In this document: positions 1 to 64,000 of the stretch, in pieces | How the letters are laid out: each line of letters opens with the position of its first letter | How positions within the stretch are numbered: position 1 is the first letter of the stretch | NCBI GenBank assembly: GCA_946965045.2 | Contig: OX337229.1 | Coordinates: 558,001 to 622,000 of the forward strand | Length of the DNA stretch: 64,000 nucleotides | Reading direction: 5' to 3' | Origin: Epithemia pelagica | Taxonomy: Eukaryota; Protista; Bacillariophyta | The notes under the pieces: generated by a model | What the model saw: only the letters and a program-made list of their open reading frames with translations | Database searches by the model: none | Told to the model about the DNA's origin: nothing | Translations under genes and position numbers: made by a program

Positions 1-3000
1 ACTGCCAGGTATGGAAAAGGGAATCCGGCCACCGGGAAAGCCCGTCATGTCCCAGACACGAAACTTTCCCTCCAGGAGGGATTCCATGGTTTCCTGACAC
101 AAGCTGACATGACACAAGTTCATTCCAAATGCTTGCAAAATTGCTTTCCCGTCGGTACCCTGACAAACGGTCCGTCGGACCGTAATTTGCAATTCGGTAA
201 ACTCGAGATTGTCCGCCATGCTCGGGTCGGCATAGTTGGGAATGACAATGGATTGGCCGGACCGGTCCTGGATTGTACCAGACGATGGAATCCGTACCGT
301 GAACATGTCTTCCAAAGGAGAAAATGATTCAATCAAGCGTTTGGTGCGATGCGTCAGGGGTGGACCACTCTCCGACCCTTGCGATCCTTCCTCGTCGTTG
401 CCTTTACCACCAGATGGCTTTTTGCTGCAAATGGAATGGAACCAGCCTTGACTGGACGCACATTTGTAAATTTCCATGGGCTGCTTGGCACTCGTTCGTG
501 TGTTGGGAATGGCAAACGATCGTTGACATTTTTGACATTGGGTCATCCATGGCGGTGGAATGGAATCCAACACGCGCCGCACCCATTCTTGTCGGGTCGG
601 TTCGACACTGTCCTTGTGACTCATCATCATCATTGTCATCCTGTGAGAATCTTCGTTGCCGTGCCACTCTGGATCCAGTGCGAGAAATTTCTCGGCAGCG
701 GCAAGGATGCCGCCCCCTTGTTCGGTCAACTCGTCAAACCATTGAAGCGGTTGAAGCAGATATTCATGAAAATCCACCACCATGGCTTGGACAAAGTCCG
801 GACGCTCTCCGTGGTTGGTTTGCAAAATGGCTTGGATATAGGCACTCATGATTTGTTGAAGGGCATTGTCCAAGGATCCAGTCGTCTTGTAGTGACCCAG
901 CTGAATGAGACGGTCCACTTGCGACAAGCTCCGACCCGTGGTCCGGACCAGGGTCTTGACGAGTTTCAATATTGTCTCGACATCTGTTTCACTCCACAAG
1001 GCCTTGTTGTTCTTCTCCTCCGACTTTACTTCGTTCGACTCTGCCGCCGATGACGATGACAAGGGAAACCAATGGACACGATGGGCGGTCAAGGCTTGTT
1101 CCATGCTACTGTAAAAAATGGGTTGCAAGAATCGTTCGCAGCGTCGTGCCCAACTGCGTAAAATGGCCCGTTGGACACTCTTGATCAAGCTGGTCCGAAT
1201 CCAATCCGTCATTTCTTCTTCCTCCTCCTGCTCGGATTCGGATGGATCCGATTCGTTCCGGTACGTGATTTGATTCTTGGTCTTTTTATTGTTGTTCTTT
1301 GGGGTCTTGCGGTCGGTCTTGGTCCAATGGTATTCGGGGGGTGGTACGGGCACTTTGTGTCCGGGCGGCCCATACCGCGTGTGCAAAAACTGGTAGACGA
1401 GGGGTGCCGTGACCAAGACTTGATTGGAAATGGCCCAGTGTTGCAAGGTCATCAATCCCGACGACGAGGTAATGGATCGAGAATACAGCCACTTGTGATT
1501 GCCGCGAAACCGAGCTTGATACTCATACTCGTGGTGCGCGGTGGCGGTTGTTGCTGTTCCACTGGAAGGAAGGGGACGGTATTCAAACAATTGTATCAAG
1601 TGTCGCTTGGCTGGTAAATTCCGCAGGGATCGTAAAAAGAGTGCCACCAAATCTGGAATGGAAAATTTGCGCAGTGGACTGGACAAGAATTTGGGCAAGG
1701 GTTTCCACGACTTGTTGCTGCTGTTGCTGTGCTTGTGGTTCTTGTTGGGACGGGTGTGAGCCTGAGATCCCAAAAAGGAGGACGTGTGCACTTGAGGCAA
1801 GAGAGAAGGAGGGACTTGAACCAGGACATGAATGATGGAGGCAAAGACGGGCCAGGTATACGAATCGGGAGGCAAGGATAAACCTGGAGGAATCTCGGAA
1901 TCATCGTCATCATCGTCCTCGGATTCATGGCTCGTGTGGTCCTGGTCTTTGTTGTTGTTGGTGGTGATGGATTGGTCCGTTGCGCTTGGGCCATGGTTCT
2001 CTGTGTCACCTCTTGGTGGGGCCTGTTCATTGTTCGTTTGGTTTCCAGAGTTGTCGTTGGATACCGATGCTGCGTTCGTCGTTGCATTATCATTGTCATG
2101 ATGATGATGATAGAGTTGACCAAAGATTTGCGCAAAGGGGGCACGAGGATGCACGGGGTCATGTTGCTGCTTGGTTTTGGTGGATTTGGGAACAAGAGTC
2201 ACGGGTGGACCCAATTCGTAAAGATAGGAGGACAAGGGCAAGTGGATCCACGGAGAAAACAAGAGGGGTCGTTCCGGTTCCACCACCACCGGATGCTGTT
2301 TTTTGAAAGAGGGTCGTTTGCGTTTGCGGCGTCGTCGTCGATGCGTGCCACCAAAATCGGAATCATCATCCTCGTCCTCGTCATGATCCTCCTGGTCTTG
2401 ATCGTCGTCCGTATCGTCGTCCGAGTGGACCGCTTCATTGTCGTGGGATGGTTGCGCCTGTTCTTGCAAATCGCCCAGCGAAGAGTCTCGTTCCTCCGAG
2501 TGGCGGCGTTTCGAGGGTCTCTTGTGATGGTGGTGGTGGTTGGCATGACTCGTCGAAGGGTGGGTGGCAGTAGCAGTGGTAAGAGAACGAGTCTTGGTTG
2601 GATGGACGGGTACCAAGTACTGCTGCGCCAAGGCCTTGGTATTCCACAGCGTGACACGGGCCCACAATCGATCAATGCATTGCAATCGGACTCCCAATGT
2701 GGTGGGCACCGATGAGGCGGCGGATGGTAGTAGTGTTTCAGAGTTGGGAGAGGGCGTCGCGTCGTCCGGATTGTTGTGCAGCGGCTCATTCCGTGTGTCC
2801 TTCTGCTCCTGTACGGAGGTATCAACCGGAGCGGGAACCGGCTGGTCGTTGCTTTCGTTGTCGTTGGTTTCCCGTTTGTGGTGTTGTGCCAGGCTTGCCA
2901 GTCGCGTTTCATGAATCGTTTGCAAATCGTCCAAGGTAATGGTTCCCAAGGATGCTCCCTCCTGTTTCAAATAAAAGCCTTGAAAGGTATTGAGATAGTC

Positions 3001-3417
3001 GGCAATTTGCAACAAATCGTCTCGCGACAAGTCCTGCTGCTGAGGCATGGGTTTGGGACTGTCCTGGTTGTGGTCTTGTTCTTGTTGTGGTGGTTCTTGT
3101 TGTTGTTGTTCTTGCTGTTCCTGGGAGTCCGTTCGGGCCGTAGCAGTAGTAGTAGTGACCGTATTCGGTGCTTGGAGGTTCCGGTCGTTCACATTCGGGT
3201 GGATGCTGTTGGTTTGGTGTGGTTCGTCGTTCGATGGTAGTGGTTCTTGTTGTTCTTGTTGTTCCTGCCCGGTAGTGGTGGTTTCATTCCCTGCTGGTTC
3301 CAACGTATTCGTAGTGTGGTTGTTGTTGGTGAGAATGGTTTCCTGGGGAGGAGGAGACGGCTCCAGGTCCATTCTCAAGAGGCTGTCGGTTTCGACACTT
3401 GGTTCCATTCCAGACAT
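1..3417 (-). CDS. Large protein (at least 1139 aa, 3' end outside window) with degenerate bromodomain-like and PHD-like segments
   Basis: I translated the minus frame from ATG 3417 (MSGMEPSVETDSLL) to base 1 and found no stop. It is absent from the ORF track because it runs off the window. The + ORFs 349, 1171, 1927, 2776 and 3247 are its antisense shadows. Motifs: ERFLQPIF, SLSQVDRLIQLGHYKTTGSLDNALQQIMSAY, CQKCQRSF...YKCASSQGWFHSIC. Domain calls are low confidence. Confidence 0.85.
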   Translation of the reverse strand, partial: MSGMEPSVETDSLLRMDLEPSPPPQETILTNNNHTTNTLEPAGNETTTTGQEQQEQQEPLPSNDEPHQTNSIHPNVNDRNLQAPNTVTTTTATARTDSQEQQEQQQQEPPQQEQDHNQDSPKPMPQQQDLSRDDLLQIADYLNTFQGFYLKQEGASLGTITLDDLQTIHETRLASLAQHHKRETNDNESNDQPVPAPVDTSVQEQKDTRNEPLHNNPDDATPSPNSETLLPSAASSVPTTLGVRLQCIDRLWARVTLWNTKALAQQYLVPVHPTKTRSLTTATATHPSTSHANHHHHHKRPSKRRHSEERDSSLGDLQEQAQPSHDNEAVHSDDDTDDDQDQEDHDEDEDDDSDFGGTHRRRRRKRKRPSFKKQHPVVVEPERPLLFSPWIHLPLSSYLYELGPPVTLVPKSTKTKQQHDPVHPRAPFAQIFGQLYHHHHDNDNATTNAASVSNDNSGNQTNNEQAPPRGDTENHGPSATDQSITTNNNKDQDHTSHESEDDDDDDSEIPPGLSLPPDSYTWPVFASIIHVLVQVPPSLLPQVHTSSFLGSQAHTRPNKNHKHSNSSNKSWKPLPKFLSSPLRKFSIPDLVALFLRSLRNLPAKRHLIQLFEYRPLPSSGTATTATAHHEYEYQARFRGNHKWLYSRSITSSSGLMTLQHWAISNQVLVTAPLVYQFLHTRYGPPGHKVPVPPPEYHWTKTDRKTPKNNNKKTKNQITYRNESDPSESEQEEEEEMTDWIRTSLIKSVQRAILRSWARRCERFLQPIFYSSMEQALTAHRVHWFPLSSSSAAESNEVKSEEKNNKALWSETDVETILKLVKTLVRTTGRSLSQVDRLIQLGHYKTTGSLDNALQQIMSAYIQAILQTNHGERPDFVQAMVVDFHEYLLQPLQWFDELTEQGGGILAAAEKFLALDPEWHGNEDSHRMTMMMMSHKDSVEPTRQEWVRRVLDSIPPPWMTQCQKCQRSFAIPNTRTSAKQPMEIYKCASSQGWFHSICSKKPSGGKGNDEEGSQGSESGPPLTHRTKRLIESFSPLEDMFTVRIPSSGTIQDRSGQSIVIPNYADPSMADNLEFTELQITVRRTVCQGTDGKAILQAFGMNLCHVSLCQETMESLLEGKFRVWDMTGFPGGRIPFSIPGS

Positions 3418-4396
3418 GGTATAAAAGGAGTTGGGAAGAGGGCGCTTCTCTGTGAGACACGTTGGATGCAAGAGTCAGTAGTAGGTGTTGGTCCTGTAGA
3501 AACACACACAGACACACAGCGAGTTTGTGGTTGTCTCTCGTTGTGGTCGTTTCAATATGGCGTGCTGGTCGTCCAACAATCACCAACGTTGTGTTTGGAG
3601 GAAACGGATTCTCTCTGGGAAGCAAAAGCAAAGCGATTTCTCGGCTCCAAGCTGTTGAGAATGGCAACGTTTGGCAAAGTGGCAATCCTCCCTGTCTTCT
3701 TCGTTCTGGGAACCAAACGACCCAAGGCAAACGACTGGACCGATCCGTCCCATGTGTATATTGTTCCCGCGCCTCTTGTTGTCTCTCTATCCGATATCGT
3801 CGCCAACCACAAAAGTCCCACTGTTTTTTGTGACCACACGATCCACGATGTGACACAAAAAACGGGGCGGAAAGAGAAAGCGCGCTTTTATGGGGGCACG
3901 GGAACAGAGAGGGGGCAAAATAGGAACCAAAAAGGGGGCGAGTGCGAGCTATCACTTCGATGTTTCGCTTTTTCATAGGACATAAGAGTAGATCATGTAG
4001 AACTCTATTCACATGGACAACCATTCTGTAGATCCAGTGCACATTCTCTAGAGTAGATGTTGTCGTTCGCAATGGATGTGTATTCGTATAATGGTTGAGG
4101 AAGCTGTGGTCGTCCAAACTTGACCGACCCAAATCGTTTGTCGTTTCATTAGTACAATACATGCTATAGGTCGACCAACCTAACATTGTATGGATGGAGT
4201 CTCTCTGTTCTATGGTTCTATAGGTGCAATAGTGGACGCCCTGGTGCATGGAACCATTGGATCCTTCTACGATACGTTTTTTTCCCCTCTGGACCATCAC
4301 TCGGCATTGTAGAAACGACGGTCGGGTTTCCTCTGGCACTCCTCTCGGAATGTCCTTGTTACAAAGTGTGTGTGCATGTTGGACTCATACCTCTAG

Positions 4397-7300
4397 CTAG
4401 GATCCTGTCTCATCGGCCCAATCGGCGGAATTGGAAAAGACAAATCCCACCACCATGGCCCAAAAAATGGACCACAGGGCATACAGGACACCATCAAAGC
4501 GAAACAAAATGGGATCCAAGCCGGCCAAAATTTCCACAATAAAGTTGGCCACCGAACTCAGTGTCCCGCCAAACCCATTGATCAAACTCACCAAGACCAA
4601 CCGTTCTTCTTCATTGGGATTGCCTGCCAAGAGCCGGCCCAATCCACCCGACAAGGCACAGGCCAAAATGTTGCAACAAAAGGTTCCAATCGGAAAGGTC
4701 GGACGCCAATCATTGTATTTGCTCAACCGCCATCGAGCCAAGACACCCAGAGGAGAAAAGAGCAAACTCAAGGCCACGACTTGATTTTGTGGTTCGCTGT
4801 AAAAGGAAATGGAAGTACATTGCGTCACCACCGCCATCATGAACAGGACCGTCACAATCGCTCGAATCGACGGTGTTTGACGATTCTCCGCCTCGGGAGC
4901 AGCATCCCCCGTAGTGTTGGTTGGAGTCGAACGACGATGGCCATTCACCGGATCCTCGGTATCGTGGTTCTCCGGATTCGTTTCCGGGTGGTCCGTATCA
5001 TTCTCGTCGTCGTCATCGTCGTCGTTGGTATGCAATTGAATGCCATAGCCACGTCGTTCATCGCGTTTGGTTTCTTGTCGACACCGCCAGACAAAAATGT
5101 ACACGGCCACATGTTGTCCAAACCGATAGGCGACAATAGGCAATTGCAATCCCAACAAATATCCCACAATGGCTTCCCCAAATTGTCCCGCCCGAATCAA
5201 GTTGATCATGGCCGAATTCCACGACGAAAAACTACTGAGTGCGCCACAAAAACCAAACCGTAAGCCCAACATGAGATCGTCACTCATGTCTTCGGCCGTC
5301 GTACCGACATCCCATCCATTGGCCAAATTGACTCGACGCAACCGCGAAATGTTTTCCGAAACATTGGCCGAGACCTCATGGACAATTTGATTCAAATCGG
5401 CTGGATTGGCTTCGCCGTGCAATTCGACACCGTCTTGTGGAGGCGGTGGTTGGGATGACACGCCGTCCTGTGCTGGTTGTGCCGGTGTCGATGCTGGAGT
5501 GGTTGCGGGCGGTTGTTGTTGGTGTTGTGGTTGGGGCGTGGGAGCAGGAACGTTGTGGGGAGATTGATTCGACGAAGATTGCAATGGATCGACCCGTGAC
5601 GTTGGCGTTGTGGTTCTGGAGGCTGTTGATGCTGCTGCCACGGGGGAAACGGATGTGGGTGGTGACACTGTGGAAGAGGCGGTGGAGGGAGAGGGAGTTG
5701 CACTCGCTGCTGCTGTTGCAGACGGAGACGGTCGCAATCGGCCCTGTGATCCCTGGGGTGGTTGCTCCAATTGGTAGTGGTATTGTTCATTATCATCATC
5801 GTCATGATGTTCTTCCAACCACAATCCATCCATGACATCGTCATCTCCTTCATGATGATGATGATGATGATGATGATGAAACGTGTGTCCCCCACTGGCG
5901 ACTGCCTGTGATTGAGCAGCAGCAGCAGCATGTTTTCGTTTGTATCCATCGTCAAAGTAATGTTCCATGACATCCACATCTTCTTTGTTGACAGGAAAAA
6001 GGAGTAAACATTTGGATTGTCGAATCCGTCGTTCCAAGGCGAGTAATTGAACATCGCGTAATTCTTCATTCAAGGCTACCGGACGATGATCCAACCATCG
6101 TCGACGAGCTTGTTTCCAAAACAACGAAGACGATGCGGAAGAGGACGACGCATGTCCTCGTCGTCGACGTCGACGAAACAGGCCACCACCACCACCACGA
6201 CTTGTGAAGGCCATGTCGTCATGAGTTTCATCCCAGTCATCCAATCCCTCCGAATGCATCATCCCCGTAGAAGAAGAAGAGCTTCCTCTTCCCATGCGAG
6301 TCGGAGATGATGGATGAGGCGATAGCCCTGTCGAAACGGGAGGAATGGACAGGGGCGAGGGTCGCCGTTTCCCGGGAGACTGCGGTGCTTCGTTGATCAT
6401 CGAGCGGTTTGCCTCCGGTTCCCGGGAGTGGCGGTGGTGGTTCCGAGTGGAATCCATTGGGTTCTCATCTTCCTCTGGTTCTCCTTGTCGCTTATTATTA
6501 TCGACATTCTCGTCCGTAGTGTCGTTTCCTCGAGGTTGCATTTGTTGTTGCAGTCGGGGTGGAGAAAACCGGGTTGTGATGATTTCCATGCAGGATTCTC
6601 CCGAACACAACAATCCCAAGACAAAGCAGGACAAACAGTTGAGGGGTAAATTGACAAAGAGAGCCGATTGATTGGAAAAGACGGAATCGACAAAGGAAAA
6701 CCAATAGGAGGATCCCAATCGTGCCACAATGCCCAATTGGGTAAAGAGACTGAGAATGAGCAAGTCGTCGTAAATGTGCCAAAAATCCTTGACAAAGGCT
6801 TCATCCTCGGCAGCTTGTTGACGAAAATGATTGTCAAATTCCGCTTGACGATGTACGCTAGGATTGCTCGGGTTGCTATTATTGTTGGAAGGATGGTTAC
6901 TGGAAGCGTGCCAAGGAGACCCCTGGGTGTTTGAAGCTGAGTCCGTCACAGTCTGTTGTCGTTGCTCGGAAGGCGACGCCGACGACGATAAGGACCCGGT
7001 CGTCGTGGTCCTCGTTTCTCCAGAAGCATGCGATAAGGATGGTTGTTGCAAGGACGCGGGTGGTGCTTGCCGGCGTTGAGTCTTTGGAGTGTTTTGGGTA
7101 TTTTGGGGTGGATAAAAAAATTTGTGCAAGGCTTGCCGTCCTGGTTTCCCAATGGTTTCTTCCAAGGTATCCGTCACCACTTCTTGCCACGAATTGTCTT
7201 CTGTATTCGCCGCCGTTGATGATGCCGTGGGTCGCACCGCCGAAGAAGAAGAAGAAGCCGAAGCAGACAATGAGGAGGATCCAGCGGCAGCACGCGGATT

Positions 7301-7514
7301 TGGACCAGGAGTCGTACTAGAAGTAGGATTCCTCGGAGGACCCTTATTAGTTCGACTCGGCGACACAGAAGACGTTGCTGAGTTTGAATTCGTTGCTGCC
7401 GTAGGTTGTTGTTTCTTCAGGGATGGTGGTCGTACTGGTTTCGGAGAAGGGCCGGTGTTGGTTGTCACGGGTGGAGCTTTCCTCGGACTGGCAGTCTTGT
7501 CTGGTGAGGGCCTT

Positions 7515-7546
<32 letters not shown>

Positions 7547-7675
7547 AGTGGGGACATTGGAGGTTGTCTGGTCATCGACCGACCGAGTGCTCTTTGTATT
7601 GGAGGAGGCGTCCTTCACGGAGCTGGATTGAGAAGTCTTGGATGCTTGCGGTGGAGGACGAGAAGGGTGGTCCAT
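4397..7675 (-). CDS. FEX: Fluoride export protein (FEX; two fused CrcB/Fluc domains), 1092 aa
   Basis: CrcB motifs occur twice: LGIVARLG / LPLNCLSCFVLGLL / GLRFGFCGALSSFSSW and PLGVLARWRLS / FPIGTFCCNILAC / INGFGGTLSSVANF. Confidence 0.9.
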
Positions 7676-8523
7676 GATGGAAAATGGCTTTGGCGTTTTG
7701 TCTCAAAAAGAGGATACTTCTGGAAGAGGCCAAACACCACAAAAATTACTAAGAGCCACAACCAAACAACAACACAATGAGCGTTGGCGCCAGAACGACA
7801 AAAGAATGCCCAATGCCCGATATAGAATGGACGAAATGAATGAGGGGGATAATAAAAACGAAATGGGCGTGTGCCAAAAAGTCTGCTACCAAACGCGCGA
7901 CGAGGTGCGCAGAACAAATGCGACCGAATGACATTGACATCCCTTCCAATCACCCCACTACTGAATCACCACCCCACTTTGGAAAATCGCAATCACAAAG
8001 AGGTATAGCTATCCTTATCCCATTTCTTGCTTCGCCTCTATCTACTCCCATTATGGTATCACTATACTCGAGAGACCAAACCTTCTGGAAGGTATCGGGC
8101 TTCGTAATAGCTTTAATGTATCTTCGTTTTCGCTTTTCGCCAATGCGTCCGTTCTGGAAAGGAAAGAGAGAGCGTGTTGCAAAGGTGCGTTTCGTTCGTG
8201 GATGCCCCTCATGCAGGCGCATCTTTCTACTAGGAGCTATACGTGGGCCTCATCAACCTGAAGCGTCCGCGTCTTTTCCTGCACTAGAACAATGACAATG
8301 TTCTCCGAACGCCGCATATACAGTGCTTCTTGTAGAAAGAAAAAAAGAACAAAACGCATTCCATTCGAAATGTGTTTCGTCTTGTCGTCTGTTTCGACTT
8401 GCCTCATCTGCTACAGACCTGAATCCCTCAATGACTGGCTGTTCCATTCTCGCTCCGCTGTTCTGTGACAAAGTGCTTGCGCTTTTTTCGAACTCTCGTA
8501 TCTCCTACCACATGCCCAGCCCC

Positions 8524-10887
8524 TCACGACAAGTCCGAGGAGGTCAGGAGATAGCTTGGAATTTCTTGCGTCGGCTCCAGATCTCCATGTTCCTCAGCTT
8601 CCAAGACTTCCCGGAGATTGGCCAGACATTTGCGGTAGTGACGTGCCACGGTTCGTGCCCATCGCTGATACGATGACGCGTCCTTGGTATTAGCAGTGTT
8701 GTCCTCTTTCCAGGATTGGACCCGATCCGGCTCGGCAATTTCCTTGCGGAGTTTGGCAAACCGCCGTACGGAATCGTTGGGGGGCACCAGAGTCAAGGCT
8801 TGACCGGATTTTCCGGCCCGGGCTGTACGTCCACATCGATGAACATAGGTTCGCGCATAGCGGGGAATATTGTAATTCACCACCAAGGTAATCGTGTCCA
8901 AATCAATGCCTCGAGACATGCCATCGGAACAAACGACTACCGATGGGCGACGGCGACGATTACTTTTTGATTCCGTAGAGGATGGTTCTCGACAGTCTTG
9001 AATCAATTGGCTTCGATCCGTTTGTGATAGGGCACTGGAAAACTCGGCCACCTGGAGTTGCGACACGCACGACGAGGGACGGTCCAAAGATGTGGTGGTG
9101 GTGGTTGTCGTCTCGGCCTCTTGCATGGCCCACACCAGGAGTTGCAAGAGACGGGTTAAACGATGCGACGATTCGACACTGGAGGTAAAGACAAAGGCCA
9201 ATCCCTGTTTCGGTCCATCTTGTCGTTGTTGTTGTTGTTGTTCCAAATGCTGCAACAATGCCACACACAAGACCAAGGGCTTTTGTTCCATTGTACATTC
9301 CACAGTGTACTCCTCCAACAAGGGCGGCAACGCAAACTTGTTGCTGCTGCTGTTGTGAGCCTTGTTGTTGAGAGTTGCTGTTGTCGTCTTAATGGACAAT
9401 CGATGAACATTAAAGAGTTTGGGATTCACGAGCCGAAGTGACTGCAACTTTCGGGGATCTCGTGTCATGGTAGCCGACACCAAATATTTTCGTAACTGCA
9501 CTGGACGACGACCCTCGGGAATTCTTCCGAATTGCCTCGGGGATCCTGTCTCATTGGACCAAGAAGACGAAGAAGAAGGCGTTTGCACAAGGTCGTTGCG
9601 TCTCCAGGTAATTGGATCCAAGAAGGATGATGATGATAATAACGTGGCGTTCGTGCCCTGGTCGGTTTGGTTCCCATATTCGACTTGGTGTAAGACACGG
9701 TCAATCCAATTTTGATATCGTTCACTCAACAATCGATCGGCTTCGTCCACCACCAGAAACCGCAAATGTCGCAAACTAAAGCCGGGGGTACTGTCCATAT
9801 GATCAATCAGACGTCCAGGCGTGCAGACCAAGATATCAATGACATTGTCATGGATCGACAGAGCATTCGTAGGGGGACTTGAAAACTGCGACAAGTGTGT
9901 ATCAAAGTCCAGGCTTGCAGCCGTTGGAGTTTGAGAACCATTGTGACTGGCACTGGTACGAAATGCCATTTGTTCGGCTTCCCAGTCGGTTTGTCCTACA
10001 GCCAATCCAACTCGCAAATTGGAATGTCGAACATACTTTTCAAAGACGCTGTGCACCTGTTGGGCCAAATCTCGCATGGGCAAAATGACAAGGGCTGTCA
10101 AACGAGGGACACGCCGTTGTGACAAGGCATTGACAATGGGAAGAACATAACTCAGTGTCTTGCCGGAACCGGTGGGCGCCGTAATGCAAACATCCTGAAC
10201 TTCATGTTGCAACCTTCCCCGCAATTGCTGTTCCCAGGTAATGGTATCAGGAATAGACAATGCCTGGATGGGGAAAAACGACGTAAAACCATCCCGTTCC
10301 AAATTGCGAATCAAAAAGGGAGCCATTTTCCACGCCTCAGCAACTTGTTTCAAGGGGAGCGTCGAAACATGAAGGGCAGTTTGGACTTCTTGGGGTGTAG
10401 GTTCGACCACTCCATGATCGTCCATCGGAGAAACCGACGGTAGATGAGAATCTCTGTCTTGCTCCTCGTTTTCTTCTTCGTGGTGATCTTCTTCTTCTTC
10501 TCCATGGAGACCTTCAATCTCGTGAATAATGTTTTCCACGGGCTCCGGCTCTGTAGTTTCGGCGTCGAGGCTCTGTTCCTCATCGAGAGTATTGTTGCTT
10601 GTAAGAAAATCTGTTTCGGCCGATACAGGATCATCCTGCATGGGTTTGACCATTTTGTGTTGCCCTACTACATCCTTCTTTGCCTCGGTCGCTGTGGATG
10701 ATTGATATTCCTTGTTGTGACGGCTTCGTTTCTTTTTCTTGTTTGATTTAGTACGAGAATGGAGGATGTCTCTTTCCTCTCTGTCCAGATCATTTCGACC
10801 TCGTTTCTGCTTTGAGTGCATGTCCTTCGTCGTCTCTTGTGGAGGCTTGGTTGGATCATATCGTTCGACAATAATGGTGGGAGCCAT
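8524..10887 (-). CDS. DDX51: DEAD-box RNA helicase DDX51/Dbp6
   Basis: FPIQ, APTGSGKT, TPGRL, DEAD, SATMTRDPRKLQSLRL (Dbp6-type), SDGMSRGID, HRCGRTARAG. First ATG at 10887. Confidence 0.93.
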   Translation of the reverse strand: MAPTIIVERYDPTKPPQETTKDMHSKQKRGRNDLDREERDILHSRTKSNKKKKRSRHNKEYQSSTATEAKKDVVGQHKMVKPMQDDPVSAETDFLTSNNTLDEEQSLDAETTEPEPVENIIHEIEGLHGEEEEDHHEEENEEQDRDSHLPSVSPMDDHGVVEPTPQEVQTALHVSTLPLKQVAEAWKMAPFLIRNLERDGFTSFFPIQALSIPDTITWEQQLRGRLQHEVQDVCITAPTGSGKTLSYVLPIVNALSQRRVPRLTALVILPMRDLAQQVHSVFEKYVRHSNLRVGLAVGQTDWEAEQMAFRTSASHNGSQTPTAASLDFDTHLSQFSSPPTNALSIHDNVIDILVCTPGRLIDHMDSTPGFSLRHLRFLVVDEADRLLSERYQNWIDRVLHQVEYGNQTDQGTNATLLSSSSFLDPITWRRNDLVQTPSSSSSWSNETGSPRQFGRIPEGRRPVQLRKYLVSATMTRDPRKLQSLRLVNPKLFNVHRLSIKTTTATLNNKAHNSSSNKFALPPLLEEYTVECTMEQKPLVLCVALLQHLEQQQQQRQDGPKQGLAFVFTSSVESSHRLTRLLQLLVWAMQEAETTTTTTTSLDRPSSCVSQLQVAEFSSALSQTDRSQLIQDCREPSSTESKSNRRRRPSVVVCSDGMSRGIDLDTITLVVNYNIPRYARTYVHRCGRTARAGKSGQALTLVPPNDSVRRFAKLRKEIAEPDRVQSWKEDNTANTKDASSYQRWARTVARHYRKCLANLREVLEAEEHGDLEPTQEIPSYLLTSSDLS

Positions 10888-11236
10888 TTTGCCCCTTTGC
10901 TTCCCCGTGCTCCTTTTCGTCTCGACCACAGTATCCTACTAGAAAGCGGCAGAATCTCACGCACTTATACAATCATACCAGGCGACATGAAACCATGGTC
11001 GAGAGATTCTTTTTGTTGTCGGGGATAAAAAATGAATGGCCCGTCGAACTCTGTGATCCTTGCGCGACCCATAAGAGCGACCATAGCTCCTGTGGATATG
11101 CAGATGAGGTAGCTATGTTCTCGGAAGAGAAGCCTTGTCGACAGAAACCGCGTAGACGTAGACACTCCTCATCTTCCTCTCTCTTTCTTCTTTACTGTTG
11201 TTACAAGCAGAAAGCAGAACATCAAATCAATCGACC

Positions 11237-12190
11237 ATGGCGCTGGATAGAGGTTACGAAGATGATCATGCTGAACGCTTGTTAGTATCATCACGGAAAG
11301 TCAGCAAGAATCCTGATTATGTTTTTTGGACGGACTGCGAAGACAAGAATCAACTCAGCACAATTGCATCCGTTTATAGTGGTGCCATTATGCTCAAAAT
11401 GACAGTATTTGGACCAGGTGTCAAATCACCGTGGTTCGGACAAGCAGGAATGGTGAAGCTAAATGACGGAACGATTGATCTCGTAACAGCAAGGCACAAT
11501 CACGTAAGCGACGAGAATGCTAGCTTTCTATCGGCTATCGCCGAGTTCAAGGGGCCGTTCACATTCGGGACGAGCTTGAAGCCGGTGGATGCATCGTCCA
11601 TAAAACCGGTAACATGTGTCAGTGAAGATGGCGCATTTCCTTGGAAATATGGTATTGACATCTCGATTGCAAAATTTCTCTACAAGCCACCGCAACTGGC
11701 TCCTTGGGACCTCCATGCTTTTCACATTTTTGAACAGGCATCCACAGAATTTGAGCTGGTAAGTATAATTGGTTTTTTGGTTGGTCTTACGACGTACGCT
11801 CTCTAGACTTACATACTGCACCGTATCATTTTCAAGGCAAAAGGACTACGCGTAGCGATGACAATCTACACTGAAAAGGAAGCAACAGTAGTAAATAGCA
11901 AAGCGTATGAGAAAAAATTCTTCGACAACGACGCACTCCACGAAAAATATGGCTATGCCGAAAACTACAACGTTTACACTGGGGAAATTCTTTTTGTTGG
12001 AGAGGACCACTTTGAGCACAATATAAATTGCTTTCAAGGATGTTCAGGTGCAATTGTTTTTCTGCTGGAAGGCGATCATGCGGGAAAAGCTGTTGGTGTC
12101 CATGTAGGAAGCCCTGCATCTCGAGAGTCCAATCTCGCGTTCAAGATAACTGCTCTGCAGAGACCAGCTTCATTATCTTCGCACGAATGA
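11237..12190 (+). CDS. Trypsin-fold serine peptidase, 2 exons (11237-11758, 11837-12190), no signal peptide
   Basis: A phase-0 intron 11759-11836 (GTAAGT...TTTCAAG) joins two ORF-track pieces in frame. Catalytic triad in order: VTARHN, GIDISI, FQGCSGA, followed by AVGVHVG. Confidence 0.82.
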
Positions 12191-12208
12191 GAGGATAAGT
12201 GGCGGAGC

Positions 12209-12410
12209 GGACCCGATCCGGCTCGGCAATTTCCTTGCGGAGTTTGGCAAACCGTCGTACGGGATCGTTGGGGGGCACCAAAGTCCAGGCTTGACCGGAT
12301 TTGCCGGCTCGAGCTGTGCGTCCACATCGATGAACATAGGTTCGAGCATAGCGGGGAATATTGTAATTCACCACCAAGGCAATAGTATTCAAATCAATTC
12401 CTCGAGACAT
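12209..12410 (-). pseudogene. DDX51: Duplicated 202-bp fragment of DDX51 (motif V-VI region)
   Basis: Aligns without gaps to 8718-8919 with 14 substitutions. Homology stops abruptly on both sides. Confidence 0.9.
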
Positions 12411-12598
12411 TACAATTATATAAGAGAAGGGAAACCGATTACTGAGGTTATAGGTCCAACGATACATACACCCTGTATATAGTTCCTGTTCGAAAGCGCC
12501 AACACACATAGATGAAAACAAGAGGACGTGAAGCTTCCTCTGCAGTGCTGTTCACGTACAAGAACAAGAAGGGGTGAACGTGTGAACCCCCATTTCTT

Positions 12599-13834
12599 CT
12601 ACACGCATTCGGGTGGAAACATTTCTTCAAAACTATCGTCCTGAATGGCGTCTTGTAAAATTTGTTGGGTTCGAGATTTCAATGACGAGGAATCGTCCAT
12701 GGCAGCCACATGCCACTGCGTGGTTTCCACTGTGGTATTCAAAAGAACCAATCCACATAGCAATTCCTGCTCACTGGGTCGAGGGCACTCTACATGAATC
12801 AAACAGCAACACAAGTGAGTCGACATGTCATCATTTTCCATTGCCCATTTGGATCACATCGGGTGCAGCTACTTACGGACAAAGAGGGATGAGAGGACGG
12901 TCGCTGTGATTTGAAATGGACAGTTCAGTGTCGTTTCCAAACGTCGATGTTTCCCTCCAAATCCCGGTTCTTCTACGGACCCAGACAATGACGCCGACAT
13001 GGGCATCATTGTATTAGTGGTCATCCTGGAATGGTCACGATTCTCATTCATGGTTCGTTCTGGATCGAGCACTCCTTTCGAATGAGACGGATGTACCAAC
13101 GGACGAAGACGTGAATACGATGGAATAGGGCGTTTCGTCGTTGGGTCAACATTAGCGTCCAGTCCCCGATTGGGATGAGACTCGCTTGTTTGGAGTGGTA
13201 CAATGGTCGAATCGCACCCCAACCCACGCCGAAGGTTCCCTTTTACGGCCGATTCCAAACATGTCCCAATGATATCCTAAAAGTTTGGGGAACAACAACA
13301 CATCAAGAATCCATTCATGAGCCACAGACTATGCAACGAATCGGATTCCGGGTTCGAAGGACCTCCATTCCAGATCAAGTGACGTACCTGTGAAACATTT
13401 TTGGGATCAAACTGCACAATGACATCAAAGGTAAACGACGTTTTCACTGTCATGTCATTCATGACATGAAAACACAAATTGGAAAGAATGCCATGTTCCT
13501 CTTCCTCTTGTGGCACTGTACGCAAGGTAATGACAGGCTCCCGTCCACACATGGCTGGATTGGACGCGCAGGCGGCCCAATAAAAGAGTGCCACCGAACC
13601 CAAATCCAACCGGGCAAACTCCTCCGTCATCCCTGTCGGTTGTTCCATCGTTGTCGAAAGGATACGCCGAAACTCGAGATAGTCGGATTGCGTCACAAAA
13701 AGACCATCTGTCGATGACGCCTCCAGCGCATTCTGACAAGTCCCCAGGGCAGCATTCAAACGACGGTGGTTCTGTGCGTCACCACTGCCACGCGTGACGA
13801 AACTCAATACAAGTAAAACAGGAATCCATATCAT
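12599..13834 (-). CDS. Secreted hypothetical protein, 3 exons (13834-13388, 13276-12877, 12789-12599)
   Basis: Signal-peptide-like MIWIPVLLVLSFVTRGSG. Introns 13387-13277 (GTACGT...TTTTAG, phase 0) and 12876-12790 (GTAAGT...ATGTAG, phase 1) join three ORF-track pieces in frame. Confidence 0.78.
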
Positions 13835-14900
13835 CCGTAGTGACAGAATCCTCATCATTGTCGTTGTTGACGTTCTTATTTGACTGTGTTTGATATCTCA
13901 CCAACTCTCTTGCGCCGATTCTTGTTCTTGCCACAATGTCTCTTCTTTTGCTCGCTCTGTGGCATTCTCTGGTCTCGCAGAAATCATGAGGTTTTGTGAT
14001 GGTGCACTGATGATTCATCGATTACCACATACATTGGTTTGGTTGCCGTTCCCCACCATCAATTCCTGCGAACGGCAAGCGTTCAACGCTTGGGACACGG
14101 AACGGGTTCCCCATTGTCGTTTTGCAAACACTGCTCAACGGCCGAGTCCATGGTCCATTTGCAACGATGCGTTGTGCCCCGAGTCCCCCATGGTTCATCC
14201 AGTGCAAAACATCATTCGACCAAAATAGTTGGTAGGGAGAATCTGTTGCGTCCCCCCAATGACGGGTGTGACGTATTCGCGTTTCGGTCGCGTTGCGTGT
14301 ACGACTCCGCCGCTCGACTCCAACTAGCCACTCGTGCAGTAGCTAGGAGTTGCAGGCCGTTGGACATGATGACCATGAGGATTCTGCAATCGAGAAAGAT
14401 GGCGCAACTCCGAAGTCGAACCTCGAATATATCGATCTGAAAACAGTGTACGTTCATGCTTGTTGTTTGGATCGTGAGAGTGAGTCGATGTATAGTTTTT
14501 TTTGAAATGGTCTAGTCTATGGAGAATAACATACTTGAAGAATGCAAGGTTATGGACAGTTTAACGTAGCTACAGTTATATGCAAACAAAAAGAACAGAG
14601 AGATTTCTAGCAGAGACGACATTGCACGAATAAGTTTTGGGTACCGTTCCAGTATGGAGAGAACTGGGTTCCATGGAACCAAAAAAGAAGGGTTTTTCCG
14701 CTGGAACTCATCCTCACTGACGATAGCACAATCCCATAATCATTCTTTGGAGCGTATAGGCACGTTTCTTCTTCTTTTTTCTCTTTATTCCACGAGACTA
14801 AAGGACAAGTTGCGAACCGATCGTCCTCGTGTGGGAAATCGACCTCCCACGGCTGTACTGCTCGTCGATGTCGTGGATTGGGCCGAAAAACTTCGCGACA

Positions 14901-15380
14901 CTAGGGCAGCCCCTGTCGACTGGCACGAAGCGATCGCAGTTTGGGACGTCCTCCCGTTGCCGGTGTAGTTGTAGTCATTGTAGTGCTGCTAGACGCTTGG
15001 GGGGTCGTGGACGCCGGAAACGATGTCGGCAGATTGGCATTGGAGGATGACTCCAGCGAGGAGGATGGTTCGGTAGACGTGTGCTGATCGGTTTTCCACG
15101 AATCTTGAAAGACATAGAGAATATCCGTGGTGGTACTTTCATCACTCCACATGACACTGGCCCCCAAATCGGCACGCAAATAGGATCGATTGGCCTGTTC
15201 TTCCGCCGAGGCATCGCAAAAGGAATCGCAATCATCGTCATCGTCGTCATCGCTAAAATCATCCAAGGAGCCCTCCTCCAATGACTCTTCATCGGCTGCT
15301 TCATCATGTTGAACGGTACTTTCATCGTCATCGGAACATCGCGAGGCTGTATTGAGTGTTTGTTTGGAATGCCACGATCG

Positions 15381-15412
<32 letters not shown>

Positions 15413-15908
15413 GCTGTGTCGCAGTAGTAGAAGTCGTACGACTATTGAGACTGGTGGTTCGAAAGGGACCCTGATGACTGTCGTGCCGATCCGAATCCAA
15501 ACAATCCCGTTCTTGTTGCAACCACTCATCCGGGGTACTGGCAGTCTCACCCCCTCGCAGTCGCTTCTTTTTCTTTTGCTGTTGTTGGTGTGCCCACGAG
15601 GCTGATGAGGCCGAGGCCAAGGACGAGACACCATTGCTATAGGTTCGTGGCAAGGCGGCGCCGGCCAAAAAGGTGGTGGGGGTATCGACCAATTTGGTCC
15701 CCAAACTCAATCGTCGTGGTGTTTTGGGCTGGGCATAGTCTTGAGAATCTTCTTCGGGAAATAACAAATGAGCGGCCCATGCAGCCGTATCAGTGGGAGA
15801 CGAAAAGGACGACCCGGCCAAACTGGAATTGTCCAAGGACGATCGCCGTCGTTCCACCACACGAGGACGATGGAAACTAATTTCAATCGTTTGTTCGAGA
15901 GGATGCAT
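14901..15908 (-). CDS. Low-complexity hypothetical protein (poly-Q, acidic block)
   Basis: Part of the 410-aa ORF; plausible ATG at MHPLEQ. Composition and microsatellite-encoded tracts match neighbouring genes. Confidence 0.7.
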
Positions 15909-16979
15909 ATTGAAACTCTTGTAGATGTGTAACTGTGTGTGTATCTGTGTGTGTCTCTGTGTTTGGTTGGTTGTATGGAGCTCTTTCGAGAGGCGAAAGA
16001 GGAACAAGAGGTTGGCAGGATTTTGACGGGTCTGCTTCGATCCGTATTCACTCGTTGTGTCGTTTTCTGTGGGACAAGCCGTCACAAGAACAACAACAGC
16101 AATCAGAACGGCAGGGAGCTCTGCAACGGTCAAGGTAGCTTTGGACTACTACACTCTATAGAAAGCAGGACACACAACAATCAAGACTGCCTGTGCATGC
16201 ACTGTTCGAATCGTCGCTTTTGTTAGAGAATATCAGCCGGCAGAGAAAGTAGATGCTCGTAGTCGTAGGGCTCGACTTTTTGTCACTTGCATCCTGTTTA
16301 TTTTCCAGTGCCCTGCTGTCCTTTGTTTGTCTCGTGTGTCTGCCACAAAGAGAGAGAGGTTCCGACCGTTGCCCGACAAAGGTCGTTTGTCGTCTTTTTT
16401 TCTGTTGGGGGTCGTTCCATTGTTGTCCGACATGCTACTCTTTCCCATACAGTTTGGGTCTTTCTCAATATAATTCTGAGCATCCCCCAGCACAATAATT
16501 CTGTACAGATTTCCGAAGGGCTCAATGACTCCGGACATAACGGAGTTGCTCAACGGATCTGATTCTTGTGAGGGAATAAAGAGTGGGCATAGGAAACCAA
16601 CAGTCATTTGCGTGAAGGCTTAATTGATGTTAAGTGTGTTTCACTACGAGCTCCATCAATCGATATGTTGGCGCTCAGTTGCCCGTCCTTCACCTCGGTG
16701 AAACTTCCGGCCCAACGAGATTCACTTCACAATACATTTTCCTAAAGTAAAATGAATTGCCCCACATCGACAACATATTTTCTCGTAAGGTTAGTCTACC
16801 TCGCACTCCTACCGATGAACCTTTCACCATGACGTGGAGGCGCTTCCCCTTTCTGTGCGAGAAGTAAAAGTACTAGGACTACGAGTAAATCAAACTGTAC
16901 AAACGGCTTCCTAATGATAAGCCTATATTAGGTTGCTACCATCACTGCTGCTTGTTGTCCTCGTTGTTATCGGGGATTG

Positions 16980-17400
16980 GTTCACTCGGCCGAAACGAGG
17001 AGTTCGTTGTTGCGTTTGGTGTCGTTGCCGCGGCACAGGGTTGTCTCGTGAGGCCGTGAGAAAGATGGAGTTGATTGTCGCGTGTTGTTATCGTTGTTGT
17101 CGTCGGCGCGTGTTGTCGGTGGTGTCGCCGAGTGTTTCGTTCGGTGACAGCGAGTAGTTGATTGTTGCATTGGGGTTGTCGAGAGTTTCGTGCGGCGGCA
17201 GCGAGTAGTTGATTGTCGCGTTGTCGCATGTCATTGTCGTCGCTTGTCGTTGTTGCCGCTTGCTGTCTTGTCGCATGTCGTTGTCGCCGCTTGCTGTAGG
17301 GCACAGCCGGAACGAGGAGTGAATTGTTGAGTATGGTGTTGTTGTGATGGTCGCCACTCGTTGTCGTTGTCGTTGACACCGCTCGTTGTTGATGTCGCTA
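16980..17400. repeat. Patchwork of short dispersed direct repeats in strongly GT-skewed sequence
   Basis: CAGCGAGTAGTTGATTGT at 17148 and 17199 (51-bp spacing). GCCG(A/G)AACGAGGAGT occurs twice. Many TGTCG/TGTTG units. Confidence 0.6.
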
Positions 17401-18849
17401 CTTGTTGTTTCCGCTTTGCCTCGTTTGGGCTGTAGAACTGTGGAACCAAAAGAAACATAGCGCATTTGATTGTTGCGTTGTTGTTTGGTGTCGTTGTTGT
17501 GCCACAAAGTTTTCCGAACACAAGGGAGAAGGAGAAGGACGACCACTTGATCGGATAGCCGCCACCGCAGCTTCGTGGCATCCACTCCTGGATTGACTTG
17601 TTGTTGCATCCATATTACTTGTTCTTGTTGTTGCTTTTAGAGAGCTTGTGTAAGGGGTTACTTGTTGTTGTCGTTCCTTGGAAGCCAGAGTTTGTTGCTG
17701 TTGTTGTTATTGTCGAAACGATCCGTCTGATTGCTGTGTGCGGTTTTTGCAACTCTGCCATGCCTCATTGAGCTATATCAAAGCTTCCAATGAAACCACC
17801 CCGCAATCTTCGTTCATCCCATCATCATTTGACTCCAATCGTTGTCATCACCTTGCTTCCTTCTAGCCCAAAATATGGAAGACTTCAGAACCTTGCCGTA
17901 GGTCGATGAAACTAGCCAACTCATCCCTTCCCGTCCATTCCCTCACGGTACACATGAAGATCAAGCTTCCTGGATGGTCGGCGGAGTGCTAGCACCTTTC
18001 GTTGAAGGTGCACAGCGGTTCTTGTTGTCCATGGTGGTGTTATGCAGTGCAAAATGACCATTGTGCTCTTCCTACGAAGCTAGAATCACTATAGAGAAAA
18101 CAGTGGGGGCCTGAAAAGAACGGGCAACTGAGCGCCAACATATCGATTGATGGAGCTCGTACACTGCTCGGAATTGCGCTCCGACACTGGAGAATCTTTT
18201 TGGCACGAAAGATAGCAAAGCGATTGGTTGGTCCAGTCTACTACAGGGGATGAATCGAGCATCGTCACATTTTGGGCTGCTCTCTGTAGATTCAACCAAG
18301 CAACTCAACTCCTTCTAATATAGAGCAATAGCTTGTCTTTCTCTCCAAACCATAATGTAGAGACGAATCACAATTTTTTACAAAAAGTTTGAGACGGGAG
18401 CGTTGATGATGACACACAGCGTCTTTTTCGAGAAACGTGTCTCACATCTCACATCCCACTCTATAATACCTATTCGACGATCCTTTGTAACGATAACAAC
18501 GACTATTAGACACTTGTTGTTGTTGTTGTTGTGGTGGTGGTTGGAATCGTTTGTGGAACACAAAACAGATGCACTCGAGATTTCCAAACAAGAATCTAAC
18601 CCAGTGTGTCGTTGATGCCAAGCAACGAATCCATTCCATGGCAAGATCGAGTCTCGGCAGCGTTTCTGTCGGCAAAGACCTTGTCTGTTTGTAGCATCTG
18701 AGTGACAGTGAGAGGCCCTGCACTGCCAGGAAAATGGACTAGGCTCACTCGTCTTTGCTTTAAGAACAGGCAGTGAGTTGCTTCTCCATCAAGTAGTTTG
18801 GACAACCTCCTCATCAACTGTCTCCACGGCGTGGCAAAAAAAGTCTCTG

Positions 18850-20493
18850 TTAGGAAAGATCTGTTTTGCTCAATTGTTCCAAGGATTCATTCCATTCACG
18901 TTGTGTCGGAAAGGGTGTGGGGAAGAACCGGTCTCGTTGTCGTCGAATGTCGGCAAAGGGAACGAGTGATGTCGTCAATAAGGTTTGCAACGGCAATTGT
19001 CCAATGCCCCATCGACCTCGAAAAATGGAATCGCGCAAGGTCGTCACGGCTTGACGAATGCGTTGTCGTACGGTAGTGGATACTGGTCCAAAGGATAAAT
19101 CGTACAAGGCGTGGCCTTCGGGAACTTGACGTTGCGAATACGACACCAAACTGGCTTGCAGTGCCTCGGTCTTGTTTTGCCGCAGTTGAAAATTAGAGAT
19201 CAAACAATCGGCCAACACTTTGGCATCGGTCAAGGCCGAATTGACGCCCTGTCCGGACACTCCCCCCGTGGCATGGGCGGCATCTCCCACCAAGGCTACA
19301 GTGGACGAATAGTGATAGGTATTGCACACCACGGATGCGGCCGTCGAGACTGGGACCTGCGCCAATTGGGCAGCGGCCGTGTCGAGGGCAATCCCCTGCA
19401 AGAGCGGAAATCGCTTCGACAATTCCTCTTGGAGTTGTGTCTCATTCGTCGAAGCAAGAAGTGTATCGTTGGCCGATCGACCAGCCACCAAAACACAACA
19501 TCCTTGATTCACGGTCGGTTCGACAAAGGCGGTACAGGTCCCGGATTTGGGCACGAGGAGCGCCACGGCCGTGGGATCCAATTTGGGTGGCATGTGACCG
19601 AGTTGAACGACTTTGAATACACCGGGCAGAATGGATTTGGTCGTTGCAAAGGCGGGCCACGTCTCTTGCAGGCTTTGTCGTACCATGGAATTGACCCCAT
19701 CGCAACCCACAATCAAATCGTACGACGACGACGACGACGAGTCTGGCGTCGAAGGATTGCTGCTACTTTTTGTTGTCGTTGTCGTTGTCAAGATCCGACC
19801 CTGCCGTAGATCAACACCGGTCACTTTGGTATCGTACTGAATCGACACTTGTGGTTGTTGTTGTTGCTGTTGAGGAGTTTGAGTCGCCCAACGGTATTCC
19901 AATTCCTCCAACAAGACACGACACAAATCACTTTGGTACAAGAGCATGGACGGTTCGGCGGCTGTCTCATTTGTGGCCGTGGTGGTTGATTTGTTCTTTT
20001 GGCCATCTCGCAATCGCAACCGAAACGGTCCGACATGAAGATGAAATCGTTCACTGGCAAAACCAACCTGTTGCACCGCCTTCCACAAGGATGATTCTTG
20101 ATTTTTGTTGTTATTGTTGTGGTCGACGGATTGAATCGCCGTTCGTCCTCGCATACCAATGCCCAAGGCATAGGCTCGAGATTCTTTGGATACTTGCTTT
20201 TGAGGTCGTGATCGCGATTCAAACAAGGACACATGGGCTCCATTCGATACCAATTTGTGGGCCAATAACAACCCCGAAGGACCTCCGCCCACAATCGCCA
20301 CCGTCAATCCATTCAAGGCAGTGTTTTCGTTGTTCGACAAGGTGGTGGTTGATTTTGTCGAGAAAAGGGAAATGCTGTTCCTAAACCTGGTATTCGAAAA
20401 CGAATCTCTGGGAGGCACAAAACATGTTGTAGAATTCGGCCCAAACAAGCATGAGAGAATGAAAAAAAGGCGAAAGGAAAGGTAGAACGTCAT
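18850..20493 (-). CDS. FAD-dependent monooxygenase (kynurenine 3-monooxygenase-like family), probable plastid-targeting presequence
   Basis: VAIVGGGPSG, DLIVGCDGVNSMVR, VALVGDAAHA...GQGVNSAL. N-terminus MTFYLSFRLFFILSCLFGPNSTTC|FVP followed by an S/T/R-rich stretch. Confidence 0.88.
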   Translation of the reverse strand: MTFYLSFRLFFILSCLFGPNSTTCFVPPRDSFSNTRFRNSISLFSTKSTTTLSNNENTALNGLTVAIVGGGPSGLLLAHKLVSNGAHVSLFESRSRPQKQVSKESRAYALGIGMRGRTAIQSVDHNNNNKNQESSLWKAVQQVGFASERFHLHVGPFRLRLRDGQKNKSTTTATNETAAEPSMLLYQSDLCRVLLEELEYRWATQTPQQQQQQPQVSIQYDTKVTGVDLRQGRILTTTTTTKSSSNPSTPDSSSSSSYDLIVGCDGVNSMVRQSLQETWPAFATTKSILPGVFKVVQLGHMPPKLDPTAVALLVPKSGTCTAFVEPTVNQGCCVLVAGRSANDTLLASTNETQLQEELSKRFPLLQGIALDTAAAQLAQVPVSTAASVVCNTYHYSSTVALVGDAAHATGGVSGQGVNSALTDAKVLADCLISNFQLRQNKTEALQASLVSYSQRQVPEGHALYDLSFGPVSTTVRQRIRQAVTTLRDSIFRGRWGIGQLPLQTLLTTSLVPFADIRRQRDRFFPTPFPTQREWNESLEQLSKTDLS

Positions 20494-20515
20494 TGTGGTT
20501 CGGTATGTGATGTGC

Positions 20516-21361
20516 ATAAAAGATTTTTGGAAGTTGACGATATCTTTCGTGGTTTGGGGGATTGTAGCCCCCCAAAATAAAGATGACAGCCCCCTAATAT
20601 TTGATGCTAGTCTTACTATGCGCTGTGAACAGCAACGAATCTACTAGAGGAGTACAATAACCCAGTAACTGGAGTGTCGCCCTCGTCGATCTGGCTAGTG
20701 GATGCTTCGGGATGCGACAAATGGATTTGAATACTGCCGTAGGTCTATTAGAGCTATCGTTTCTCCCCAGAAAGCCGTTGTTCTGTCACCAAATTGGTTC
20801 CGGACGACTGCCTCACCCAAACACATGTTCTATTTTATACATTGAGATTGCTCCCCTCGCACCCTTCAGAGACCTCTCGATGGATGATCCCCCATCATCC
20901 TACCATAAACAAATCCCGCTACTACACAAACGACACCTGTCTTGACAAGAATCATCATTCTTAGTCTCGAAATCTCATGACAGCGGCACACAGAATCCCC
21001 ATAAAGCCAAGGCTCGCGGCCAAACCACCGTCGATCCAATGCAAGAGGAGTTCACTGGTACAAAATAAGGCAAAAAAGAGAATCAAGGCAAACAGCAGGG
21101 CCAAGAGAGCAATGGAGGCGCCATATCCTGGTACGGTCGTGTCTCAAAGAAAAAGTAAATAAACTGCGGACCAAAGGGTTTGTTCCACAACAGGGTGGCA
21201 TTCCAAGAAAAAACGGAATCATCATCATTGTCTCTTATTCTGCGCCGGATGATCTCTTGCCGTCTTGGTGGTTGTGATTGGATCCAAGAGCGTTTGATCC
21301 TGTACTTTGGTCACGAAAAAGATACCCACCAAGAAGCAAAAATTAAAAATTGCCACCAATA
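20516..21361 (-). repeat. Inverted, block-swapped duplicate of 28032-28864
   Basis: 20516-~21206 is the reverse complement of 28690 down to 28032. ~21208-21361 is the reverse complement of 28864 down to 28688. It contains a dead copy of the 3' end of the 27240 gene, with a 2-nt insertion. Confidence 0.92.
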
Positions 21362-21554
21362 GACTATGGATGAATGACGTTTGTTCAGCCTACTCTTTGG
21401 AGCACAGTGCTTTTCGAAGGATCGCGGGTTCTTCTCTCGACAATGATAGATCCTCATTGAACCGTACAAGAGAAGCTGATCGTCGTCTCTACTCTCCGAA
21501 ATAATACAACAAAAATCGAATAGCAGTGTTCCAAAAGACGAAGAAGAAGAAGGA

Positions 21555-23867
21555 ATGGTGGTCAAGGTGATTGATTTCTCAACGGCCTCGCCGTCGTCCG
21601 CCTTGAATCCCTTATCGGCCCAGGTACGACAGTATATCTGGGAGGAACTCCAACAAGGCTTGCAACAAGAGTCGGTCACAAGCCTCGTCTTGACGGGTGG
21701 GGTGCAACACTTTTCGGCCGGGGCCGATTTGACCGAATTTGGCTCCTTGTCGGCCGCCAATCTATCCACCACCAACAACAACAATAATCGCAGCAACAGT
21801 AAGCCCTTGACCTTGATTGACGTGGTCCAAGCCTTGGAGGATTCTCCCAAGCCCATTGTGGCCGCTATTGCGGGCGCTTGTTTGGGAGGAGGCTTGGAAT
21901 TGGCCTTGGCCTGTCATTATCGTGTGGCCGTATCGGCCAAAAGCAGCAACACAAAATTGGGTCTTCCCGAAGTCCACGTGGGTGTCATTCCGGGAGCGGG
22001 AGCAACTCAACGATTACCAAAGGCCATTGGATTGGCGGCCGCCAGTCAATTGATTTTGACCGGGTCGTCCCTGTCGGCCAAGGCGGCCCTGGCGCAGGGT
22101 CTTTTGGACGATACCGTGGCGACACCGTCCGAATTGCTACCACAAGCCTCGAAATGGGCCCTGTGGGCCGAAGTGTTGCCCCTGACGGATCCACAACGTC
22201 GTCGGTTGGGACGACAAGCCTTACGAGAATCTCCCGCCGTGGCCCACAATATTTTGCAACAAGCCGAATTGTCTTTACCGCGGTTTGGAAACCGTGGATA
22301 TCAAGCGGCTCTCACGGCATTGAGAGCCTCGTATTTGCCATTGGCCCAAGGCATGGAGGTGGAACGAAACTGCTTTTTGGAAACCTTGCTGTCCGAACAA
22401 GGGATTGCCCGACGACATGCCTTTTTTGCGGTACGGCAGGCACAAAAACACGTCTATCCCCAAATTGCCCACGAGTTGATCCAACAAGGACATGCACTCT
22501 TACAGCCACCAAAAACTAAGACAACAACAGCCGTGCCCGTGGCCGTGATTGGTGCCGGAACCATGGGAACGGGGATTTCCATGGTCTTGTTGCAAGCCGG
22601 CTTTCAAGTCACATTGGTTGATGTCCAAGAAACGGCCTTGGCACAGGGCATGAAACTGATTCAACAAACGTTGGAGTCCCAAGTTCGTCGCAAAAAAATT
22701 CCACCGGCCGTCGCGGCCGACCGGATGCAACGAATCCATTCGACCACGCGGCTACAAGACTTGGGACAATGTCAATTGGTGGTGGATGCCATTGTCGAAA
22801 ATATGCGCATCAAACAAGGTGTCTTTCGTACCTTGGATCAAGTCACACCACCGTCTTGTATCTTGGTGAGTAATACCAGTACCTTGGACATTGACGTCAT
22901 GGCATCCGTCCTCCAACCCCAACGACAGAAATGGTTTGTGGGGTGGCACTTTTTTTCACCGGCCAATGTCATGAAATTGGTGGAAATTGTTCGAGGCTCC
23001 CACACCTGTCCGCACGCCATTTCCTTGATGCAACTCTTGTCCAAAAAAATTGGCAAAATTGGTGTCGTGGTGGGCAATTGCGATGGCTTTTGTGGCAATC
23101 GATTGTTGCGGCCCTATACATTGGAGTCCACCTATTTGTTGGAAGAAGGAGTGGCTACTATTGCCCAGGTCGATCAAGCTCTGGTCGAGTTTGGATTTGC
23201 CTTGGGACCCTTTCAAATGGGGGACTTGGCCGGCAATGACGTGGGCTACAATATTCGCAAAGAACGAGGATGGATCGTGGATGCCAAGGACAAGCAGACG
23301 GTTGTACCGGCCAATCGTCCAGCTCGGTACTCGCAAGTCGCCGATGTCATGGTACGAGATTATGGCCGCACTGGACAAAAGGCCGGTAAGGGTTGGTACG
23401 ACTACGATCCCACCATTGGCAAAGGACGCACACCACTGCATTCCCAAGAAATGGCGGGTATTTTGTGGTCGTATGCGGCCAAGCCTCTGGCTGGAGTGGG
23501 TGGCAACACGACGGCTGCCATTGCATCGCCCCACGAAATTGTCTGTCGTTCGTTGTATCCTCTGGTCAATGAAGGATTCAAGTGTTTGGAAGAAGGCATT
23601 TCCTTGCGGCCCAGTGACATTGATGTCGTGTATCTGTACGGCTATGGATGGCCCGCTTGGCGAGGAGGACCCATGCATTGGGCCGACCATCAAGTGGGGT
23701 TGCCGCACATTTTGGCGTGGTTGCAAGACATGTACCGGAAGCATCCCACCTCGGAACAGTTTGCTCCCAGTGCACTGCTGGTGACCTGCGTCCAACAAGG
23801 TGTGACCGTCGAAGAATATTATCGACAACGAGAAAAGGCGGCATCCACTACGCGAAGCAAATTGTAA
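21555..23867 (+). CDS. EHHADH: Peroxisomal bifunctional enzyme (enoyl-CoA hydratase / 3-hydroxyacyl-CoA dehydrogenase)
   Basis: FSAGADL, CLGGGLELALACHYR, GLPEVHVGVIPGAGATQRLP, VIGAGTMG, SNTSTL, GWHFFSPA, GFCGNR. C-terminal SKL (PTS1). Confidence 0.95.
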   Translation: MVVKVIDFSTASPSSALNPLSAQVRQYIWEELQQGLQQESVTSLVLTGGVQHFSAGADLTEFGSLSAANLSTTNNNNNRSNSKPLTLIDVVQALEDSPKPIVAAIAGACLGGGLELALACHYRVAVSAKSSNTKLGLPEVHVGVIPGAGATQRLPKAIGLAAASQLILTGSSLSAKAALAQGLLDDTVATPSELLPQASKWALWAEVLPLTDPQRRRLGRQALRESPAVAHNILQQAELSLPRFGNRGYQAALTALRASYLPLAQGMEVERNCFLETLLSEQGIARRHAFFAVRQAQKHVYPQIAHELIQQGHALLQPPKTKTTTAVPVAVIGAGTMGTGISMVLLQAGFQVTLVDVQETALAQGMKLIQQTLESQVRRKKIPPAVAADRMQRIHSTTRLQDLGQCQLVVDAIVENMRIKQGVFRTLDQVTPPSCILVSNTSTLDIDVMASVLQPQRQKWFVGWHFFSPANVMKLVEIVRGSHTCPHAISLMQLLSKKIGKIGVVVGNCDGFCGNRLLRPYTLESTYLLEEGVATIAQVDQALVEFGFALGPFQMGDLAGNDVGYNIRKERGWIVDAKDKQTVVPANRPARYSQVADVMVRDYGRTGQKAGKGWYDYDPTIGKGRTPLHSQEMAGILWSYAAKPLAGVGGNTTAAIASPHEIVCRSLYPLVNEGFKCLEEGISLRPSDIDVVYLYGYGWPAWRGGPMHWADHQVGLPHILAWLQDMYRKHPTSEQFAPSALLVTCVQQGVTVEEYYRQREKAASTTRSKL

Positions 23868-24200
23868 AATCACACGATTGCGCGTCAAGAAACGTTCCAA
23901 GGACATTACTAGAACTAAACCACTTCTAGATAGTTCTTATTCACCATCCACTGGCTGTCGTTCGTGCAAAAGGTGACCCGAATAATCGACACGGACGATG
24001 CAGCGAGACTTGAAGAGTGGAACCACCCAAGGTACGCTCCTGGACGCGTCAGTCATAGTCTTGCGATCAAGAAGAAGAGACAAAGCCTCTCGAAAACTCT
24101 TTGTCGTGCCACCACTGTTCAGGTGGCAAAACAGCGGTCACTGGCGAAGGAGGAGGAAGAAGCATTTGTGGAAAAATTTTTTCTCATCAAGACGGTTTTG

Positions 24201-25214
24201 CTAATCTCGAAACTTGCAAACCAATAGAGTCAGAGTGACAACTGCCGTGCAGTGGTACAGGAGGCCCCCTCCTAGGGTTTCGGTCAAAACGTGATCGAGC
24301 CAACAAAACACAACATGAAACAAGGAAAGAAAGAGTAGCAATCCGAGGAGCGAAGCCGTATGCCACCACCCAAGCGATGGGTCGAAAAAGGGATACAGAA
24401 ACTGGGAACCATGACAACGATCCACCCAAAGATCTTTGACGGCATAGGAAAACAAAACATAAAGGATTCCAAATAGATTGGTAAATGGCAAGTCGGTATA
24501 TCGAATCGCGAGTCCACCGAGCAATGTCACCTCAAGGATACAAGCGATAAAGTTAAAGTTGTGTTCAATCAAGGACATTGTATTGTTGAGCAAGCCCAAG
24601 TTGGTCTTGTCTTCCAACTTTTGCGCCATGGGCCACAACACAAACTTTACCACTGTCGTCACGAGCATGCTGGCTGGAGCTGCAATCTCCCAGCCCACCA
24701 ATGCGATTCGCAAGATCCATGGTGATAAAGAAGTGTTGAACGTGTGAATGAAGATGGGAATAGCACCAAGCAGTATAAATACAAATCCCTCCAGCACCCA
24801 AGCCCAGAATGTAAAATACGACAAGTTGAGGGACCCTCGAAATACACTACCAGAGTAGTGAAACCCACGAAACGGAATTTTGACTGGTTGGAGGACACTT
24901 TCTGGAGCGTACTCGGTGATTTGGTCCCAGACTCCGTACCAAAATTGGTACAGTGAGTCACTCAGCATTAACGACCCAAAGGCCAGTCGAAGAATGCCGA
25001 CGTGAAGAGCCGTCAAATATTCGGGAAAGACGACCGTGGTGAAGGTGTCGGCATTGGCAATATCATCTAAACTTTCCAACGTAGGAAGGTTTTGGATACA
25101 AAAAGCTGATGTGATGGCAATGAACAGAATCGTATGCCAATGAGGATATACGGATACTGCCGGTTTCTTCTCGCCCATCGTGCATTTATCTTCGTTAGGA
25201 TCTTGGATCACCAT
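24201..25214 (-). CDS. Multi-pass membrane protein, FAR-17a/AIG1-like; paralog of 27240-28283
   Basis: About 7 hydrophobic segments; YFTFW, EHNFN, QFLYPFFD, ends KFRD. Colinear with the 27240 protein (TFTxxVFPEYLT, LLGGL, FRD). Confidence 0.75.
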   Translation of the reverse strand: MVIQDPNEDKCTMGEKKPAVSVYPHWHTILFIAITSAFCIQNLPTLESLDDIANADTFTTVVFPEYLTALHVGILRLAFGSLMLSDSLYQFWYGVWDQITEYAPESVLQPVKIPFRGFHYSGSVFRGSLNLSYFTFWAWVLEGFVFILLGAIPIFIHTFNTSLSPWILRIALVGWEIAAPASMLVTTVVKFVLWPMAQKLEDKTNLGLLNNTMSLIEHNFNFIACILEVTLLGGLAIRYTDLPFTNLFGILYVLFSYAVKDLWVDRCHGSQFLYPFFDPSLGWWHTASLLGLLLFLSLFHVVFCWLDHVLTETLGGGLLYHCTAVVTLTLLVCKFRD

Positions 25215-25496
25215 TGTCTCGATTCTCGATGCTTGATGAAGGGGGTACGTGTTAAGGGCGACTGCAGAACCGGACGGCGCAAAGGACTTAAGCCCAATTA
25301 CAACGTGCCTGCGCGCTGCTCTACCCATTGTCTATTCGCTACCGCATCAATCGAGCTCTAGTAGGAGTAACAACTCATAGGAGTGGGTGAACTGTCCTAA
25401 GAGAAGCAAATTTCCGATGGATATATCAACATGTTTCTGGTTTCTATTGATACAACAAGTAGCTAGGTAGTGTCATATCCGATGGTTCATGATGTT

Positions 25497-26918
25497 TCAC
25501 TCACGACCTTCGTCGTTCTCTGCTACATCTTCCACGTCCTTGTCGTCATCATTCGGACTGGGATTGGTGTCCTTGAGTTCTACCACCAACTGTTCTTGTT
25601 CGTCCGGATCCATAAAGGATTCCTTGTTGTCATCCTCTTCCGTCAGTACTGTCAGGTTATCGTATTCCAATTCTTGGACCATGCCGATATCGGTTGGCCC
25701 CATGGGAGGTCCAGCGGGAGGGAGGGGCCATCGCATAAAAAAGGAATGATGAACCAACAAGAGCGGAGCCACGACATGCAAGGAGAACCAGGGAATCATG
25801 GTGTGCACCGAAAACAATTGTCCATACAAAGGGTTGGCTTCCACCATGAGATCGTAAATTGGCTGTAGGATAATGCGACAAATCCATATCCAGAAAAAGG
25901 TCAAGACAATCTGGGAAAAGAAAAAGGAATAGATACCCCGTAGGGGTTGGACCATTTTGTGAAAGGGCCAAAAGTCAAAGGCGACAGTGTGGAAGAGAGA
26001 CCAACTGATTTGGGAGGCTCCAATCGCGTCGGAATAAAACAAATTGTCGACTCCAGCGGCAATAATAATTTCGTAAATGGACCAACCCAGCAAGACCGTC
26101 GTGGCTGTCAATGCTGCATGTTGGAGCCAGGGGTGAGGGAGCAGAGTAAAGGGCCAGTTTTGAAAGACAAGGATACTGGCAAAGTTGTGGACCCAAACAA
26201 TAATGGATACGGCGCATCCAAACCACCATGGACCAGAGGCGGGTCCTTCTGGATTGGAGGAATCATTGGCAATGGGGCCAATGTAGTCGACAAATTGAAA
26301 CATGACCACCGCTAAAAGGATACAAATAACGGAGGAAACAACCATATTGACGGGCGGAAAGGGGTGAAGGGGAATAAGGGGAGAGGCCGATGTCTGAATA
26401 TCCAAAACCCACCAGAGAGTCATCCAAAAGAGTCCAATACCAAACCAAGCACCGGCGGGGAAAAGAGGGTATCCCCACCATACATTCACAAAGAATGCAG
26501 AAAGCGAGACAGCCATTGCAAGAGTCAAGCCTGTCATGACAAAGCCAATGACCAAACGACCATGGCCATTCCAAAAGGGCTTGGCTTGTTCAATTCCAAA
26601 CGGAGCCGCCAATGGCCAACCACCTCCGACAATTCCGAATATCAAAAGATAATGCAAAAACCAAAAGGACCACGGTATGAAGGTCTCAACAGTCCATTTT
26701 GCGTTGGCGCTCATGGCGGCATAAAACATGACCCATGAGAGGGTCACGACGACAAAGAAGCGCAAAAAGGCGACATGAAAGGGGAGAATCGACACTGATC
26801 CAATCTTGCGAGGACGAGCAGCGGAGGTTTGAGAAGAAGAGTCACCCATTGGTTCAGTCTTCTTGGTAGGAGGAGAAGTACAAGTTAACGAAGGAGAAAG
26901 AGAATCTTTGGGACACAT
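25497..26918 (-). CDS. Polytopic membrane protein (about 11-12 TM), probable transporter
   Basis: 495-aa ORF with many TM segments ending in recurrent GWP / NWPF / FWPF / RWPL motifs, and an acidic C-tail. Start codon uncertain (26918 or 26849). Confidence 0.8.
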   Translation of the reverse strand: MCPKDSLSPSLTCTSPPTKKTEPMGDSSSQTSAARPRKIGSVSILPFHVAFLRFFVVVTLSWVMFYAAMSANAKWTVETFIPWSFWFLHYLLIFGIVGGGWPLAAPFGIEQAKPFWNGHGRLVIGFVMTGLTLAMAVSLSAFFVNVWWGYPLFPAGAWFGIGLFWMTLWWVLDIQTSASPLIPLHPFPPVNMVVSSVICILLAVVMFQFVDYIGPIANDSSNPEGPASGPWWFGCAVSIIVWVHNFASILVFQNWPFTLLPHPWLQHAALTATTVLLGWSIYEIIIAAGVDNLFYSDAIGASQISWSLFHTVAFDFWPFHKMVQPLRGIYSFFFSQIVLTFFWIWICRIILQPIYDLMVEANPLYGQLFSVHTMIPWFSLHVVAPLLLVHHSFFMRWPLPPAGPPMGPTDIGMVQELEYDNLTVLTEEDDNKESFMDPDEQEQLVVELKDTNPSPNDDDKDVEDVAENDEGRE

Positions 26919-27239
26919 GAGACTTTGGTCGTCGTCTTCCCATGGTCCTCGCAGTCTGAAAGAAGCAATTGGAATTTGAGGCAATCAAGCTTTTTAGAAC
27001 TTTCCATCTCATTCATTGAAAACACCTGCGAGTCCATTATTTGACGTCATACGAATCACACACACGCACTCGAATCTGCGTACTCTTTTTTCTATAGAAA
27101 ATCTATCCGATCAGTCGCGCGGTCAAACTCGGTCGCGCTACAAATTGGAACCCGGAGGTAACCAATTTGGAATGATCCAAAGATTTTTTGGATTTCTTGT
27201 GCGGCGCTGATTCTTTCGCCCTGTAACCCAACGAACACC

Positions 27240-28283
27240 ATGTCAAATACCAAAGATGACGGCGAACGAAAGAAGAAAGCGTTGACTTCGGCCCCACCGC
27301 CCTGGCACTCTGTATTGTTAATAGTTGTCATTGGAGGATTCTTTGTGGCGACCCTTCCGTCGTTGGACACCTTGGATGAGGCGGCCACCATGGAAACCTT
27401 TACCCAGATTGTCTTTCCCGAATATTTAACTCTTTGGTCCTTGGCTTGGATTCGAATGGCAATTGCAATTTCCATTTGGGCCGTAACGATTCACACGTCG
27501 GTCCTTTCCGAGGGTTGGGTCCAGGAAACCTCCTACTCCAAACACAGCAAACTCCTCATGACACCGCTCAAAATATCGGGCTGGAAAACATTGGCTCCCT
27601 TCACGTCCATTTCTTGGAACCTTTTGGGACTTTCCTTTTCCCTCAGCTCTTACATTGCCTTTCAAGCGACTCAGAACCAAGACGTTTCGCCCTGGATATT
27701 ACGGACAGCTCTTTGTGTCTGGTCTGTTGCGGCGCCGAATACCCTGTTGGTGGCGGCGGTGATTCGATATGCAATTTGGCCCGCCGTCTTGGCCAAGGGA
27801 AACTCAACGGCTCCACTCAAGTCCGTACGGTACGTATGTCTATGTGTGGAACGACGAGAGAGGATGACACGTGTGACTAACGGAATGTTGTTGGACGGAT
27901 CAATCAGAAATGTGTTTATGCACAATATCAATGTGTTTTATGCTGTTTCCGAGAGTGCGTTACTGGGCGGCCTTCCGGTACGATGGTCCGAATTGAGTTT
28001 GGCTCCGCTGGTGGGGTTTGCCTATGTGGTCTTTTCCTGGAATGCCACCCTGTTGTGGAGCAAACCCTTTGGTCCGCAATTTATTTACTTTTTCTTTGAC
28101 ACGACCGTACCGGGATATGGAGCCTCCATTGCTCTCTTGGCCCTGTTGTTTGCCTTGATTCTCTTTTTTGCCCTGTTTTGTACCAGTGAACTTCTCTTGC
28201 ATTGGATCGACGGCGGTTTGTTAGCGAGCCTTGGCTTTGTCGGGATTCTGTGTGCCGCCGTCATGAGATTTCGAGACTACTAG
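27240..28283 (+). CDS. FAR-17a/AIG1-like membrane protein with a probable stop-less 78-nt intron (27830-27907)
   Basis: PFTSISW, MHNINV, QFIYFFFD, ends RFRDY. GTACGT donor, CTAAC branch site and ATCAG acceptor. The 26 extra residues have no counterpart in the paralog. Confidence 0.8.
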   Translation: MSNTKDDGERKKKALTSAPPPWHSVLLIVVIGGFFVATLPSLDTLDEAATMETFTQIVFPEYLTLWSLAWIRMAIAISIWAVTIHTSVLSEGWVQETSYSKHSKLLMTPLKISGWKTLAPFTSISWNLLGLSFSLSSYIAFQATQNQDVSPWILRTALCVWSVAAPNTLLVAAVIRYAIWPAVLAKGNSTAPLKSVRYVCLCVERRERMTRVTNGMLLDGSIRNVFMHNINVFYAVSESALLGGLPVRWSELSLAPLVGFAYVVFSWNATLLWSKPFGPQFIYFFFDTTVPGYGASIALLALLFALILFFALFCTSELLLHWIDGGLLASLGFVGILCAAVMRFRDY

Positions 28284-28848
28284 GGATGATGATTCCTCTC
28301 ACACAAGCGAGAGGTCTCGTTTGTGTAGTAGCGGGATTTTGTGTATGGTAGGATGATGGGGGATCATCCATCGAGTGGTCTCGGAAGTGCGGGGGGAGTA
28401 GACTCAATGTATATAGAATGTGTTTGGGTGTGGCAGGCGTCCGGAACCAATTTCGTGACAGAACAGAACATGATGCGGCTTCCTGGGGAGAAACGATAGC
28501 TCTAGATCTACGGCAGTATTCAAATGCATTTGTCGCATTCTTCCAAGGATCCGCTAGCTCTAGAGAGACGAAGGGCACTCCAGTTTCTGCTAATAGATTC
28601 GTTTGTTGTTCACAGCACATAGCATTAAATATTAGGGGGTAGGACTAGGACAACCCCCAAAACCACACGTCAACTTCCGAAGAATTTTATCGGTGGCAAT
28701 TTTTGCTTTGTGGGTATCTTTCTTCGTGACACAAGATGGACCATCCAGTCGTCGTCCACCAAAGTACATGATCCTTGAAGCCAAGCGCTCTTGGATCCAA
28801 TCACAAAACCAAGACAGCAAGAGACCATCCGACCCAATATAAGAGACA

Positions 28849-30120
28849 ATGATGATGATTCCGTCCTGGCGGCCCCTGGGAGTGGCCGCATCGGCCGCCC
28901 TGGTCTATGGATGGGCTCGGTTGGATTGCGATCCTGGCTTGTACTGGTACGAACGCTATTGGTTTCATGACAATGCTCTTGCCAAACAAGAGTATTATCG
29001 GAACAAGTCCATTTGGATTGTGGGTGCCAGTTCGGGAATTGGTCGCGAATTGGCCCTCCAATTGTCCCAACTGCCCTGCCGTCGTCTCATTTTGACCAGT
29101 CGGAACCACGACAAACTCCAACAGGTGGTGAACGACTGCCAACGCAAGGCACGAGACACCACGGACAACAACCACAACAAAAACGAGACGGTTGGCTGCT
29201 GCGAGTGTTGGGCGTTGCCGCTCGATGTCACCAATCATTCGCAACTCCAAGAAGCCGTGCAACAACTCCACGAACCATTGGATGGTCCGCCCTGGTTGGA
29301 TATGGTCATTTTCAATGCCGGTGTAGGACAATTGTGTCCGGCACTCGAAACCCCACCCCACCAAGTCGAACAGTTGTTTCAACGCAATGCTCTATGGCCC
29401 ATGATCTTGCTCGCCCTCCTCCTCCAACGACGACAGCAGTCTCCTCCTTTCGAACCACACGATTCTGCTGTTTCTTCCACTCCTACAACAACAACCACAA
29501 CCACATCTTACACGGAACCCAGCAAACCCAACCACAAGAGTCCGCACATTGTGGTCACGAGCAGTGTGGGTGCCACACTGCCCTTGCCCCTTTCGGCCAC
29601 CTATGCCGCCACCAAGGCGGCTCTCCAACAATACCTCCAAACCTTGGCCACCGAACGACCCGACTTGAGCATTACCGTACTATGTCCCGGAACGGTCGAT
29701 ACGCCCTTTCATCATTCCAAACACAGCGTCACTGCAACGAACGATCCCAACGCAACAGTGGCGACTACAACGACTACAACCAACGCATCTTTCCAAACGA
29801 CAATTCACGACACGACACAACCAAACAATCCTACAAAAGCACCAACGACACAACCGACGTCCCCGTTGAAAATGTCGGTCCAACGATGTGCTCGCTTGTA
29901 CTTGGCCGCCGTGGCCCACCACAACAATGGAGGAGGAGGATTCCGGGAACATGTGATTGCCCAGCAACCTACATTGACGGCCGTCCACCTCCATCGGTGG
30001 TTTCCCACCCTCTCGAGATGGATCTTGGCACGCATTGGTACCAAACGAATTCAATTGTGGAGACAGGGCAAAGATTTGTACGATCCAGCCTCGTGGACCA
30101 ACCGTCCCCACCAGAACTAG
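28849..30120 (+). CDS. Short-chain dehydrogenase/reductase (DHRS7-like) with N-terminal anchor
   Basis: IWIVGASSGIGRELA, LDMVIFNAGVG, TSSVG, YAATK, LCPGTVDT. Confidence 0.9.
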   Translation: MMMIPSWRPLGVAASAALVYGWARLDCDPGLYWYERYWFHDNALAKQEYYRNKSIWIVGASSGIGRELALQLSQLPCRRLILTSRNHDKLQQVVNDCQRKARDTTDNNHNKNETVGCCECWALPLDVTNHSQLQEAVQQLHEPLDGPPWLDMVIFNAGVGQLCPALETPPHQVEQLFQRNALWPMILLALLLQRRQQSPPFEPHDSAVSSTPTTTTTTTSYTEPSKPNHKSPHIVVTSSVGATLPLPLSATYAATKAALQQYLQTLATERPDLSITVLCPGTVDTPFHHSKHSVTATNDPNATVATTTTTTNASFQTTIHDTTQPNNPTKAPTTQPTSPLKMSVQRCARLYLAAVAHHNNGGGGFREHVIAQQPTLTAVHLHRWFPTLSRWILARIGTKRIQLWRQGKDLYDPASWTNRPHQN

Positions 30121-31033
30121 GTAGAACCCATTCACAGAAATAGAGTTTAGCGTATCACCCAACGTGCTGTAGAACAAAAAATAATACGCCGTGGCTGCAA
30201 GAATAATAGAAAATTTGGCTGTGGTTGCTTGTCCTCCTCTCACTCAGTTCCTTAGTAATTTAAAGTCCCAACTTGGTTCTACGCCAGTGACGTCGCTTGG
30301 CATTCCACTTGATGGTATTGTCTGTCCGCATACGAATCCATTGTGGCAAGGGTCGATTTTGACGCTGCTTCTTGGCCAAGGTACGCTTGGTACGAAATGT
30401 CTTTTGCGCCGGCTATTAGAACGTAGTGCCAGAAAGACAGTTGTTTGGTTGGGATTCACCACCAAGGCATTGACCATGGAAACCAGAATGGAAGAGATAG
30501 ACAGATAGACAAGACGGTCAGAAATGGAACCTTGCTTCAAAATGCTTTCCATCATTCTAGAGTATTAGATCGAAGATGACTTACCATGTTGATATCCCAA
30601 GTTTGCGGTAGACTCAACAACACAGACCCAATAGCAACTTGTCCTGGTCCTGCCGCTGCTCTAAAGGAAACGATAAATCAGTGTTGCGGTAAGCGGTAAA
30701 TGCGATCCAATAATATCAGCGACTACCCCCCTGTGAATATGCGACGGCCAGACGATGGGTATCGTATTCGCTTATGGGTCGCTCCCATTGTCATGGCGAG
30801 ACAAAACACAAACTCTGACGCAAAGCTAGAGCCAACTCCTAGGAGTAGCTATCCTCTACTCCGAATGGAGAAGAAACGATGAAAGATGAAATTCCCATGT
30901 GGATTTATATTTCTAGTTTAACAAGATTTATACACTAGACGACGAGAAATCCCAATCTGTCGTCACCCAACAGTAGCAGTGATATATAGCAAATCGCTTC
31001 GTGCAAATGGTATACTTCGAGCATGCCCTTTCT

Positions 31034-31894
31034 TTACTGTTCTTCTTGATCGCAATACGTTTGTGCTTGTCCCAATGCCAAAGCAAACAACCGGGCCGGT
31101 CGGGTGATGTCTTTGGATTTTTGTCGCAACTTTTCGGCGACACTGCTAGCCATTGTCGAGGAGGCCCATCGGGAATCGTGAGGAAGGTTGTACACCAGTT
31201 CGAGGAGGCGTTGTCGACGTTCCTTCTTGTCCTTGACGGCAATACGGACCAGGGCATGTTCCACTCCCGTGCAGACGGGAAATTGAACCAAGTACTCCTT
31301 CATGGCATGGACCAAGGACATGGCCAAGCATCCGCCAGGTTCGCAACAAGCTTCGTAGGCGTTGATGAGGGCACTCAGGTTGGGTTCGCCAACAAGATCC
31401 TCACATGTGGCCGAGTCGAACGAATCCAAGGAGGAAGCGGAATCATTGGGCGAGAAAGCACCAGAAGAACTGGATGCACCCATTTCGAGACGATTCAAAA
31501 TTCGGTGTACCATGGCATGGTTGGCTGCCTTCATCTTTCGGCATTCATCACCACTGTACCACAGAGTAGCTTGGTCTTCCGACAAGTTCTGTTCCGGGCA
31601 TGGTTCGTGGTACTGATTCAAACTTTCGTCAAAGCGGAGACGCAAACTTCGCTTGCGAGACACGGTCGACAGGGACGATAAAGACGTTGCCGTCGTAAGA
31701 GAAGATGCGGAATGCTCACTGATGCGCTTGCCTTTGCGGACCGAGGCGGTTTCAAGTGTGGAAGAATCGGACGGGTCGGCGCCTCCTTCAAAATCCAGCA
31801 AATGTTGCTGTGCCTTGCTGCTATTGTTGTGGTTCTTGCCACGGAACGGGTTGAGGGCCGCGAATCGAGAGGAAGGCTTGGTGCTGGTCTTCAT
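31034..31894 (-). CDS. Hypothetical protein of the [VL]RF...WY...G[LV]E family (same family as 53242-54495)
   Basis: LRLRFDESLNQYHE, LWYSGDECRKMK, TGVEHAL, RRQRLLELV, SRPARLFALALGQA-like end. Confidence 0.8.
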   Translation of the reverse strand: MKTSTKPSSRFAALNPFRGKNHNNSSKAQQHLLDFEGGADPSDSSTLETASVRKGKRISEHSASSLTTATSLSSLSTVSRKRSLRLRFDESLNQYHEPCPEQNLSEDQATLWYSGDECRKMKAANHAMVHRILNRLEMGASSSSGAFSPNDSASSLDSFDSATCEDLVGEPNLSALINAYEACCEPGGCLAMSLVHAMKEYLVQFPVCTGVEHALVRIAVKDKKERRQRLLELVYNLPHDSRWASSTMASSVAEKLRQKSKDITRPARLFALALGQAQTYCDQEEQ

Positions 31895-33133
31895 GCTGTA
31901 ATTGATAGCAGCGTGTGAGTACTTGGTATTCTGGGTGGTAAGATTTGCGGATCTGTGCTCGACGAGCTTCTGTCAGTGTTCAAAATTGTGTCGTGAGACG
32001 GGCCAAACAATTTTTTGTGAGCAGTGGAGGCGCTTTAGATTTTGGTAGGACTGGTTGCTCGACCAAAAACTATTACTGGCACGAATGACCTTAATACTGG
32101 AATGGAAGGACATACCGGCATACCATCTTACCAGTTGCTCGTAGAAGAAAGATTGTCCGCATAGTAACTACCTACAATGGTGGCTCCTAGAAGAAGATGG
32201 TCCGCATAGGAACTAGAAGAAAATGGTCCCATAGATCCTATACGGTTTCGAATTCTAGGATTATTAGCCGGCAACAGTGTACTATAGTTTTTTGGCTCGC
32301 GACTCTCGACTCTCGAGCATCGAGCTCGAGGAGAGATGGTCACGTTAACTGTACTACCCATGCATCATAAATCATAATTCATCTACCTACCGGTAGGTAA
32401 TACACAAAATCGATTCTCCCTGGACGAGAACAGGAGGGCTTGGTTGTGTCATTGTGGTCAGTGCACATACACAATCCTTCATGCGGTCTTCTTGTTCACT
32501 TTTGTCACCTGCCTGCTGCCTGCACATTGTGCAACTCCCACTCTACGATTCTTGTTCTTACTTTCTCGTTTTTTGTCAAGAGGGTTTCCAGCTTGTTTTT
32601 TTTGTCAAGGGGTTTCCAGTAATGTTCCAGTTCCACACAGATAAAGGATGATGTGAAACGTAGCGCAGTCTAGGAGGATATCTACCTTTTCTCTCCGTAT
32701 TCGTACTCCCTAGTTTGTCGCCGGTGTGTCCCGGGATGCACAGAACGTTATGATTTCACCGATTGATCGGTAAGCGGTAAGGTGTCTCCCTACCTGATGC
32801 GAACCCCCTCACAAAACGAGAACTCATCACTGACTCGCAAAGACAAAGACTCGTACTATACGAGTAGATTGAAACAGTGTATTATGAGTAAGCGATAAGT
32901 GAGAAATCGCTTGGGCATGGGTATGTGGTACGAGTACAAGTATGCCCTAATGAATACGATTACGAGTACATAAGAAGCAACACTACCTATTTCATCTCCC
33001 GATCAGTTTCCTTAGTCAAGGGTGGAACGCTCTCGTACAAGTACTCGTATATCTCAGATCAAGTGAGATCTTTACGATAGGGTGTCGATCATTTTTCACT
33101 TCCCATCGTACCCAAGAAATTAACCCTCCGTAT

Positions 33134-33165
33134 CGGTGACCACCTCTAAATCGTCTGCCAGTCGT
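33134..33165 (+). repeat. Left inverted repeat
   Basis: CGGTGACCACCTCTAAATCGTCTG-C-CAGTCGT: 24/24 match, 1 mismatch, then 7/7 match to the reverse complement of 39889-39920. Confidence 0.92.
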
Positions 33166-33356
33166 TCACCGAATTCTTCTCTGACCTGGTTTTTTTCCCT
33201 TTTGTCATACAAATTTTTTGGTCAATTTCCTATTCTTCACGCCGGCATGGTATCTCCTTCGTCGGCATTTGCGCCTCGCCCGACTCGGAAACTGTCCAAC
33301 CGCCTTTCTCCAACTCTTTCAAATATGGCATCCAGATCCTTTCGATCAACTATAAG

Positions 33357-34640
33357 ATGACCATGACAACTGTTCCAATTGGAACAGCTCAAGATGCGCA
33401 AGCTGATATTGATAATGCCATCCATCGTCAGTTCAACTGGCAAGCCGAACTTTATTTCACAGACCTTGAAAACTTTGACAATCAAGCAATAGATCTGTTT
33501 CAATTCACTGATAAAAACCACTACCATTTTTGACGACAATCATCCAAATCAAAAAGTACTGAAGAACTGCCACATTTGGTTATCTTTGACAGAAAGAAAT
33601 ATCCTCCGAATGATGACGGCATTAAGAGACTGTGCACAGCTCTAAAGATTGAGGGTATCAAATCAGGAACTAACCTTGTCTATCGCAGCCAAGCGCATGT
33701 TCTCTCTTGTTTCCGTTGTAGGAAACATGGTCCCCGACGTTCGAAAGTCATCCCATCTACCAACATCCCCGACCAACCAAATGGAAGCCCGATGGACAAC
33801 AATGATACGGCACAGCCAGACAACATTCTATCAGACGAAACTTTCGACAATGACGGTGTCCGTCTTGGTATACGAGATACCACCGTGATCGGAGCATGAA
33901 CCGTTGTGGTGGGAAATCATCTGTTCGGGGAACTTCGACAATGCGACCTGTTCATGCTGAAGAAACATGCAAAGTTGCACTGCGTCTTGGTGTGAAAGAG
34001 GGTCCTGACGGGTACATATACCTCAAACAAGGGTGTGGACATCGATTTCATTCTTTCCACCCCAAACCACAAAAAGGTGATCTGTGTTTTGCTAAACGCC
34101 ACATTTCCGACTCCACATACAAGCTCATTACCAGTGGTGCTAAAGTTTCTGTGGGCAATGGCTCTCTAAGATGCATTGTCTTAGAAAATCAAAGTGAGCT
34201 GATATCCCGTGGATCAATACAAAGAATTCGAATGGAGCCTGACTTCCTAACAAACAATGAGCAACGTGAGTCCACTGCTTCCCAGATGGTGCACTGGTTA
34301 CAAAAGCATGCAGCAGATCCAAATGTAGGATTGTGTTATTGCTTTCTCTCTTGCCGTCAAAGCAGATATCCCGGCTACCACCGACATCCCAAAGGAAGGC
34401 CTGGACAAACTGGAAGAATTCCTCTTGACAAAATAGAGGAAAACATGGAATATGTGGATACTCTCGAGAATACCTATAGAACAGCTCAAAGTGTAGAACA
34501 ATCACAAGAGCTCCCTTTGGACAACAATGCACTCAATCAGACATTGAACATGGCTCGAGAAATTCATAATGATTCATTGATTGATCTCAAAAGTCATAGA
34601 ATTCTCCTGGGGGCAGGGTGGGTTGATGCTCAAGCCTGTT
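33357..34640 (+). pseudogene. Degenerate Mutator-like transposase 5' half (FAR1/WRKY-GCM1-like zinc domain), truncated before the DDE core
   Basis: One in-frame TGA (~33531) and one frameshift (33896-33899). LSCFRCRKHG ... TCKVALRLG...YIYLKQGCGHRFHSFHP, then RILLGAGW immediately before the 97-bp array. Family call is from remembered motif pattern only. Confidence 0.5.
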
Positions 34641-35498
34641 CATTTGTTGGGGTTGACAGTCGGCACCTTGTTTGGGCCATTGGAGGGATCGTTCTTTGGA
34701 CTGGTCGTCGGCAAACTGAGTAGAGCACAAGATGGTTCATTTGTTGGGGTTGACAGTCGGCACCTTGTTTGGGCCATTGGAGGGATCATTCTTTGGACTG
34801 GTCGTTGGCAAACTGAGTGGAGCACGAGATGGTTCATTTGTTGGGGTTATCAGTCGGCACCTTGTTTGGGCCATTGGAGGGATCATTCTTTGGACTGGTC
34901 GTCGGCAAACTGAGTGGAGCACAATATGGTTCATTTGTTGAGGTTGACAGTCGGCACCTTGTTTGGGCCATTGGAGGGATCATTCTTTGGACTGGTCGTC
35001 GGCAAACTGTGTGGAGCACAATATGGTTCATTTGTTGAGGTTGACAGTCGGCACCTTGTTTGGGCCATTGGAGGGATCATTCTTTGGACTGGTCGTCGGC
35101 AAACTGAGTGGAGCACAATATGGTTCATTTGTTGAGGTTGACATTCGGCACCTTGTTTGGGAAATTGGAGGGATCATTCTTTGGACTGGTCGTCGGCAAA
35201 CTGAGTGGAGCACAAGATGGTTCATTTGTTGAGGTTGACAGTCGGCACCTTGTTTGGGCCATTGGAGGGATCGTTCTTTGGACTGGTCGTCGGCAAACTG
35301 AGTGGAGCACAATATGGTTCGTTTGTTGAGGTTGACAGTCGGCACCTTGTTTGGGCCATTGGAGGGATCGTTCTTTGGACTGGTCGTCGGGAAACTGAGT
35401 GGAGCACAAGATGGTTCATTTGTGGGGGTTGACAGTCGGCACCTTGTTTGGGCCATTGGAGGGATCGTTCTTTGGACTGGTCATGGGCAAGCTGAGTT
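34634..35498. repeat. Tandem array, 97-bp unit, about 8.9 copies
   Basis: Unit starts at 34731, 34828, 34925, 35022, 35119, 35216, 35313 and 35410. The unit is seven 12-nt blocks plus one 13-nt block, each beginning GG. Confidence 0.98.
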
Positions 35499-35548
35499 TT
35501 GTCCATTGGAGTCTGATGACAAGGCAATTGGACATTTTCATTATTTTA

Positions 35549-37800
35549 TTAGTTGAGTGGTTCTTGAATAGAATCCGATAAATATTTGGTTCTGGTAGAG
35601 TGTTCGAATTTTTCATCAATACGGGCATGTTTGATTCCTTTTGATATCACAGCCTCATGCTTCATGTAAATTTCATGTCCCAATTTGAATGTCGCATCAT
35701 AGGGCCATCGTACAACTAGAGGTCCAACGGTGTAAACAGACATGCCATTTTTCTTCCATAACACAACACCACTCTTTGTGGGCTCGTACACAATTTGATC
35801 GGCCCATACAAGATCAGTGAATCTTTGTGCTTCTTTGTGTTGGGCTTGAAATATGTTGCACACAATACTCTCTGCATTTCTTCGGGAACAAAATTTTCCT
35901 GACACATCTTCAACGGCCTTTGTGAAAGAATCAAGCAGTTGTTTTGTCCCTTGTTCCCCTTTCCTCAAACCATATTCACGGCTCAAGAATGAAAACCACA
36001 TGATTCATGAGTACCTTGTATTTCGAAAGAATACCACAACGGGACACACCCAACAATGGACATTGCATTTATCAGATGATTAGTTCCCACGACACCACAT
36101 GAAGGCAAACTTCCCTTCAATCCCTTCATAGTCATGTTGTATAAGTTTGCCCTTGTTTTCTTGTTCGTTGGTGCATCGTCATATCCGAATGATTGAATGC
36201 AGACAAATACCATATGCCGTATCTGTTCCTTAAACTGCTCGAAGGATGGTAGATTTGTTTCAGAACTTGTTGTAAATCGTGTCCCAGGGATTGGTTTCTT
36301 TGAATTTTTATACGAACCATATATCTCGTGAACTCTTTCCAATAGGTTGTATCCAAATTCCAATCCGGTCTGCTTCAGCACAGGTCGCTGTAATACTTCA
36401 ATAAGCGCAGCGGTAGCAAAGAACGTTGTGAAGGAACACAATGCAAAAGACCGGAAGATGCATATGACCTCCACAAAATCAAGATGGAATTGTTTGATCA
36501 TTCGCAAACTGTAGTGAATAATGGGAGACACATAGATGGACGCCTCTAAGTGACATGGATACAGACTGTAACCAATTCCGCACCAAGCACCATCACTCTT
36601 GGTCGTCGTTGCAAATGTTAATGGGCCAGTGTTTTTTCTTGCATCGTCAATAGATTCATACCTGTGCAATAGGAATCGGAGAGACGGACCAATGTCTTCG
36701 TTCTCCCTGCGCTCTGCATCCAATATGGACTTCCTTGTAGCGGCAATTACTGAAATTCTCAAAGAACGCACACCACATGGAACAACCTTGGAAAGAATCA
36801 CAACCTCTGGAAAATTAGGATCATTGAGATCATCATCGTGAAAGCCACATTGTCCAACTTCTGCTGAATTTACGTCTGTTGCAGCTATCCGAATGTATTC
36901 AATTACATTCTCCTTATCGATTCGCTTTGCATACCTTTCCAGTCGCTGGGTCGAACGGCCATGCCAAACATGAGGACAGTTTTGTTTGATCATTTTTGTC
37001 ATTGTACAAAGTACCTTGACCATTATAGGGTCCATTGTTCCATCCAACATCGAAGGACGTGACAGTCTGTGATTGGCCTTATCACGAGAAAAGGCACCAC
37101 CACCACCAAACCCGGCATCTTGCCAGAGATGTTGTCGTGGCATATGCGTTGATCTGTCACTAACCATCCCTTCTTTCTGCAGAAGTAACAGAGAAGAAAG
37201 ATCCTGCCATGGTAGACCAATCTCCTCTATGATCCGTGTTTCAATAAATTGGAAGTCGGCTGAATTGGGTGGGAAAGAATCTTGCTTTGGAAAAACTGAA
37301 TGGACGGGGATGATACATTCTTCTGGGAACTTGAAATCAGGTGCATTTGCAGTGAAATGCCCATGCGGAATGTGAAGTGATTTGGCCACTGTGCAGACTG
37401 TGACTTCATCCAATGGTTGGTAATTAGAAACAATGGAACTCATGTAGTCCAATCTGGCATGGAAAAAAGGACCTTCGGACATCATCTGCTTTTGTAGCGA
37501 TCTGGGAACGTCCTTCCACTTTTTTGATGGAATTTCAAAAAGGAATGGAAGAGCCATTTTATACTTCACTGATGCTTTCTGATCCATCTTGTGCTTCTTG
37601 GAAACGTGCTTAGGCTGACGTTCTGCATCAATAATCTCACGCGATGTGGAAGTACTTATGTCTCGTGGAACCGACTGGGTCTCGACAGGAACCTTATCAA
37701 CACTCGACCAACTTGTGTCTCCATCAAGTAGATCAGCAATAACACGGAGAAGACCAGATACCTTCCGACAACGACCCTCATCAACGAGTAATCGATCCAT
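35549..37800 (-). CDS. Cargo ORF (605 aa + 150 aa joined by one frameshift near 35990-36004); uncharacterised, with HxDxxN...RxS and HhH-like motifs
   Basis: Two overlapping ORF-track entries. One extra T in the GGTTTTC run fuses them (GTHESCGFSFLSREYGL). Motifs: GFHDDDLND, LRISVIAATRKS, SLPSCGVVGTNHLI, NAESIVCNIF. Confidence 0.7.
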
Positions 37801-37804
37801 TTCG

Positions 37805-39492
37805 GAGAGTCACTGTTCGGACCCAATATACTGTCCCAATGGACTAGTATAGGGTCCTTTGAGATGAGGATCGAGCCAGGTCAAGCAACCAATCACCAGA
37901 AATCAACAATCAACCTCAGTCACTGGTGCCCACTGGTCCAGATGGCAGCTGCAACCCAAAAGAGGACGAGAAAATTCTTCAGCCGAGAGTCACTATTCGG
38001 ACCCAATATACTGTCCCAATAGACTAGTATAGGGTCCTTTGAGATGAGGATCAAGCCAGGTCAAGCAACCAATCACCAGAAATCAACAATCAACCTCAGT
38101 CACTGGTGCCCACTGGTCCAGATGGCAGCTGCAACCCAAAAGAGGACGAGAAAATTTTTCAGCCGAGAGTCACTATTCGGACCCAATATACTGTCCCAAT
38201 AGACTAGTATAGGGTCCTTTGAGATGAGGATCAAGCCAGGTCAAGCAACCAATCACCAGAAATCAACAATCAACCTCAGTCACTGGTGCCCACTGGTCCA
38301 GATGGCAGCTGCAACCCAAAAGAGGACGAGAAAATTTTTCAGCCGAGAGTCACTGTTCGGACCCAATATACTGTCCCAATAGACTAGTATAGGGTCCTTT
38401 GAGATGAGGATCAAGCCAGGTCAAGCAACCAATCACCAGAAATCAACAATCAACCTCAGTCAATGGTGCCCACTGGTCCAGATGGCAGCTGTAACCCAAA
38501 AGAGGACGAGAAAATTTTTCAGCCGAGAGTCACTGTTCGGACCCAATATACTGTCCCAATAGACTAGTATAGGGTCCTTTGAGATGAGGATCAAGCCAGG
38601 TCAAGCAACCAATCACCAGAAATCAACAATCAACCTCAGTCAATGGTGCCCACTGGTCCAGATGGCAGCTGCAACCCAAAAGAGGACGAGAAAATTTTTC
38701 AGCCGAGAGTCACTATTCGGACCCAATATACTGTCCCAATAGACTAGTATAGGGTCCTTTGAGATGAGGATCAAGCCAGGTCAAGCAACCAATCACCAGA
38801 AATGAACAATCAACCTCAGTCAATGGTGCCCACTGGTCCAGATGGCAGCTGTAACCCAAAAGAGGACGAGAAAATTTTTCAGCCGAGAGTCACTGTTCGG
38901 ACCCAATATACTGTCCCAATAGACTAGTATAGGGTCCTTTGAGATGAGGATCAAGCCAGGTCAAGCAACCAATCACCAGAAATCAACAATCAACCTCAGT
39001 CAATGGTGCCCACTGGTCCAGATGGCAGCTGTAACCCAAAAGAGGACGAGAAAATTTTTCAGCCAAGAGTCACTGTTCGGACCCAATATACTGTCCCAAT
39101 AGACTAGTAAAGGGTCTTTTGAGATGAGGATCAAGCCAGGTCAAGCAACCAATCACCAGAAATGAACAATCAACCTCAGTCAATGGTGCCCACTGGTCCA
39201 GATGGCAGCTGCAACCCAAAAGAGGACGAGAAAATTTTTCAGCCGAGAATCACTGTTCGGACCCAATATACTGTCCCAATAGACTAGTATAGGGTCCTTT
39301 GAGATGAGGATCAAGCCAGATCAAGCAACCAATCACCAGAAATGAACAATCAACCTCAGTCAATGGTGCCCACTGGTCCAGATGGCAGCTGCAACCCAAA
39401 AGAGGACAAGAAAATTTTTCAGCCGAGAATCACTGTTCGGACCCAATATACTGTCCCAATAGACTAGTATAGAGTCCTTTGAGACAAGGATC
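37805..39492. repeat. Tandem array, 180-bp unit, about 9.4 copies
   Basis: The sequence recurs exactly every three 60-nt lines with a few variant sites. There are stops in all six frames of the unit. Confidence 0.98.
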
Positions 39493-39888
39493 TGACAGAA
39501 TCAAGCAAAAAGCAACAACCAAATGATCCTTCGAATGAGTTGCTTGTTGAAGCCAACACAAATTCAAAGTCAATGAAAAAAAGTTGCTGGAAAGAGATTG
39601 CCCTTGCAAGTAGAGCAATGAGTGCCTTTGAGCGTTATGCAGAGCTATTCAAATATTCGATCATTCCAAAAGACTTATCTTACAAGACTGTTTTAGCAAC
39701 AAGATCGACAAAACTGTCCATTGTCCATTGTTATGCTGCACTGCACCCATTCAATTTTTGGTGGGTGGGAAGTTTCGAGTGGCAGTTGGTGGTGAGGAAA
39801 AATGGGGACGCCAGCCAAGCCAACACTCGATGAAATTTTTCCTCTTGTGGGAGAGGAAATTTGGTGCGAAAGACAGACTTGGGGAAGG

Positions 39889-39920
39889 ACGACTGTCAGA
39901 CGATTTAGAGGTGGTCACCG
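39889..39920 (-). repeat. Right inverted repeat
   Basis: ACGACTG-T-CAGACGATTTAGAGGTGGTCACCG, the reverse complement of 33134-33165 with one mismatch. Confidence 0.92.
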
Positions 39921-41508
39921 GAGCCAATCCAAATGATTTTATTGTTCACCAGACCGCTTGAAATAAGTCGTTATCCGACAACGAGAAAACTACCTATCAC
40001 CAATCACCACGTATCCCCGTCTTAAAGAATAGGAGTAGCTTTCACCCGGTACTGGCAGGGAAAAGAAACGTCATGCAATCTTGGACTGGACCTACCACCT
40101 TCCATTATTCGGGTTTGGAATCTCCAACATGCCCCTATCATTTCTTAAATAATGTCATTGGAAAGTATAGCATTGTCTCGAAGAATAATCAATCCAATAG
40201 CAGAAATATCAGAAATCCAGTTCTTCTACCCGGCGTCCACTTCCACGCACCCTTGGGAGAAGTTGACTCGTCTGGACCATCCTAAGAGCCCAAGATAGTT
40301 GATTACTCTAGAACTACTACTTCTACACGACAGGTCGTGAGTGGCTGACATAATACTTTATGAATTCTTACAAAAAAGATCAGCTCGACAGCAAACCAGT
40401 CCACACAAGTTCTGGAGGGAAAGTTGCCCCTGAAGCTGATCGAATTGGTTTGCTCACGAGCAGGACTACAAATGGAACGATACTGCCGGTTCCCCTGTTG
40501 ACATTGGATGTTCTGCTGTCTCATGGTATGGCAACACACAAGGCAACCGCTGTTGACTCGTCACCAGTTGTTGTGCGTTGTCGTCTTTCATTGGCCAGCC
40601 GAAAAGAATCGAAAATGAATTTTTCAACAGACAAGACCTTTGTCCGAACGAGCTCAAAGCATGGAGAAGAAAGTCTTCGGAAGGTTGCCGGGGTGATGAG
40701 TTTCTTTGATCACTGAATGAAAAGTATCTCATTGACGATCGAAAGGGGAGGAACAGATTTGACGAACTCAGTGGCAATTCCACAAGTCCCACTGACTCGG
40801 AGTTGTTGCATCTTCTCGTCCTCGGTCAGACGGGGCGCCGCCGAGTTCTGCACTATGCACTATGGCGATTTGTGTCAAGGGCGACAGGCGATTGTTGGGT
40901 GTTCCGTATTGTGACGACATGAAAGTCCACCATACATCAGCATAAAATGTTGGTAGTTCCTGGTTCCCGGGGACAAAAGATGCGAGCATCGAGCATCGAC
41001 CTCGACCGGGTCGCGGAGGGGATACAAGATATTTTTTGGTCGCGGTTGTATGAGGAGGACAAAGGGGGGGTTAAATAATGTCTGCGAATAAAACTTTCGC
41101 GCTTCCACATCGTAGAAGTACGAGTACAGGGCTTTGTTTCACATTTTCAAGATGTTCAATGGTCGATCCATCATACAACATTATTTCAACGGCAGGACAA
41201 GAACAAGAACGTTTGTCTGTACCAAGAAGATTCGCATGCCGATGTCGCAAGTCGCAACATGCAACTTCCAACGTCTCCGAACTGTCCGATATCCAAAGCT
41301 GTTCGACGCGACTGGGATCCTTTGTACGAGTATCCGTAGACATATTATGATGACATACGAGAGATGCCATAGCGCGAATAAGCACAGTGGAATCTCTCTT
41401 GCACTTTGGAGACGTGGTCCAGTTCATTCATGTTGTTGTGGTCGTGTTCCTTCTGTTGGTGAAAATCGAAGAGTGGAGTTTTAATCAGTCATCATAAAAG
41501 GTTTTACA

Positions 41509-42396
41509 ATGGGTTTGAATATCAGGGCACGCTTGCGCAACATCTTTCATAGGTCTCGACCAGTCGATGGTGGGAGCCTCGACGCTCCTCCTCGATCGCC
41601 GGTAAGAATCTCGCCTTCCAAAGCCCAGAGGCCAGTGGTGGTGGAAGTCCTTGAGCCTGGTCCCGTCGTTCTTCGACGAGTTGTGGACGACGAGGGCTGT
41701 GAACGACTGGCGCGTGCGGCCTTTGAAATGGGATCGCAAAACCACGGGGACGATGGTTTTTACATGTCTACGGGAGAACTCAATACGGGAGATGCCGGAC
41801 GAGGAAGGATTTACGATGCGGCTAGTCGTTTTCCTTCCTTTGTCGTGGATCACTGCCGCCATTCAGTTCAGCTGGCGCGCGAACTAGATACGGCCATGCC
41901 CGAGATGGACTGTACCCATGTTCTGCTGAACATGTACACCAACTCCGATGGTTTGACATGGCACCGAGATATCTACGAGAATGATGGACGATCCGATCAT
42001 CCAGTGGTTAATCTATGTGTCGGTGCATCTTGTTCTTTCGGTTACAAACACAAGGATGAGGACGAGGCAAAGATTTTAACACTTCGGTCGGGAGACTGTA
42101 TCTTGTTCGGTGGACCGTGCCGCTTAATCAAGCATTCTGTGTTGAATGTGGATCTCAACGACTGTCCTGCATGGATGAAAGACCAATCGGTTCGTTTTAG
42201 CTTTACGTTTCGAGATTCTCCTGAAGTATTGGGTCGAGAACATGAACTTAAGTACTTCAGAGTAAGCGAGCATTCGGTTGGTCAAGAGACCTTCCATGTG
42301 CCCGTCAGTGAAGAACAGCGTAAGAGTCGAAGAGGGTTGCCTTCAATGGCAACACAGAAGTTTGATCCTAGTTCGATGTATTTGCCGGCTGCATGA
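41509..42396 (+). CDS. alkB: AlkB-family 2OG-Fe(II) dioxygenase
   Basis: LLNMY..SDGLTWHRD, PVVNLCVGASCSF, LRSGDCILFGG..RLIKHSV, RFSFTFR (HxD...H...R). Confidence 0.9.
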   Translation: MGLNIRARLRNIFHRSRPVDGGSLDAPPRSPVRISPSKAQRPVVVEVLEPGPVVLRRVVDDEGCERLARAAFEMGSQNHGDDGFYMSTGELNTGDAGRGRIYDAASRFPSFVVDHCRHSVQLARELDTAMPEMDCTHVLLNMYTNSDGLTWHRDIYENDGRSDHPVVNLCVGASCSFGYKHKDEDEAKILTLRSGDCILFGGPCRLIKHSVLNVDLNDCPAWMKDQSVRFSFTFRDSPEVLGREHELKYFRVSEHSVGQETFHVPVSEEQRKSRRGLPSMATQKFDPSSMYLPAA

Positions 42397-43107
42397 GACA
42401 ACCAGTGAATACGGTCATTGCTTGTTCAAAGCATGAATTGACGCATGAATTTAATATTACATTATATTCTCCATGTTTAGACTCTAGACCTATCTGATTC
42501 TTCTCCTCGTCTATTTTTCTAGGTAAAGCAAGACAAGGAGCACAAAAAAGCTCTAAAAGGTCCCGTAACAAAGTTCCGGTTTGGTGTGTTTTGTGTGTGA
42601 ATGTGTGAGACTCTTCTTCTCGCCTGCCTGCATTCTGCACTCGGCATCCTGCCTCCTGCCTCGCAACTCGCAACTCGCAATAGGCGCATAAATAGCGAGC
42701 TTGCAGGGGCTATTGGTGGAAATAAACCAACTGAACCGTGATATGTACATTTCAGATTAGTCTGAAATGATTGGACACTTTTGGTATCTTAATTATCTGC
42801 CTCCAATAGATCGGGCAGAAGTTTGTACACTGGATAGATACACAGGGAGACACCACACTCCTACTAGCTAGCTAGAGGAGTAGCTAGGAGTACATTTTAT
42901 CTAGCGAGTGGCAGATTAGGGTAGACTGTGAAGCGTAATGGGTAGCACCGGCATCTAAAGGTTGCCATGAAGTATTTCTAGTTTCAAGCGAAATGCAACA
43001 AGCCAAAGAGTACTTATTCTCGTCGTAAACAACAAAACAATACAATTGAGTAGTTGCATCTATGTCTTGATGATACAAAACCATCTTGAACCCATCTATG
43101 GTCCAAT

Positions 43108-43674
43108 CTATTGATTCCAATTCAACATCCACCAGGGAGACCTCTTTTCACTGCTGAAGTTGTTGGACGAACCACCACATTCCACTAGCCGGCCAATTTT
43201 GAGATGCTCCCATGCTTTTTGACCCTTCTTGGAATGAAACTTGAAATCGCGCGTGCAATCCCGAGCACCTCCAGCCCGACTCAAAATGGACTTGGTTCCG
43301 CCGGGATGAGAATGTACATAGGATGTGACATCGTAAATGTCTCGGCCAGCCACAATCCATGCCGAATCGACAGTGTTGTGTCGCCGTACCTGACAAATGG
43401 TGTACGTATCTGTTGCCGCACAGCACTGTCGTGTTTGTCTTGTCTCGGCACTATCTTTGTCCAGCGACTGAAAAGACAACAAATTTAGAGCATCGGATGA
43501 CTTTTCGAGTTCTGTGGTTCGTCTTGCAGAGGCTTCATCAGCCCACAGACATTGCTCCTGACGACAAAGTGACCGACATGCCGCACAACAAACCATTCCA
43601 TCGTCGTCCTCATCATCACTTATTGAAATCACTGCAGGAGATCCAAAAGGTTGCGGCTTTGGGATGGTGGACAT
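43108..43674 (-). CDS. Cytochrome b5-like heme-binding protein with Cys-rich N-terminal part
   Basis: YTICQVRRHN..DSAWIV...IYDVTSYVHSHPGG...RDFKFHS. Confidence 0.9.
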   Translation of the reverse strand: MSTIPKPQPFGSPAVISISDDEDDDGMVCCAACRSLCRQEQCLWADEASARRTTELEKSSDALNLLSFQSLDKDSAETRQTRQCCAATDTYTICQVRRHNTVDSAWIVAGRDIYDVTSYVHSHPGGTKSILSRAGGARDCTRDFKFHSKKGQKAWEHLKIGRLVECGGSSNNFSSEKRSPWWMLNWNQ

Positions 43675-43882
43675 TTCGCTCGTTGATAGCGAGATGCTAT
43701 CGGCCCCTTGGTTGCAATGCAATGCTTCGATCATACTGAGGATACAATTTGATACGAGTAGGCTCTTTCGCTTTTATGACAAGTTTGGAGCCATGAAAGC
43801 AAGAAGTGTGCTGTTCGATATAGTCTTGACGAAAAGGCAAGGAACGTTTGTAACTTGTAACCTGCGCAACGTACTCGGGTGT

Positions 43883-44126
43883 TCGCGTTTGTGGTTGGCA
43901 GACCATCGATCAGTTGATCAGTCATCAAAAAAGGCCTGGGTTGAATTTTCCGCGCTTTGTTCTGTTCGTCCGGGGTGGGTCTGGCACGTGCCATGCACGG
44001 GGCATCGCGTTTGTGGTTGGCAGACCATCGATCAGTTGATCAGTCATCAAAAAAGGCCTGGGTTGAATTTTCCGCGCTTTGTTCTGTTCGTCCGGGGTGG
44101 GTCTGGCACGTGCCATGCAGGGGGCA
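43883..44126. repeat. 122-bp tandem duplication (2 copies, 1 mismatch)
   Basis: 43883-44004 and 44005-44126. Each copy holds the palindrome GGCACGTGCC (43983, 44105). Confidence 0.95.
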
Positions 44127-44669
44127 GCACGCGCCCGAGTAAATTCGGAACAGAATCTTTGTCACCACGCAGTCGCAGAGACACGCAGCCTCCAGTCGCA
44201 GATGGCTTTGGGGGCAACTACCACGGCAAGCAACAAGCTATGGGATACCAGATACCACGAATAGAGCAGATGGACGAATCAGCCGAGAGTGGGACTATAT
44301 TCGTTAATACCAGATTACCAAGAAAGAGAGGTTCATGTTGGTGTTATTATTTACAAAACCAATCCTCTTGGACTCAGTCTGTCGTCTACAGCAGGAACCA
44401 AAGCAACTTTCCCACAAAGGACATTCTCCATGGCCCAAAACAAGTGCATCGTCGTGCAGGTGTGCGTCTCACTTCCAATCAACCAAACAATCCTTCGGAC
44501 CAAGATTTTTCACGTCAACTCCATTTTCAGAACACATGGTACATGTTTCTCTGCCTCCTTGCTCTCGCTCTAAATTGTGCTTGTTGGAGATCTGCAATAA
44601 ATGAGAGCAACACAATAGACAAAGCATAAGCAGGACAGATAAATCAATTGATTGCACTTGATTGCACTG

Positions 44670-44775
44670 ATGACGGCCCCATGATTTCAAGTTTCATTCA
44701 ACGAAAGATGGAAAGTTAACGTGTCGATTATTCCAAGTCTCATGGAATGAAACTTGAAATCGTGGGGAGGGTCAT
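44670..44775. repeat. Short inverted repeat (22/23-bp arms, 45-nt spacer)
   Basis: CCCCATGATTTCAAGTTTCATTC (44677-44699) and GAATGAAACTTGAAATCGTGGGG (44745-44767), with an outer ATGAC/GTCAT extension. Confidence 0.85.
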
Positions 44776-45665
44776 GTGTATTTGAAATTTGACCCGACTG
44801 TTGTCAAGGTAAGGTTTCTGGGATCACGAAATTGCTCCAAGCGCCACCCTGATTCAGTTCGCTAGCTGGTCCTGTGGTTCCAACGAAGGGATGCATGGAA
44901 TATCCAATGTCGATGTATTTGTCTTTCCTTCCTTGGACTCGCTCACGTCGCTTTGGTGCTTGTTCTTGGATCGTCAATCGTCGGCATTTGTGTTTGCCAA
45001 TTTGTGGACGTCCAAATTTGTGAGCGTTGTTCCAACGGACACCGTGCACCCGTTGAAAGTGCATATGGTGCGACTGCTATCATTCGGGCGCGTGGCCGGC
45101 GGCGTGTGTAGGTCCTGTGCCTGTGCATTATGGCCGCAAAAAAGCGCATTGGGCTTCGGCTTCGATCGCGTGCCATCGTAGATGCGACTGGCAATGGCAA
45201 TTACTACTATGGGGTTGGGCCTCTACCGGTAGCTAGCAAATCCAGATCATATACATCGTCGTGAAGTTGCCTATTACTCCAACTATTACGCCTTCCGAAG
45301 GACTACTCCTTTGGGAATGGACTTGGTAATAGGTAACACGGTTCATCTGCGTTGAGATCAAGAGGATGATGTATAATATAGGTGATCTCTGAGCCGAGCT
45401 CATACAATACGAGTCTCTCTCGACGATTGCTTTGTATGAGCTGGTGATGTGCTTTGTACTGTAGGAGCGACCTTACCCTTTTGCGTCATGGTGGTCAGAG
45501 CATACAATATACTATAAGAAGCAATTTCAATTGGGTCGACGTACCTACTCATGAGGTTCAAAGGCTCAATCTAAACAAGTCCTGAGTTATCGCTGACTGT
45601 GGTGAGAGTTGCGATTGATGATGGTGGTTCCCATTTCCCATAGGAAAACAGATCAATGATCAGTG

Positions 45666-47110
45666 TCATGGCATTGCCAACAACGAGGCGTGGGATGTAG
45701 CTTCCGAGCTACAAGGGGGAAACATCGAATTGGCCGGGGATGTTGTAGTATCATCTGTTGCTCGCTGTTGGGAGCAAGTCCCGTCATCTCCCACCCTCTT
45801 TTGGTCTGCATGTTCTTTCAAGTAATTGTCCAAATAATGCGCCAGGGCATCTGCCGCCTTTGGTACTAGTCTCATCCACAGGAGAGCAGTGCCACATGCC
45901 AGCTCCATGAGTGCCAAGCAATTGTCATTGTCATAGAACATATCCACGCGCAAGTACGCCGGAGTGACACCCACCAACTTTTGAATGGCCTCCACGACCT
46001 GCAAGGCAAACTCTTTCTCTTCCGTGGATGGTTCGTATATTCGGCTACTCCCTCCATGTTCTTCATGAACCAGAAAGCCAGTGTTTCCCTGTTCGTCATA
46101 TTCCGAAGAAGATGGCATTTTCAAAACTCCATGAGTGACTTCCCGACCCACAAAAACAACGCCACGTTCTCCCTTGGTCCGAATTCGTTGTTGAAAACAC
46201 TGGATAATATAATCCTCATCATCGGGTTCATCCACTGCGTCAGTATTCATGTATTCCATTCCCTCTTCCGCAAACTCTTCAAATATTTCTTCCATTTCTT
46301 CAAAATCGTTGGGCGTGCGTAGGAGCTTGACTCCAGCACCTGCATTGCCCATGGCTGGTTTGACGACAACTTCACTGCAGCCCAAAAGGTCGTGAGCCAC
46401 ACTGACCATACCAGGAAAGTCATCATAGTAGTCGAACCATGGATTAAAGATGTACATATCTGGCATGTGAATCCCTGCCTCATAAAGTTGGGGAAGGTAG
46501 GTTGATTTGACCGAGTGCCAACGAAGCAGATCTCGTGGATTCATCAGTATTGCTTTTTCATCCATGGTATCCAAGAAACTGTGAATTGTAAGACAACCCA
46601 ATCCGAGGAGCAAAGGGTGTCGAGTTCATGGGGTCTACGCACAAGCAAGTATCCGCTTCGTTTCTCAAAAACTTACTTGATGTAATGATCCATGTAGTTG
46701 TACTTGCCCCAAGCGGATCGGATCAAAACCATGGATGCAGAATTCCAGTCAAAGGCACGATCTTGAATGGAAACCCGAGCAACGTTTCGACCCGAGGCAT
46801 GCAGTCGTTCCAGAAGCATGCGATCTTCTGGTTGACCAATCCAATAATTGGCGTCGTCCGTGACGACCACCACATCAAACTTGGGAGTGGGTGGAGATGG
46901 CAGCGTTGAAACGGTGGTGTCATTCGAAACCACAGAAGACAAGTAGGTCCTCACCGTTTCGTTCCCTGTCACTGGCTGACATGCGCATACACAAGTGTCG
47001 TCGACATTGCTGTGAATGAACACTTGACCGTGAGCAAACAACATTCCATGTCTAAACAACACAAGAGTCCAGGCTAGTATCATGCCATTGGAAACAGTCC
47101 ATTGTGCCAT
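45666..47110 (-). CDS. ATP-grasp ligase (RimK/GshB/DcsG-like), 2 exons (47110-46677, 46578-45666), N-terminal hydrophobic signal
   Basis: Phase-2 intron 46676-46579 (GTAAGT...TCACAG) fuses the two ORFs. FDW...VLIRSAW, VVKPAMGNAGAGV, YIIQCF...GERGVVF, YLRVDM, LMELAC. Confidence 0.85.
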
Positions 47111-48222
47111 GCTCGTTGTGTTTTCTTTGCTGGGGATGAATAGCTCTCGTTCAATGGTTTTATGAGGATCGTTTACCAATGACCAAAGATACAATCGTGT
47201 CTGTTAGTTTCGTGTGAAACATGATTGTTGTACTGGTTTCATATGGAAATCAAATCAAACAGGGATGAGGCAATCAATCGTTCCAAGTTTTACCTCACCA
47301 TCGTTGCACGGTTGATTTTTGAGTCTTGTATATGACAGTTGCTGCGGAGTATGGTTGACAAACGAAAAGCATTATTGTCCTTGTCTCAATCGAACGGAAA
47401 GCAGGATTGTTTGAAATTCGTTGGCCATTGCCCATTCCCAAGGAAAGACAGTTTGTGGTCGTTCGACTCCCTTTTTCTCTGGTCTTTCGACTCACAGAAC
47501 ATTTGGTCGGTGGTTGCGACAAGGCTCCCCATCCAGTAGACTCCACCTCTCTTCAGATGATTCTGTCCCAGCAGAAACATTGCTTTTCCTTTCCGTGTAG
47601 TTACACAAGTTACCAGTGGCTACATCTCTCTTTCAAAGGGTCAAGAGTGCAGAGTGCCATCGTGTAGCAAGACATCATTCAGAACCGTTGGAAGAAGCAA
47701 CTTTCGGACTTCGTCCTGTCTCTCATTTCTGGGCTAGCTTCCGAATCAAAGATACGTGTGTATTTGCGAGTGAAACGCAATCTACCCCCTAGCGGCAGGC
47801 TGAGTCATGAGATTTCGAATATCAATCTTGGATCATTCACTAAACTCACGACTCACCCCTCCGCTTGGGGACAAAACGCGATCTAGCTAGGTGAAAGAAA
47901 AAGGGAATAGTCTATGCTTCCAGCGGCCGCGCCTACCCGTAGGGTACGGTCGACCGACTGCCCTGGAGCCATTACTCTGGGAATTATGGAGCGGGGGGAC
48001 AGCCCGCTTGTGACAAGCGGGCCACATAGACGAGCCGCCTTTCGGGCTCCATATTTAGCCCTCCCAACCACCACGAACCGAGATCATCATGAGCAGAGGT
48101 CCGAACCACTCGACCACTAACTAGGTATTGTAGTGTATGGTGATTGAAATCGGCGTTTTAGTCGCGAATATTAATCACCATCTCAACGCGTGCTCACTCG
48201 CTCCGGCACGAGCCACCCACAA

Positions 48223-49098
48223 ATGCGCACACAAAAGAAAACATCACCATGGATGACATCAAGTGTGTCAGATTCAAACCTCAATTGCGAAGAATTCAGA
48301 GCCATCATCAGCAAGGGAACGATCGATGACTCTTTGACATCGTCATTGTTGCAAGAGTTGTCGCTTCACACCATGAATGTGCCCTGCCTATTGCCACCAC
48401 ATACCCACACGGACGACGATTCCAGCGAATCCATGAAGGAAAAGATGGCTTTCTCATCCTTCTTGGCAAATGCGGAATACCATGAAGATCAAATGCTCGA
48501 AACGACAGATGACAGTACTGTGGAAGACAATGAACTCTATGAGACTGATTCTCGGTCTGTGGTGTCATCAGGTTCTCAGCCCTGTTTGCCATGTTCATGT
48601 CCATACTGTCGAGATAAAGTCGAGAATATATTACGGGATCAACCAGTCCTCCACATAAGGAATGACCCTCGCAAGAAAACCTTCTCCATCTCGAGACCGC
48701 CAGAGTTTGGGTGGTTGGCCTCCATCTTTTGTCCACCTACGTCCGAGAGGGCCACCTCTGTTTTCTCCTCTTTTTCAGTCGATGCTTTGAAGGAGACCAC
48801 CTACACCATTTGTCAGGTACAAAGACACAATCACAAAGACTCGGCATGGATAGTTGCGGGTGTCTACATTTATGATGTTACTTCATATTTGAGCAATCAT
48901 CCTGGTGGCACGAATTCTCTCTTGAGTCGAGCGGGGGGAGTCCGCGACTGTACCAGGGATCTCAACTTTCATTCCAAACAAGGTCAAAAGGTTTGGGAAC
49001 AATACAAGATTGGCCGCCTCGTCGAATGTCCAGCATGTACCCCGGAACAACGAAGGATGATTCAACGACACGAGTCTCGACCATGGTGGTGCAAGTAG
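48223..49098 (+). CDS. Cytochrome b5-like heme-binding protein, paralog of 43108-43674
   Basis: [16 protein letters not shown]...[14 protein letters not shown]...RDLNFHS...KIGRLVEC. Confidence 0.9.
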
Positions 49099-49718
49099 CG
49101 CAAGTCCATGCTGATTCATGACAACTTGTGTGCGATGCACAAACTTTAGAATAGCAGAGAAACACATAGATTTAGACGCAAAAGTCTCGCAATAGTTTGA
49201 TCTACATATATCTTTAGTATGACTCTTGGAAAGATCCCAGAGGGCATTCATGTGCAGGTTGCTATGTCTGTTTGTTTGGAAGCGTTGCTCTAGCTAGGTA
49301 CGACATACAATCACCAACGATACGACATTGGCCATACCCAGTAGACCACAACAAAGTATTGTACAGCTTCAACACATTCACACGAAGCATTGGTCGAAAG
49401 GTTGGCTGTTTCAGTGTATATTCGTTGTCCTTGTCCTCAAACCTTTTTCTCCTTGGCCCTGTGGTTGCATCAATTCACACCCACTCCTTGTTCCCCATCC
49501 ACCACTTTTATTACGACGACAACGACGTATTTTTGTACCTGAAGCCAACTGGGCCGAAACCATGCTTCATCGACCACAAGAGACACTGGTACGATCATTG
49601 AAATGGCTACAGCATTTTGTACTTGACAGTCGTTTGATCTGTACCTGAACCCCTGGATGACTGAGCACGTTGCTGAACAGTGGTTGTCACTCCGATAGTT
49701 CTGAGCTTTCAACAGCTG

Positions 49719-50270
49719 TCAAGGACGCGTATTCTGGGCGTTGGAACCGCTTGAAGCTGGATCAGAGGCTTTGTGTTGGGTGGAAATCTTTTGTTTGGCA
49801 AGCTCTAGTGAATCTGGGTTAAACATGTCTTGGTCCTTTAGCTGGCAAACTCCTCTCTCGAGTGTCAAGTCAAATGAATCCGTATTGAACATATCCTCAA
49901 GATATGGAATATCTTGCGACCTCCGACGAGACGAAGAAGAAGAAGAAGAAGGAGAGGACCGAGTTGACCAGGCAGGTCTGTTTACTTGGATGGGGCTCTG
50001 CCTGTGATCTTTTGGTGATTCAGTGCCGCCTTTTGGTGTCGTCGTCGTCTGGTTCACACTGTCCGTTGTATCTGGACCAACTTTTGCTTGTTGTGGTTGA
50101 TGATGAGGATGATCGGTCCGTTCTCTTTTGTGGTTCCTTCGAAGACTTTGGGTTAGTTTCTTGAGCCTTGGATTCATGCTTGATGGTGGCTTTCCAGTTC
50201 TTGTGTTTCCTGTTCGGCGTCGATCGAGATGTAATTTTGTGAGACTCCTCTCCAATGGAGAGGAATACAT
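49719..50270 (-). CDS. Hypothetical low-complexity protein, 183 aa
   Basis: Clean ATG ORF with an internal repeat DMFN(T/P)DS(F/L)(D/E)L. Confidence 0.55.
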   Translation of the reverse strand: MYSSPLERSLTKLHLDRRRTGNTRTGKPPSSMNPRLKKLTQSLRRNHKRERTDHPHHQPQQAKVGPDTTDSVNQTTTTPKGGTESPKDHRQSPIQVNRPAWSTRSSPSSSSSSSRRRSQDIPYLEDMFNTDSFDLTLERGVCQLKDQDMFNPDSLELAKQKISTQHKASDPASSGSNAQNTRP

Positions 50271-50870
50271 CTACACCGGTTGGCGTTGCCATAATGCACG
50301 ACCGTAAAGGAACAAACTCGACGTATACACGTTGGGGGGAGCTCTGGGTGACTGAGCAGGGTACGCTGTTCGCCATGCGCGCTTTCGGAACAAACGCCGG
50401 AATGCGGATTGAATCGCGAGACGCGAATCCCGGATCCGGGCCATCTGCACACAAACAATGCGCGCATCGCGCATGCCTTGTTCGCTTCTTCCCGGTATCA
50501 GATGAGTGACGTGGACGCCGTTGAAAAGGAAAGCGGAATTATACTACGTACTGTACTCTACATTTAATATATGGACTCAAATAAATTATAGGAGCGTACT
50601 CTAACTCCTATTTTCGCACTAACTGTTCCTCTAAGAGTACTCCGTACTGCGCACGCTACAAGCTGGTTCGAGACGAAACCTGCATGGTCGTAATAGTGTA
50701 TGAAAAACGTACAATAAAGTAGGACTACACTTCAGCCCACAGTGCCCTGGCGTTCTGGTTTGCCCTCCGGTTTTTCGGTTACGAGCTTGTCCTCACATTT
50801 TGTCACGCATTTCATTCAAAAAGCAAATATCGATAACGATTAGTGACCGCTTCCCATGACGATGGCCGTC

Positions 50871-50963
50871 GTAGGCCCTTCGACCCGACACCACCACCCC
50901 AGACTTTTAGTATAGGTGTAATATAACAATGCTAGAACGGTGGTGTCGGGTCAAACGACCTAC
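50871..50963. repeat. Short inverted repeat (25-bp arms, 43-nt AT-rich spacer)
   Basis: GTAGGCCCTTCGACCCGACACCACC and GGTGGTGTCGGGTCAAACGACCTAC; the inner 14 bp are perfect. Confidence 0.85.
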
Positions 50964-51488
50964 ATCTCGAGTTAGACCAGTAGTTAGTGCTTAACGCCTT
51001 ATCTCAAGGGGGAGTATTGTAAAACACGAGAATTCATCATTTACTAGACTTATTGTATCCCAATGACATAAAGGCGAGTGTTTTAAACTATTCTTCTTAT
51101 GTCACTATCTTTCTAAACTGTTCTGGGTAGTGTGTTGGCCTAGGTTACTAGAAGAGAGTGTCAACAACGAGACTGGACGAGCAACGCCTGACCATTGTTG
51201 TTCTTGACATGATTGCCATTGGTTACAACAACAGCTTGTTGGGCATGCTTCCTTCATTTCTACTACACTTTCCAACGCAGGTTCGTCAGATTCGTGTGGT
51301 GAGGGAGAAAGGGATACTGCTGCTGCAGGAGGTAACGCACAAGGCCAAGAATGGCGGATAGGTCGCTATGAACACCCCGCGAAGGAACATGGTAGTCAAG
51401 AGTGGAGTGTTGCCTCGTTTCTTGTTTTCCATAAATCATTGTTGGCAGTGAACTCCTTTGTTTCTCTCCACTTCGAAATGTGTCTTGG

Positions 51489-52181
51489 TTAATGCAAATA
51501 AAATCCACCCCCGTGACACAAGGCAACCAAGGCCAACACCAGTGTCACGACATGGTAGGACAAGATCGTGAAAACATGATTGGTTGCGGGGGAACCCAAC
51601 AGTCCATGAAACACAGCAGCATTCCATGCCTCAAAGGTACATTCCAACAAGGCATGTGCCCACAGAAAGACAACCATTTCCACCAGTGGAACACGTCGTG
51701 GATGCCACCGGTACACGAGCGAATACCACCCACCTGGTTCTTGTTGTCGTTGTTGATTGTGTAGATGGAATTTGACACAATCGTAGACACGGGGAGAGGA
51801 AAACCAGTACACACTGGTGGTCATGCCACGCATCAACAGTGTTGCCAGTATCCCACACCCCACGACTTGGGGGAGGTGCTGTGGTGACAGGCCACTTGCA
51901 GCGGCAGCAGTAGCTGAGGATTGAGTCGTTGTCATTGCTATCCAAAGGCGATGCACCAAGGAATAAACCGCGTTGGAAACTATGAAATAACCCAGGAGCG
52001 ACTCAAAGCCAATGCCATGAGTCGTCCATTCCATCCGACACCACCTGCTCCACGGAACGTTGGTTGGTTGATGGATTGTATCTTCTGGTTCTTGTTCTTG
52101 TAGAGATGCAGCGTCCCAAAAAACTTCTTCTTCTTGTTGTTGCTGCTGTTGGATTGTATGGTGCGAGGGCGAGGATGCCAT
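51489..52181 (-). CDS. Hypothetical membrane protein (about 4 TM)
   Basis: 230-aa ORF with poly-Q and hydrophobic segments. Both ends are uncertain. Confidence 0.55.
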   Translation of the reverse strand: MASSPSHHTIQQQQQQEEEVFWDAASLQEQEPEDTIHQPTNVPWSRWCRMEWTTHGIGFESLLGYFIVSNAVYSLVHRLWIAMTTTQSSATAAAASGLSPQHLPQVVGCGILATLLMRGMTTSVYWFSSPRVYDCVKFHLHNQQRQQEPGGWYSLVYRWHPRRVPLVEMVVFLWAHALLECTFEAWNAAVFHGLLGSPATNHVFTILSYHVVTLVLALVALCHGGGFYLH

Positions 52182-53241
52182 GTGACTGGGTGGTTTCGGG
52201 TTTTGGTGAATCGTCGTCGTTTTCTTCCTCCTCTTGTTCTTTTGTTGTTGTGGTTACAAACGGCGACTGTGACGACGACGCACAGTTAGTTCTCCCTGCC
52301 ACAAATGGTATCGTATGCATGCCTCGAGAAACAAGTTACTGCTCGTATTATTCGTACGAGTAGTGGTGATGCGATGAAAGACCTTGGTTCGATACAACTC
52401 TTGTCGTGTCGGAAGAGCAAGAGGCCCTCCGTGTAGAGCCATTAAGGCATCATTTCGACGTTGTATCGGTGGCCATGGTCGTCGTCTCGACAAAAGGAAG
52501 GGGGCCTATGTCGTGACTATAGATTTTTGTGTAGGAATGCCACGCGAGCTTGTCACTACAGTATTTTAACTCTAATACTCTCATGCAGGTTTCGTCTCGA
52601 ACCAGCTTGTAGTACTTTTCCTGAGATAGTACCTTGTTGCTCCCTGCCAATAACCAAAGAAAATAAGGTCGACAGTTGTCAGTTGTTGTGTCTTGCATTT
52701 CCCATTCTTCTTGCATGACGGATACAAGGAGCGTTTGTGGTCTCAAAAGAGCGAAAGGTGACTAGAACAATGGCGCTCACTCGTTGCGTATAAGACGAGG
52801 ACGAAAAACATTCATTTTCGCGGAGCGATACGTTTGTGTGGTCTTTCTCTCGTGCGCGCCCACTCAAGCTTTTTTTGTGGCCGTTGCGCCTCTTTGGACT
52901 ATTGATACTATAGTTCGAAGAGGAGAGAGTCTTATTCAAGGAAAAATAGCGTGTTCTGGTCGCAATTTGAATTCTTCATATCCATTGTATGTAGATACCT
53001 TTGGTGGAAACGAAGCACTTTTCTCTTGCGAACGAAAAACGCAACAACAGAACGCAATAGCGGAAACAACCGTCTCTTTACTCGAGACGTCCAATCGACT
53101 ATCCGCTCTGCTGTGTTCTTCTTGACTTGAATAAACCCTTTGTTGATTGGCATTCTCGCTTTTTCAATCATTCCAAGAATCATCAAGGAAACCAAGGCTT
53201 GCTGTTGTTTCTTGTTCTTCTCAACAATTTGAATTGTCATC

Positions 53242-54495
53242 ATGGCCGTCAGTAGTGAAACCAACGAAGAGCAACCTCGCTCCCACAGCGAGCACCATGC
53301 ACAAACTAAGCCAACACGGCGCTTGTTGGCTCGGTTGGGTTCCACATCCAGCTCGAGCACACAGAGTCGCAAGGCTCAACGAAAGGAACGCCACAAGAAT
53401 AATAAAGTCGTGGAGGATGAAAGTACCGAACGGACGAGTGGTACGAGCATGTTGTCTTCGCTGTCATCCTTATCCTTGTCCAAGTCATCGACCAATTCCG
53501 TACAAATCAGCAACAACGAATCCGAGATATCCTCGTCGGCAAAATCCTCCTCCTCAAAGCCTCGCAATCGATTGTTTGGTGGTCGAAAGTCCATGTCCTC
53601 TCAAGTGTCATCCCTTTCCACCGACAGTCGTTTGTCGTCTTCGACTGCCCGAGGTACGACAGCAACCACAACCACCACAACACTGAGGACTCCACCGCCG
53701 CCGCTCAAATCGGTCCGCTTCAATCTACGAGGCAATCAAAAACACGAATTGATGCAACCTCCACGTACGATTGTGGAACGACAATTGTGTTGGTACACAG
53801 CCGATGAATGTGAAGAAATTATGGAACGGACACAAGCGAGTACCGTAGTCTTGATGAAATCGTCCTTGTTATTACCATCCACAAAGAGCAAGAATCGAAG
53901 CAACAACTACAATAACAATCCCTTGAGCCGGGCCTATCATTCCTGTTGTCAAGGAGCCTTGTCGCAATCCAAGGTGGAACAAATGCAACACTTTTTGGCC
54001 GGCATTCATCAGGACGACAAGGAGGAGCAGGACCCAACCAAATCATCCAAACAACAACAACAACACTTTTATTTTGATACGGATTTGGATCCGTGGGGAT
54101 TGGAACAAGCCTTGGTGCCAGCCGCGGTTCATGAACGAGCCATTCGACGACAAGATGTCGCCCAACTCTTGTGGGTGTACAATCAAGAATGTCAAATGGA
54201 TTGGACCGCACCTAAATCGTCGTATTCCTCGCGTCGTCGATCGAACGCTCCCAAACGAAGGCCACAACAACAACCAGCACGAACGGGAACCACAAACTGC
54301 GAGAAGGATGATGACGAAGCCTTGTGGGAACAATTGAGTCAAGATTGCAAAGATGTGTCTCGACCGTCGCGATTGTTTGTCCTGGGGATTGGGCAAGCAC
54401 AACAACAAGCCTTGCAAAGCAGCATGGCGTCTACCTCCACGACGACAAGTACCGAGTCACCCACAACCACCAATACAACGACCGTCGTCCGGTAA
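53242..54495 (+). CDS. Hypothetical protein of the [VL]RF...WY...G[LV]E family
   Basis: KSVRFNLRGNQKHE, CWYTADECEEI, WGLEQAL, RRQDVAQLL, SRPSRLFVLGIGQA. Confidence 0.82.
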   Translation: MAVSSETNEEQPRSHSEHHAQTKPTRRLLARLGSTSSSSTQSRKAQRKERHKNNKVVEDESTERTSGTSMLSSLSSLSLSKSSTNSVQISNNESEISSSAKSSSSKPRNRLFGGRKSMSSQVSSLSTDSRLSSSTARGTTATTTTTTLRTPPPPLKSVRFNLRGNQKHELMQPPRTIVERQLCWYTADECEEIMERTQASTVVLMKSSLLLPSTKSKNRSNNYNNNPLSRAYHSCCQGALSQSKVEQMQHFLAGIHQDDKEEQDPTKSSKQQQQHFYFDTDLDPWGLEQALVPAAVHERAIRRQDVAQLLWVYNQECQMDWTAPKSSYSSRRRSNAPKRRPQQQPARTGTTNCEKDDDEALWEQLSQDCKDVSRPSRLFVLGIGQAQQQALQSSMASTSTTTSTESPTTTNTTTVVR

Positions 54496-54953
54496 CAAGA
54501 AGAACCACTACTGGGGCTACAACCATACAGCCAACACCCTGGCTATTGGCAATGGTCTCACGATAATAGTTGTCCAATACTGAAAGGCGTCCATGACTGA
54601 CAAAGACAGGCGCTACTACATAAAGAAAGCTCTAACCATGTACAGTTTTGATTTTTAGGTTTTGACTCATTCCTTTTACAGGGGAGGACCTTTTCTTCTG
54701 TTACCACCAACGGTTTTCTGTCACGACAACAAGTATACGTAACTCTAGACCTGGAATGCATAATTGTCTGTCCCTGTGTGTGTTTTTGTACGGTGCTGTA
54801 GTTGCTTCCGAGTCTGTAGAAAAAGGGAACACGCAAGTGCCGTCTCCTTGTTCATCCTCATGCGTGGTACGGAGTTGTCCGTTTCGTGCCATTGTAGATG
54901 GTGTCGTAGGATCCTCCACAAAAAAGGACTTTGGGACTTGTCTCGAACTGCTT

Positions 54954-55508
54954 TTATTCTTGTGGCGAGACCATCTCCAATTCGTCTTCGGCAAAGTAGT
55001 AGTAATAATACATTGTGTGGTCCACCACCATTGTGTTGTCGGAAAGTACCATATGTGTGTTGTTTGTGGTAGTAGTGGCGGCGGCTGTCCGAACAAACTG
55101 AACTCGGACCGCCAATTGGTCATCGACTTGTTCGGCACAACAACACGTGGGATCGACGTCACATTTTTCCCAGGTTTCCACGACGGTTCCCACCTGATGG
55201 TACAAATTGCCATGATCGGTCACGGAAATGTCACGGGTCACGACCCGAACCGAATCCCCGACACAAAACGCATTGGCTGCCGAAACATCGCGCATGGTCC
55301 AACACGATATGGAGGGACGACGACGACGACGAGATGCCCGTGTCCTTGAGGCGAATTGTTGGAATGGTTCTTGCCATGGTCCTCGTCTCGAAACAAAGGA
55401 GGACGACGACGACATCCAGGAGGTTCCTGTGTGTATCATGGAAAAGGCGGCGGTTGTAACCAAATCAGAGTCTTGCGACGAACACAAGAGGAAAAAGATT
55501 TGGATCAT
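54954..55508 (-). CDS. Probably plastid-targeted small SH3-like protein resembling the ferredoxin-thioredoxin reductase variable chain, with a Cys-rich insert
   Basis: MIQIFFLLC...VTTAAF presequence, then VGDSVRV, VGTVVETWEKCDVDPTCCCAE, VRVQF, YFAEDELEMV. Confidence 0.65.
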   Translation of the reverse strand: MIQIFFLLCSSQDSDLVTTAAFSMIHTGTSWMSSSSSFVSRRGPWQEPFQQFASRTRASRRRRRPSISCWTMRDVSAANAFCVGDSVRVVTRDISVTDHGNLYHQVGTVVETWEKCDVDPTCCCAEQVDDQLAVRVQFVRTAAATTTTNNTHMVLSDNTMVVDHTMYYYYYFAEDELEMVSPQE

Positions 55509-56158
55509 TCTCCACCAGGTGCCGCCGGATCGTACAGTGGTCCATGGAGGATTGAGAGAGAGTGTCATCTTTTTGCTGGACCAATGCCAAGCTCTCTCTT
55601 TGTCTCTTTCACCCTTTCGAGAAGGGTTTCTCAAGATACACGGAGATTAGGTAGAGAGGGATCCATCAAGATCTTTGTGTGGCCAACGTCATCCATCTCG
55701 TCATTTTTTGTGAGAAAGAGAAGAAATGCGATCTGCGACTGACGGGTTTCTCGGATTACGTCTTATTCGTGACTGCCCACTATTGCCGGTTCTCGCTCGC
55801 GTCTGACGTGAGAGTTTGGAATTCCAAAAGGTTCCAAACCGCGGGCAGATGTTCCCAATCGGTTGTGCGCACGACGGCACTGTGGCTGTGTCTATTGATT
55901 GCATCCAAGAACAACAACAATAAGAGCGTCTCATCCGTTCGTTGCGCATCTCAGATTCTGCTGATTGCTGATCCAACATTAACGCAACAGAACAAGAACA
56001 AGAGATCACATCATCCAACAACTTTCGCCGAAACGAAATACCAGATTGGTTTCGTAGAAGAAAGCAAGAAACTAAGCAGCGCTGCACTTGGATTGTGAGC
56101 AGTTCAGCACCCAGAAGAACTGTTCTGTCTAGTAGATAGTCGAATCGGTGACAACAGG

Positions 56159-59100
56159 ATGAGTTTGAAATCGTCCACGCCCACGACCGTGTCCACATCG
56201 TCGTCGGCTTCGATGTTGGCCACTAGCAGTACTTCGCCACCGGCATCGTCCGGTCCAGCCTGGGATTGGAGTGCCTTGTATGGTCGCGAAGAAGAATCCA
56301 ACTTGTTGCAACAATTGATTGAAATGCCGCCACTCGAACCCAGCGAAGAACAACAAGAAGAAGAAGAAGCGAAACCAGAACAAGAAGAAGAAGAAACTGG
56401 CAAACCAGACAACGAGAAATCACCAAAGGGCGGCGGCAAGTCCCCAAAAAAGAAGAAGGAAGACGATACCATGCTGTCCTCCGATCCCAATCACGCCGGT
56501 CAACGTTTGCATCCAGGTGCCACTGTCTTGTTGCACGGTGTCGCTGGGAGTGGCAAATCGTCCTTGATTCAAGCTCAGGACTGGAAGGGTTGGTTGTTGG
56601 TATCGGGCAAATATTTGGCCCATCAAGAAAAGTTTCAAGAACCCTTTTCAGCCTTGATTCAAGCCTTGAATACACTCATTGAATTGTGGATTACCCACAA
56701 TGAAACTGTCGCCATTTGTCAAATGGGTGGCTTTACCACGCTCTTGCAAGAAGATGTGGAATTTCTGCGACATGTTCTCCCCAAGGCCTATCAAGCGGTC
56801 AAGAAAAAGACGTATTCCTGTCAAGCGGCGCAACGAGCCATGAAAGAAGGCCAAAAGGAAAATACCGACATGGCGAGCAAAATGGAGAACCTTCAGGTAT
56901 CATCCTCGACGGTTCCGGAAAACGACACAACGACTCCCTCGATTCCTTCCGATGCCGCCGATCGCGTGAGTTACCAAAAACATCGCAATTCCAGTTTTAC
57001 CATGAAACAAGATTTGTGTACCATGGATTGTGTCAATGCCAGTTTTGTCCGTATCTTGACCTTTTTGACCCAAGCGCAACCCGTCGTCTTGTTTTTGGAC
57101 GATGTGCAATGGGCCGATGCCGCCAGTGCCAAGGTCTTGCATGTGTTGGCCACCACCCAACCCATTCCCAATTGTCTCCTCGTGTTGAGTTATCGGGAGG
57201 AAGAAATTGGACAAGCCGATGTCCGCATGCAACAAACCATTGCCGCCATTCAATTGTATAAAGAAGATCAAGATCATGAAGAAGAAGAAAAGACAGAGCA
57301 GGAGAATGACAAGGAGCCACAACCAGAGATCCAAAACGGCGAGAAGGCCGTTCAATCCGAGGACGCTTCGGACAAGAAAGAAGACAAGCAAGAGGACCAA
57401 AATCCATTGACAGACATTAGTCGTCCATCTCGTCGTCGTCGTCGCCGTGTCTACGATTTATCGATATCCAATTTGTCCGTATCCAGCGTAAATCAATTGG
57501 TCTCCTCCTTGACGAAACGTTCCTTGGACGAAACCCTGCCCTTGGCCGAGGTGGTCCATCAAAAGACGGCCGGTAATCCCTTTTTTGTCACGCAATTTAT
57601 GCAAATGTTGCGACAAGAAGACTTTGTCCGTTATTCCTACTTTACCGGCAATTGGGAATGGGGCGATGTCGATACCTTGTCCAGTGCCGCACATGTGTCG
57701 GAAAATGTCGCCGATATTGTGGCCGCCACCATGGAACGATTGCCCGTAGCCACACGGGTGGCCCTCAAAGTCGCGGCCTGTTTGGGCAAGATTCTTCCCC
57801 TTCATGTCCTCATTCAATGGTTTGATTCCTTTTTTGATGCCGACAGCGCCGGTACGACCTGTTGTCCAGGACTGCATCAAATTCAAATGCAAGGATTGCA
57901 ATCCGTCTTGGACAATGCCGTGCAAGTGGGAATTCTCATTCGTCCCAAGGGACAAGAAGCCTACATGTGGGCTCATGACAAATTGCAATCGGTTGCCTAT
58001 TCCCTCATTCCCCTCCACTTTCGTCCGCAATTGCATTTGAAACTAGGACGACTCTTGTGGAAAATGAGTCAACAAGATTTCCCCGACGAGGAATGGATGG
58101 TCTTCATGGCAGCCGATCAAATGAATCGATATTCCGAACAAGAAGAGGCACTGAAACAACAACCCCCACCGGAATGTACCGATCCTGGCTATCAATATTA
58201 CAAGAAAAAGTTGGATCAAATGGGCGATCCCAATAGTCCGGACAATCCTCAAATTTTGGGGGCCGAAGTCGCCACACTGTGTTTGGAGGCGGCGCGATTG
58301 TCCTTGGCCAAATCGGCCCTCTATCCAGCCTATGACATGCTCAAGGCAGGTGTCAAGCATTTGGATGTACCCAACAAGTGGAATCTTCATTACGATTTGT
58401 GTTTGAGTTTGTACAATACGATTGCCGAATTGTCGGTCCAATTGGGCCAAAGCGAGCAGGCCATGGAGGCTGTCGAACAAGTCAAGAAGCATGCGAAATC
58501 GTATCAAGACAAGTTTCGTGTGCAAATGGTACATCTCAAGTGTATCACAGCTGGAAAGGATCGTAACTATAATTTGGGATTGGAAACGTCGACTGAAATT
58601 CTTCGCGAGTATGGAGTTCGCATGCCCAACAAGCTGCTTCCGGGTATGCTCTTGATGGAATGCAAAAAGACGAGACGACGATTGCCAGGAGGCAAGCTCG
58701 AAGGACTTCTCGAGTATCCGGTTATGACAGATCCGAAATCCAGAAATGTCATTAAATTACTGACAGGTCACGCCATGTATGCCCTAATGTCACAGAAGAA
58801 ACGCAATCGGAACATTTCTTGGTTCGCTTCCCTCAAGATCTTGAGCATGTCGGCGGATCAAAAGGCGGTCGCCGAAGAAACTGCCATGGCTATCGTATCC
58901 TTGGGTATGGCACATGGTCTGCAAGGAGAATTCAAGGAGGCCAACGAATATGGCGAATTGGGTTTGAAGCTAATGGAGCGCTTTCCCCAAACAGTCGGAT
59001 CTATTCATGCTATGGTCATGGTCGCAGCTGCGGCCGGTATTTTTGCCTTTACCAAACCTCTCAACAAGTGTTTGGACATTTTCTTGGAAGGGCATCATCT

Positions 59101-60271
59101 CGGATTGCGTACGGGCAATACCGAAAAGGCTGGAGGAGCCATTTTGGCCTATGCTTACACCTATCTTACTTGTGGGTTACCCTTGGCACCGTTGCAAGCC
59201 GATTTGAAACAATACAAAAAGGAAGTGGTTCAGTTCAATCTTCCTGAAACCATTCTGGCTGTTTTCAATATTTTCGAACAATTCATTTTGAATCTACAAG
59301 ATCCAGGATCCGACCCAACGCTATTGAAGGGAGAAGCCATGGATCAAGACGAAATGTTGGCTTCCTTCCATGGCAATGCGCATCGCATGACAAAACGCGA
59401 CATTGACTCGTTCCGAATTATGTTGGCGTTGATTTATGGTAAATGGACCGTTGCAGAGAAACTACTGAATGATTTGGAACCGTTCTTGGACAATGACCAA
59501 TATCACATTCGTGCGGCCATGCGTCGTTGCAACGTGGCGTTGGTAGCGTTCAAACTAAGCCGGACCAATGGGAAACGCAAACTACGACAAATGGCTCGTA
59601 AGATTACCAAGGAATTCCGCGAGGACTTGAAAAAGGGGAACATCAATGCCATGCCCCTGTACACAATGCTGGAAGCAGAAGAATCTCCATCCAAGGAAGG
59701 ATACGACAAGGCGATTCGGTTCACCGCCAAGATGGGGCTGGTTCACTTTGAAGCCTACATGTGCGAACAAGCTGGCCATTTCTTTTTGGAACAGAAGGAC
59801 GAAGAATGGGCTGAGTTCTACTTGGCACAAGCCGTGACCTTGAACGATGAATGGGGCGCAGAAGGCAAGGCACAGCAATTGCGCATGGATCACACTCGGT
59901 TGCTTCGATCTTCGTTGGTACGAGAACGGGCTAATACAGCTCTCAAGGGCCGAAGTCGATACTCATCCTCCCATACCGATGTTATGATGGATTTCGACTT
60001 TGAGCGACTCAGCAACAACACGCTCAACAGTTCCACTGCCGTATCCTCTTCATCTTCCTCCTTATCGGCTCGTTCCCTCTTTACCAGTGGTACCTTGGCC
60101 AATGCAACCTCGTCCTTGATGCGAAGATCACGTGCCGACAACAATACGTTGTCGCAAAAAGACGACGATACCATGACCTCCTCGACGGAAGATTCCAGTG
60201 AACACGATGGAAGCCAAGGCAGCATGGAGTTTACCATGGGAAGGTTTACATACACAAGTCCTCTATCGTAG
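56159..60271 (+). CDS. STAND-class P-loop NTPase with TPR-like superhelical C-terminus, 1370 aa
   Basis: GVAGSGKS, EPFSAL, VLFLDDVQWAD, KTAGNPFFVTQF, WAHDKLQSVAYSLI, followed by helical repeats. Confidence 0.9.
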   Translation: MSLKSSTPTTVSTSSSASMLATSSTSPPASSGPAWDWSALYGREEESNLLQQLIEMPPLEPSEEQQEEEEAKPEQEEEETGKPDNEKSPKGGGKSPKKKKEDDTMLSSDPNHAGQRLHPGATVLLHGVAGSGKSSLIQAQDWKGWLLVSGKYLAHQEKFQEPFSALIQALNTLIELWITHNETVAICQMGGFTTLLQEDVEFLRHVLPKAYQAVKKKTYSCQAAQRAMKEGQKENTDMASKMENLQVSSSTVPENDTTTPSIPSDAADRVSYQKHRNSSFTMKQDLCTMDCVNASFVRILTFLTQAQPVVLFLDDVQWADAASAKVLHVLATTQPIPNCLLVLSYREEEIGQADVRMQQTIAAIQLYKEDQDHEEEEKTEQENDKEPQPEIQNGEKAVQSEDASDKKEDKQEDQNPLTDISRPSRRRRRRVYDLSISNLSVSSVNQLVSSLTKRSLDETLPLAEVVHQKTAGNPFFVTQFMQMLRQEDFVRYSYFTGNWEWGDVDTLSSAAHVSENVADIVAATMERLPVATRVALKVAACLGKILPLHVLIQWFDSFFDADSAGTTCCPGLHQIQMQGLQSVLDNAVQVGILIRPKGQEAYMWAHDKLQSVAYSLIPLHFRPQLHLKLGRLLWKMSQQDFPDEEWMVFMAADQMNRYSEQEEALKQQPPPECTDPGYQYYKKKLDQMGDPNSPDNPQILGAEVATLCLEAARLSLAKSALYPAYDMLKAGVKHLDVPNKWNLHYDLCLSLYNTIAELSVQLGQSEQAMEAVEQVKKHAKSYQDKFRVQMVHLKCITAGKDRNYNLGLETSTEILREYGVRMPNKLLPGMLLMECKKTRRRLPGGKLEGLLEYPVMTDPKSRNVIKLLTGHAMYALMSQKKRNRNISWFASLKILSMSADQKAVAEETAMAIVSLGMAHGLQGEFKEANEYGELGLKLMERFPQTVGSIHAMVMVAAAAGIFAFTKPLNKCLDIFLEGHHLGLRTGNTEKAGGAILAYAYTYLTCGLPLAPLQADLKQYKKEVVQFNLPETILAVFNIFEQFILNLQDPGSDPTLLKGEAMDQDEMLASFHGNAHRMTKRDIDSFRIMLALIYGKWTVAEKLLNDLEPFLDNDQYHIRAAMRRCNVALVAFKLSRTNGKRKLRQMARKITKEFREDLKKGNINAMPLYTMLEAEESPSKEGYDKAIRFTAKMGLVHFEAYMCEQAGHFFLEQKDEEWAEFYLAQAVTLNDEWGAEGKAQQLRMDHTRLLRSSLVRERANTALKGRSRYSSSHTDVMMDFDFERLSNNTLNSSTAVSSSSSSLSARSLFTSGTLANATSSLMRRSRADNNTLSQKDDDTMTSSTEDSSEHDGSQGSMEFTMGRFTYTSPLS

Positions 60272-60422
60272 AGTGTCAATGTTACGGTTGTTGCTGTTGT
60301 ATAATTTTTAGGAGTATTCTGGTACATAAATGGTAAACAAGACGGGTAGGTTACATAGCACACCGTTGCTGTTTTGTCCAACATCAAATCTGAATACTAG
60401 TAGGCAGCATCTACTAGAGGTA

Positions 60423-61330
60423 TTACACTCCTAATTCCTGGTGTTCGAAAGATCCGTTGCCTTCATGGGTGCAATAACAGGGTGTTCCGTCCGCCTCTTG
60501 GACCTGAAAATCCACCGTGCTAAACACTCGTTCCGTCAAGGCTGGTACTTGTCGCACATGATCTGCTGGATCGCACTGCTCGTCATCTTGTGGGTGCATC
60601 ACAACAGAACAAGGCTCGTTTCATGCCCTTATCCAAAGATGCAAATTCGACCGTCAAGCCCTTGTTGGCAATGGTTTGTCGAGCCGTTTCGCTACCATCC
60701 AAAATGACAAAGGTTCCAAAGGTGGCAAATTGTATCCACTGGTCGAGTTTGGGAACCACGACCATGGTAAAGAAGTCCGTCAGGGCCGTGGATGAATGGA
60801 AAAGGTCTGGGTCGTTTCATCAAAATACATAGCCAACAGTAGAACGTCATTCTGGTTGGTGTTGGCAGAGTCTTGCTGCGGTTGTTGTTGTTGTACCATG
60901 GCATTCAATTCATTCCGCATGCGGTTCACATTGGGCGTACTGGTCGCAATCAAACTGTACAAAAGTGTGGCCATGAGAGGCAAGGGTTCCACGGGCTTTT
61001 CTTGGATAAGGCATTCATCGTTGGGATTGGCTCGAACAAGAGAAGTGCCAAACACCAAAAGCCAAACACCAACATAGTCTTCGTCCTCTTCTTCGTCGTC
61101 TTGTTGTTGTTGTTGTGTCGTCGTCATCGACTTGCTCTTGTTCTTGTCGTTGTCGTCTTGGTTGTGGTTTCGTTGCAGAGGAGCCGTGTCCTCGTGTTGC
61201 TGTTGTGCCGTCGTCGTCGACTTGTTGTTCTTGTCGTCGTCGTCTTGGTTGTGCTTTTGTTGAAGACCGCTTGCGCTGCCGACCATTGCGCCGCAGAGGT
61301 ACGTCCAACAGTGCCCCGACGGTTGATTGT
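60423..61330 (-). pseudogene. Frameshifted gene (three protein-like segments in successive frames)
   Basis: HCWTYLCGAMVG...QTFSIHP, then TALTDFFTMVVVPKLDQWIQF...DAP, then PQDDEQCDP...HQELGV*. Two frame changes near 60785 and 60590. Confidence 0.5.
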
Positions 61331-61529
61331 TGTGTAGTTGCGCTGTGTTGCGGCCCTCGACCCTCGAGGTACGTGCAACAATGCCCCGACGGTGGACATA
61401 AACCGGCCCCGCTGCCTCGGTCCAATCGTACACTGATCGCCAACAACACGAAACGCCAACAACAACAGCACGCGACAATCCAACATGCACAAAAACAAAA
61501 AATACGATTGACCAAAAATACGATTGACC

Positions 61530-62486
61530 ATGATGTGTGAAATTGATTTTTACGAAGTCTTGTCGAACCTGCTCTGGTGGGCTCAGCTCTGTGCTCCTTT
61601 TGTTCTTCGCCTACTGATTGTCGCTTTCGCTTACGGCTTGCATGAGTCGGTGCTTGAGTCGGACAAGCTTGACAAGAAGCGCCGAGCAACAATCCAAACG
61701 CTGCAGAAAGAAAGTGCTCAGAAGGATCGAGCCTACAAGAAGCTTCGTCGCGAGAATGCGGCGCTTCGAGTGAGGAAAGTGCGGTCTGTGCGAAAGCTTC
61801 GACGCGAAAATGCGATTCTTCGACAACAGCTAGCAGTTGCCGAAGCGAAGCTTGCCGAGAATGGTCGCCACGAGGATGGAGAGATCGAGATTCGCGATCC
61901 CGAGGAGGAGGTCGACGTCGACACTGTTGCTGTTCTGCCTTGCGAGTTCGACGCTGACTTGGACTTCCCTCCTCTCGCACTCGCAGATGATCTCGAGGAT
62001 GACGAGGAGACCCCTCCAGTTCCAGTCGACCGTCATGGGCCTGAGCCTGAACCCGCGCTCATCCCCGACGACGACGACGAGATCACTTTGGGGCACGACT
62101 CACCCCCTCGAAACTCCACCCCTCCTTCCATGGTCGCCACCCCTCCTCCCCCCACCCCCACCCAAAAAGATACCTCGCCTCACATTGACGAGAATGCCCC
62201 CCAAAACGTGATCGAGAGTTCCTCCGGCCCCGAGGACTCCCCGCGTTTGGGCAGGATCCTTGCTGTTGCCTACTCCCAAAAGGCAGGCCGAATGGTGCAC
62301 GTTCGACGATCCGCTCGTCTTTTGTCCGCGGGTACGGGTAGTGGTGCTGATGAAATAAATCCAAAAAACCCAGAAAAAGCAAAAAAATCCAAAAAACCCA
62401 GAAAAAGCAAAAAAAATAAAAGACCCAGAAAAATAACATGTCGGTTGTCGGTTGCCAGTGGTACGTGGGCACGGTCGTGTCGGTAA
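61530..62486 (+). CDS. Coiled-coil protein with N-terminal hydrophobic segment, acidic/Pro-rich middle, RRSARL motif and Lys-rich tail
   Basis: 320-aa ORF; internal repeat KLRRENA twice. Codon usage is visibly richer in C/G-ending codons than neighbouring genes. Confidence 0.7.
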   Translation: MMCEIDFYEVLSNLLWWAQLCAPFVLRLLIVAFAYGLHESVLESDKLDKKRRATIQTLQKESAQKDRAYKKLRRENAALRVRKVRSVRKLRRENAILRQQLAVAEAKLAENGRHEDGEIEIRDPEEEVDVDTVAVLPCEFDADLDFPPLALADDLEDDEETPPVPVDRHGPEPEPALIPDDDDEITLGHDSPPRNSTPPSMVATPPPPTPTQKDTSPHIDENAPQNVIESSSGPEDSPRLGRILAVAYSQKAGRMVHVRRSARLLSAGTGSGADEINPKNPEKAKKSKKPRKSKKNKRPRKITCRLSVASGTWARSCR

Positions 62487-62567
62487 TGAATCTTTCCTCC
62501 TCAGCCTACTCACTCTGTTTCTACCGATTGTTAAATTCTACTCCTACATCAGCTGAGTCTAGCTAGA

Positions 62568-62672
62568 GTCCTTGTCGGAGATGTCCTTGTTGGTGTCCTT
62601 GTCGGAGATGTCCTTGTTGGTGGTCCTTGTTGGTGGTCCTTGTTGGTGGTCCTTGTTGGTGGTCCTTGTTGG
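62568..62672. repeat. Minisatellite of GTCCTTGT(T/C)GG units (13-bp unit about 5 times, plus two 27-bp composite units)
   Basis: Read directly from the sequence. Confidence 0.9.
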
Positions 62673-62739
62673 TGTGTCGGTTCGGTCGGTGTTATCACAA
62701 AACCCTGGTGGCATGAGGACTTGTCCTTGTGTTACCAGG

Positions 62740-63450
62740 TATCTGGCACTGAGACTTTGGTCTCTGTGCCAGATAGAGATTAGGTCTACCTCTTGATTAG
62801 CCTACTCACCCTGGGCACTCGTGTCCAGACATGGTGGGGAGTTTGGGGGCTCCTCTTATTAGCCTCAGGAGTACATACAATACGGTCGCCTCGTCCTCCG
62901 TTCAAATTGTATGTACTCCAAGAGATTAGGGCTACCTCTTGATTAGCCTACTCACCCTGGGCACTCGTGTCCAGATGGTGGGGAATACATGGGGTGTGGA
63001 TGTGCCATAGTTGCCTGACAGGCATCCATTGATGTCCTGTCGCCGCCCCCGTTCATATGTATTCAGAGATTAGGGCTACCTCTTGATTAGCCTACTCACC
63101 CTGGGCACTCGTGTCCAGATGGTGGGGAATACATGGGGTGTGGATGTGCCATAGTTGCCTGACAGGCATCCATTGATGTCCTGTCGCCGCCCCCGTTCAT
63201 ATGTATTCAGAGATTAGGGCTACCTCTTGATTAGCCTACTCACCCTGGGCACTCGTGTCCAGATGGTGGGGACGAGTTACGAGTTTGGGGGCTCCTCTGA
63301 TTAGCCTCTGGGGTTTGCCATAGTTGCCTGACAGGCATCCATTGATGTTCTGTCGCCCTACCCGTTCAATGTACAGCCGCGTTGACGTCGCGAGCGGGCT
63401 TTCCACCAAGAGCTGTACGCAATATAGAGATTATCTATCTTCTACCTAGT
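62740..63450. repeat. Structured repeat-spacer array: ~63-bp repeat four times plus a degenerate fifth, each preceded by a stem-loop
   Basis: AGAGATTAGG repeat starts at 62775, 62921, 63065 and 63209; degenerate copy at 63426. Periods 146, 144 and 144. Confidence 0.95.
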
Positions 63451-63876
63451 TCCGAGTTGTCGTGGTCCGGATGGAAAAATCAGGGCTTGGGGTTAGGAGT
63501 TACCTAGGAGAGGACCAAAGAAATGATCCAAAAGAAATTTGTGCAAGGAAAACCTATTCGACTGGCTACTCATTATTTTGGCATGGCAATGGCAAGGTAC
63601 GGTGCATTGGTCTGGACTGGACTCGATTTAGTATCCTGTCGTCAAGGACTCACGCCTGTTGTTGAGCCGCATCTTGTTTACGAGTCTGCAGGTGGACAGA
63701 AAAACACAAGACTAGGAAAGAGACACGGTACAAAACATGGAGTAATGTTTTTCATGTAGTACTTGTTGTACAGGCAATCATGTAGATCGATCGATGGGAT
63801 ACCACGCAACACACGGCTCTCACACACACCAGGCCTCATCCCCGTTTTGGCATTGAAAAGAATTCTGTTGTTGTGT

Positions 63877-64000
63877 TTATTGTGGTGGTGGGGCGGGTAA
63901 GGTCGTTCGAGGTGGATCCCGATAGGGACCTCGAGGAGGAGGATTGTTGGGATTGTTGTTGTTATTGGAATTCCACGACGTGTTCATCCAACTCGTTGGA
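63877..64000 (-). CDS. Probable 3' end of a gene entering from the right edge
   Basis: Open frame PTSWMNTSWNSNNNNNPNNPPPRGPYRDPPRTTLPAPPPQ* ending TAA at 63879-63877. Confidence 0.4.
   Translation of the reverse strand, partial: PTSWMNTSWNSNNNNNPNNPPPRGPYRDPPRTTLPAPPPQ

Follow-up and report, generated by a model that had tools for sequence, protein, structure and literature searches.

Genes and duplicated blocks of the locus

The window is a 64-kb stretch of the Epithemia pelagica genome. The locus of interest is flanked on the left by W, an FAD-dependent monooxygenase (18850-20517, minus strand; Pfam FAD_binding_3, E = 6.5e-23), which has not moved and whose orthologues reach 57% in Epithemia clementina (locus L009) and 55% in L005, a more distant metagenomic diatom scaffold. 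It is followed by Z (21555-23867, plus strand), a bifunctional enoyl-CoA hydratase / 3-hydroxyacyl-CoA dehydrogenase enzyme of beta-oxidation (Pfam ECH_1, 3HCDH_N and 3HCDH) that is 71% identical to the E. clementina protein. Next come g1 (24201-25328, minus strand), the orthologue of which lies downstream of Z in L003, L004, L005 and L008, and g2 (25497-26984, minus strand), with orthologues (62-75%) that adjoin g1 in L003, L004 and L005. X (27240-28283, plus strand), of which g1 is a paralogue (~32% identity), encodes a conserved diatom protein with a hydrophobic C-terminus; its orthologue in E. clementina is ACA910_017083 (63-71% identical). No Pfam family was found in g1, g2 or X at E values up to 0.05. 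The right flank, also unmoved, begins with a short-chain dehydrogenase, SDR (28849-30120, plus strand; Pfam adh_short, E = 1.8e-25), whose orthologue adjoins RPL39 in both E. clementina and P. tricornutum. Here too it is accompanied by the last exon of ribosomal protein L39e (30260-30409, minus strand), the translation of which is 94% identical to E. clementina L004 6516-6665, and Pfam Ribosomal_L39 occurs at the same place in P. tricornutum. This exon served as the synteny anchor of the right flank. It also explains the 94% conservation with Epithemia over 150 nt, for which Rfam and tRNA scans of 17-33 kb returned nothing.

Two blocks are present in inverted copies on either side of the genes from Z to X. 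Left positions 20518-21214 are the reverse complement of right positions 28029-28690 (block B; BLAST E = 1e-170, 86% with gaps), and left 21213-21361 are the reverse complement of right 28688-28864 (block A, ~89%). The main BLASTN HSP between the two loci pairs left 20663-21214 with right 28029-28589 (575 columns, 86.1%, E = 1.7e-170), and short HSPs stretch the block B homology to left 20590 and right 28639. Block A is represented by one HSP of left 21213-21296 with right 28782-28864 (89.3%, E = 5.7e-26) and a second match of left 21307-21344 with right 28698-28734. Semi-global alignment carries block B to left 20518, the base adjoining the monooxygenase ATG, and right 28690, and block A to left ~21361 and right ~28691. 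The left locus reads rc(B) then rc(A) whereas the right reads B then A, giving the order x-y' ... x'-y, and the arrangement is therefore not a simple inverted repeat. This block swap had been claimed in a preliminary description, whose coordinates (28032-28690 and 28688-28864 on the right, 20516-21361 on the left) proved correct to within a few bases by both BLASTN and semi-global alignment. BLASTN found no further copy of block A or block B in the 64-kb window and, judged by their sequence, the blocks do not look like transposable elements.

A closer inspection of the blocks revealed that each is made of the flanks and ends of the neighbouring genes. Block B' (x; 20518-21214) holds the 5' flank of W along with residual sequence from the 3' end of X; the block retains the ancestral adjacency to W, and the homology extends to the AT of the W start codon. 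Block A' (y'; 21213-21361) is an inverted copy of the SDR proximal 5' flank and the first 16 coding bases of SDR, by which the upstream region of Z is now lengthened. Between the copies lies the inverted single-copy segment M' (21362-28028, plus strand), 6.7 kb in length, which takes in Z with its upstream region, g1, g2 and X as far as codon 263. Block B (x'; 28029-28690), into which the last 85 codons of X fall, contains the functional 3' end of X and a copy of the W promoter region that now faces SDR, and block A (y; 28688-28864) holds the SDR proximal 5' flank and first 16 coding bases in their ancestral place. The left-hand remnant of X (20961-21214, minus strand) is a dead copy of its last 84 codons, with a +2-nt frameshift and a 3-nt deletion that a four-copy alignment finds common to both alleles; when X was searched by tblastn against the left copy in L001, the match split into two frames. 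A chimeric ORF that would begin at the duplicate SDR start and run on into the duplicate X tail was also considered and rejected, as the frames mismatch and a stop follows after ~57 codons, so that no new gene results.

Gene order in related diatoms

The order in E. clementina is RPL39, SDR(-), Z(+), g1(-), g2(-) ... X(+), W(+), followed by two further genes. Read in the same orientation, the window has RPL39-SDR(-), X(-), g2(+), g1(+), Z(-) and W(+), followed by the same two genes. Both flanks are thus collinear with E. clementina (RPL39-SDR at one end, W and the two genes at the other). The flip is confined to Z-g1-g2-X, which, judged against either flank, faces the opposite way from its counterpart in E. 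clementina and L005. The latter reads SDR(-), Z(+), g1(-), g2(-), W(+), so that W(+) follows g2(-) in the orientation predicted, and L003, a second related diatom contig, reads SDR(-) ... Z(+), g1(-), g2(-). An inversion of this segment, as had been proposed from the window alone, is borne out by the orientation in the relatives.

The two adjacencies postulated for the ancestor are likewise found. SDR(-) and Z(+) are head-to-head in E. clementina (L004), L003 and L005, in agreement with the ancestral arrangement proposed for the bifunctional enzyme and the SDR; in L003 a retrotransposon sits between them, and in L005 the called genes are separated by 155 bp. X, the gene at 27240, had been placed upstream of the monooxygenase in the ancestor, and this is its position in E. 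clementina (L009), where the orthologue lies directly upstream of W on the same strand at a distance of 446 bp, compared with 407-443 nt for the non-coding part of block B. In E. clementina the X-W pair is ~67 kb away from g2, and in L005 X is missing. The whole ancestral order is not carried uninterrupted by any single relative and was assembled from several. In a tree of Z proteins, L005 falls outside the clade of the window, L003 and E. clementina (support 100/99), and therefore the order in the window is the derived one.

Comparison of blocks A and B with the SDR-Z and X-W spacers of the relatives gave only chance-level short matches. Since the non-coding blocks are unalignable to the relatives, these cannot fix the positions of the nicks. 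In the E. clementina loci the X tail occurs once, with no piece of X in the vicinity of SDR-Z, and at the level of sequence the single-copy ancestry of x and y is established for their coding part only (the X tail and the SDR start).

Junctions, alleles and read support

Alignments place the new junction B'/A' (x/y') at 21212-21214, with a microhomology of 2-3 nt, GT(C)/(G)AC: block B starts with GTC, and block A ends with CCGT followed by C. At the other new junction, B/A (x'/y; 28688-28690), there is a 3-nt overlap, TAT; the B homology ends with TTTTAT, and TAT precedes GGTGGCAA in both A copies. These calls were made on copies that have since diverged by 7-9%, and the exact number of shared bases is uncertain. 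Alignments of both junctions showed no inserted or templated extra sequence at either. Both appear to be products of non-homologous joining with an overlap of 2-3 nt only, as is characteristic of the staggered-break type of inversion. The motif TCCTGG had been reported from both outer ends of the right copy and does occur there (28035-28040 and 28864-28869), but not at the junction itself, lying instead 6 nt inside the end of block B. As only GT(C) abuts the joint, it was rejected as the joining homology. In a post-hoc test, two random 14-nt windows of this sequence shared a 6-mer by chance in ~2% of cases.

The preliminary description had suggested comparing the orientation in the other haplotype. 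A second contig of the same assembly, which is probably that haplotype, has the same structure and the same joints, with an allelic divergence of ~1-9%. The four copies of block B group by locus at 39 sites and conflict with this grouping at 3; therefore the event is older than the split of the alleles and no product of misassembly. The same count (3/42 informative sites in conflict) led to the rejection of gene conversion between the copies. Block A carries 9 substitutions in 132 positions (6.8%) and the non-coding part of block B 32 in 375 (8.5%; Fisher p = 0.71), so the two duplications appear to be of the same age within error, and both are present in both alleles.

Read data were available as short Logan unitigs from four public runs holding the locus. 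Exact unitigs, in three runs, cover 20406-20688 and 21296-21713. The unitigs agree with the assembly where shown, and the loose ends at 21211 belong to contigs from the right-hand copy. Among the short unitigs listed, none bridges the B'/A' joint at 21213.

Origin and meaning of the rearrangement

We consider it probable that a single staggered-break event inverted Z-g1-g2-X and duplicated both breakpoints, the ends being joined without homology. The inversion took place in the lineage of this pennate diatom, after the split from Epithemia-like lineages and before the divergence of the two present alleles; the order in the ancestor would have been W(-), X(-), g2(+), g1(+), Z(-), SDR(+). The left break would have consisted of cuts at the W start codon and inside X at codon 264, ~695 nt apart, and the right break of cuts ~177 nt apart, one 161 nt upstream of the SDR ATG and the other 16 nt into the SDR coding sequence. 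What lay between paired cuts would have been retained at both ends, through filling-in of long overhangs or because two sister chromatids took part, and the ends then joined over 2-3 nt of microhomology to give W-B'-A'-[Z g1 g2 X]-B-A-SDR. The spare X tail has decayed since. In all, 6.7 kb and four genes were flipped, and ~690 and ~175 bases were copied at the ends. With both stretches present twice, W retained its promoter, X its 3' end, Z the whole of its former bidirectional promoter and SDR its start. The earlier view that each gene retained its flank by virtue of the duplications holds structurally, despite two cuts in coding sequence; any effect on expression is a matter of inference.

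The same sequence product is expected from staggered nicks with fill-in, from staggered chromatid breaks and from replicative template switching. In the last of these, a stalled or broken fork would have switched twice at microhomology (FoSTeS/MMBIR), recopying x and y and reading the middle backwards. The 2-3 nt of microhomology at both new junctions fits such a course, as does an imperfect longer match (GTC...TCCTGG) at the two joined ends, expected at ~2% by chance, and human dupINVdup events have been ascribed to that route on like evidence (PMC6286558). However, microhomology of this length is just as typical of end joining, neither junction contains inserted or templated extra sequence, and the sequence gives no preference to it over staggered breaks; we regard it as unlikely. 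A course in several steps, with a plain two-break inversion and inverted copies added before or after by small duplications or repeat recombination, is very unlikely. It would need three independent events landing exactly at two breakpoints, and had the inversion been a plain one, breaks at these positions would have severed X at codon 264 and deprived SDR of its start; moreover, the two duplications are equal in age, and the simple product is present in both alleles.

It is highly improbable that the structure is an artefact of assembly or arose by ectopic recombination between inverted repeats already in place. A difference of 7-13% between the copies is too large for an assembler to be misled, and the joints recur on the second contig despite its ~1-9% allelic divergence, while exact unitigs from three runs cover 20406-20688 and 21296-21713. 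Repeat recombination, for its part, would leave simple inverted repeats and not swapped blocks, and the relatives have no X-tail duplicate in their breakpoint regions. The preliminary description had also offered an alternative without any inversion, in which a circular copy of 28029-28864, reopened at the B/A boundary, was inserted inverted between W and Z. By reasoning alone this yields the same permutation of blocks, and it predicts that relatives share the orientation of the middle segment and differ only in lacking the extra block. They do not share it, the segment being opposite in orientation relative to both collinear flanks, and the left block begins exactly at the W ATG, so that the circle would have had to replace the entire W promoter. 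We give this explanation almost no credence.

Taken as a staggered-break inversion, the rearrangement is of a known kind, best described in fruit flies, and represents a new lineage and no new mechanism. In the Drosophila melanogaster group, six inversions have both breakpoints duplicated (PMC1885836), and the duplications of staggered-break inversions have a median of 321 bp, reach 1.9 kb and are 88% identical (Ranz et al. 2007, PLoS Biol 5:e152; PMC1885836). As in those cases, the segment here is flipped relative to outgroups and bounded at both breakpoints by inverted duplications arranged as x-y' ... x'-y; the duplicated sequence runs to hundreds of bases, is genic in part and was probably unique beforehand, with a spare gene piece decaying; the copies are ~88% identical; and no repeats are apparent at the breakpoints. 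The host, however, is a diatom (a stramenopile) and not an insect, the inverted segment spans only 6.7 kb and four genes, in contrast to the species-distinguishing chromosomal inversions of Drosophila, and both breaks fall within or at the edge of coding sequence where genes are packed very closely. Human dupINVdup (Sanchis-Juan et al. 2018, PMC6286558) is similar in its duplication-inversion-duplication product and in the microhomology at its new junctions, but those events span hundreds of kb, are de novo or rare and are ascribed to replicative template switching; the diatom event is small and old and occurs on both contigs of a single assembly. An inverted segment with inverted repeats at its ends also results from ectopic recombination between inverted repeats or transposable elements. 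There, however, the repeats pre-exist as simple inverted copies and are usually multi-copy elements, whereas here the blocks are unique in the window, stand in swapped order and consist of flanking sequence of the genes themselves. A literature search found no description of a breakpoint-duplicating inversion in diatoms.

Lastly, the arrangement RPL39-SDR-Z-X/g1-W is an old conserved neighbourhood, including SDR and W, and directly upstream of SDR there now lies, in firing orientation, what would be the W promoter region copied in full. It is conceivable, if doubtful, that staggered-break micro-inversion is a main route of gene-order shuffling in compact diatom genomes, tolerated because the duplications rescue the genes and promoters that are hit, and that regulation was also rewired here, the W promoter copy tying SDR to W. 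The locus provides an outgroup-verified inversion with both breakpoints duplicated in diatoms, its breakpoints placed within a few bases, and shows how an inversion with cuts inside two coding sequences of a gene-dense region could be harmless. It may also serve as a natural experiment in promoter duplication, with a copy of the W promoter upstream of SDR and a copy of the SDR-proximal promoter upstream of Z. Moreover, scanning for block-swapped inverted repeats would make the evolution of diatom gene order testable.

Structure of the duplicated loci

The open reading frames of the region are long and mostly intron-free. Pfam searches identified a FAD monooxygenase (W, 18850-20517, minus strand), a bifunctional beta-oxidation enzyme with enoyl-CoA hydratase and 3-hydroxyacyl-CoA dehydrogenase domains (Z, 21555-23867, plus strand) and a short-chain dehydrogenase (SDR, 28849-30120, plus strand). 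The three genes between Z and SDR, namely g1 (24201-25328, minus), g2 (25497-26984, minus) and X (27240-28283, plus), have no Pfam family. The nearest named relative of the Z protein is from Epithemia clementina (71% identity) and all close matches are diatoms. X and g1 are paralogous (~32% identity). Their family, found throughout the diatoms, is marked by a hydrophobic C-terminus and lacks any Pfam domain; nearly all of the >130 homologues are unnamed.

The repeats found in 19.0-30.5 kb are all inverted, and all join 20.8-21.3 kb with 28.0-28.9 kb. BLASTN of the left against the right locus gave two main matches (20663-21214 with 28589-28029, 575 columns, 86.1%, E = 1.7e-170; 21213-21296 with 28864-28782, 89.3%, E = 5.7e-26) and three short extensions. 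Semi-global alignment placed block B at 28029-28690, matching the left locus from 21214 down to 20518, and block A at ~28691-28864, matching ~21361 down to 21213. The right locus reads B-A and the left reads rc(B)-rc(A) (rc, reverse complement; left copies B' and A'), such that the blocks are swapped relative to a plain inverted copy, which would give rc(A)-rc(B). The block-swapped inverted duplication of the preliminary description, and its coordinates, therefore hold. No further copies of block A or B were found elsewhere within the 64-kb window.

Block B comprises the last 85 codons of X and ~407 nt downstream, and its left copy stops exactly at the W start codon. Block A comprises 161 nt upstream of the SDR ATG and the first 16 SDR coding bases. 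On the staggered-break reading, one cut of the left pair fell inside X and one of the right pair inside SDR; going by the sequence, the inversion would have cost X 85 codons and SDR its start had there been no duplications. As it is, X is intact, W still adjoins its entire former upstream region, and Z is preceded by the former Z-SDR spacer (193 + 161 nt). SDR keeps the 161 nt next to its start, and in front of these now lies a copy of the W upstream region in forward orientation, a candidate promoter copy. No chimeric gene arose, as the copied SDR start is out of frame with the copied X tail.

Gene order in related diatoms

An inversion predicts the ancestral order W(-) X(-) g2(+) g1(+) Z(-) SDR(+) or, from the opposite strand, SDR(-) Z(+) g1(-) g2(-) X(+) W(+). 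E. clementina carries SDR(-) Z(+) g1(-) g2(-); ~67 kb further along this contig, read the same way, come X(+) and, 446 bp on, W(+). In a related diatom contig (L003) a retrotransposon separates SDR(-) from Z(+) g1(-) g2(-). A more distant metagenomic scaffold (L005) has SDR(-) Z(+) g1(-) g2(-) W(+); it lacks X, and its called SDR and Z genes are only 155 bp apart. A further diatom locus (L008) reads SDR(-) ... Z(+) g1(-). Both ancestral adjacencies proposed in the preliminary description, Z head-to-head with SDR and X upstream of W, are accordingly found in relatives: the former in E. clementina, L005 and, around the retrotransposon, L003, and the latter on one strand in E. clementina. In these relatives the middle segment lies opposite to that of the window. 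Moreover, the last exon of ribosomal protein L39e (RPL39; 30260-30409, minus, translation 94% identical to that of E. clementina) lies beyond SDR in both species, and the two E. clementina genes after W correspond to window 15663-15917 and 13373-13756 (minus). Only Z-g1-g2-X is inverted, therefore, and both flanks are collinear. All the relatives are too distant for their non-coding sequence to be aligned with that of the blocks.

In a maximum likelihood tree of Z, L005 falls outside a clade of the window, L003 and E. clementina (100/99 support), with L008 further out. Given the order in L005 and L008, the window order is derived.

The E. clementina interval from g2 to X-W (JBGMNV010000093.1, ~802-880 kb) spans ~67 kb with one called gene, against 255 bp in the window, and probably represents a transposable-element-rich expansion. 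Nitzschia inconspicua has Z(+) SDR(+) and Phaeodactylum tricornutum RPL39(+) SDR(-) ... Z(-) X(+); this is an old neighbourhood that has undergone more than one rearrangement. RPL39 is convergent with SDR, and the two are also adjacent in E. clementina and P. tricornutum. From Phaeodactylum to the window, pennate diatoms keep RPL39, SDR, Z, the X/g1 family, g2 and W close together, in varying orders and orientations; these genes may constitute a functional neighbourhood that is conserved but subject to repeated local inversions.

The second contig and read support

A second contig of the same ENA assembly (L001), probably the other haplotype, encodes Z and X proteins with 94-98% identity to those of the window. 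It is collinear with window 17.1-30.8 kb, and each of its two sites has both blocks, the same structure as in the window. Across the four B copies, 39 informative sites group by locus and 3 conflict, showing that the duplication is older than the split of the two alleles and has not been blurred by gene conversion. Both left copies of the X tail have a common +2-nt frameshift and a 3-nt deletion and are therefore dead. Misassembly was ruled out, since the copies are 7-13% apart and present on two independent contigs. The public runs that contain the locus are available only as short unitigs; in three runs, exact unitigs cover 20406-20688 and 21296-21713. The loose ends at 21211 belong to contigs from the right copy, and none of the listed contigs crosses 21213. 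The reads neither contradict the assembled joints nor add much.

Within B' of L001, 29 nt upstream of the W ATG, lies a 5.6-kb non-LTR retroelement (3438-9015; RVT_1, no LTRs), and within B a 1.8-kb element (17072-18869) that is bounded by perfect terminal inverted repeats of 29 nt and contains a 319-aa ORF lacking a Pfam family. Mobile elements have thus struck both copies of one promoter block, at sites that roughly correspond. Divergence between the window and L001 is ~1% in W, g2, SDR and the outer flanks and 5-10% over 20.4-25.6 kb (B', A', Z, with 5.2% in coding sequence, and g1), the divergent stretch starting at the left breakpoint. A mosaic of old alleles followed by loss of heterozygosity is one possibility.

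Origin of the inversion

The arrangement L-x-y'-M'-x'-y-R (L and R, flanks; x, block B'; y, block A; M', the inverted Z-g1-g2-X segment) is produced by two pairs of staggered breaks with fill-in and non-homologous joining, and also by staggered double-strand breaks on sister chromatids (Ranz et al., PMC1885836). In Drosophila the median length of such duplications is 321 bp and the maximum 1.9 kb. The copies there share 88 +/- 5% identity, most of them having decayed, and both breakpoint regions are duplicated in six inversions (PMC1885836). The window inversion matches these on every count. Substitution divergence between the copies is 6.8% in A (9/132), 8.5% in non-coding B (32/375) and 6.3% in the X tail (15/240), with no difference between A and B (Fisher p = 0.71), as a single event requires.

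Insertion of a circular DNA intermediate, which the preliminary description had offered as yielding the same permutation, fails because the relatives carry the middle segment reversed; by that description's own reasoning, a shared orientation would have favoured the circle. Recombination between inverted repeats would leave simple repeats, and we reject it. A multi-step history was likewise rejected, as it would require three events to coincide and an intermediate that looks lethal.

The rearrangement created only two new adjacencies, B'|A' and B|A. At the former (21213) block B starts with GTC, and the GT that closes block A is followed by a C; at the latter (28688-28690) TAT is common to both homologies. 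This 2-3 nt microhomology fits end joining and replicative template switching equally, the latter having been proposed as the origin of human dupINVdup variants (PMC6286558), and the sequence cannot separate them. The TCCTGG reported at both outer ends of the right copy does occur there, but sits 6 nt inside the block B end and is not the joint; a 6-mer shared near two ends has a ~2% probability by chance.

A full-text literature search found no description of such inversions in diatoms. Flies, mosquitoes and humans provide well-known cases of the mechanism and of the footprint it leaves, and the window case is a well-resolved example of this known kind of inversion.

Follow-up and report, generated by a model that had tools for sequence, protein, structure and literature searches.

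A decayed copy of a two-gene Mutator-like transposon in the diatom Epithemia pelagica, with a second gene whose predicted fold suggests a TET/JBP-like dioxygenase joined to a glycosylase-like domain

The maize element MuDR, an autonomous member of the Mutator superfamily, carries two genes, mudrA and mudrB, that run convergently from its ends, and many internally deleted non-autonomous derivatives of it exist. The Arabidopsis element VANDAL21 (Hiun) encodes an anti-silencing protein, VANC, and has non-coding tandem repeats inside the element. Among fungal DNA transposons, TET/JBP genes are carried by Kyakuja-Dileera-Zisupton, Plavaka, hAT, Harbinger, IS3EU, EnSpm, ESTA as well as Helitron elements (Kojima 2025, PMC12730594), and according to the same paper, in which VANDAL elements are also cited, such genes on transposons are on record to date just from fungi and never from Mutator elements. 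For diatoms, an active MULE has been described in Phaeodactylum tricornutum (bioRxiv 10.1101/2023.01.02.522487), a species in which 5-methylcytosine (5mC) is limited to transposons according to papers cited in PMC12344493.

We report that a 64,000-nucleotide stretch of the Epithemia pelagica assembly GCA_946965045.2 (contig OX337229.1, positions 558,001 to 622,000 of the forward strand; hereafter the window) contains a decayed, non-autonomous copy of a young Mutator-like transposon with two genes from this raphid pennate diatom; that the element belongs to Mutator and that this copy is defective are both near certain. The features that a preliminary description had read from the letters, i.e. 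inverted repeats with 31 of 32 positions matching, two convergent genes and arrays with periods of 97 and 180 bp, are all present in the sequence (Table 1). The inverted repeat (33134-33165 and 39889-39920), for which 100 shuffles gave an expectation of zero chance matches, stands as a repeat but does not mark the ends of the element as had been assumed: comparison with three other copies in the host assembly (L001, L006 and L009) and with the diverged family L002 sets these at 33124 and 39925, 10 bp further out on the left and 5 bp on the right. The outermost letters in intact copies are CCCTCCGTAT on the left and GGCTCTGTAT on the right. At its right terminus the window copy lacks 5 bp (ATACA, + strand) relative to the ends of the other copies, and this loss is confirmed by a loose end, ATACAGAGCC, that follows position 39920 in read contigs of three runs. 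The last 143 bp of the right subterminal region are 77.6% identical to L002, and the word depth in read contigs within the element is 2.6-3.9 times the depth of its flank.

Table 1. Parts of the Mutator-like element in the window (positions are those of the window).
Feature	Coordinates	Strand	Basis and remarks
Left terminal inverted repeat	33124..33165	+	42 bp, i.e. outer 10 bp CCCTCCGTAT and inner 32 bp; similarity to L001, L006 and L009 begins exactly at 33124, flanks unrelated
Transposase N-terminal relic	33357..34637	+	Base-by-base comparison with L001
97-bp tandem array, 8.9 units, 95% matches	34638..35497		TRF
Second (cargo) gene, 750 aa if intact	35549..37800	-	ORFs and comparison with the intact protein P0001, 98% identical
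180-bp tandem array, 9.4 units, 98% matches	37805..39492		TRF
Right subterminal non-coding region, array to right repeat	39493..39888		Aligns to L001, L006 and L009
Right terminal inverted repeat, cut to 37 bp	39889..39925	-	Copy-specific 5-bp deletion between 39920 and 39921

With the three further copies the host assembly holds four in all, which are 99.25-99.51% identical and lie in unrelated flanks; terminal inverted repeats of 42 bp enclose these four copies and one diverged family, again with no flank similarity among them. The inverted repeat recurs at other loci, and a longer copy having an intact catalytic domain together with the same cargo was found: L009, of 9,287 bp and with 42-bp terminal inverted repeats, is undamaged, and its 1,035-aa transposase ORF passes Pfam MULE. 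In this copy the transposase is read inward from the left end and the cargo inward from the right end, and the convergence of two genes that had been likened to MuDR is likewise seen in the window. The cargo frame is open in three of the four copies and the transposase is damaged in three of the four. Outside this group, L002 is a diverged sister family with cargo, transposase and arrays, L007 is a further diverged lineage, and L008 is a related MULE that has no cargo. The window copy is a dead derivative, and its value is that of one of four copies defining the ends, the decay and the CpG mutation bias of the family.

The Mutator-like, diatom nature of the element rests on the intact copies. 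Specifically, the transposases of L001 and L009 match Pfam MULE with 56.3 and 54.3 bits (4.6e-15 and 1.9e-14; cutoff 27.6) and ZSWIM1-3_RNaseH-like with 42 bits (1e-10, above cutoff), and the L002 transposase also matches MULE. For the SWIM zinc finger, which many but not all MULEs have downstream of the catalytic domain, the Pfam score at the expected position is 14.5-16.9 bits, under its cutoff of 19.6. The closest named relatives of the transposase, like those of the host, are from raphid pennate diatoms, and the dN/dS of the transposase is 0.07-0.16. The transposase pieces in the window, plus-strand ORFs that begin a short way inward of the left repeat, gave no Pfam match; with a 1.84-kb deletion at 34637 both the catalytic core (MULE) and the SWIM region were lost, and read contigs run on from 34637 into the transposase-core sequence that is missing here. 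The relic also has a nonsense codon (CGA>TGA, 33531-33533) and a 7-bp deletion after 33875, and it has kept a segment of 69 bp (34317-34385) for which the copies are polymorphic.

The target-site duplication of 8-11 bp that is typical of Mutator elements is absent at all five insertions. Comparison by eye, local alignment of the flanks and a brute-force search (end offsets from -15 to +15, lengths of 2-11 bp) gave a duplication in 0 of 5 cases, and the last of these gave nothing consistent. No paralogous empty site was present among the loci examined, nor was there any loose end of an empty allele in the read contigs; the comparison of copies and empty sites proposed earlier defined the ends but yielded neither a duplication nor an empty site. 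Insertion without target-site duplication is not known to have been reported for Mutator elements, and the absence of the duplication, if real, would also be informative about target cutting by these transposases.

The cargo gene of the window is seen as a minus-strand ORF of 605 aa (35983-37800) and a 150-aa continuation (35549-36001). A 1-bp deletion after 35989, where read contigs show an extra T, disrupts the frame, and one change, R235G, is private to the window cargo. In three diverged lineages (with cargo proteins 98%, 60% and ~36-43% identical to that of the window) the cargo occurs linked to a MULE transposase and is always convergent with it; neither the inverted repeat nor the pairing of the two genes is particular to this locus, and the condition set for refuting the preliminary description does not hold. 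Across the element lineages the dN/dS of the cargo is 0.21, which indicates purifying selection. Neither the cargo nor any of 47 relatives gave a Pfam match under strict or lax settings, Tet_JBP (PF12851) being missed in 48 of 48 with E up to 10, and the searches in PHROGs and against PDB sequence profiles gave no match. The relatives found are metagenome proteins, and the family comprises 220 representative clusters in metagenomes, none of them annotated by Pfam; with a name for this family, many environmental sequences could be annotated.

In intact copies the 97-bp array takes up the interval that separates the two stop codons of the convergent genes. It lies in the same place in L001 (nine units), L009 (14 units) and, in diverged form, L002 (4.3 units), and it is absent from L006. 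The unit consensus of the window family aligns with that of L002 without gaps, with period and register kept and 66 of 97 positions identical (68%), whereas synonymous sites between the lineages are just 39% identical. No RNA structure was predicted in a single 97-nt unit (z-scores 0.16-0.92). The 180-bp array, which has no open frame and a CpG observed/expected ratio of 0.29, reaches to within 4 bp of the cargo start codon on its upstream side, with 10.4 units in L001 and L009 and 23.5 in L006. At this position the diverged lineages have arrays with units of 182 bp in L002 and of 177 bp in L007, with little sequence similarity. In each of the three lineages an array of ~180 bp immediately precedes the cargo start codon, and the copy number ranges from 1.8 to 23.5. 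Two further readings of the arrays were considered and rejected. As coding mini-exons, the 180-bp units offer a plausible polypyrimidine-AG along with a GT, but two frames of the 34 nt that these enclose contain stops. One 9-mer, CGACTGTCA, is common to the right terminal repeat and the 97-bp unit; as a link between the two it is ascribed to chance, since 61 of 2,000 shuffles were as good (p ~0.03) and it is absent from the left terminal repeat and from those of the sister family.

The wide range in copy number, the near lack of shared sequence among the 180-, 182- and 177-bp arrays, the loss of the whole 97-bp array in L006 and the existence of a related MULE without cargo (L008) would all be in keeping with a captured host gene, i.e. 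a Pack-MULE-style passenger accompanied by neutral satellite expansions, neither of which aids the spread of the element. We regard this as very unlikely: selection on the cargo is purifying across the element lineages, and the gene is kept in three of them in constant convergent orientation, the 97-bp unit keeps its period and register and is better conserved than synonymous sites, and the place of the ~180-bp array ahead of the cargo start is the same in all three lineages. As working parts, and speculatively, the 97-bp array could serve as a two-way terminator or keep the convergent genes apart as a spacer, while the ~180-bp array could be a multimerised upstream control region.

The structure of the intact cargo protein was modelled with a pLDDT of 84.8 and a pTM of 0.81. 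In the model, a TET/JBP-like double-stranded beta-helix containing HxDxxN spans residues ~80-370, a glycosylase-like helical domain of the helix-hairpin-helix type spans residues ~370-660, and a small beta domain follows at the C-terminus. The whole model compared with solved structures gave NgTET1, which also oxidises thymine, TET2, CMD1 and CcTet (Z 8.4, 7.1, 6.8 and 6.6), and when the dioxygenase domain was modelled alone the top four of 48,161 chains were NgTET1 (Z 8.9), CcTet, TET2 and CMD1, with AlkB/FTO next and nearly all other listed matches being 2OG oxygenases. The best shape match in the ESM Atlas was a cluster with Tet_JBP in 78% of its members (TM 0.41), and AlphaFold DB clusters gave JBP1/TET oxygenase domains with a probability of 0.90-0.96. 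The structural scores are moderate overall (Z 6-9, TM 0.25-0.41); Foldseek against the PDB gave no match with either the whole or the domain model, and the Atlas shape search with the whole model gave nothing useful. Two language-model results were set aside, namely RAG1 RNase H (whole protein, score 0.85, 115 shared features), with which no structural search agreed, and OTU clusters (part of the protein, score 0.7), which are noise. From the model we consider it likely, with good confidence, that the cargo combines a TET/JBP-like 2-oxoglutarate/Fe(II) dioxygenase with a helix-hairpin-helix domain of the base-flipping kind (DNA-glycosylase/aGPT-Pplase-like).

For the helical domain, in which the motif G-x-L-x-x-N-H...G-L-x-P-x-W is conserved, the best solved structure was phage PUGT gp46, a 5-PmdU glycinyltransferase (Z 9.1), followed by DUF2419 (8.1), Tm Ogg (7.1), AGOG, Mag1, NTHL1, AlkA and EndoIII, where a Z below ~13 may reflect merely a common helical arrangement, given that helical folds score high by chance. 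The best AlphaFold DB match was the helical domain of a 5-hmdU DNA kinase (probability 0.99). These two best matches, together with the mostly phage composition of the nearest Atlas Tet_JBP cluster, could point to a base-hypermodifying enzyme, in which the dioxygenase would make 5-hydroxymethyluracil (5hmU; or 5hmC) and the helical domain would derivatise it, marking the element DNA with an unusual base. Pathways of this kind, with aGPT-Pplase and PUGT enzymes, hypermodify thymidine in phages (PMC8989533), and that a TET/JBP homologue makes 5hmU in dinoflagellates (PMC11572971) is also in its favour. The element, however, encodes no kinase or transferase partner, and the helical matches may mean a shared arrangement of helices alone. 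The HxDxxN of the cargo also appears to resemble the cytosine-contacting motif of TET, and on balance hypermodification appears unlikely to us.

In the alignment of the cargo family, H321 and D323 are invariant (46/46), as is H146 (33/33), which lies upstream of HxD and is the sole other invariant His, R348 (45/47) and R356 (47/48) are nearly so, and N326 is kept in 42/46; an arginine in RX5-aromatic context is present. A conserved His after HxD, where the distal iron ligand is expected, was not found among the family members (H417 is His in 26/47), and the position after G584..P587, that of the glycosylase catalytic Asp, is variable with E in many members. The conserved ExNxxCK of the C-terminal domain reads ESxxCN in the diatom MULE lineage (N645S, K649N). 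The missing distal His, the unconserved glycosylase Asp and the lack of a Tet_JBP profile match weigh against a two-domain enzyme and would suit a non-catalytic DNA-binding regulator that has only the shape of a dioxygenase and a glycosylase and whose function is closer to that of VANC or MURB than to that of TET. We find this quite improbable, because across 40-48 members that share ~20% identity there is little or no variation at H321, D323, H146 and three arginines, a pattern typical of an active site and not of a scaffold.

The CpG observed/expected ratio of the element is 0.57, against 0.95 elsewhere in the window, and of 42 polarised substitutions 13 are CpG transitions (6.8% of sites; six-fold excess); from this mutational bias, the host probably methylates these copies. 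Since CpG decay is seen in the element copies, protection, if any, is incomplete. Returning to the TET/JBP-like reading, the dioxygenase domain would oxidise a 5-methylpyrimidine in DNA, most likely 5mC because diatoms place it on transposons and the copies bear its mutational mark, and the helical domain would bind the oxidised base and then excise or further process it. The net effect would be that silencing by methylation is erased or blocked in trans on all copies, including dead ones. A role of the second gene in self-protection is plausible given the joining of a TET/JBP-like to a glycosylase-like predicted fold and the purifying selection. On these two grounds the cargo may keep its place in the anti-silencing module that the preliminary description had proposed for the second gene and the arrays, but no likeness to VANC was found, the cargo having no Pfam match of any kind, and any anti-silencing activity would thus probably be enzymatic. 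The chain as a whole, i.e. a Mutator element with a two-domain cargo that counters silencing by base oxidation, we hold tentatively, as a reading that falls somewhat short of an even chance. Its strongest form, a one-chain active DNA demethylase (TET-like oxidation with glycosylase-like base flipping and removal) in an element where both arrays are working parts and insertion proceeds without target-site duplication, is improbable. The predicted fusion suggests a compact enzyme for base oxidation followed by removal or processing, and it may be a possible tool.

Among the known systems, MuDR is similar in having two convergent genes from the ends and internally deleted derivatives, but mudrB is unrelated to the cargo, and the terminal inverted repeats of ~215 bp and 9-bp duplications of MuDR differ from the 42-bp repeats found here, where no duplication was seen. 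The active P. tricornutum MULE shares a MULE and SWIM transposase, a second ORF, deleted or frameshifted derivatives and TA-rich insertion sites; it differs in its size (3.7 kb), in its terminal inverted repeats of ~200 bp, in its 9-bp target-site duplications and in its second ORF, which is E3-ligase-like, and no TET-like gene or arrays were reported for it. VANDAL21 is likewise a MULE with internal non-coding tandem repeats and an accessory gene proposed to counter methylation silencing of its own family, but VANC is a sequence-specific binding factor with no enzyme fold, and no homology to it was found for the cargo. NgTET1, CcTet, TET2 and CMD1 on the one hand and PUGT gp46 and the HhH-GPD glycosylases on the other are structurally closest to the two cargo domains, with HxD(xxN) and the RX5-aromatic arginine in common; unlike these, the cargo shows no detectable profile similarity and no identifiable distal His, and it has both predicted folds in one chain. 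Finally, the fungal TET/JBP transposons are alike in being cut-and-paste elements with a TET/JBP-type gene beside the transposase and a proposed escape from methylation silencing, while here the host is a diatom, the carrier is Mutator-like, a superfamily that is not on the list in PMC12730594, conserved tandem arrays flank the cargo, and the cargo, to which a glycosylase-like helical domain is fused, has diverged too far for a match to Pfam Tet_JBP. Such a gene in a diatom MULE would show that base-oxidising enzymes were acquired independently by mobile elements of distant eukaryotes, as a recurrent answer to silencing by methylation.

We report that the inverted-repeat-bounded element in the window is one member of a Mutator-like family, in which a MULE transposase gene converges on a second (cargo) gene, and every feature named in the preliminary description is present in the sequence (see Table). 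The inverted repeats that it proposed as borders (31/32 positions matching) occur at only these two places in the window, with 0 matches expected (100 shuffles); they stand as described, but similarity between copies places the true left end 10 bp further out. When the copies are compared, the left terminus reads CCCTCCGTAT followed by CGGTGACC... and the right GGCTCTGTAT followed by CGGTGACC..., so that the terminal inverted repeats (TIRs) are 42 bp long and delimit the element as tabulated. Inside them are both tandem arrays, the transposase-like relic as plus-strand ORF pieces starting approximately 230 bp inward, and the long minus-strand cargo frame, which is 98% identical to an intact 750-aa version of the protein (P0001).

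An exact-sequence look-up identified four copies of the element in one assembly (ENA ERZ21939226), with flanks unrelated to each other and 99.25-99.51% identity across the cargo gene. A longer copy combining an intact transposase domain with the same cargo, which the preliminary description proposed to look for, is represented by L009, where the transposase is a single 1,035-aa ORF located 228 bp from the left end, after the left TIR, with Pfam matches above cutoff to MULE (1.9e-14) and ZSWIM1-3_RNaseH-like (1e-10) and a SWIM finger match below threshold. Termini and layout are the same in a sister family, L002 (DNA identity 72-78%). Relatives of the transposase are found in Cylindrotheca closterium (39-42% identity), and the best named relatives of an eIF3 subunit F gene adjoining L001 (56-65% identical) are from Entomoneis, Epithemia, Amphora, Seminavis, Nitzschia, Pseudo-nitzschia and Cylindrotheca; since these are raphid pennate diatoms, the host is such a diatom, without a close sequenced relative. 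Mobile elements are also abundant around other copies, with a weak piggyBac-type DDE match, Copia-type RVT_2 polyproteins and Harbinger DDE_Tnp_4.

Table. Location of the element copies, their parts and neighbouring features
Feature	Position	Size	Remarks
Window copy	33124-39925	6.8 kb	dead derivative
Inverted repeats, window	33134-33165 / 39889-39920		
Transposase segment, window	34317-34385	69 bp	in frame
97-bp array, window	34638-35497	8.9 copies	
Minus-strand cargo ORF, window	35983-37800	605 aa	
Continuation of cargo ORF, window	35549-36001	150 aa	different frame
180-bp array, window	37805-39492	9.4 copies	compared with L007 for common core
Host ORF, window	41509-42396 (+)	295 aa	1.6 kb downstream of element
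L001 copy	7697-16456	8.76 kb	transposase split
L006 copy	9762-19463	9.7 kb	transposase C-terminus and whole 97-bp array deleted
180-bp array, L006	14807-19040	~23.5 units	grown; 9.4-10.4 units in other copies
L009 copy	9773-19059	9,287 bp	intact
97-bp array, L009		14 units	from transposase stop codon to ~50 bp from stop codon of convergent 750-aa gene
180-bp array, L009		10.4 units	ends 4 bp before start codon of 750-aa gene
Right end, L009		406 bp	beyond 180-bp array, ending with right TIR
177-bp array, L007	14139-15444		compared with window for common core
Cargo N-terminal repeats, L002	10058-10406	four 29-aa repeats	from 87-bp tandem array
Cargo homologue and nearby PIF1-helicase gene, L003	6142-8727 and 10618-13998		helicase gene of 1,126 aa
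Mobile elements near other copies	L001:4077-6278; L006:1-3444; L008:3023-7255; L007:17019-17939		

Target-site duplication is a defining feature of Mutator elements. It is absent from all five insertions (window, L001, L002, L006 and L009) when searched for at lengths of 2 to 11 bp and any end offset within 15 bp, the flanks being merely A/T-rich (e.g. ..AAATTAA-element-AATCC.. at window 33123/33124 and 39925/39926). Nor was an empty site, suggested earlier as a means of defining the duplication, present in the read contigs or the compared loci. The Mutator reading is confirmed by the MULE transposase, the TIRs and the copies but not by target-site duplication, the absence of which is an anomaly; the sole characterised active diatom MULE has 9-bp duplications (bioRxiv 10.1101/2023.01.02.522487).

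The window copy is non-functional. Relative to the other copies its transposase is interrupted at 33531 by a nonsense codon (CGA>TGA), lacks 7 bp after 33875 and has lost 1.84 kb that include the entire MULE/SWIM part, so that 34637 now abuts the 97-bp array; a 1-bp deletion after 35989 shifts the cargo frame at CDS position 1811 and 5 bp of the right TIR are deleted. These lesions are confirmed by contigs of three public runs from the same organism, which carry an extra T behind 35989, read ATACAGAGCC after 39920 and extend beyond 34637 into transposase sequence; relative to the unique right flank, word depth within the element was 2.6-3.9x, in keeping with four copies. L001 is damaged differently and carries a TAA stop of its own. 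Overall, the cargo frame is open in three of the four copies and the transposase intact in one. The 69-bp transposase segment is present in the window, L006 and apparently L009 and absent from L001, and it is polymorphic, contigs of DNA reads containing both forms (word depth 169 vs 70).

Among 42 polarised substitutions in three copies, 13 are C>T or G>A at CpG, which constitutes 6.8% of the sites, corresponding to a six-fold per-site excess; the nonsense mutation at 33531 is also a CpG transition. Moreover, the ratio of observed to expected CpG is 0.95 in the remainder of the window but 0.57 in the element and 0.29 in its 180-bp array. Excess and depletion together are the mark expected of 5-methylcytosine deamination and thus point indirectly to methylation, in agreement with the confinement of diatom 5mC to transposons according to reports cited in PMC12344493.

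The 97-bp array occupies the space separating the convergent stop codons and agrees between the window family and L002 in period, register and position. Its units are identical at 66/97 positions without gaps, with conserved blocks that include two TGCCGA motifs, and because this is well above the identity at synonymous sites (39%) our data suggest that the array is under constraint; conceivably it serves as a two-way terminator or spacer. A single unit gave no RNA structure signal, and a right-TIR motif in the unit was considered and rejected (one common 9-mer, not convincing). In each of the three lineages the cargo start codon is immediately preceded by a second array, with units of 180, 182 or 177 bp that have almost no common sequence and copy numbers from 1.8 to 23.5. 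By inspection only, the 180- and 177-bp units have a short core in common, which reads CAATCAACC, or GGTTGATTG in cargo-sense orientation, and ACCAATCA in the window unit resembles a CCAAT box. Nothing in the analysis indicated an action of the cargo protein on either of the two arrays. In L002 tandem repetition extends into the coding region, at the cargo N-terminus.

The pairing of cargo and transposase seen in the window recurs elsewhere, the two genes being convergent in three lineages: the window family, L002 (cargo 60% identical at the protein level) and the more diverged L007 (transposase 54%, cargo remnant 36-43%). A fourth, L008 (transposase 45% identical), is without cargo. Comparison of the window family with L002 gave a pS of 0.61, close to saturation at synonymous sites, and dN/dS values of 0.21 (cargo) and 0.07-0.16 (transposase), which show that both genes have been under purifying selection within the element lineage. 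With respect to distant metagenomic cargo homologues, one is convergent with a protein having a weak ZSWIM RNase H-like match, another (30% identical), on metagenome contig L003, lies near a PIF1 helicase gene and could belong to a Helitron-type element carrying this enzyme family, and a third adjoins an unannotated neighbour.

Neither the cargo and 47 relatives against Pfam (E up to 10) nor the family against PHROGs and PDB sequences gave a match; 1.84 billion representatives, searched with a profile, yielded 220 relatives at E <= 1e-3 and, at the stricter E <= 1e-10, 94. The AlphaFold2 model, a confident one (48-sequence alignment; pLDDT 84.8, pTM 0.81) was compared with 48,161 PDB chains using a Foldseek-independent aligner. 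Residues ~90-370 matched NgTET1 (Z 8.4), TET2 (7.1), CMD1 (6.8) and CcTet (6.6), followed by the AlkB family, and residues ~370-685 the phage PaMx11 5-PmdU glycinyltransferase gp46 (Z 9.1) and queuine-salvage DUF2419 (8.1), followed by the Ogg, AGOG, Mag1, AlkA, NTHL1 and EndoIII glycosylases. When the first domain was modelled by itself (pLDDT 85.1, pTM 0.87), its top four matches were NgTET1 (Z 8.9), CcTet, TET2 and CMD1, and the others listed were nearly all 2OG oxygenases. The top ESM Atlas shape match was a cluster with Tet_JBP in 78% of its members (TM 0.41); AlphaFold DB clusters included several JBP1/TET oxygenase domains (probability 0.90-0.96) and, for residues 422-662, the helical domain of 5-hmdU DNA kinase (0.99). 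Foldseek with the cargo models against PDB found nothing. On these structural scores, all of them moderate, we read the cargo as a putative highly diverged TET/JBP-like fold joined to an HhH-glycosylase-superfamily fold; it is not assigned to the Pfam family Tet_JBP proper. An AlkB-type host ORF (2OG-FeII_Oxy_2, Pfam 3.8e-21) lies next to the window copy, and its position beside a dioxygenase-like cargo is probably a coincidence.

H321-x-D323 is invariant (46/46 members), and N326 (42/46), R348 (45/47), R356 (47/48), R239 and P249 are nearly so; most members have an aromatic residue six positions after R348. No distal histidine of the kind expected after HxD is conserved (H417 is His in just 26/47), and H146, invariant in the 33 members having the N-terminal part, is the sole candidate for a third metal ligand. 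All conserved residues are present in the L009 protein; private changes are R235G in the window copy and R304W, at a conserved arginine, in L001.

In fungi, transposon-borne TET/JBP genes are reported from ten transposon lineages, Mutator not among them and diatoms unmentioned (PMC12730594), and our full-text search found no paper combining TET/JBP with diatoms or with Mutator. An anti-silencing role of the cargo is plausible from the similarity of its fold, from linkage, from selection and from CpG decay; the last implies that any protection is incomplete. Such enzyme-type anti-silencing is more specific than the self-protection module proposed in the preliminary description. In layout the element resembles MuDR, with its two convergent genes, and in proposed role it is like VANDAL/VANC, the difference being that the second gene here would encode an enzyme whereas VANC is a binding factor.

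Follow-up and report, generated by a model that had tools for sequence, protein, structure and literature searches.

A selected gene of a diatom Mutator-like transposon with predicted TET/JBP-like and AADT-like domains

A gene of ~750 aa, ORF2 (35549..37800, minus strand), is carried by a Mutator-like (MULE) DNA transposon of Epithemia pelagica that is bounded by terminal inverted repeats (TIRs), and is an integral, selected component of this element rather than a recent random cargo. In predicted models a disordered N-terminus is followed by a double-stranded beta-helix domain closest to TET/JBP, a probable helix-hairpin-helix (HhH) domain and a small beta domain. The reading preferred here, to which a probability of roughly 0.6 is given, is that ORF2 combines TET-like oxidation with amino-acid:DNA transferase (AADT)-like processing of 5-methylpyrimidines, and so counters silencing.

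The window, i.e. the whole 64,000-nt stretch of DNA analysed, contains a non-autonomous copy of ~6.8 kb (~33126..39925, minus strand), which is 97% identical to a copy on another contig of the same assembly (L001:7707-16456). TIRs with 32-nt arms, 97% complementary, were located at 33134..33165 on the transposase side and at 39889..39920 on the ORF2 side by arm pairing and by comparison of the ends of three copies; the same ends are found in L001 and in L002, a locus of a second subfamily. The transposase-side terminus lies ~8 nt further outward in the other copies (CTCCGTAT), and at the ORF2-side outer terminus the window copy is without 5 nt (TGTAT) found in L001 and L002, the TIR length being 32-45 nt across the three copies. 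A GG dinucleotide is constant at both ends. No matching 8-11-mers, as a target-site duplication of 8-11 bp would leave, were seen at the flanks of these three copies, a small number. An initial annotation, made from the letters alone, had taken the gene for cargo of a TIR element and pointed to KDZ transposons. The repeats at both ends of the window copy bear out the mobile-element part of this proposal, while the transposon type is Mutator-like and not KDZ.

The gene layout is convergent, with ORF2 on the minus strand and a transposase remnant on the plus strand (33357..34723). The remnant, recognized from its ORFs, aligns to L001 15005-16456 with 76 indel columns; the counterpart of the catalytic MULE core (L001 13187-15004) is missing from the window copy. 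The intact transposase of L001 matched PF10551 (MULE) at 4.6e-15 and contains a CxC..CxH string of SWIM zinc-finger type, found by eye; PF04434 (SWIM) matched the L002 counterpart only, under its cutoff. Two tandem arrays flank ORF2, one of 97-bp units (8.9 copies, 34638..35497) between it and the transposase and one of 180-bp units (9.4 copies, 37805..39492) that separates its start from the TIR. In L002, where ORF2 is only 60% identical, the equal convergent gene pair was found together with both arrays, of 97 and 182 bp, at the same places. The 97-bp units of the window and L002 are homologous (score 57 vs a null maximum of 22), and this array belongs to the ancestral make-up of the transposon; the similarity between the 180-bp and 182-bp units is marginal.

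In the window copy ORF2 is read in two frames, 35983-37800 (605 aa) and 35549-36001 (150 aa). The residues on which the initial annotation had built its case are all present, GFHDDDLND (H321, D323, N326), LRISVIAATRKS (R348, S350) and SLPSCGVVGTNHLI in the 605-aa ORF, and NAESIVCNIF past the frameshift in the 150-aa ORF. The frameshift itself could be traced to a single missing base at 35989..35990 (minus strand), in the window copy only. An intact copy elsewhere, P0001 (750 aa, 98% identical), has CGFQFLS where the window has CGFHS-stop, and in contigs from three public sequencing runs of this organism one more T follows 35989, which restores the frame. The window copy is thus dead, with its transposase core deleted and ORF2 frameshifted, and the gene was found in none of the RNA runs searched. 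Comparison of ORF2 with the P0002 gene (60% identical) gave a dN/dS of ~0.2 in every domain, and the ORF2/transposase pair and the arrays have been kept between subfamilies at dS>1. This conservation goes against a host gene captured as a Pack-MULE-style fragment, or a chance resemblance in which the TET and HhH likeness would be a coincidence of common folds; such an origin is considered very improbable.

Two ORF2-family models were predicted (pLDDT 87-88). All 50 structural matches listed for the N-domain (residues ~80-369; 36694..37563, minus strand) are 2OG oxygenases, the top four being TET/JBP structures (NgTET1 5cg8, TET2 9hxv, CcTet 7vpn, CMD1 7cy4). By these models the domain is a double-stranded beta-helix of nucleic-acid oxygenase type with TET/JBP as its closest relatives. 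That the matches listed belong to one superfamily again disfavours the chance resemblance mentioned above. The initial annotation depended on a beta-helix or an HhH fold being predicted; the models show a beta-helix and a probable HhH-type fold. Nothing was returned at E<=0.001 by Foldseek against the PDB with either model; searches of the ESM Atlas gave TM<0.3 by shape for both and no usable match by features, and against BFVD only sub-threshold matches appeared, some of them labelled JBP1/TET oxygenase or 3-methyladenine glycosylase. The Tet_JBP family PF12851 had zero matches at E<=10 among 10 N-domains.

Conservation was counted with hmmalign on ~150 ORF2-family representatives. The H321-x-D323-x-x-N326 motif (36823..36840, minus strand) is nearly invariant (H 83/83, D 82/83, N 81/82). 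On the R348 to S358 strand (36727..36759, minus strand), with the family pattern R-x-small-x-I-x-aromatic-x-R-K-S, R348 is kept in 74/82, R356 in 76/81 and S358 in 65/81 sequences. Position 350 is Ser in 42/82 and small (S/G/A/T) in 72/82. At position 354, 55/82 have Y/F, and the window copy and P0002 have Ala. Among the residues singled out initially, H321, D323, N326 and R348, together with E644 and C648 of the second domain, are therefore conserved among homologues, while S350 is merely a small residue. The motifs lie far beyond chance in this alignment, and the coincidental match against which the initial annotation had cautioned is disfavoured.

Its two other cautions hold. No conserved His that could serve as the distal iron-binding ligand was found anywhere in 327-347 in any family member, position 335 being V/I/G/T, and D323 and R348 are separated by only 25 residues. 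In canonical enzymes the spacing from the HxD Asp to the Arg is roughly 50 or more residues, so that the ORF2 beta-helix is topologically atypical. Because of the missing distal His and this short spacing, dioxygenase activity is unproven. From its conservation, H146 of the invariant 'PH[YG][QH]' motif (37363..37365, minus strand; 48/48) is a candidate substitute third metal ligand. H417 ('PCHLDP') was considered as the missing His and rejected; its motif resembles DLDP of the phage protein gp46 (by eye, outside the hhalign alignment), and it falls within the stretch that is matched structurally as C-domain. An AlkB-type assignment was likewise set aside, as AlkB-like structures score below the TET family and the Arg spacing of AlkB is unlike that of ORF2.

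ORF2 resembles the TET/JBP enzymes in its beta-helix fold, in an HxD followed at +3 by a base-contacting residue (Asn, as in TET2), in the Arg-x-small strand, where R348 corresponds to the 2OG-binding Arg (Arg-x-Ser in TET2), and, in most family members, in Arg-x5-aromatic. It differs from them in having no distal His, one strand's worth of sequence between HxD and Arg, no PF12851 match, no Cys-rich or CXXC module, and a fused AADT-like domain. The corresponding TET2 motif is H1382-x-D1384-x-x-N1387. TET2 N1387 is one of the residues contacting 5mC, and JBP1 and NgTET1 have Asp at this position (PMC11804724).

The C-domain (residues ~370-660; 35822..36693, minus strand) spans the frameshift and is predicted as an all-alpha HhH-type fold. 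Its structural list contains HhH-superfamily members throughout with gp46 in first place, and Foldseek against the PDB gave no match at E<=0.001. A 98-sequence ORF2-family profile was compared by hhalign with a 120-sequence PF18724 alignment. The C-domain aligned over 114 columns with a score of 36.3 (P 2.2e-4). Over 40 column shuffles the score did not exceed 20.1, the reversed profile scored 13.5, and the N-domain control gave a P of 0.49. The alignment falls on the experimentally defined gp46 residues E243, T244, C247 and D262 and on the FGPW hairpin. These profile comparisons mark the C-domain as a remote homologue of the phage AADTs (formerly aGPT-Pplase). Independent of the structural matches, and meeting the catalytic residues of gp46 with a score far over shuffles, this alignment further disfavours coincidence or gene capture.

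In gp46, the metal and the O4 of thymine are bound by E243 and T244, while C247 has been proposed as the nucleophile that attacks C6 (PMC11472151). E644-S-I-V-C648 of ORF2 (35858..35872, minus strand; family consensus E-N-x-x-C-K) aligns with gp46 E243-T-I-L-C247-K, E644 being kept in 86/93 and C648 in 87/93 sequences; this profile-profile match makes the ExxhC motif the best-supported part of the original guess. D663 (35813..35815, minus strand; conserved in 84/87) is aligned to D262 of the gp46 leaving-group pocket. The HhH-like hairpin LPSCGVVGTNH (564-575) and the G584..P587.W589 motif (36034..36111, minus strand) align with gp46 F143-G-P-W146..K150. G569 (75/102) and H575 (88/103) are conserved within SLPSCGVVGTNHLI, and the stronger motif is G584, P587, W589 just downstream. 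A six-stranded small beta domain follows (residues ~661-710; 35672..35821, minus strand; model DSSP, pLDDT >90), which is covered by no structural match.

The AADTs (PaMx11 gp46 PUGT, 8z2m, PF18724) share only ~10% identity with the ORF2 domain, which had no Pfam match; the aGPT-Pplase HMM gave zero matches at E<=10. AADTs belong to phage gene clusters with a 5-hmU kinase, which provides the phosphorylated base they act on, whereas ORF2 is a single polypeptide of a eukaryotic transposon, without a kinase and with a partly degenerate motif. No P-loop or kinase domain was detected in ORF2, the element or 30 full-length relatives. In the transposon clade the motif is eroded to E-S-x-x-C-N in P0001, with Ser for Cys in P0002 and the Lys lost in both; the Asp of 'HLDP' is also lost in P0001 and P0002 and conserved in the wider family. 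In contrast to the queuosine-salvage glycosylase DUF2419/QNG1 and to HhH-GPD enzymes (AGOG, OGG1, AlkA, EndoIII), ORF2 has the AADT pattern of Glu, Cys and Asp, and the Lys/Asp pattern typical of the HhH-GPD enzymes was not noticed among its residues. Of the base-modifying or base-removing enzyme initially proposed, a transferase-like modifier is favoured over a base-removing glycosylase.

The ORF2 family comprises 164 cluster representatives at E<=0.001, none of which matches Pfam, and is large, unannotated and apparently eukaryotic. No relevant Pfam family was found at E<=10 with ORF2, its pieces, 30 full-length relatives or 10 isolated N- and C-domains; PHROGs gave zero matches for ORF2, and so did the PDB when searched by sequence, whether the query was the single protein or a profile. 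A profile search of 5.8 billion proteins with the N-domain alignment recovered only P0003 and zero annotated intermediates. Homologues lie within TIR elements at L001 and L002, but no TIRs were found in three other loci scanned (L003-L005). A large convergent ORF recurs in the neighbourhoods of six other members, with a single neighbour showing a weak MULE-type RNaseH-like match (E 0.0028). The absence of TIRs at those three loci and this one weak neighbour leave the transposon linkage of the whole family unproven.

On the oxidation-and-processing reading, the TET-like domain would take up a 5-methylpyrimidine flipped out of the DNA and oxidize its methyl group. The most likely base is 5mC, since N326, which is invariant, takes the place of the 5mC-contacting N1387 of TET2. 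The fused AADT-like domain would then engage the oxidized base. In members with an intact E-N-x-x-C-K, the conserved Cys may attack C6, so that the oxidized group at C5 is replaced or removed. With the motif eroded, as in the transposon clade, the domain may be a DNA-binding or base-flipping module only. The net outcome for the element would be that cytosine methylation targeting it is erased or masked, a self-encoded anti-silencing activity. A stricter version, a single-polypeptide 'oxidise-then-cleave' DNA demethylase in which 5mC is oxidized and the Cys adds to C6, expels the oxidized one-carbon group and restores cytosine without base excision, is a long shot. The one-carbon loss could be a dehydroxymethylation, a deformylation or a decarboxylation. 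We know of no catalyst identified for a C-C bond-cleavage route of demethylation; if this version were true, ORF2 would be the enzyme for that route and a transposon-carried anti-silencing weapon.

In phages, TET/JBP-type T-dioxygenases cluster with kinases and AADTs for thymidine hypermodification (PMC13229309, PMC8989533), a biological precedent for pairing the two modules of ORF2. By analogy, thymine could be converted to 5hmU by the TET/JBP-like domain, and the AADT-like domain with a kinase in trans would build a bulky adduct on it, as a mark or shield for the DNA of the transposon. Those relatives of the C-domain that have been characterized all act on derivatives of 5-hydroxymethyl-dU and are linked genetically to T-dioxygenases in phages, and the leaving-group pocket residues (D663, the 'HLDP' Asp) are conserved in the wider family. 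We judge this scheme rather improbable, as a kinase is absent from the protein and the element, N326 is the 5mC-specific TET2 state whereas JBP1 and NgTET1 have Asp (PMC11804724), and the transposon clade shows eroded AADT motifs.

The same erosion of Cys, Lys and Asp in P0001 and P0002, along with the family-wide absence of the distal His, would also suit a non-catalytic helper, with both domains acting as scaffolds that bind DNA or modified bases, e.g. to guide the transposase to the tandem arrays. ORF2 is flanked by two conserved arrays, and purifying selection needs no catalysis. H321, D323, N326 and H146, however, are invariant and R348/R356 ~90% conserved across ~80 sequences at 20-30% identity, which is what an active site, not a scaffold, would show, and such a helper is regarded as unlikely.

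VANC, the anti-silencing factor of VANDAL, causes methylation loss at the element that encodes it and binds to motifs within the tandem repeats of that element. To our knowledge, MURB and VANC are accessory factors without known enzymatic activity or an enzyme-like fold. Maize MuDR (mudrA/mudrB) and Arabidopsis VANDAL, the latter mentioned in PMC12730594, are likewise Mutator-type elements with a second, convergent accessory gene; in contrast to MURB and VANC, ORF2 has two predicted enzyme-like folds and lies between two tandem arrays. Fungal KDZ (Kyakuja-Dileera-Zisupton) and other fungal DNA transposons are also cut-and-paste elements with their own TET/JBP-type gene, presumed to counter methylation silencing (PMC12730594). 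ORF2 differs from these fungal cases in its diatom host and its Mutator-like superfamily; its TET-like domain has also diverged much further, and a second enzyme-like domain is fused to it. Within the literature searched, transposon-borne TET/JBP genes were reported for fungal elements only (PMC12730594) and the partnership of TET/JBP-type enzymes with AADTs for phage gene clusters only (PMC13229309, PMC8989533). In ORF2 both modules are fused in one protein, as a selected component of a diatom Mutator-like element. Such systems were reportedly noted in a 'stramenopile alga' in the 2013 survey of Iyer et al., and some overlap with that survey is possible. If active, ORF2 would represent a new way in which DNA marks are rewritten by a mobile element of eukaryotes. 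Its TET-like active site, which lacks the distal His, would then be an atypical one, and the protein a compact candidate tool for 5-methylpyrimidine editing.

In the diatom Phaeodactylum, 5mC is confined to transposable elements (PMC12344493). The CpG o/e is 0.57-0.66 within the three element copies vs 0.87-0.96 in their flanks, a CpG decay as expected for a methylated target, and 13/28 substitutions between two copies are in CpG context.

ORF2, the window gene at 35549-37800 (-) with a protein of ~750 aa, is broken in this copy. It is read as a 605-aa ORF (35983-37800, (-)) and, in another frame and overlapping it, a 150-aa ORF (35549-36001, (-)); the four strings quoted in the initial annotation were all found in window ORFs. 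A search of 5.8 billion proteins returned only three relatives, all from one ENA assembly: P0001 (750 aa, 98% identity, frame continuous across the junction), P0002 (814 aa, 60% identity) and the truncated P0003. At the junction P0001 has CGFQFLS and the window CGFHS-stop, and thus one base is missing from the window copy, which accounts for the frameshift noted earlier. An extra T behind 35989, along with nine substitutions, was present in contigs of three public runs from the same organism. The break is therefore private to the window copy, or an assembly error there. No RNA record was found among the listed runs that hold the gene. Low-depth contigs of two biofilm metagenome runs (X4, X5) carried short ORF2 pieces (window 36984-37682) with 2-3 differences per ~225-bp piece, so the organism or a close relative occurs in such samples.

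The suggestion that ORF2 is cargo of a terminal inverted repeat element was borne out. Inverted repeats of 32 nt (33134-33165 and 39889-39920) bound the block holding the gene, the true termini lying ~8 nt further out as seen from L001 and L002, two contig stretches with other copies. Window 39920-34638 aligned to L001:7707-13164 and 34637-33124 to L001:15005-16456 at 96-99% identity; L001 is on a different contig and the flanks of the aligned blocks were not alignable. The gene convergent to ORF2 in L001 is a MULE transposase (PF10551 4.6e-15; ZSWIM RNaseH-like 1.2e-10) in which a CxC..CxH SWIM-type string was read by eye. Its core (L001 13187-15004) is absent from the window, and the N-terminal remnant there is broken into three ORFs. 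Thus, ORF2 sits in a dead, non-autonomous Mutator-like copy of ~6.8 kb, against 8.7 kb for the intact element. At the three copies (window 33126/39925; L001 7699/16454; L002 9300/16254) no target-site duplication of 8-11 bp could be seen. A GG dinucleotide, in element orientation, is present on both sides of each, and 5 nt (TGTAT) are missing from within the ORF2-side terminus of the window copy. At 1.4 kb from the intact Mutator-like copy there is an ORF of 733 aa (L001:4077-6278 (-)) whose match to the piggyBac-type DDE_Tnp_1_7 is weak, indicating clustered transposons in that region.

In L002, the element that carries P0002 repeats the window/L001 layout: TIR, 182-bp array, ORF2, 97-bp array, convergent MULE transposase, TIR. 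The 97-bp arrays, downstream of ORF2 (window 34638-35497; L002:12499-12919), consist of homologous units (score 57 vs null maximum 22). Between ORF2 and the P0002 gene dN/dS was ~0.2 in each domain, a rough ratio since dS (~1.2) is near saturation. These results establish that ORF2 is the second gene of a Mutator-like element, an old component kept under selection. The period and core of the 97-bp array (about CCAAACAAG..GCCGACTGTCA..CCCAACAAA) are kept between two subfamilies with ORF2 dS>1, and this conservation suggests a functional site, e.g. a binding array, rather than junk. In the sister subfamily, an in-frame 87-bp tandem repeat (L002:10058-10406) in the P0002 and P0003 N-termini codes for a 29-aa unit that recurs 4-6 times within the disordered ORF2 N-terminus; P0003, whose gene is truncated, has more copies.

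When 1.84 billion cluster representatives were searched exhaustively with HMMER, the family comprised 164 proteins at E<=0.001, of which 75 reached 1e-10 and 19 reached 1e-30. No Pfam domain was found in any of 30 near-full-length members, and every named member is a 'hypothetical protein'. Conservation of the proposed active-site residues held for H321 (83/83), D323 (82/83), N326 (81/82), R348 (74/82), E644 (86/93) and C648 (87/93) but not for S350, where Ser occurs in only 42/82 and a small residue in 72/82. G230 (65/65), P249 (69/69) and R356 (76/81) are also conserved. The H-x-D-x-x-N of ORF2 reproduces TET2 H1382-x-D1384-x-x-N1387. The R348-x-small strand, with an aromatic at R348+6 in 55/82 members, fits the 2OG-binding strand (TET2 R1896/S1898, superfamily Arg-x5-aromatic signature). 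TET2 N1387 is among the residues contacting the 5mC base, and Asp stands there in NgTET1 and JBP1 (PMC11804724). Two caveats raised initially stand: the distal iron-binding His of canonical TET-type enzymes is absent, with no conserved His or acidic residue in the family between positions 327 and 347, and R348 follows D323 after only 25 residues, room for one strand where canonical enzymes have several. H146 (48/48), in an invariant 'PH[YG][QH]' motif, suggests itself as a third ligand that has moved, a hypothesis drawn from the alignment. The N-terminal domain is TET-like yet atypical.

The C-terminal domain was compared with gp46, the PaMx11 phage amino-acid:DNA transferase (AADT; PF18724), using its GenBank sequence. 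The structure paper on gp46 assigns metal and thymine O4 binding to Glu243 and Thr244, proposes Cys247 as the nucleophile attacking C6, has W146 of the 'FGPW' helix clamp the base, and places Asp24, Lys261, Asp262 and Glu265 around the pocket for the leaving phosphate (PMC11472151). A 30-sequence family alignment returned a single hhalign alignment to gp46, pairing E644 with E243, residue 645 (N in 83/93) with T244, C648 with C247, residue 649 (K in 87/93) with K248 and D663 (84/87) with D262, in keeping with the ExxhC motif guessed earlier. When a C-domain profile of 98 sequences was set against 120 PF18724 sequences, the alignment extended over 114 columns (P 2.2e-4) and G569..H575 fell on G144..K150, the FGPW hairpin; G584 (99/105), P587 (104/105) and W589 (90/105) are conserved. 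A rival explanation of the likeness is coincidence; a control run with the N-domain profile returned P 0.49, and the real pair reached 36.3 vs 13.5 for the reversed target and <=20.1 for 40 column shuffles. The family consensus x-E-N-x-x-C-K..R-F-x-D-L parallels gp46 V-E-T-I-L-C-K..L-F-K-D-I, and P-C-H-[LM]-D-P resembles V-D-L-D-P. On sequence grounds the domain is an AADT relative. Family proteins join a TET/JBP-like beta-helix to an AADT-like HhH domain, and both domains have a conserved constellation of residues resembling an active site. The motifs are eroded in the transposon clade (P0001: E-S-I-V-C-N and P-C-H-L-E-A; P0002: E-N-I-V-S-N and P-C-H-L-H-S), and a rival reading makes the ORF2 protein a non-catalytic helper.

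AlphaFold2 models of the full protein (147-sequence alignment; pLDDT 87.2, pTM 0.83) and of the N-domain only (pLDDT 87.8, pTM 0.89) gave no significant match by Foldseek against PDB and BFVD or by Atlas shape search. Residues ~661-710 (window 35672-35821), after the AADT-like domain, were confidently modelled as a small six-stranded beta domain that no structural match covered; it could, for example, be a DNA or chromatin reader.

CpG o/e was 0.48-0.66 only inside the element and 0.8-1.08 elsewhere in the window; it was likewise low inside the L001 and L002 elements, and TpG/CpA is raised. Between the window copy and L001, 13/28 substitutions are in CpG context. In the diatom Phaeodactylum 5mC is confined to transposable elements (PMC12344493), and transposon-encoded TET/JBP genes are described in fungal elements (PMC12730594). 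We infer that the ORF2 protein would oxidise a 5-methylpyrimidine, probably 5mC, that the AADT-like domain would process or hold the oxidised product, and that element methylation would thereby be lowered or masked. Thymine hypermodification is a rival to 5mC oxidation; phages have TET/JBP-superfamily T-dioxygenases in linkage with kinases and AADTs (PMC13229309; PMC8989533).

In other family members too, the gene is closely followed by a large ORF that converges on it (L004:5013-7679, L005:4185-8093, L007:6235-9633, L009:2631-5716; all (-)). The L004 and L005 ORFs are mutually homologous (E 4e-26) and had no Pfam match; that of L007 has a weak MULE-type RNaseH-like match (E 0.0028). These neighbours may be very divergent transposases.
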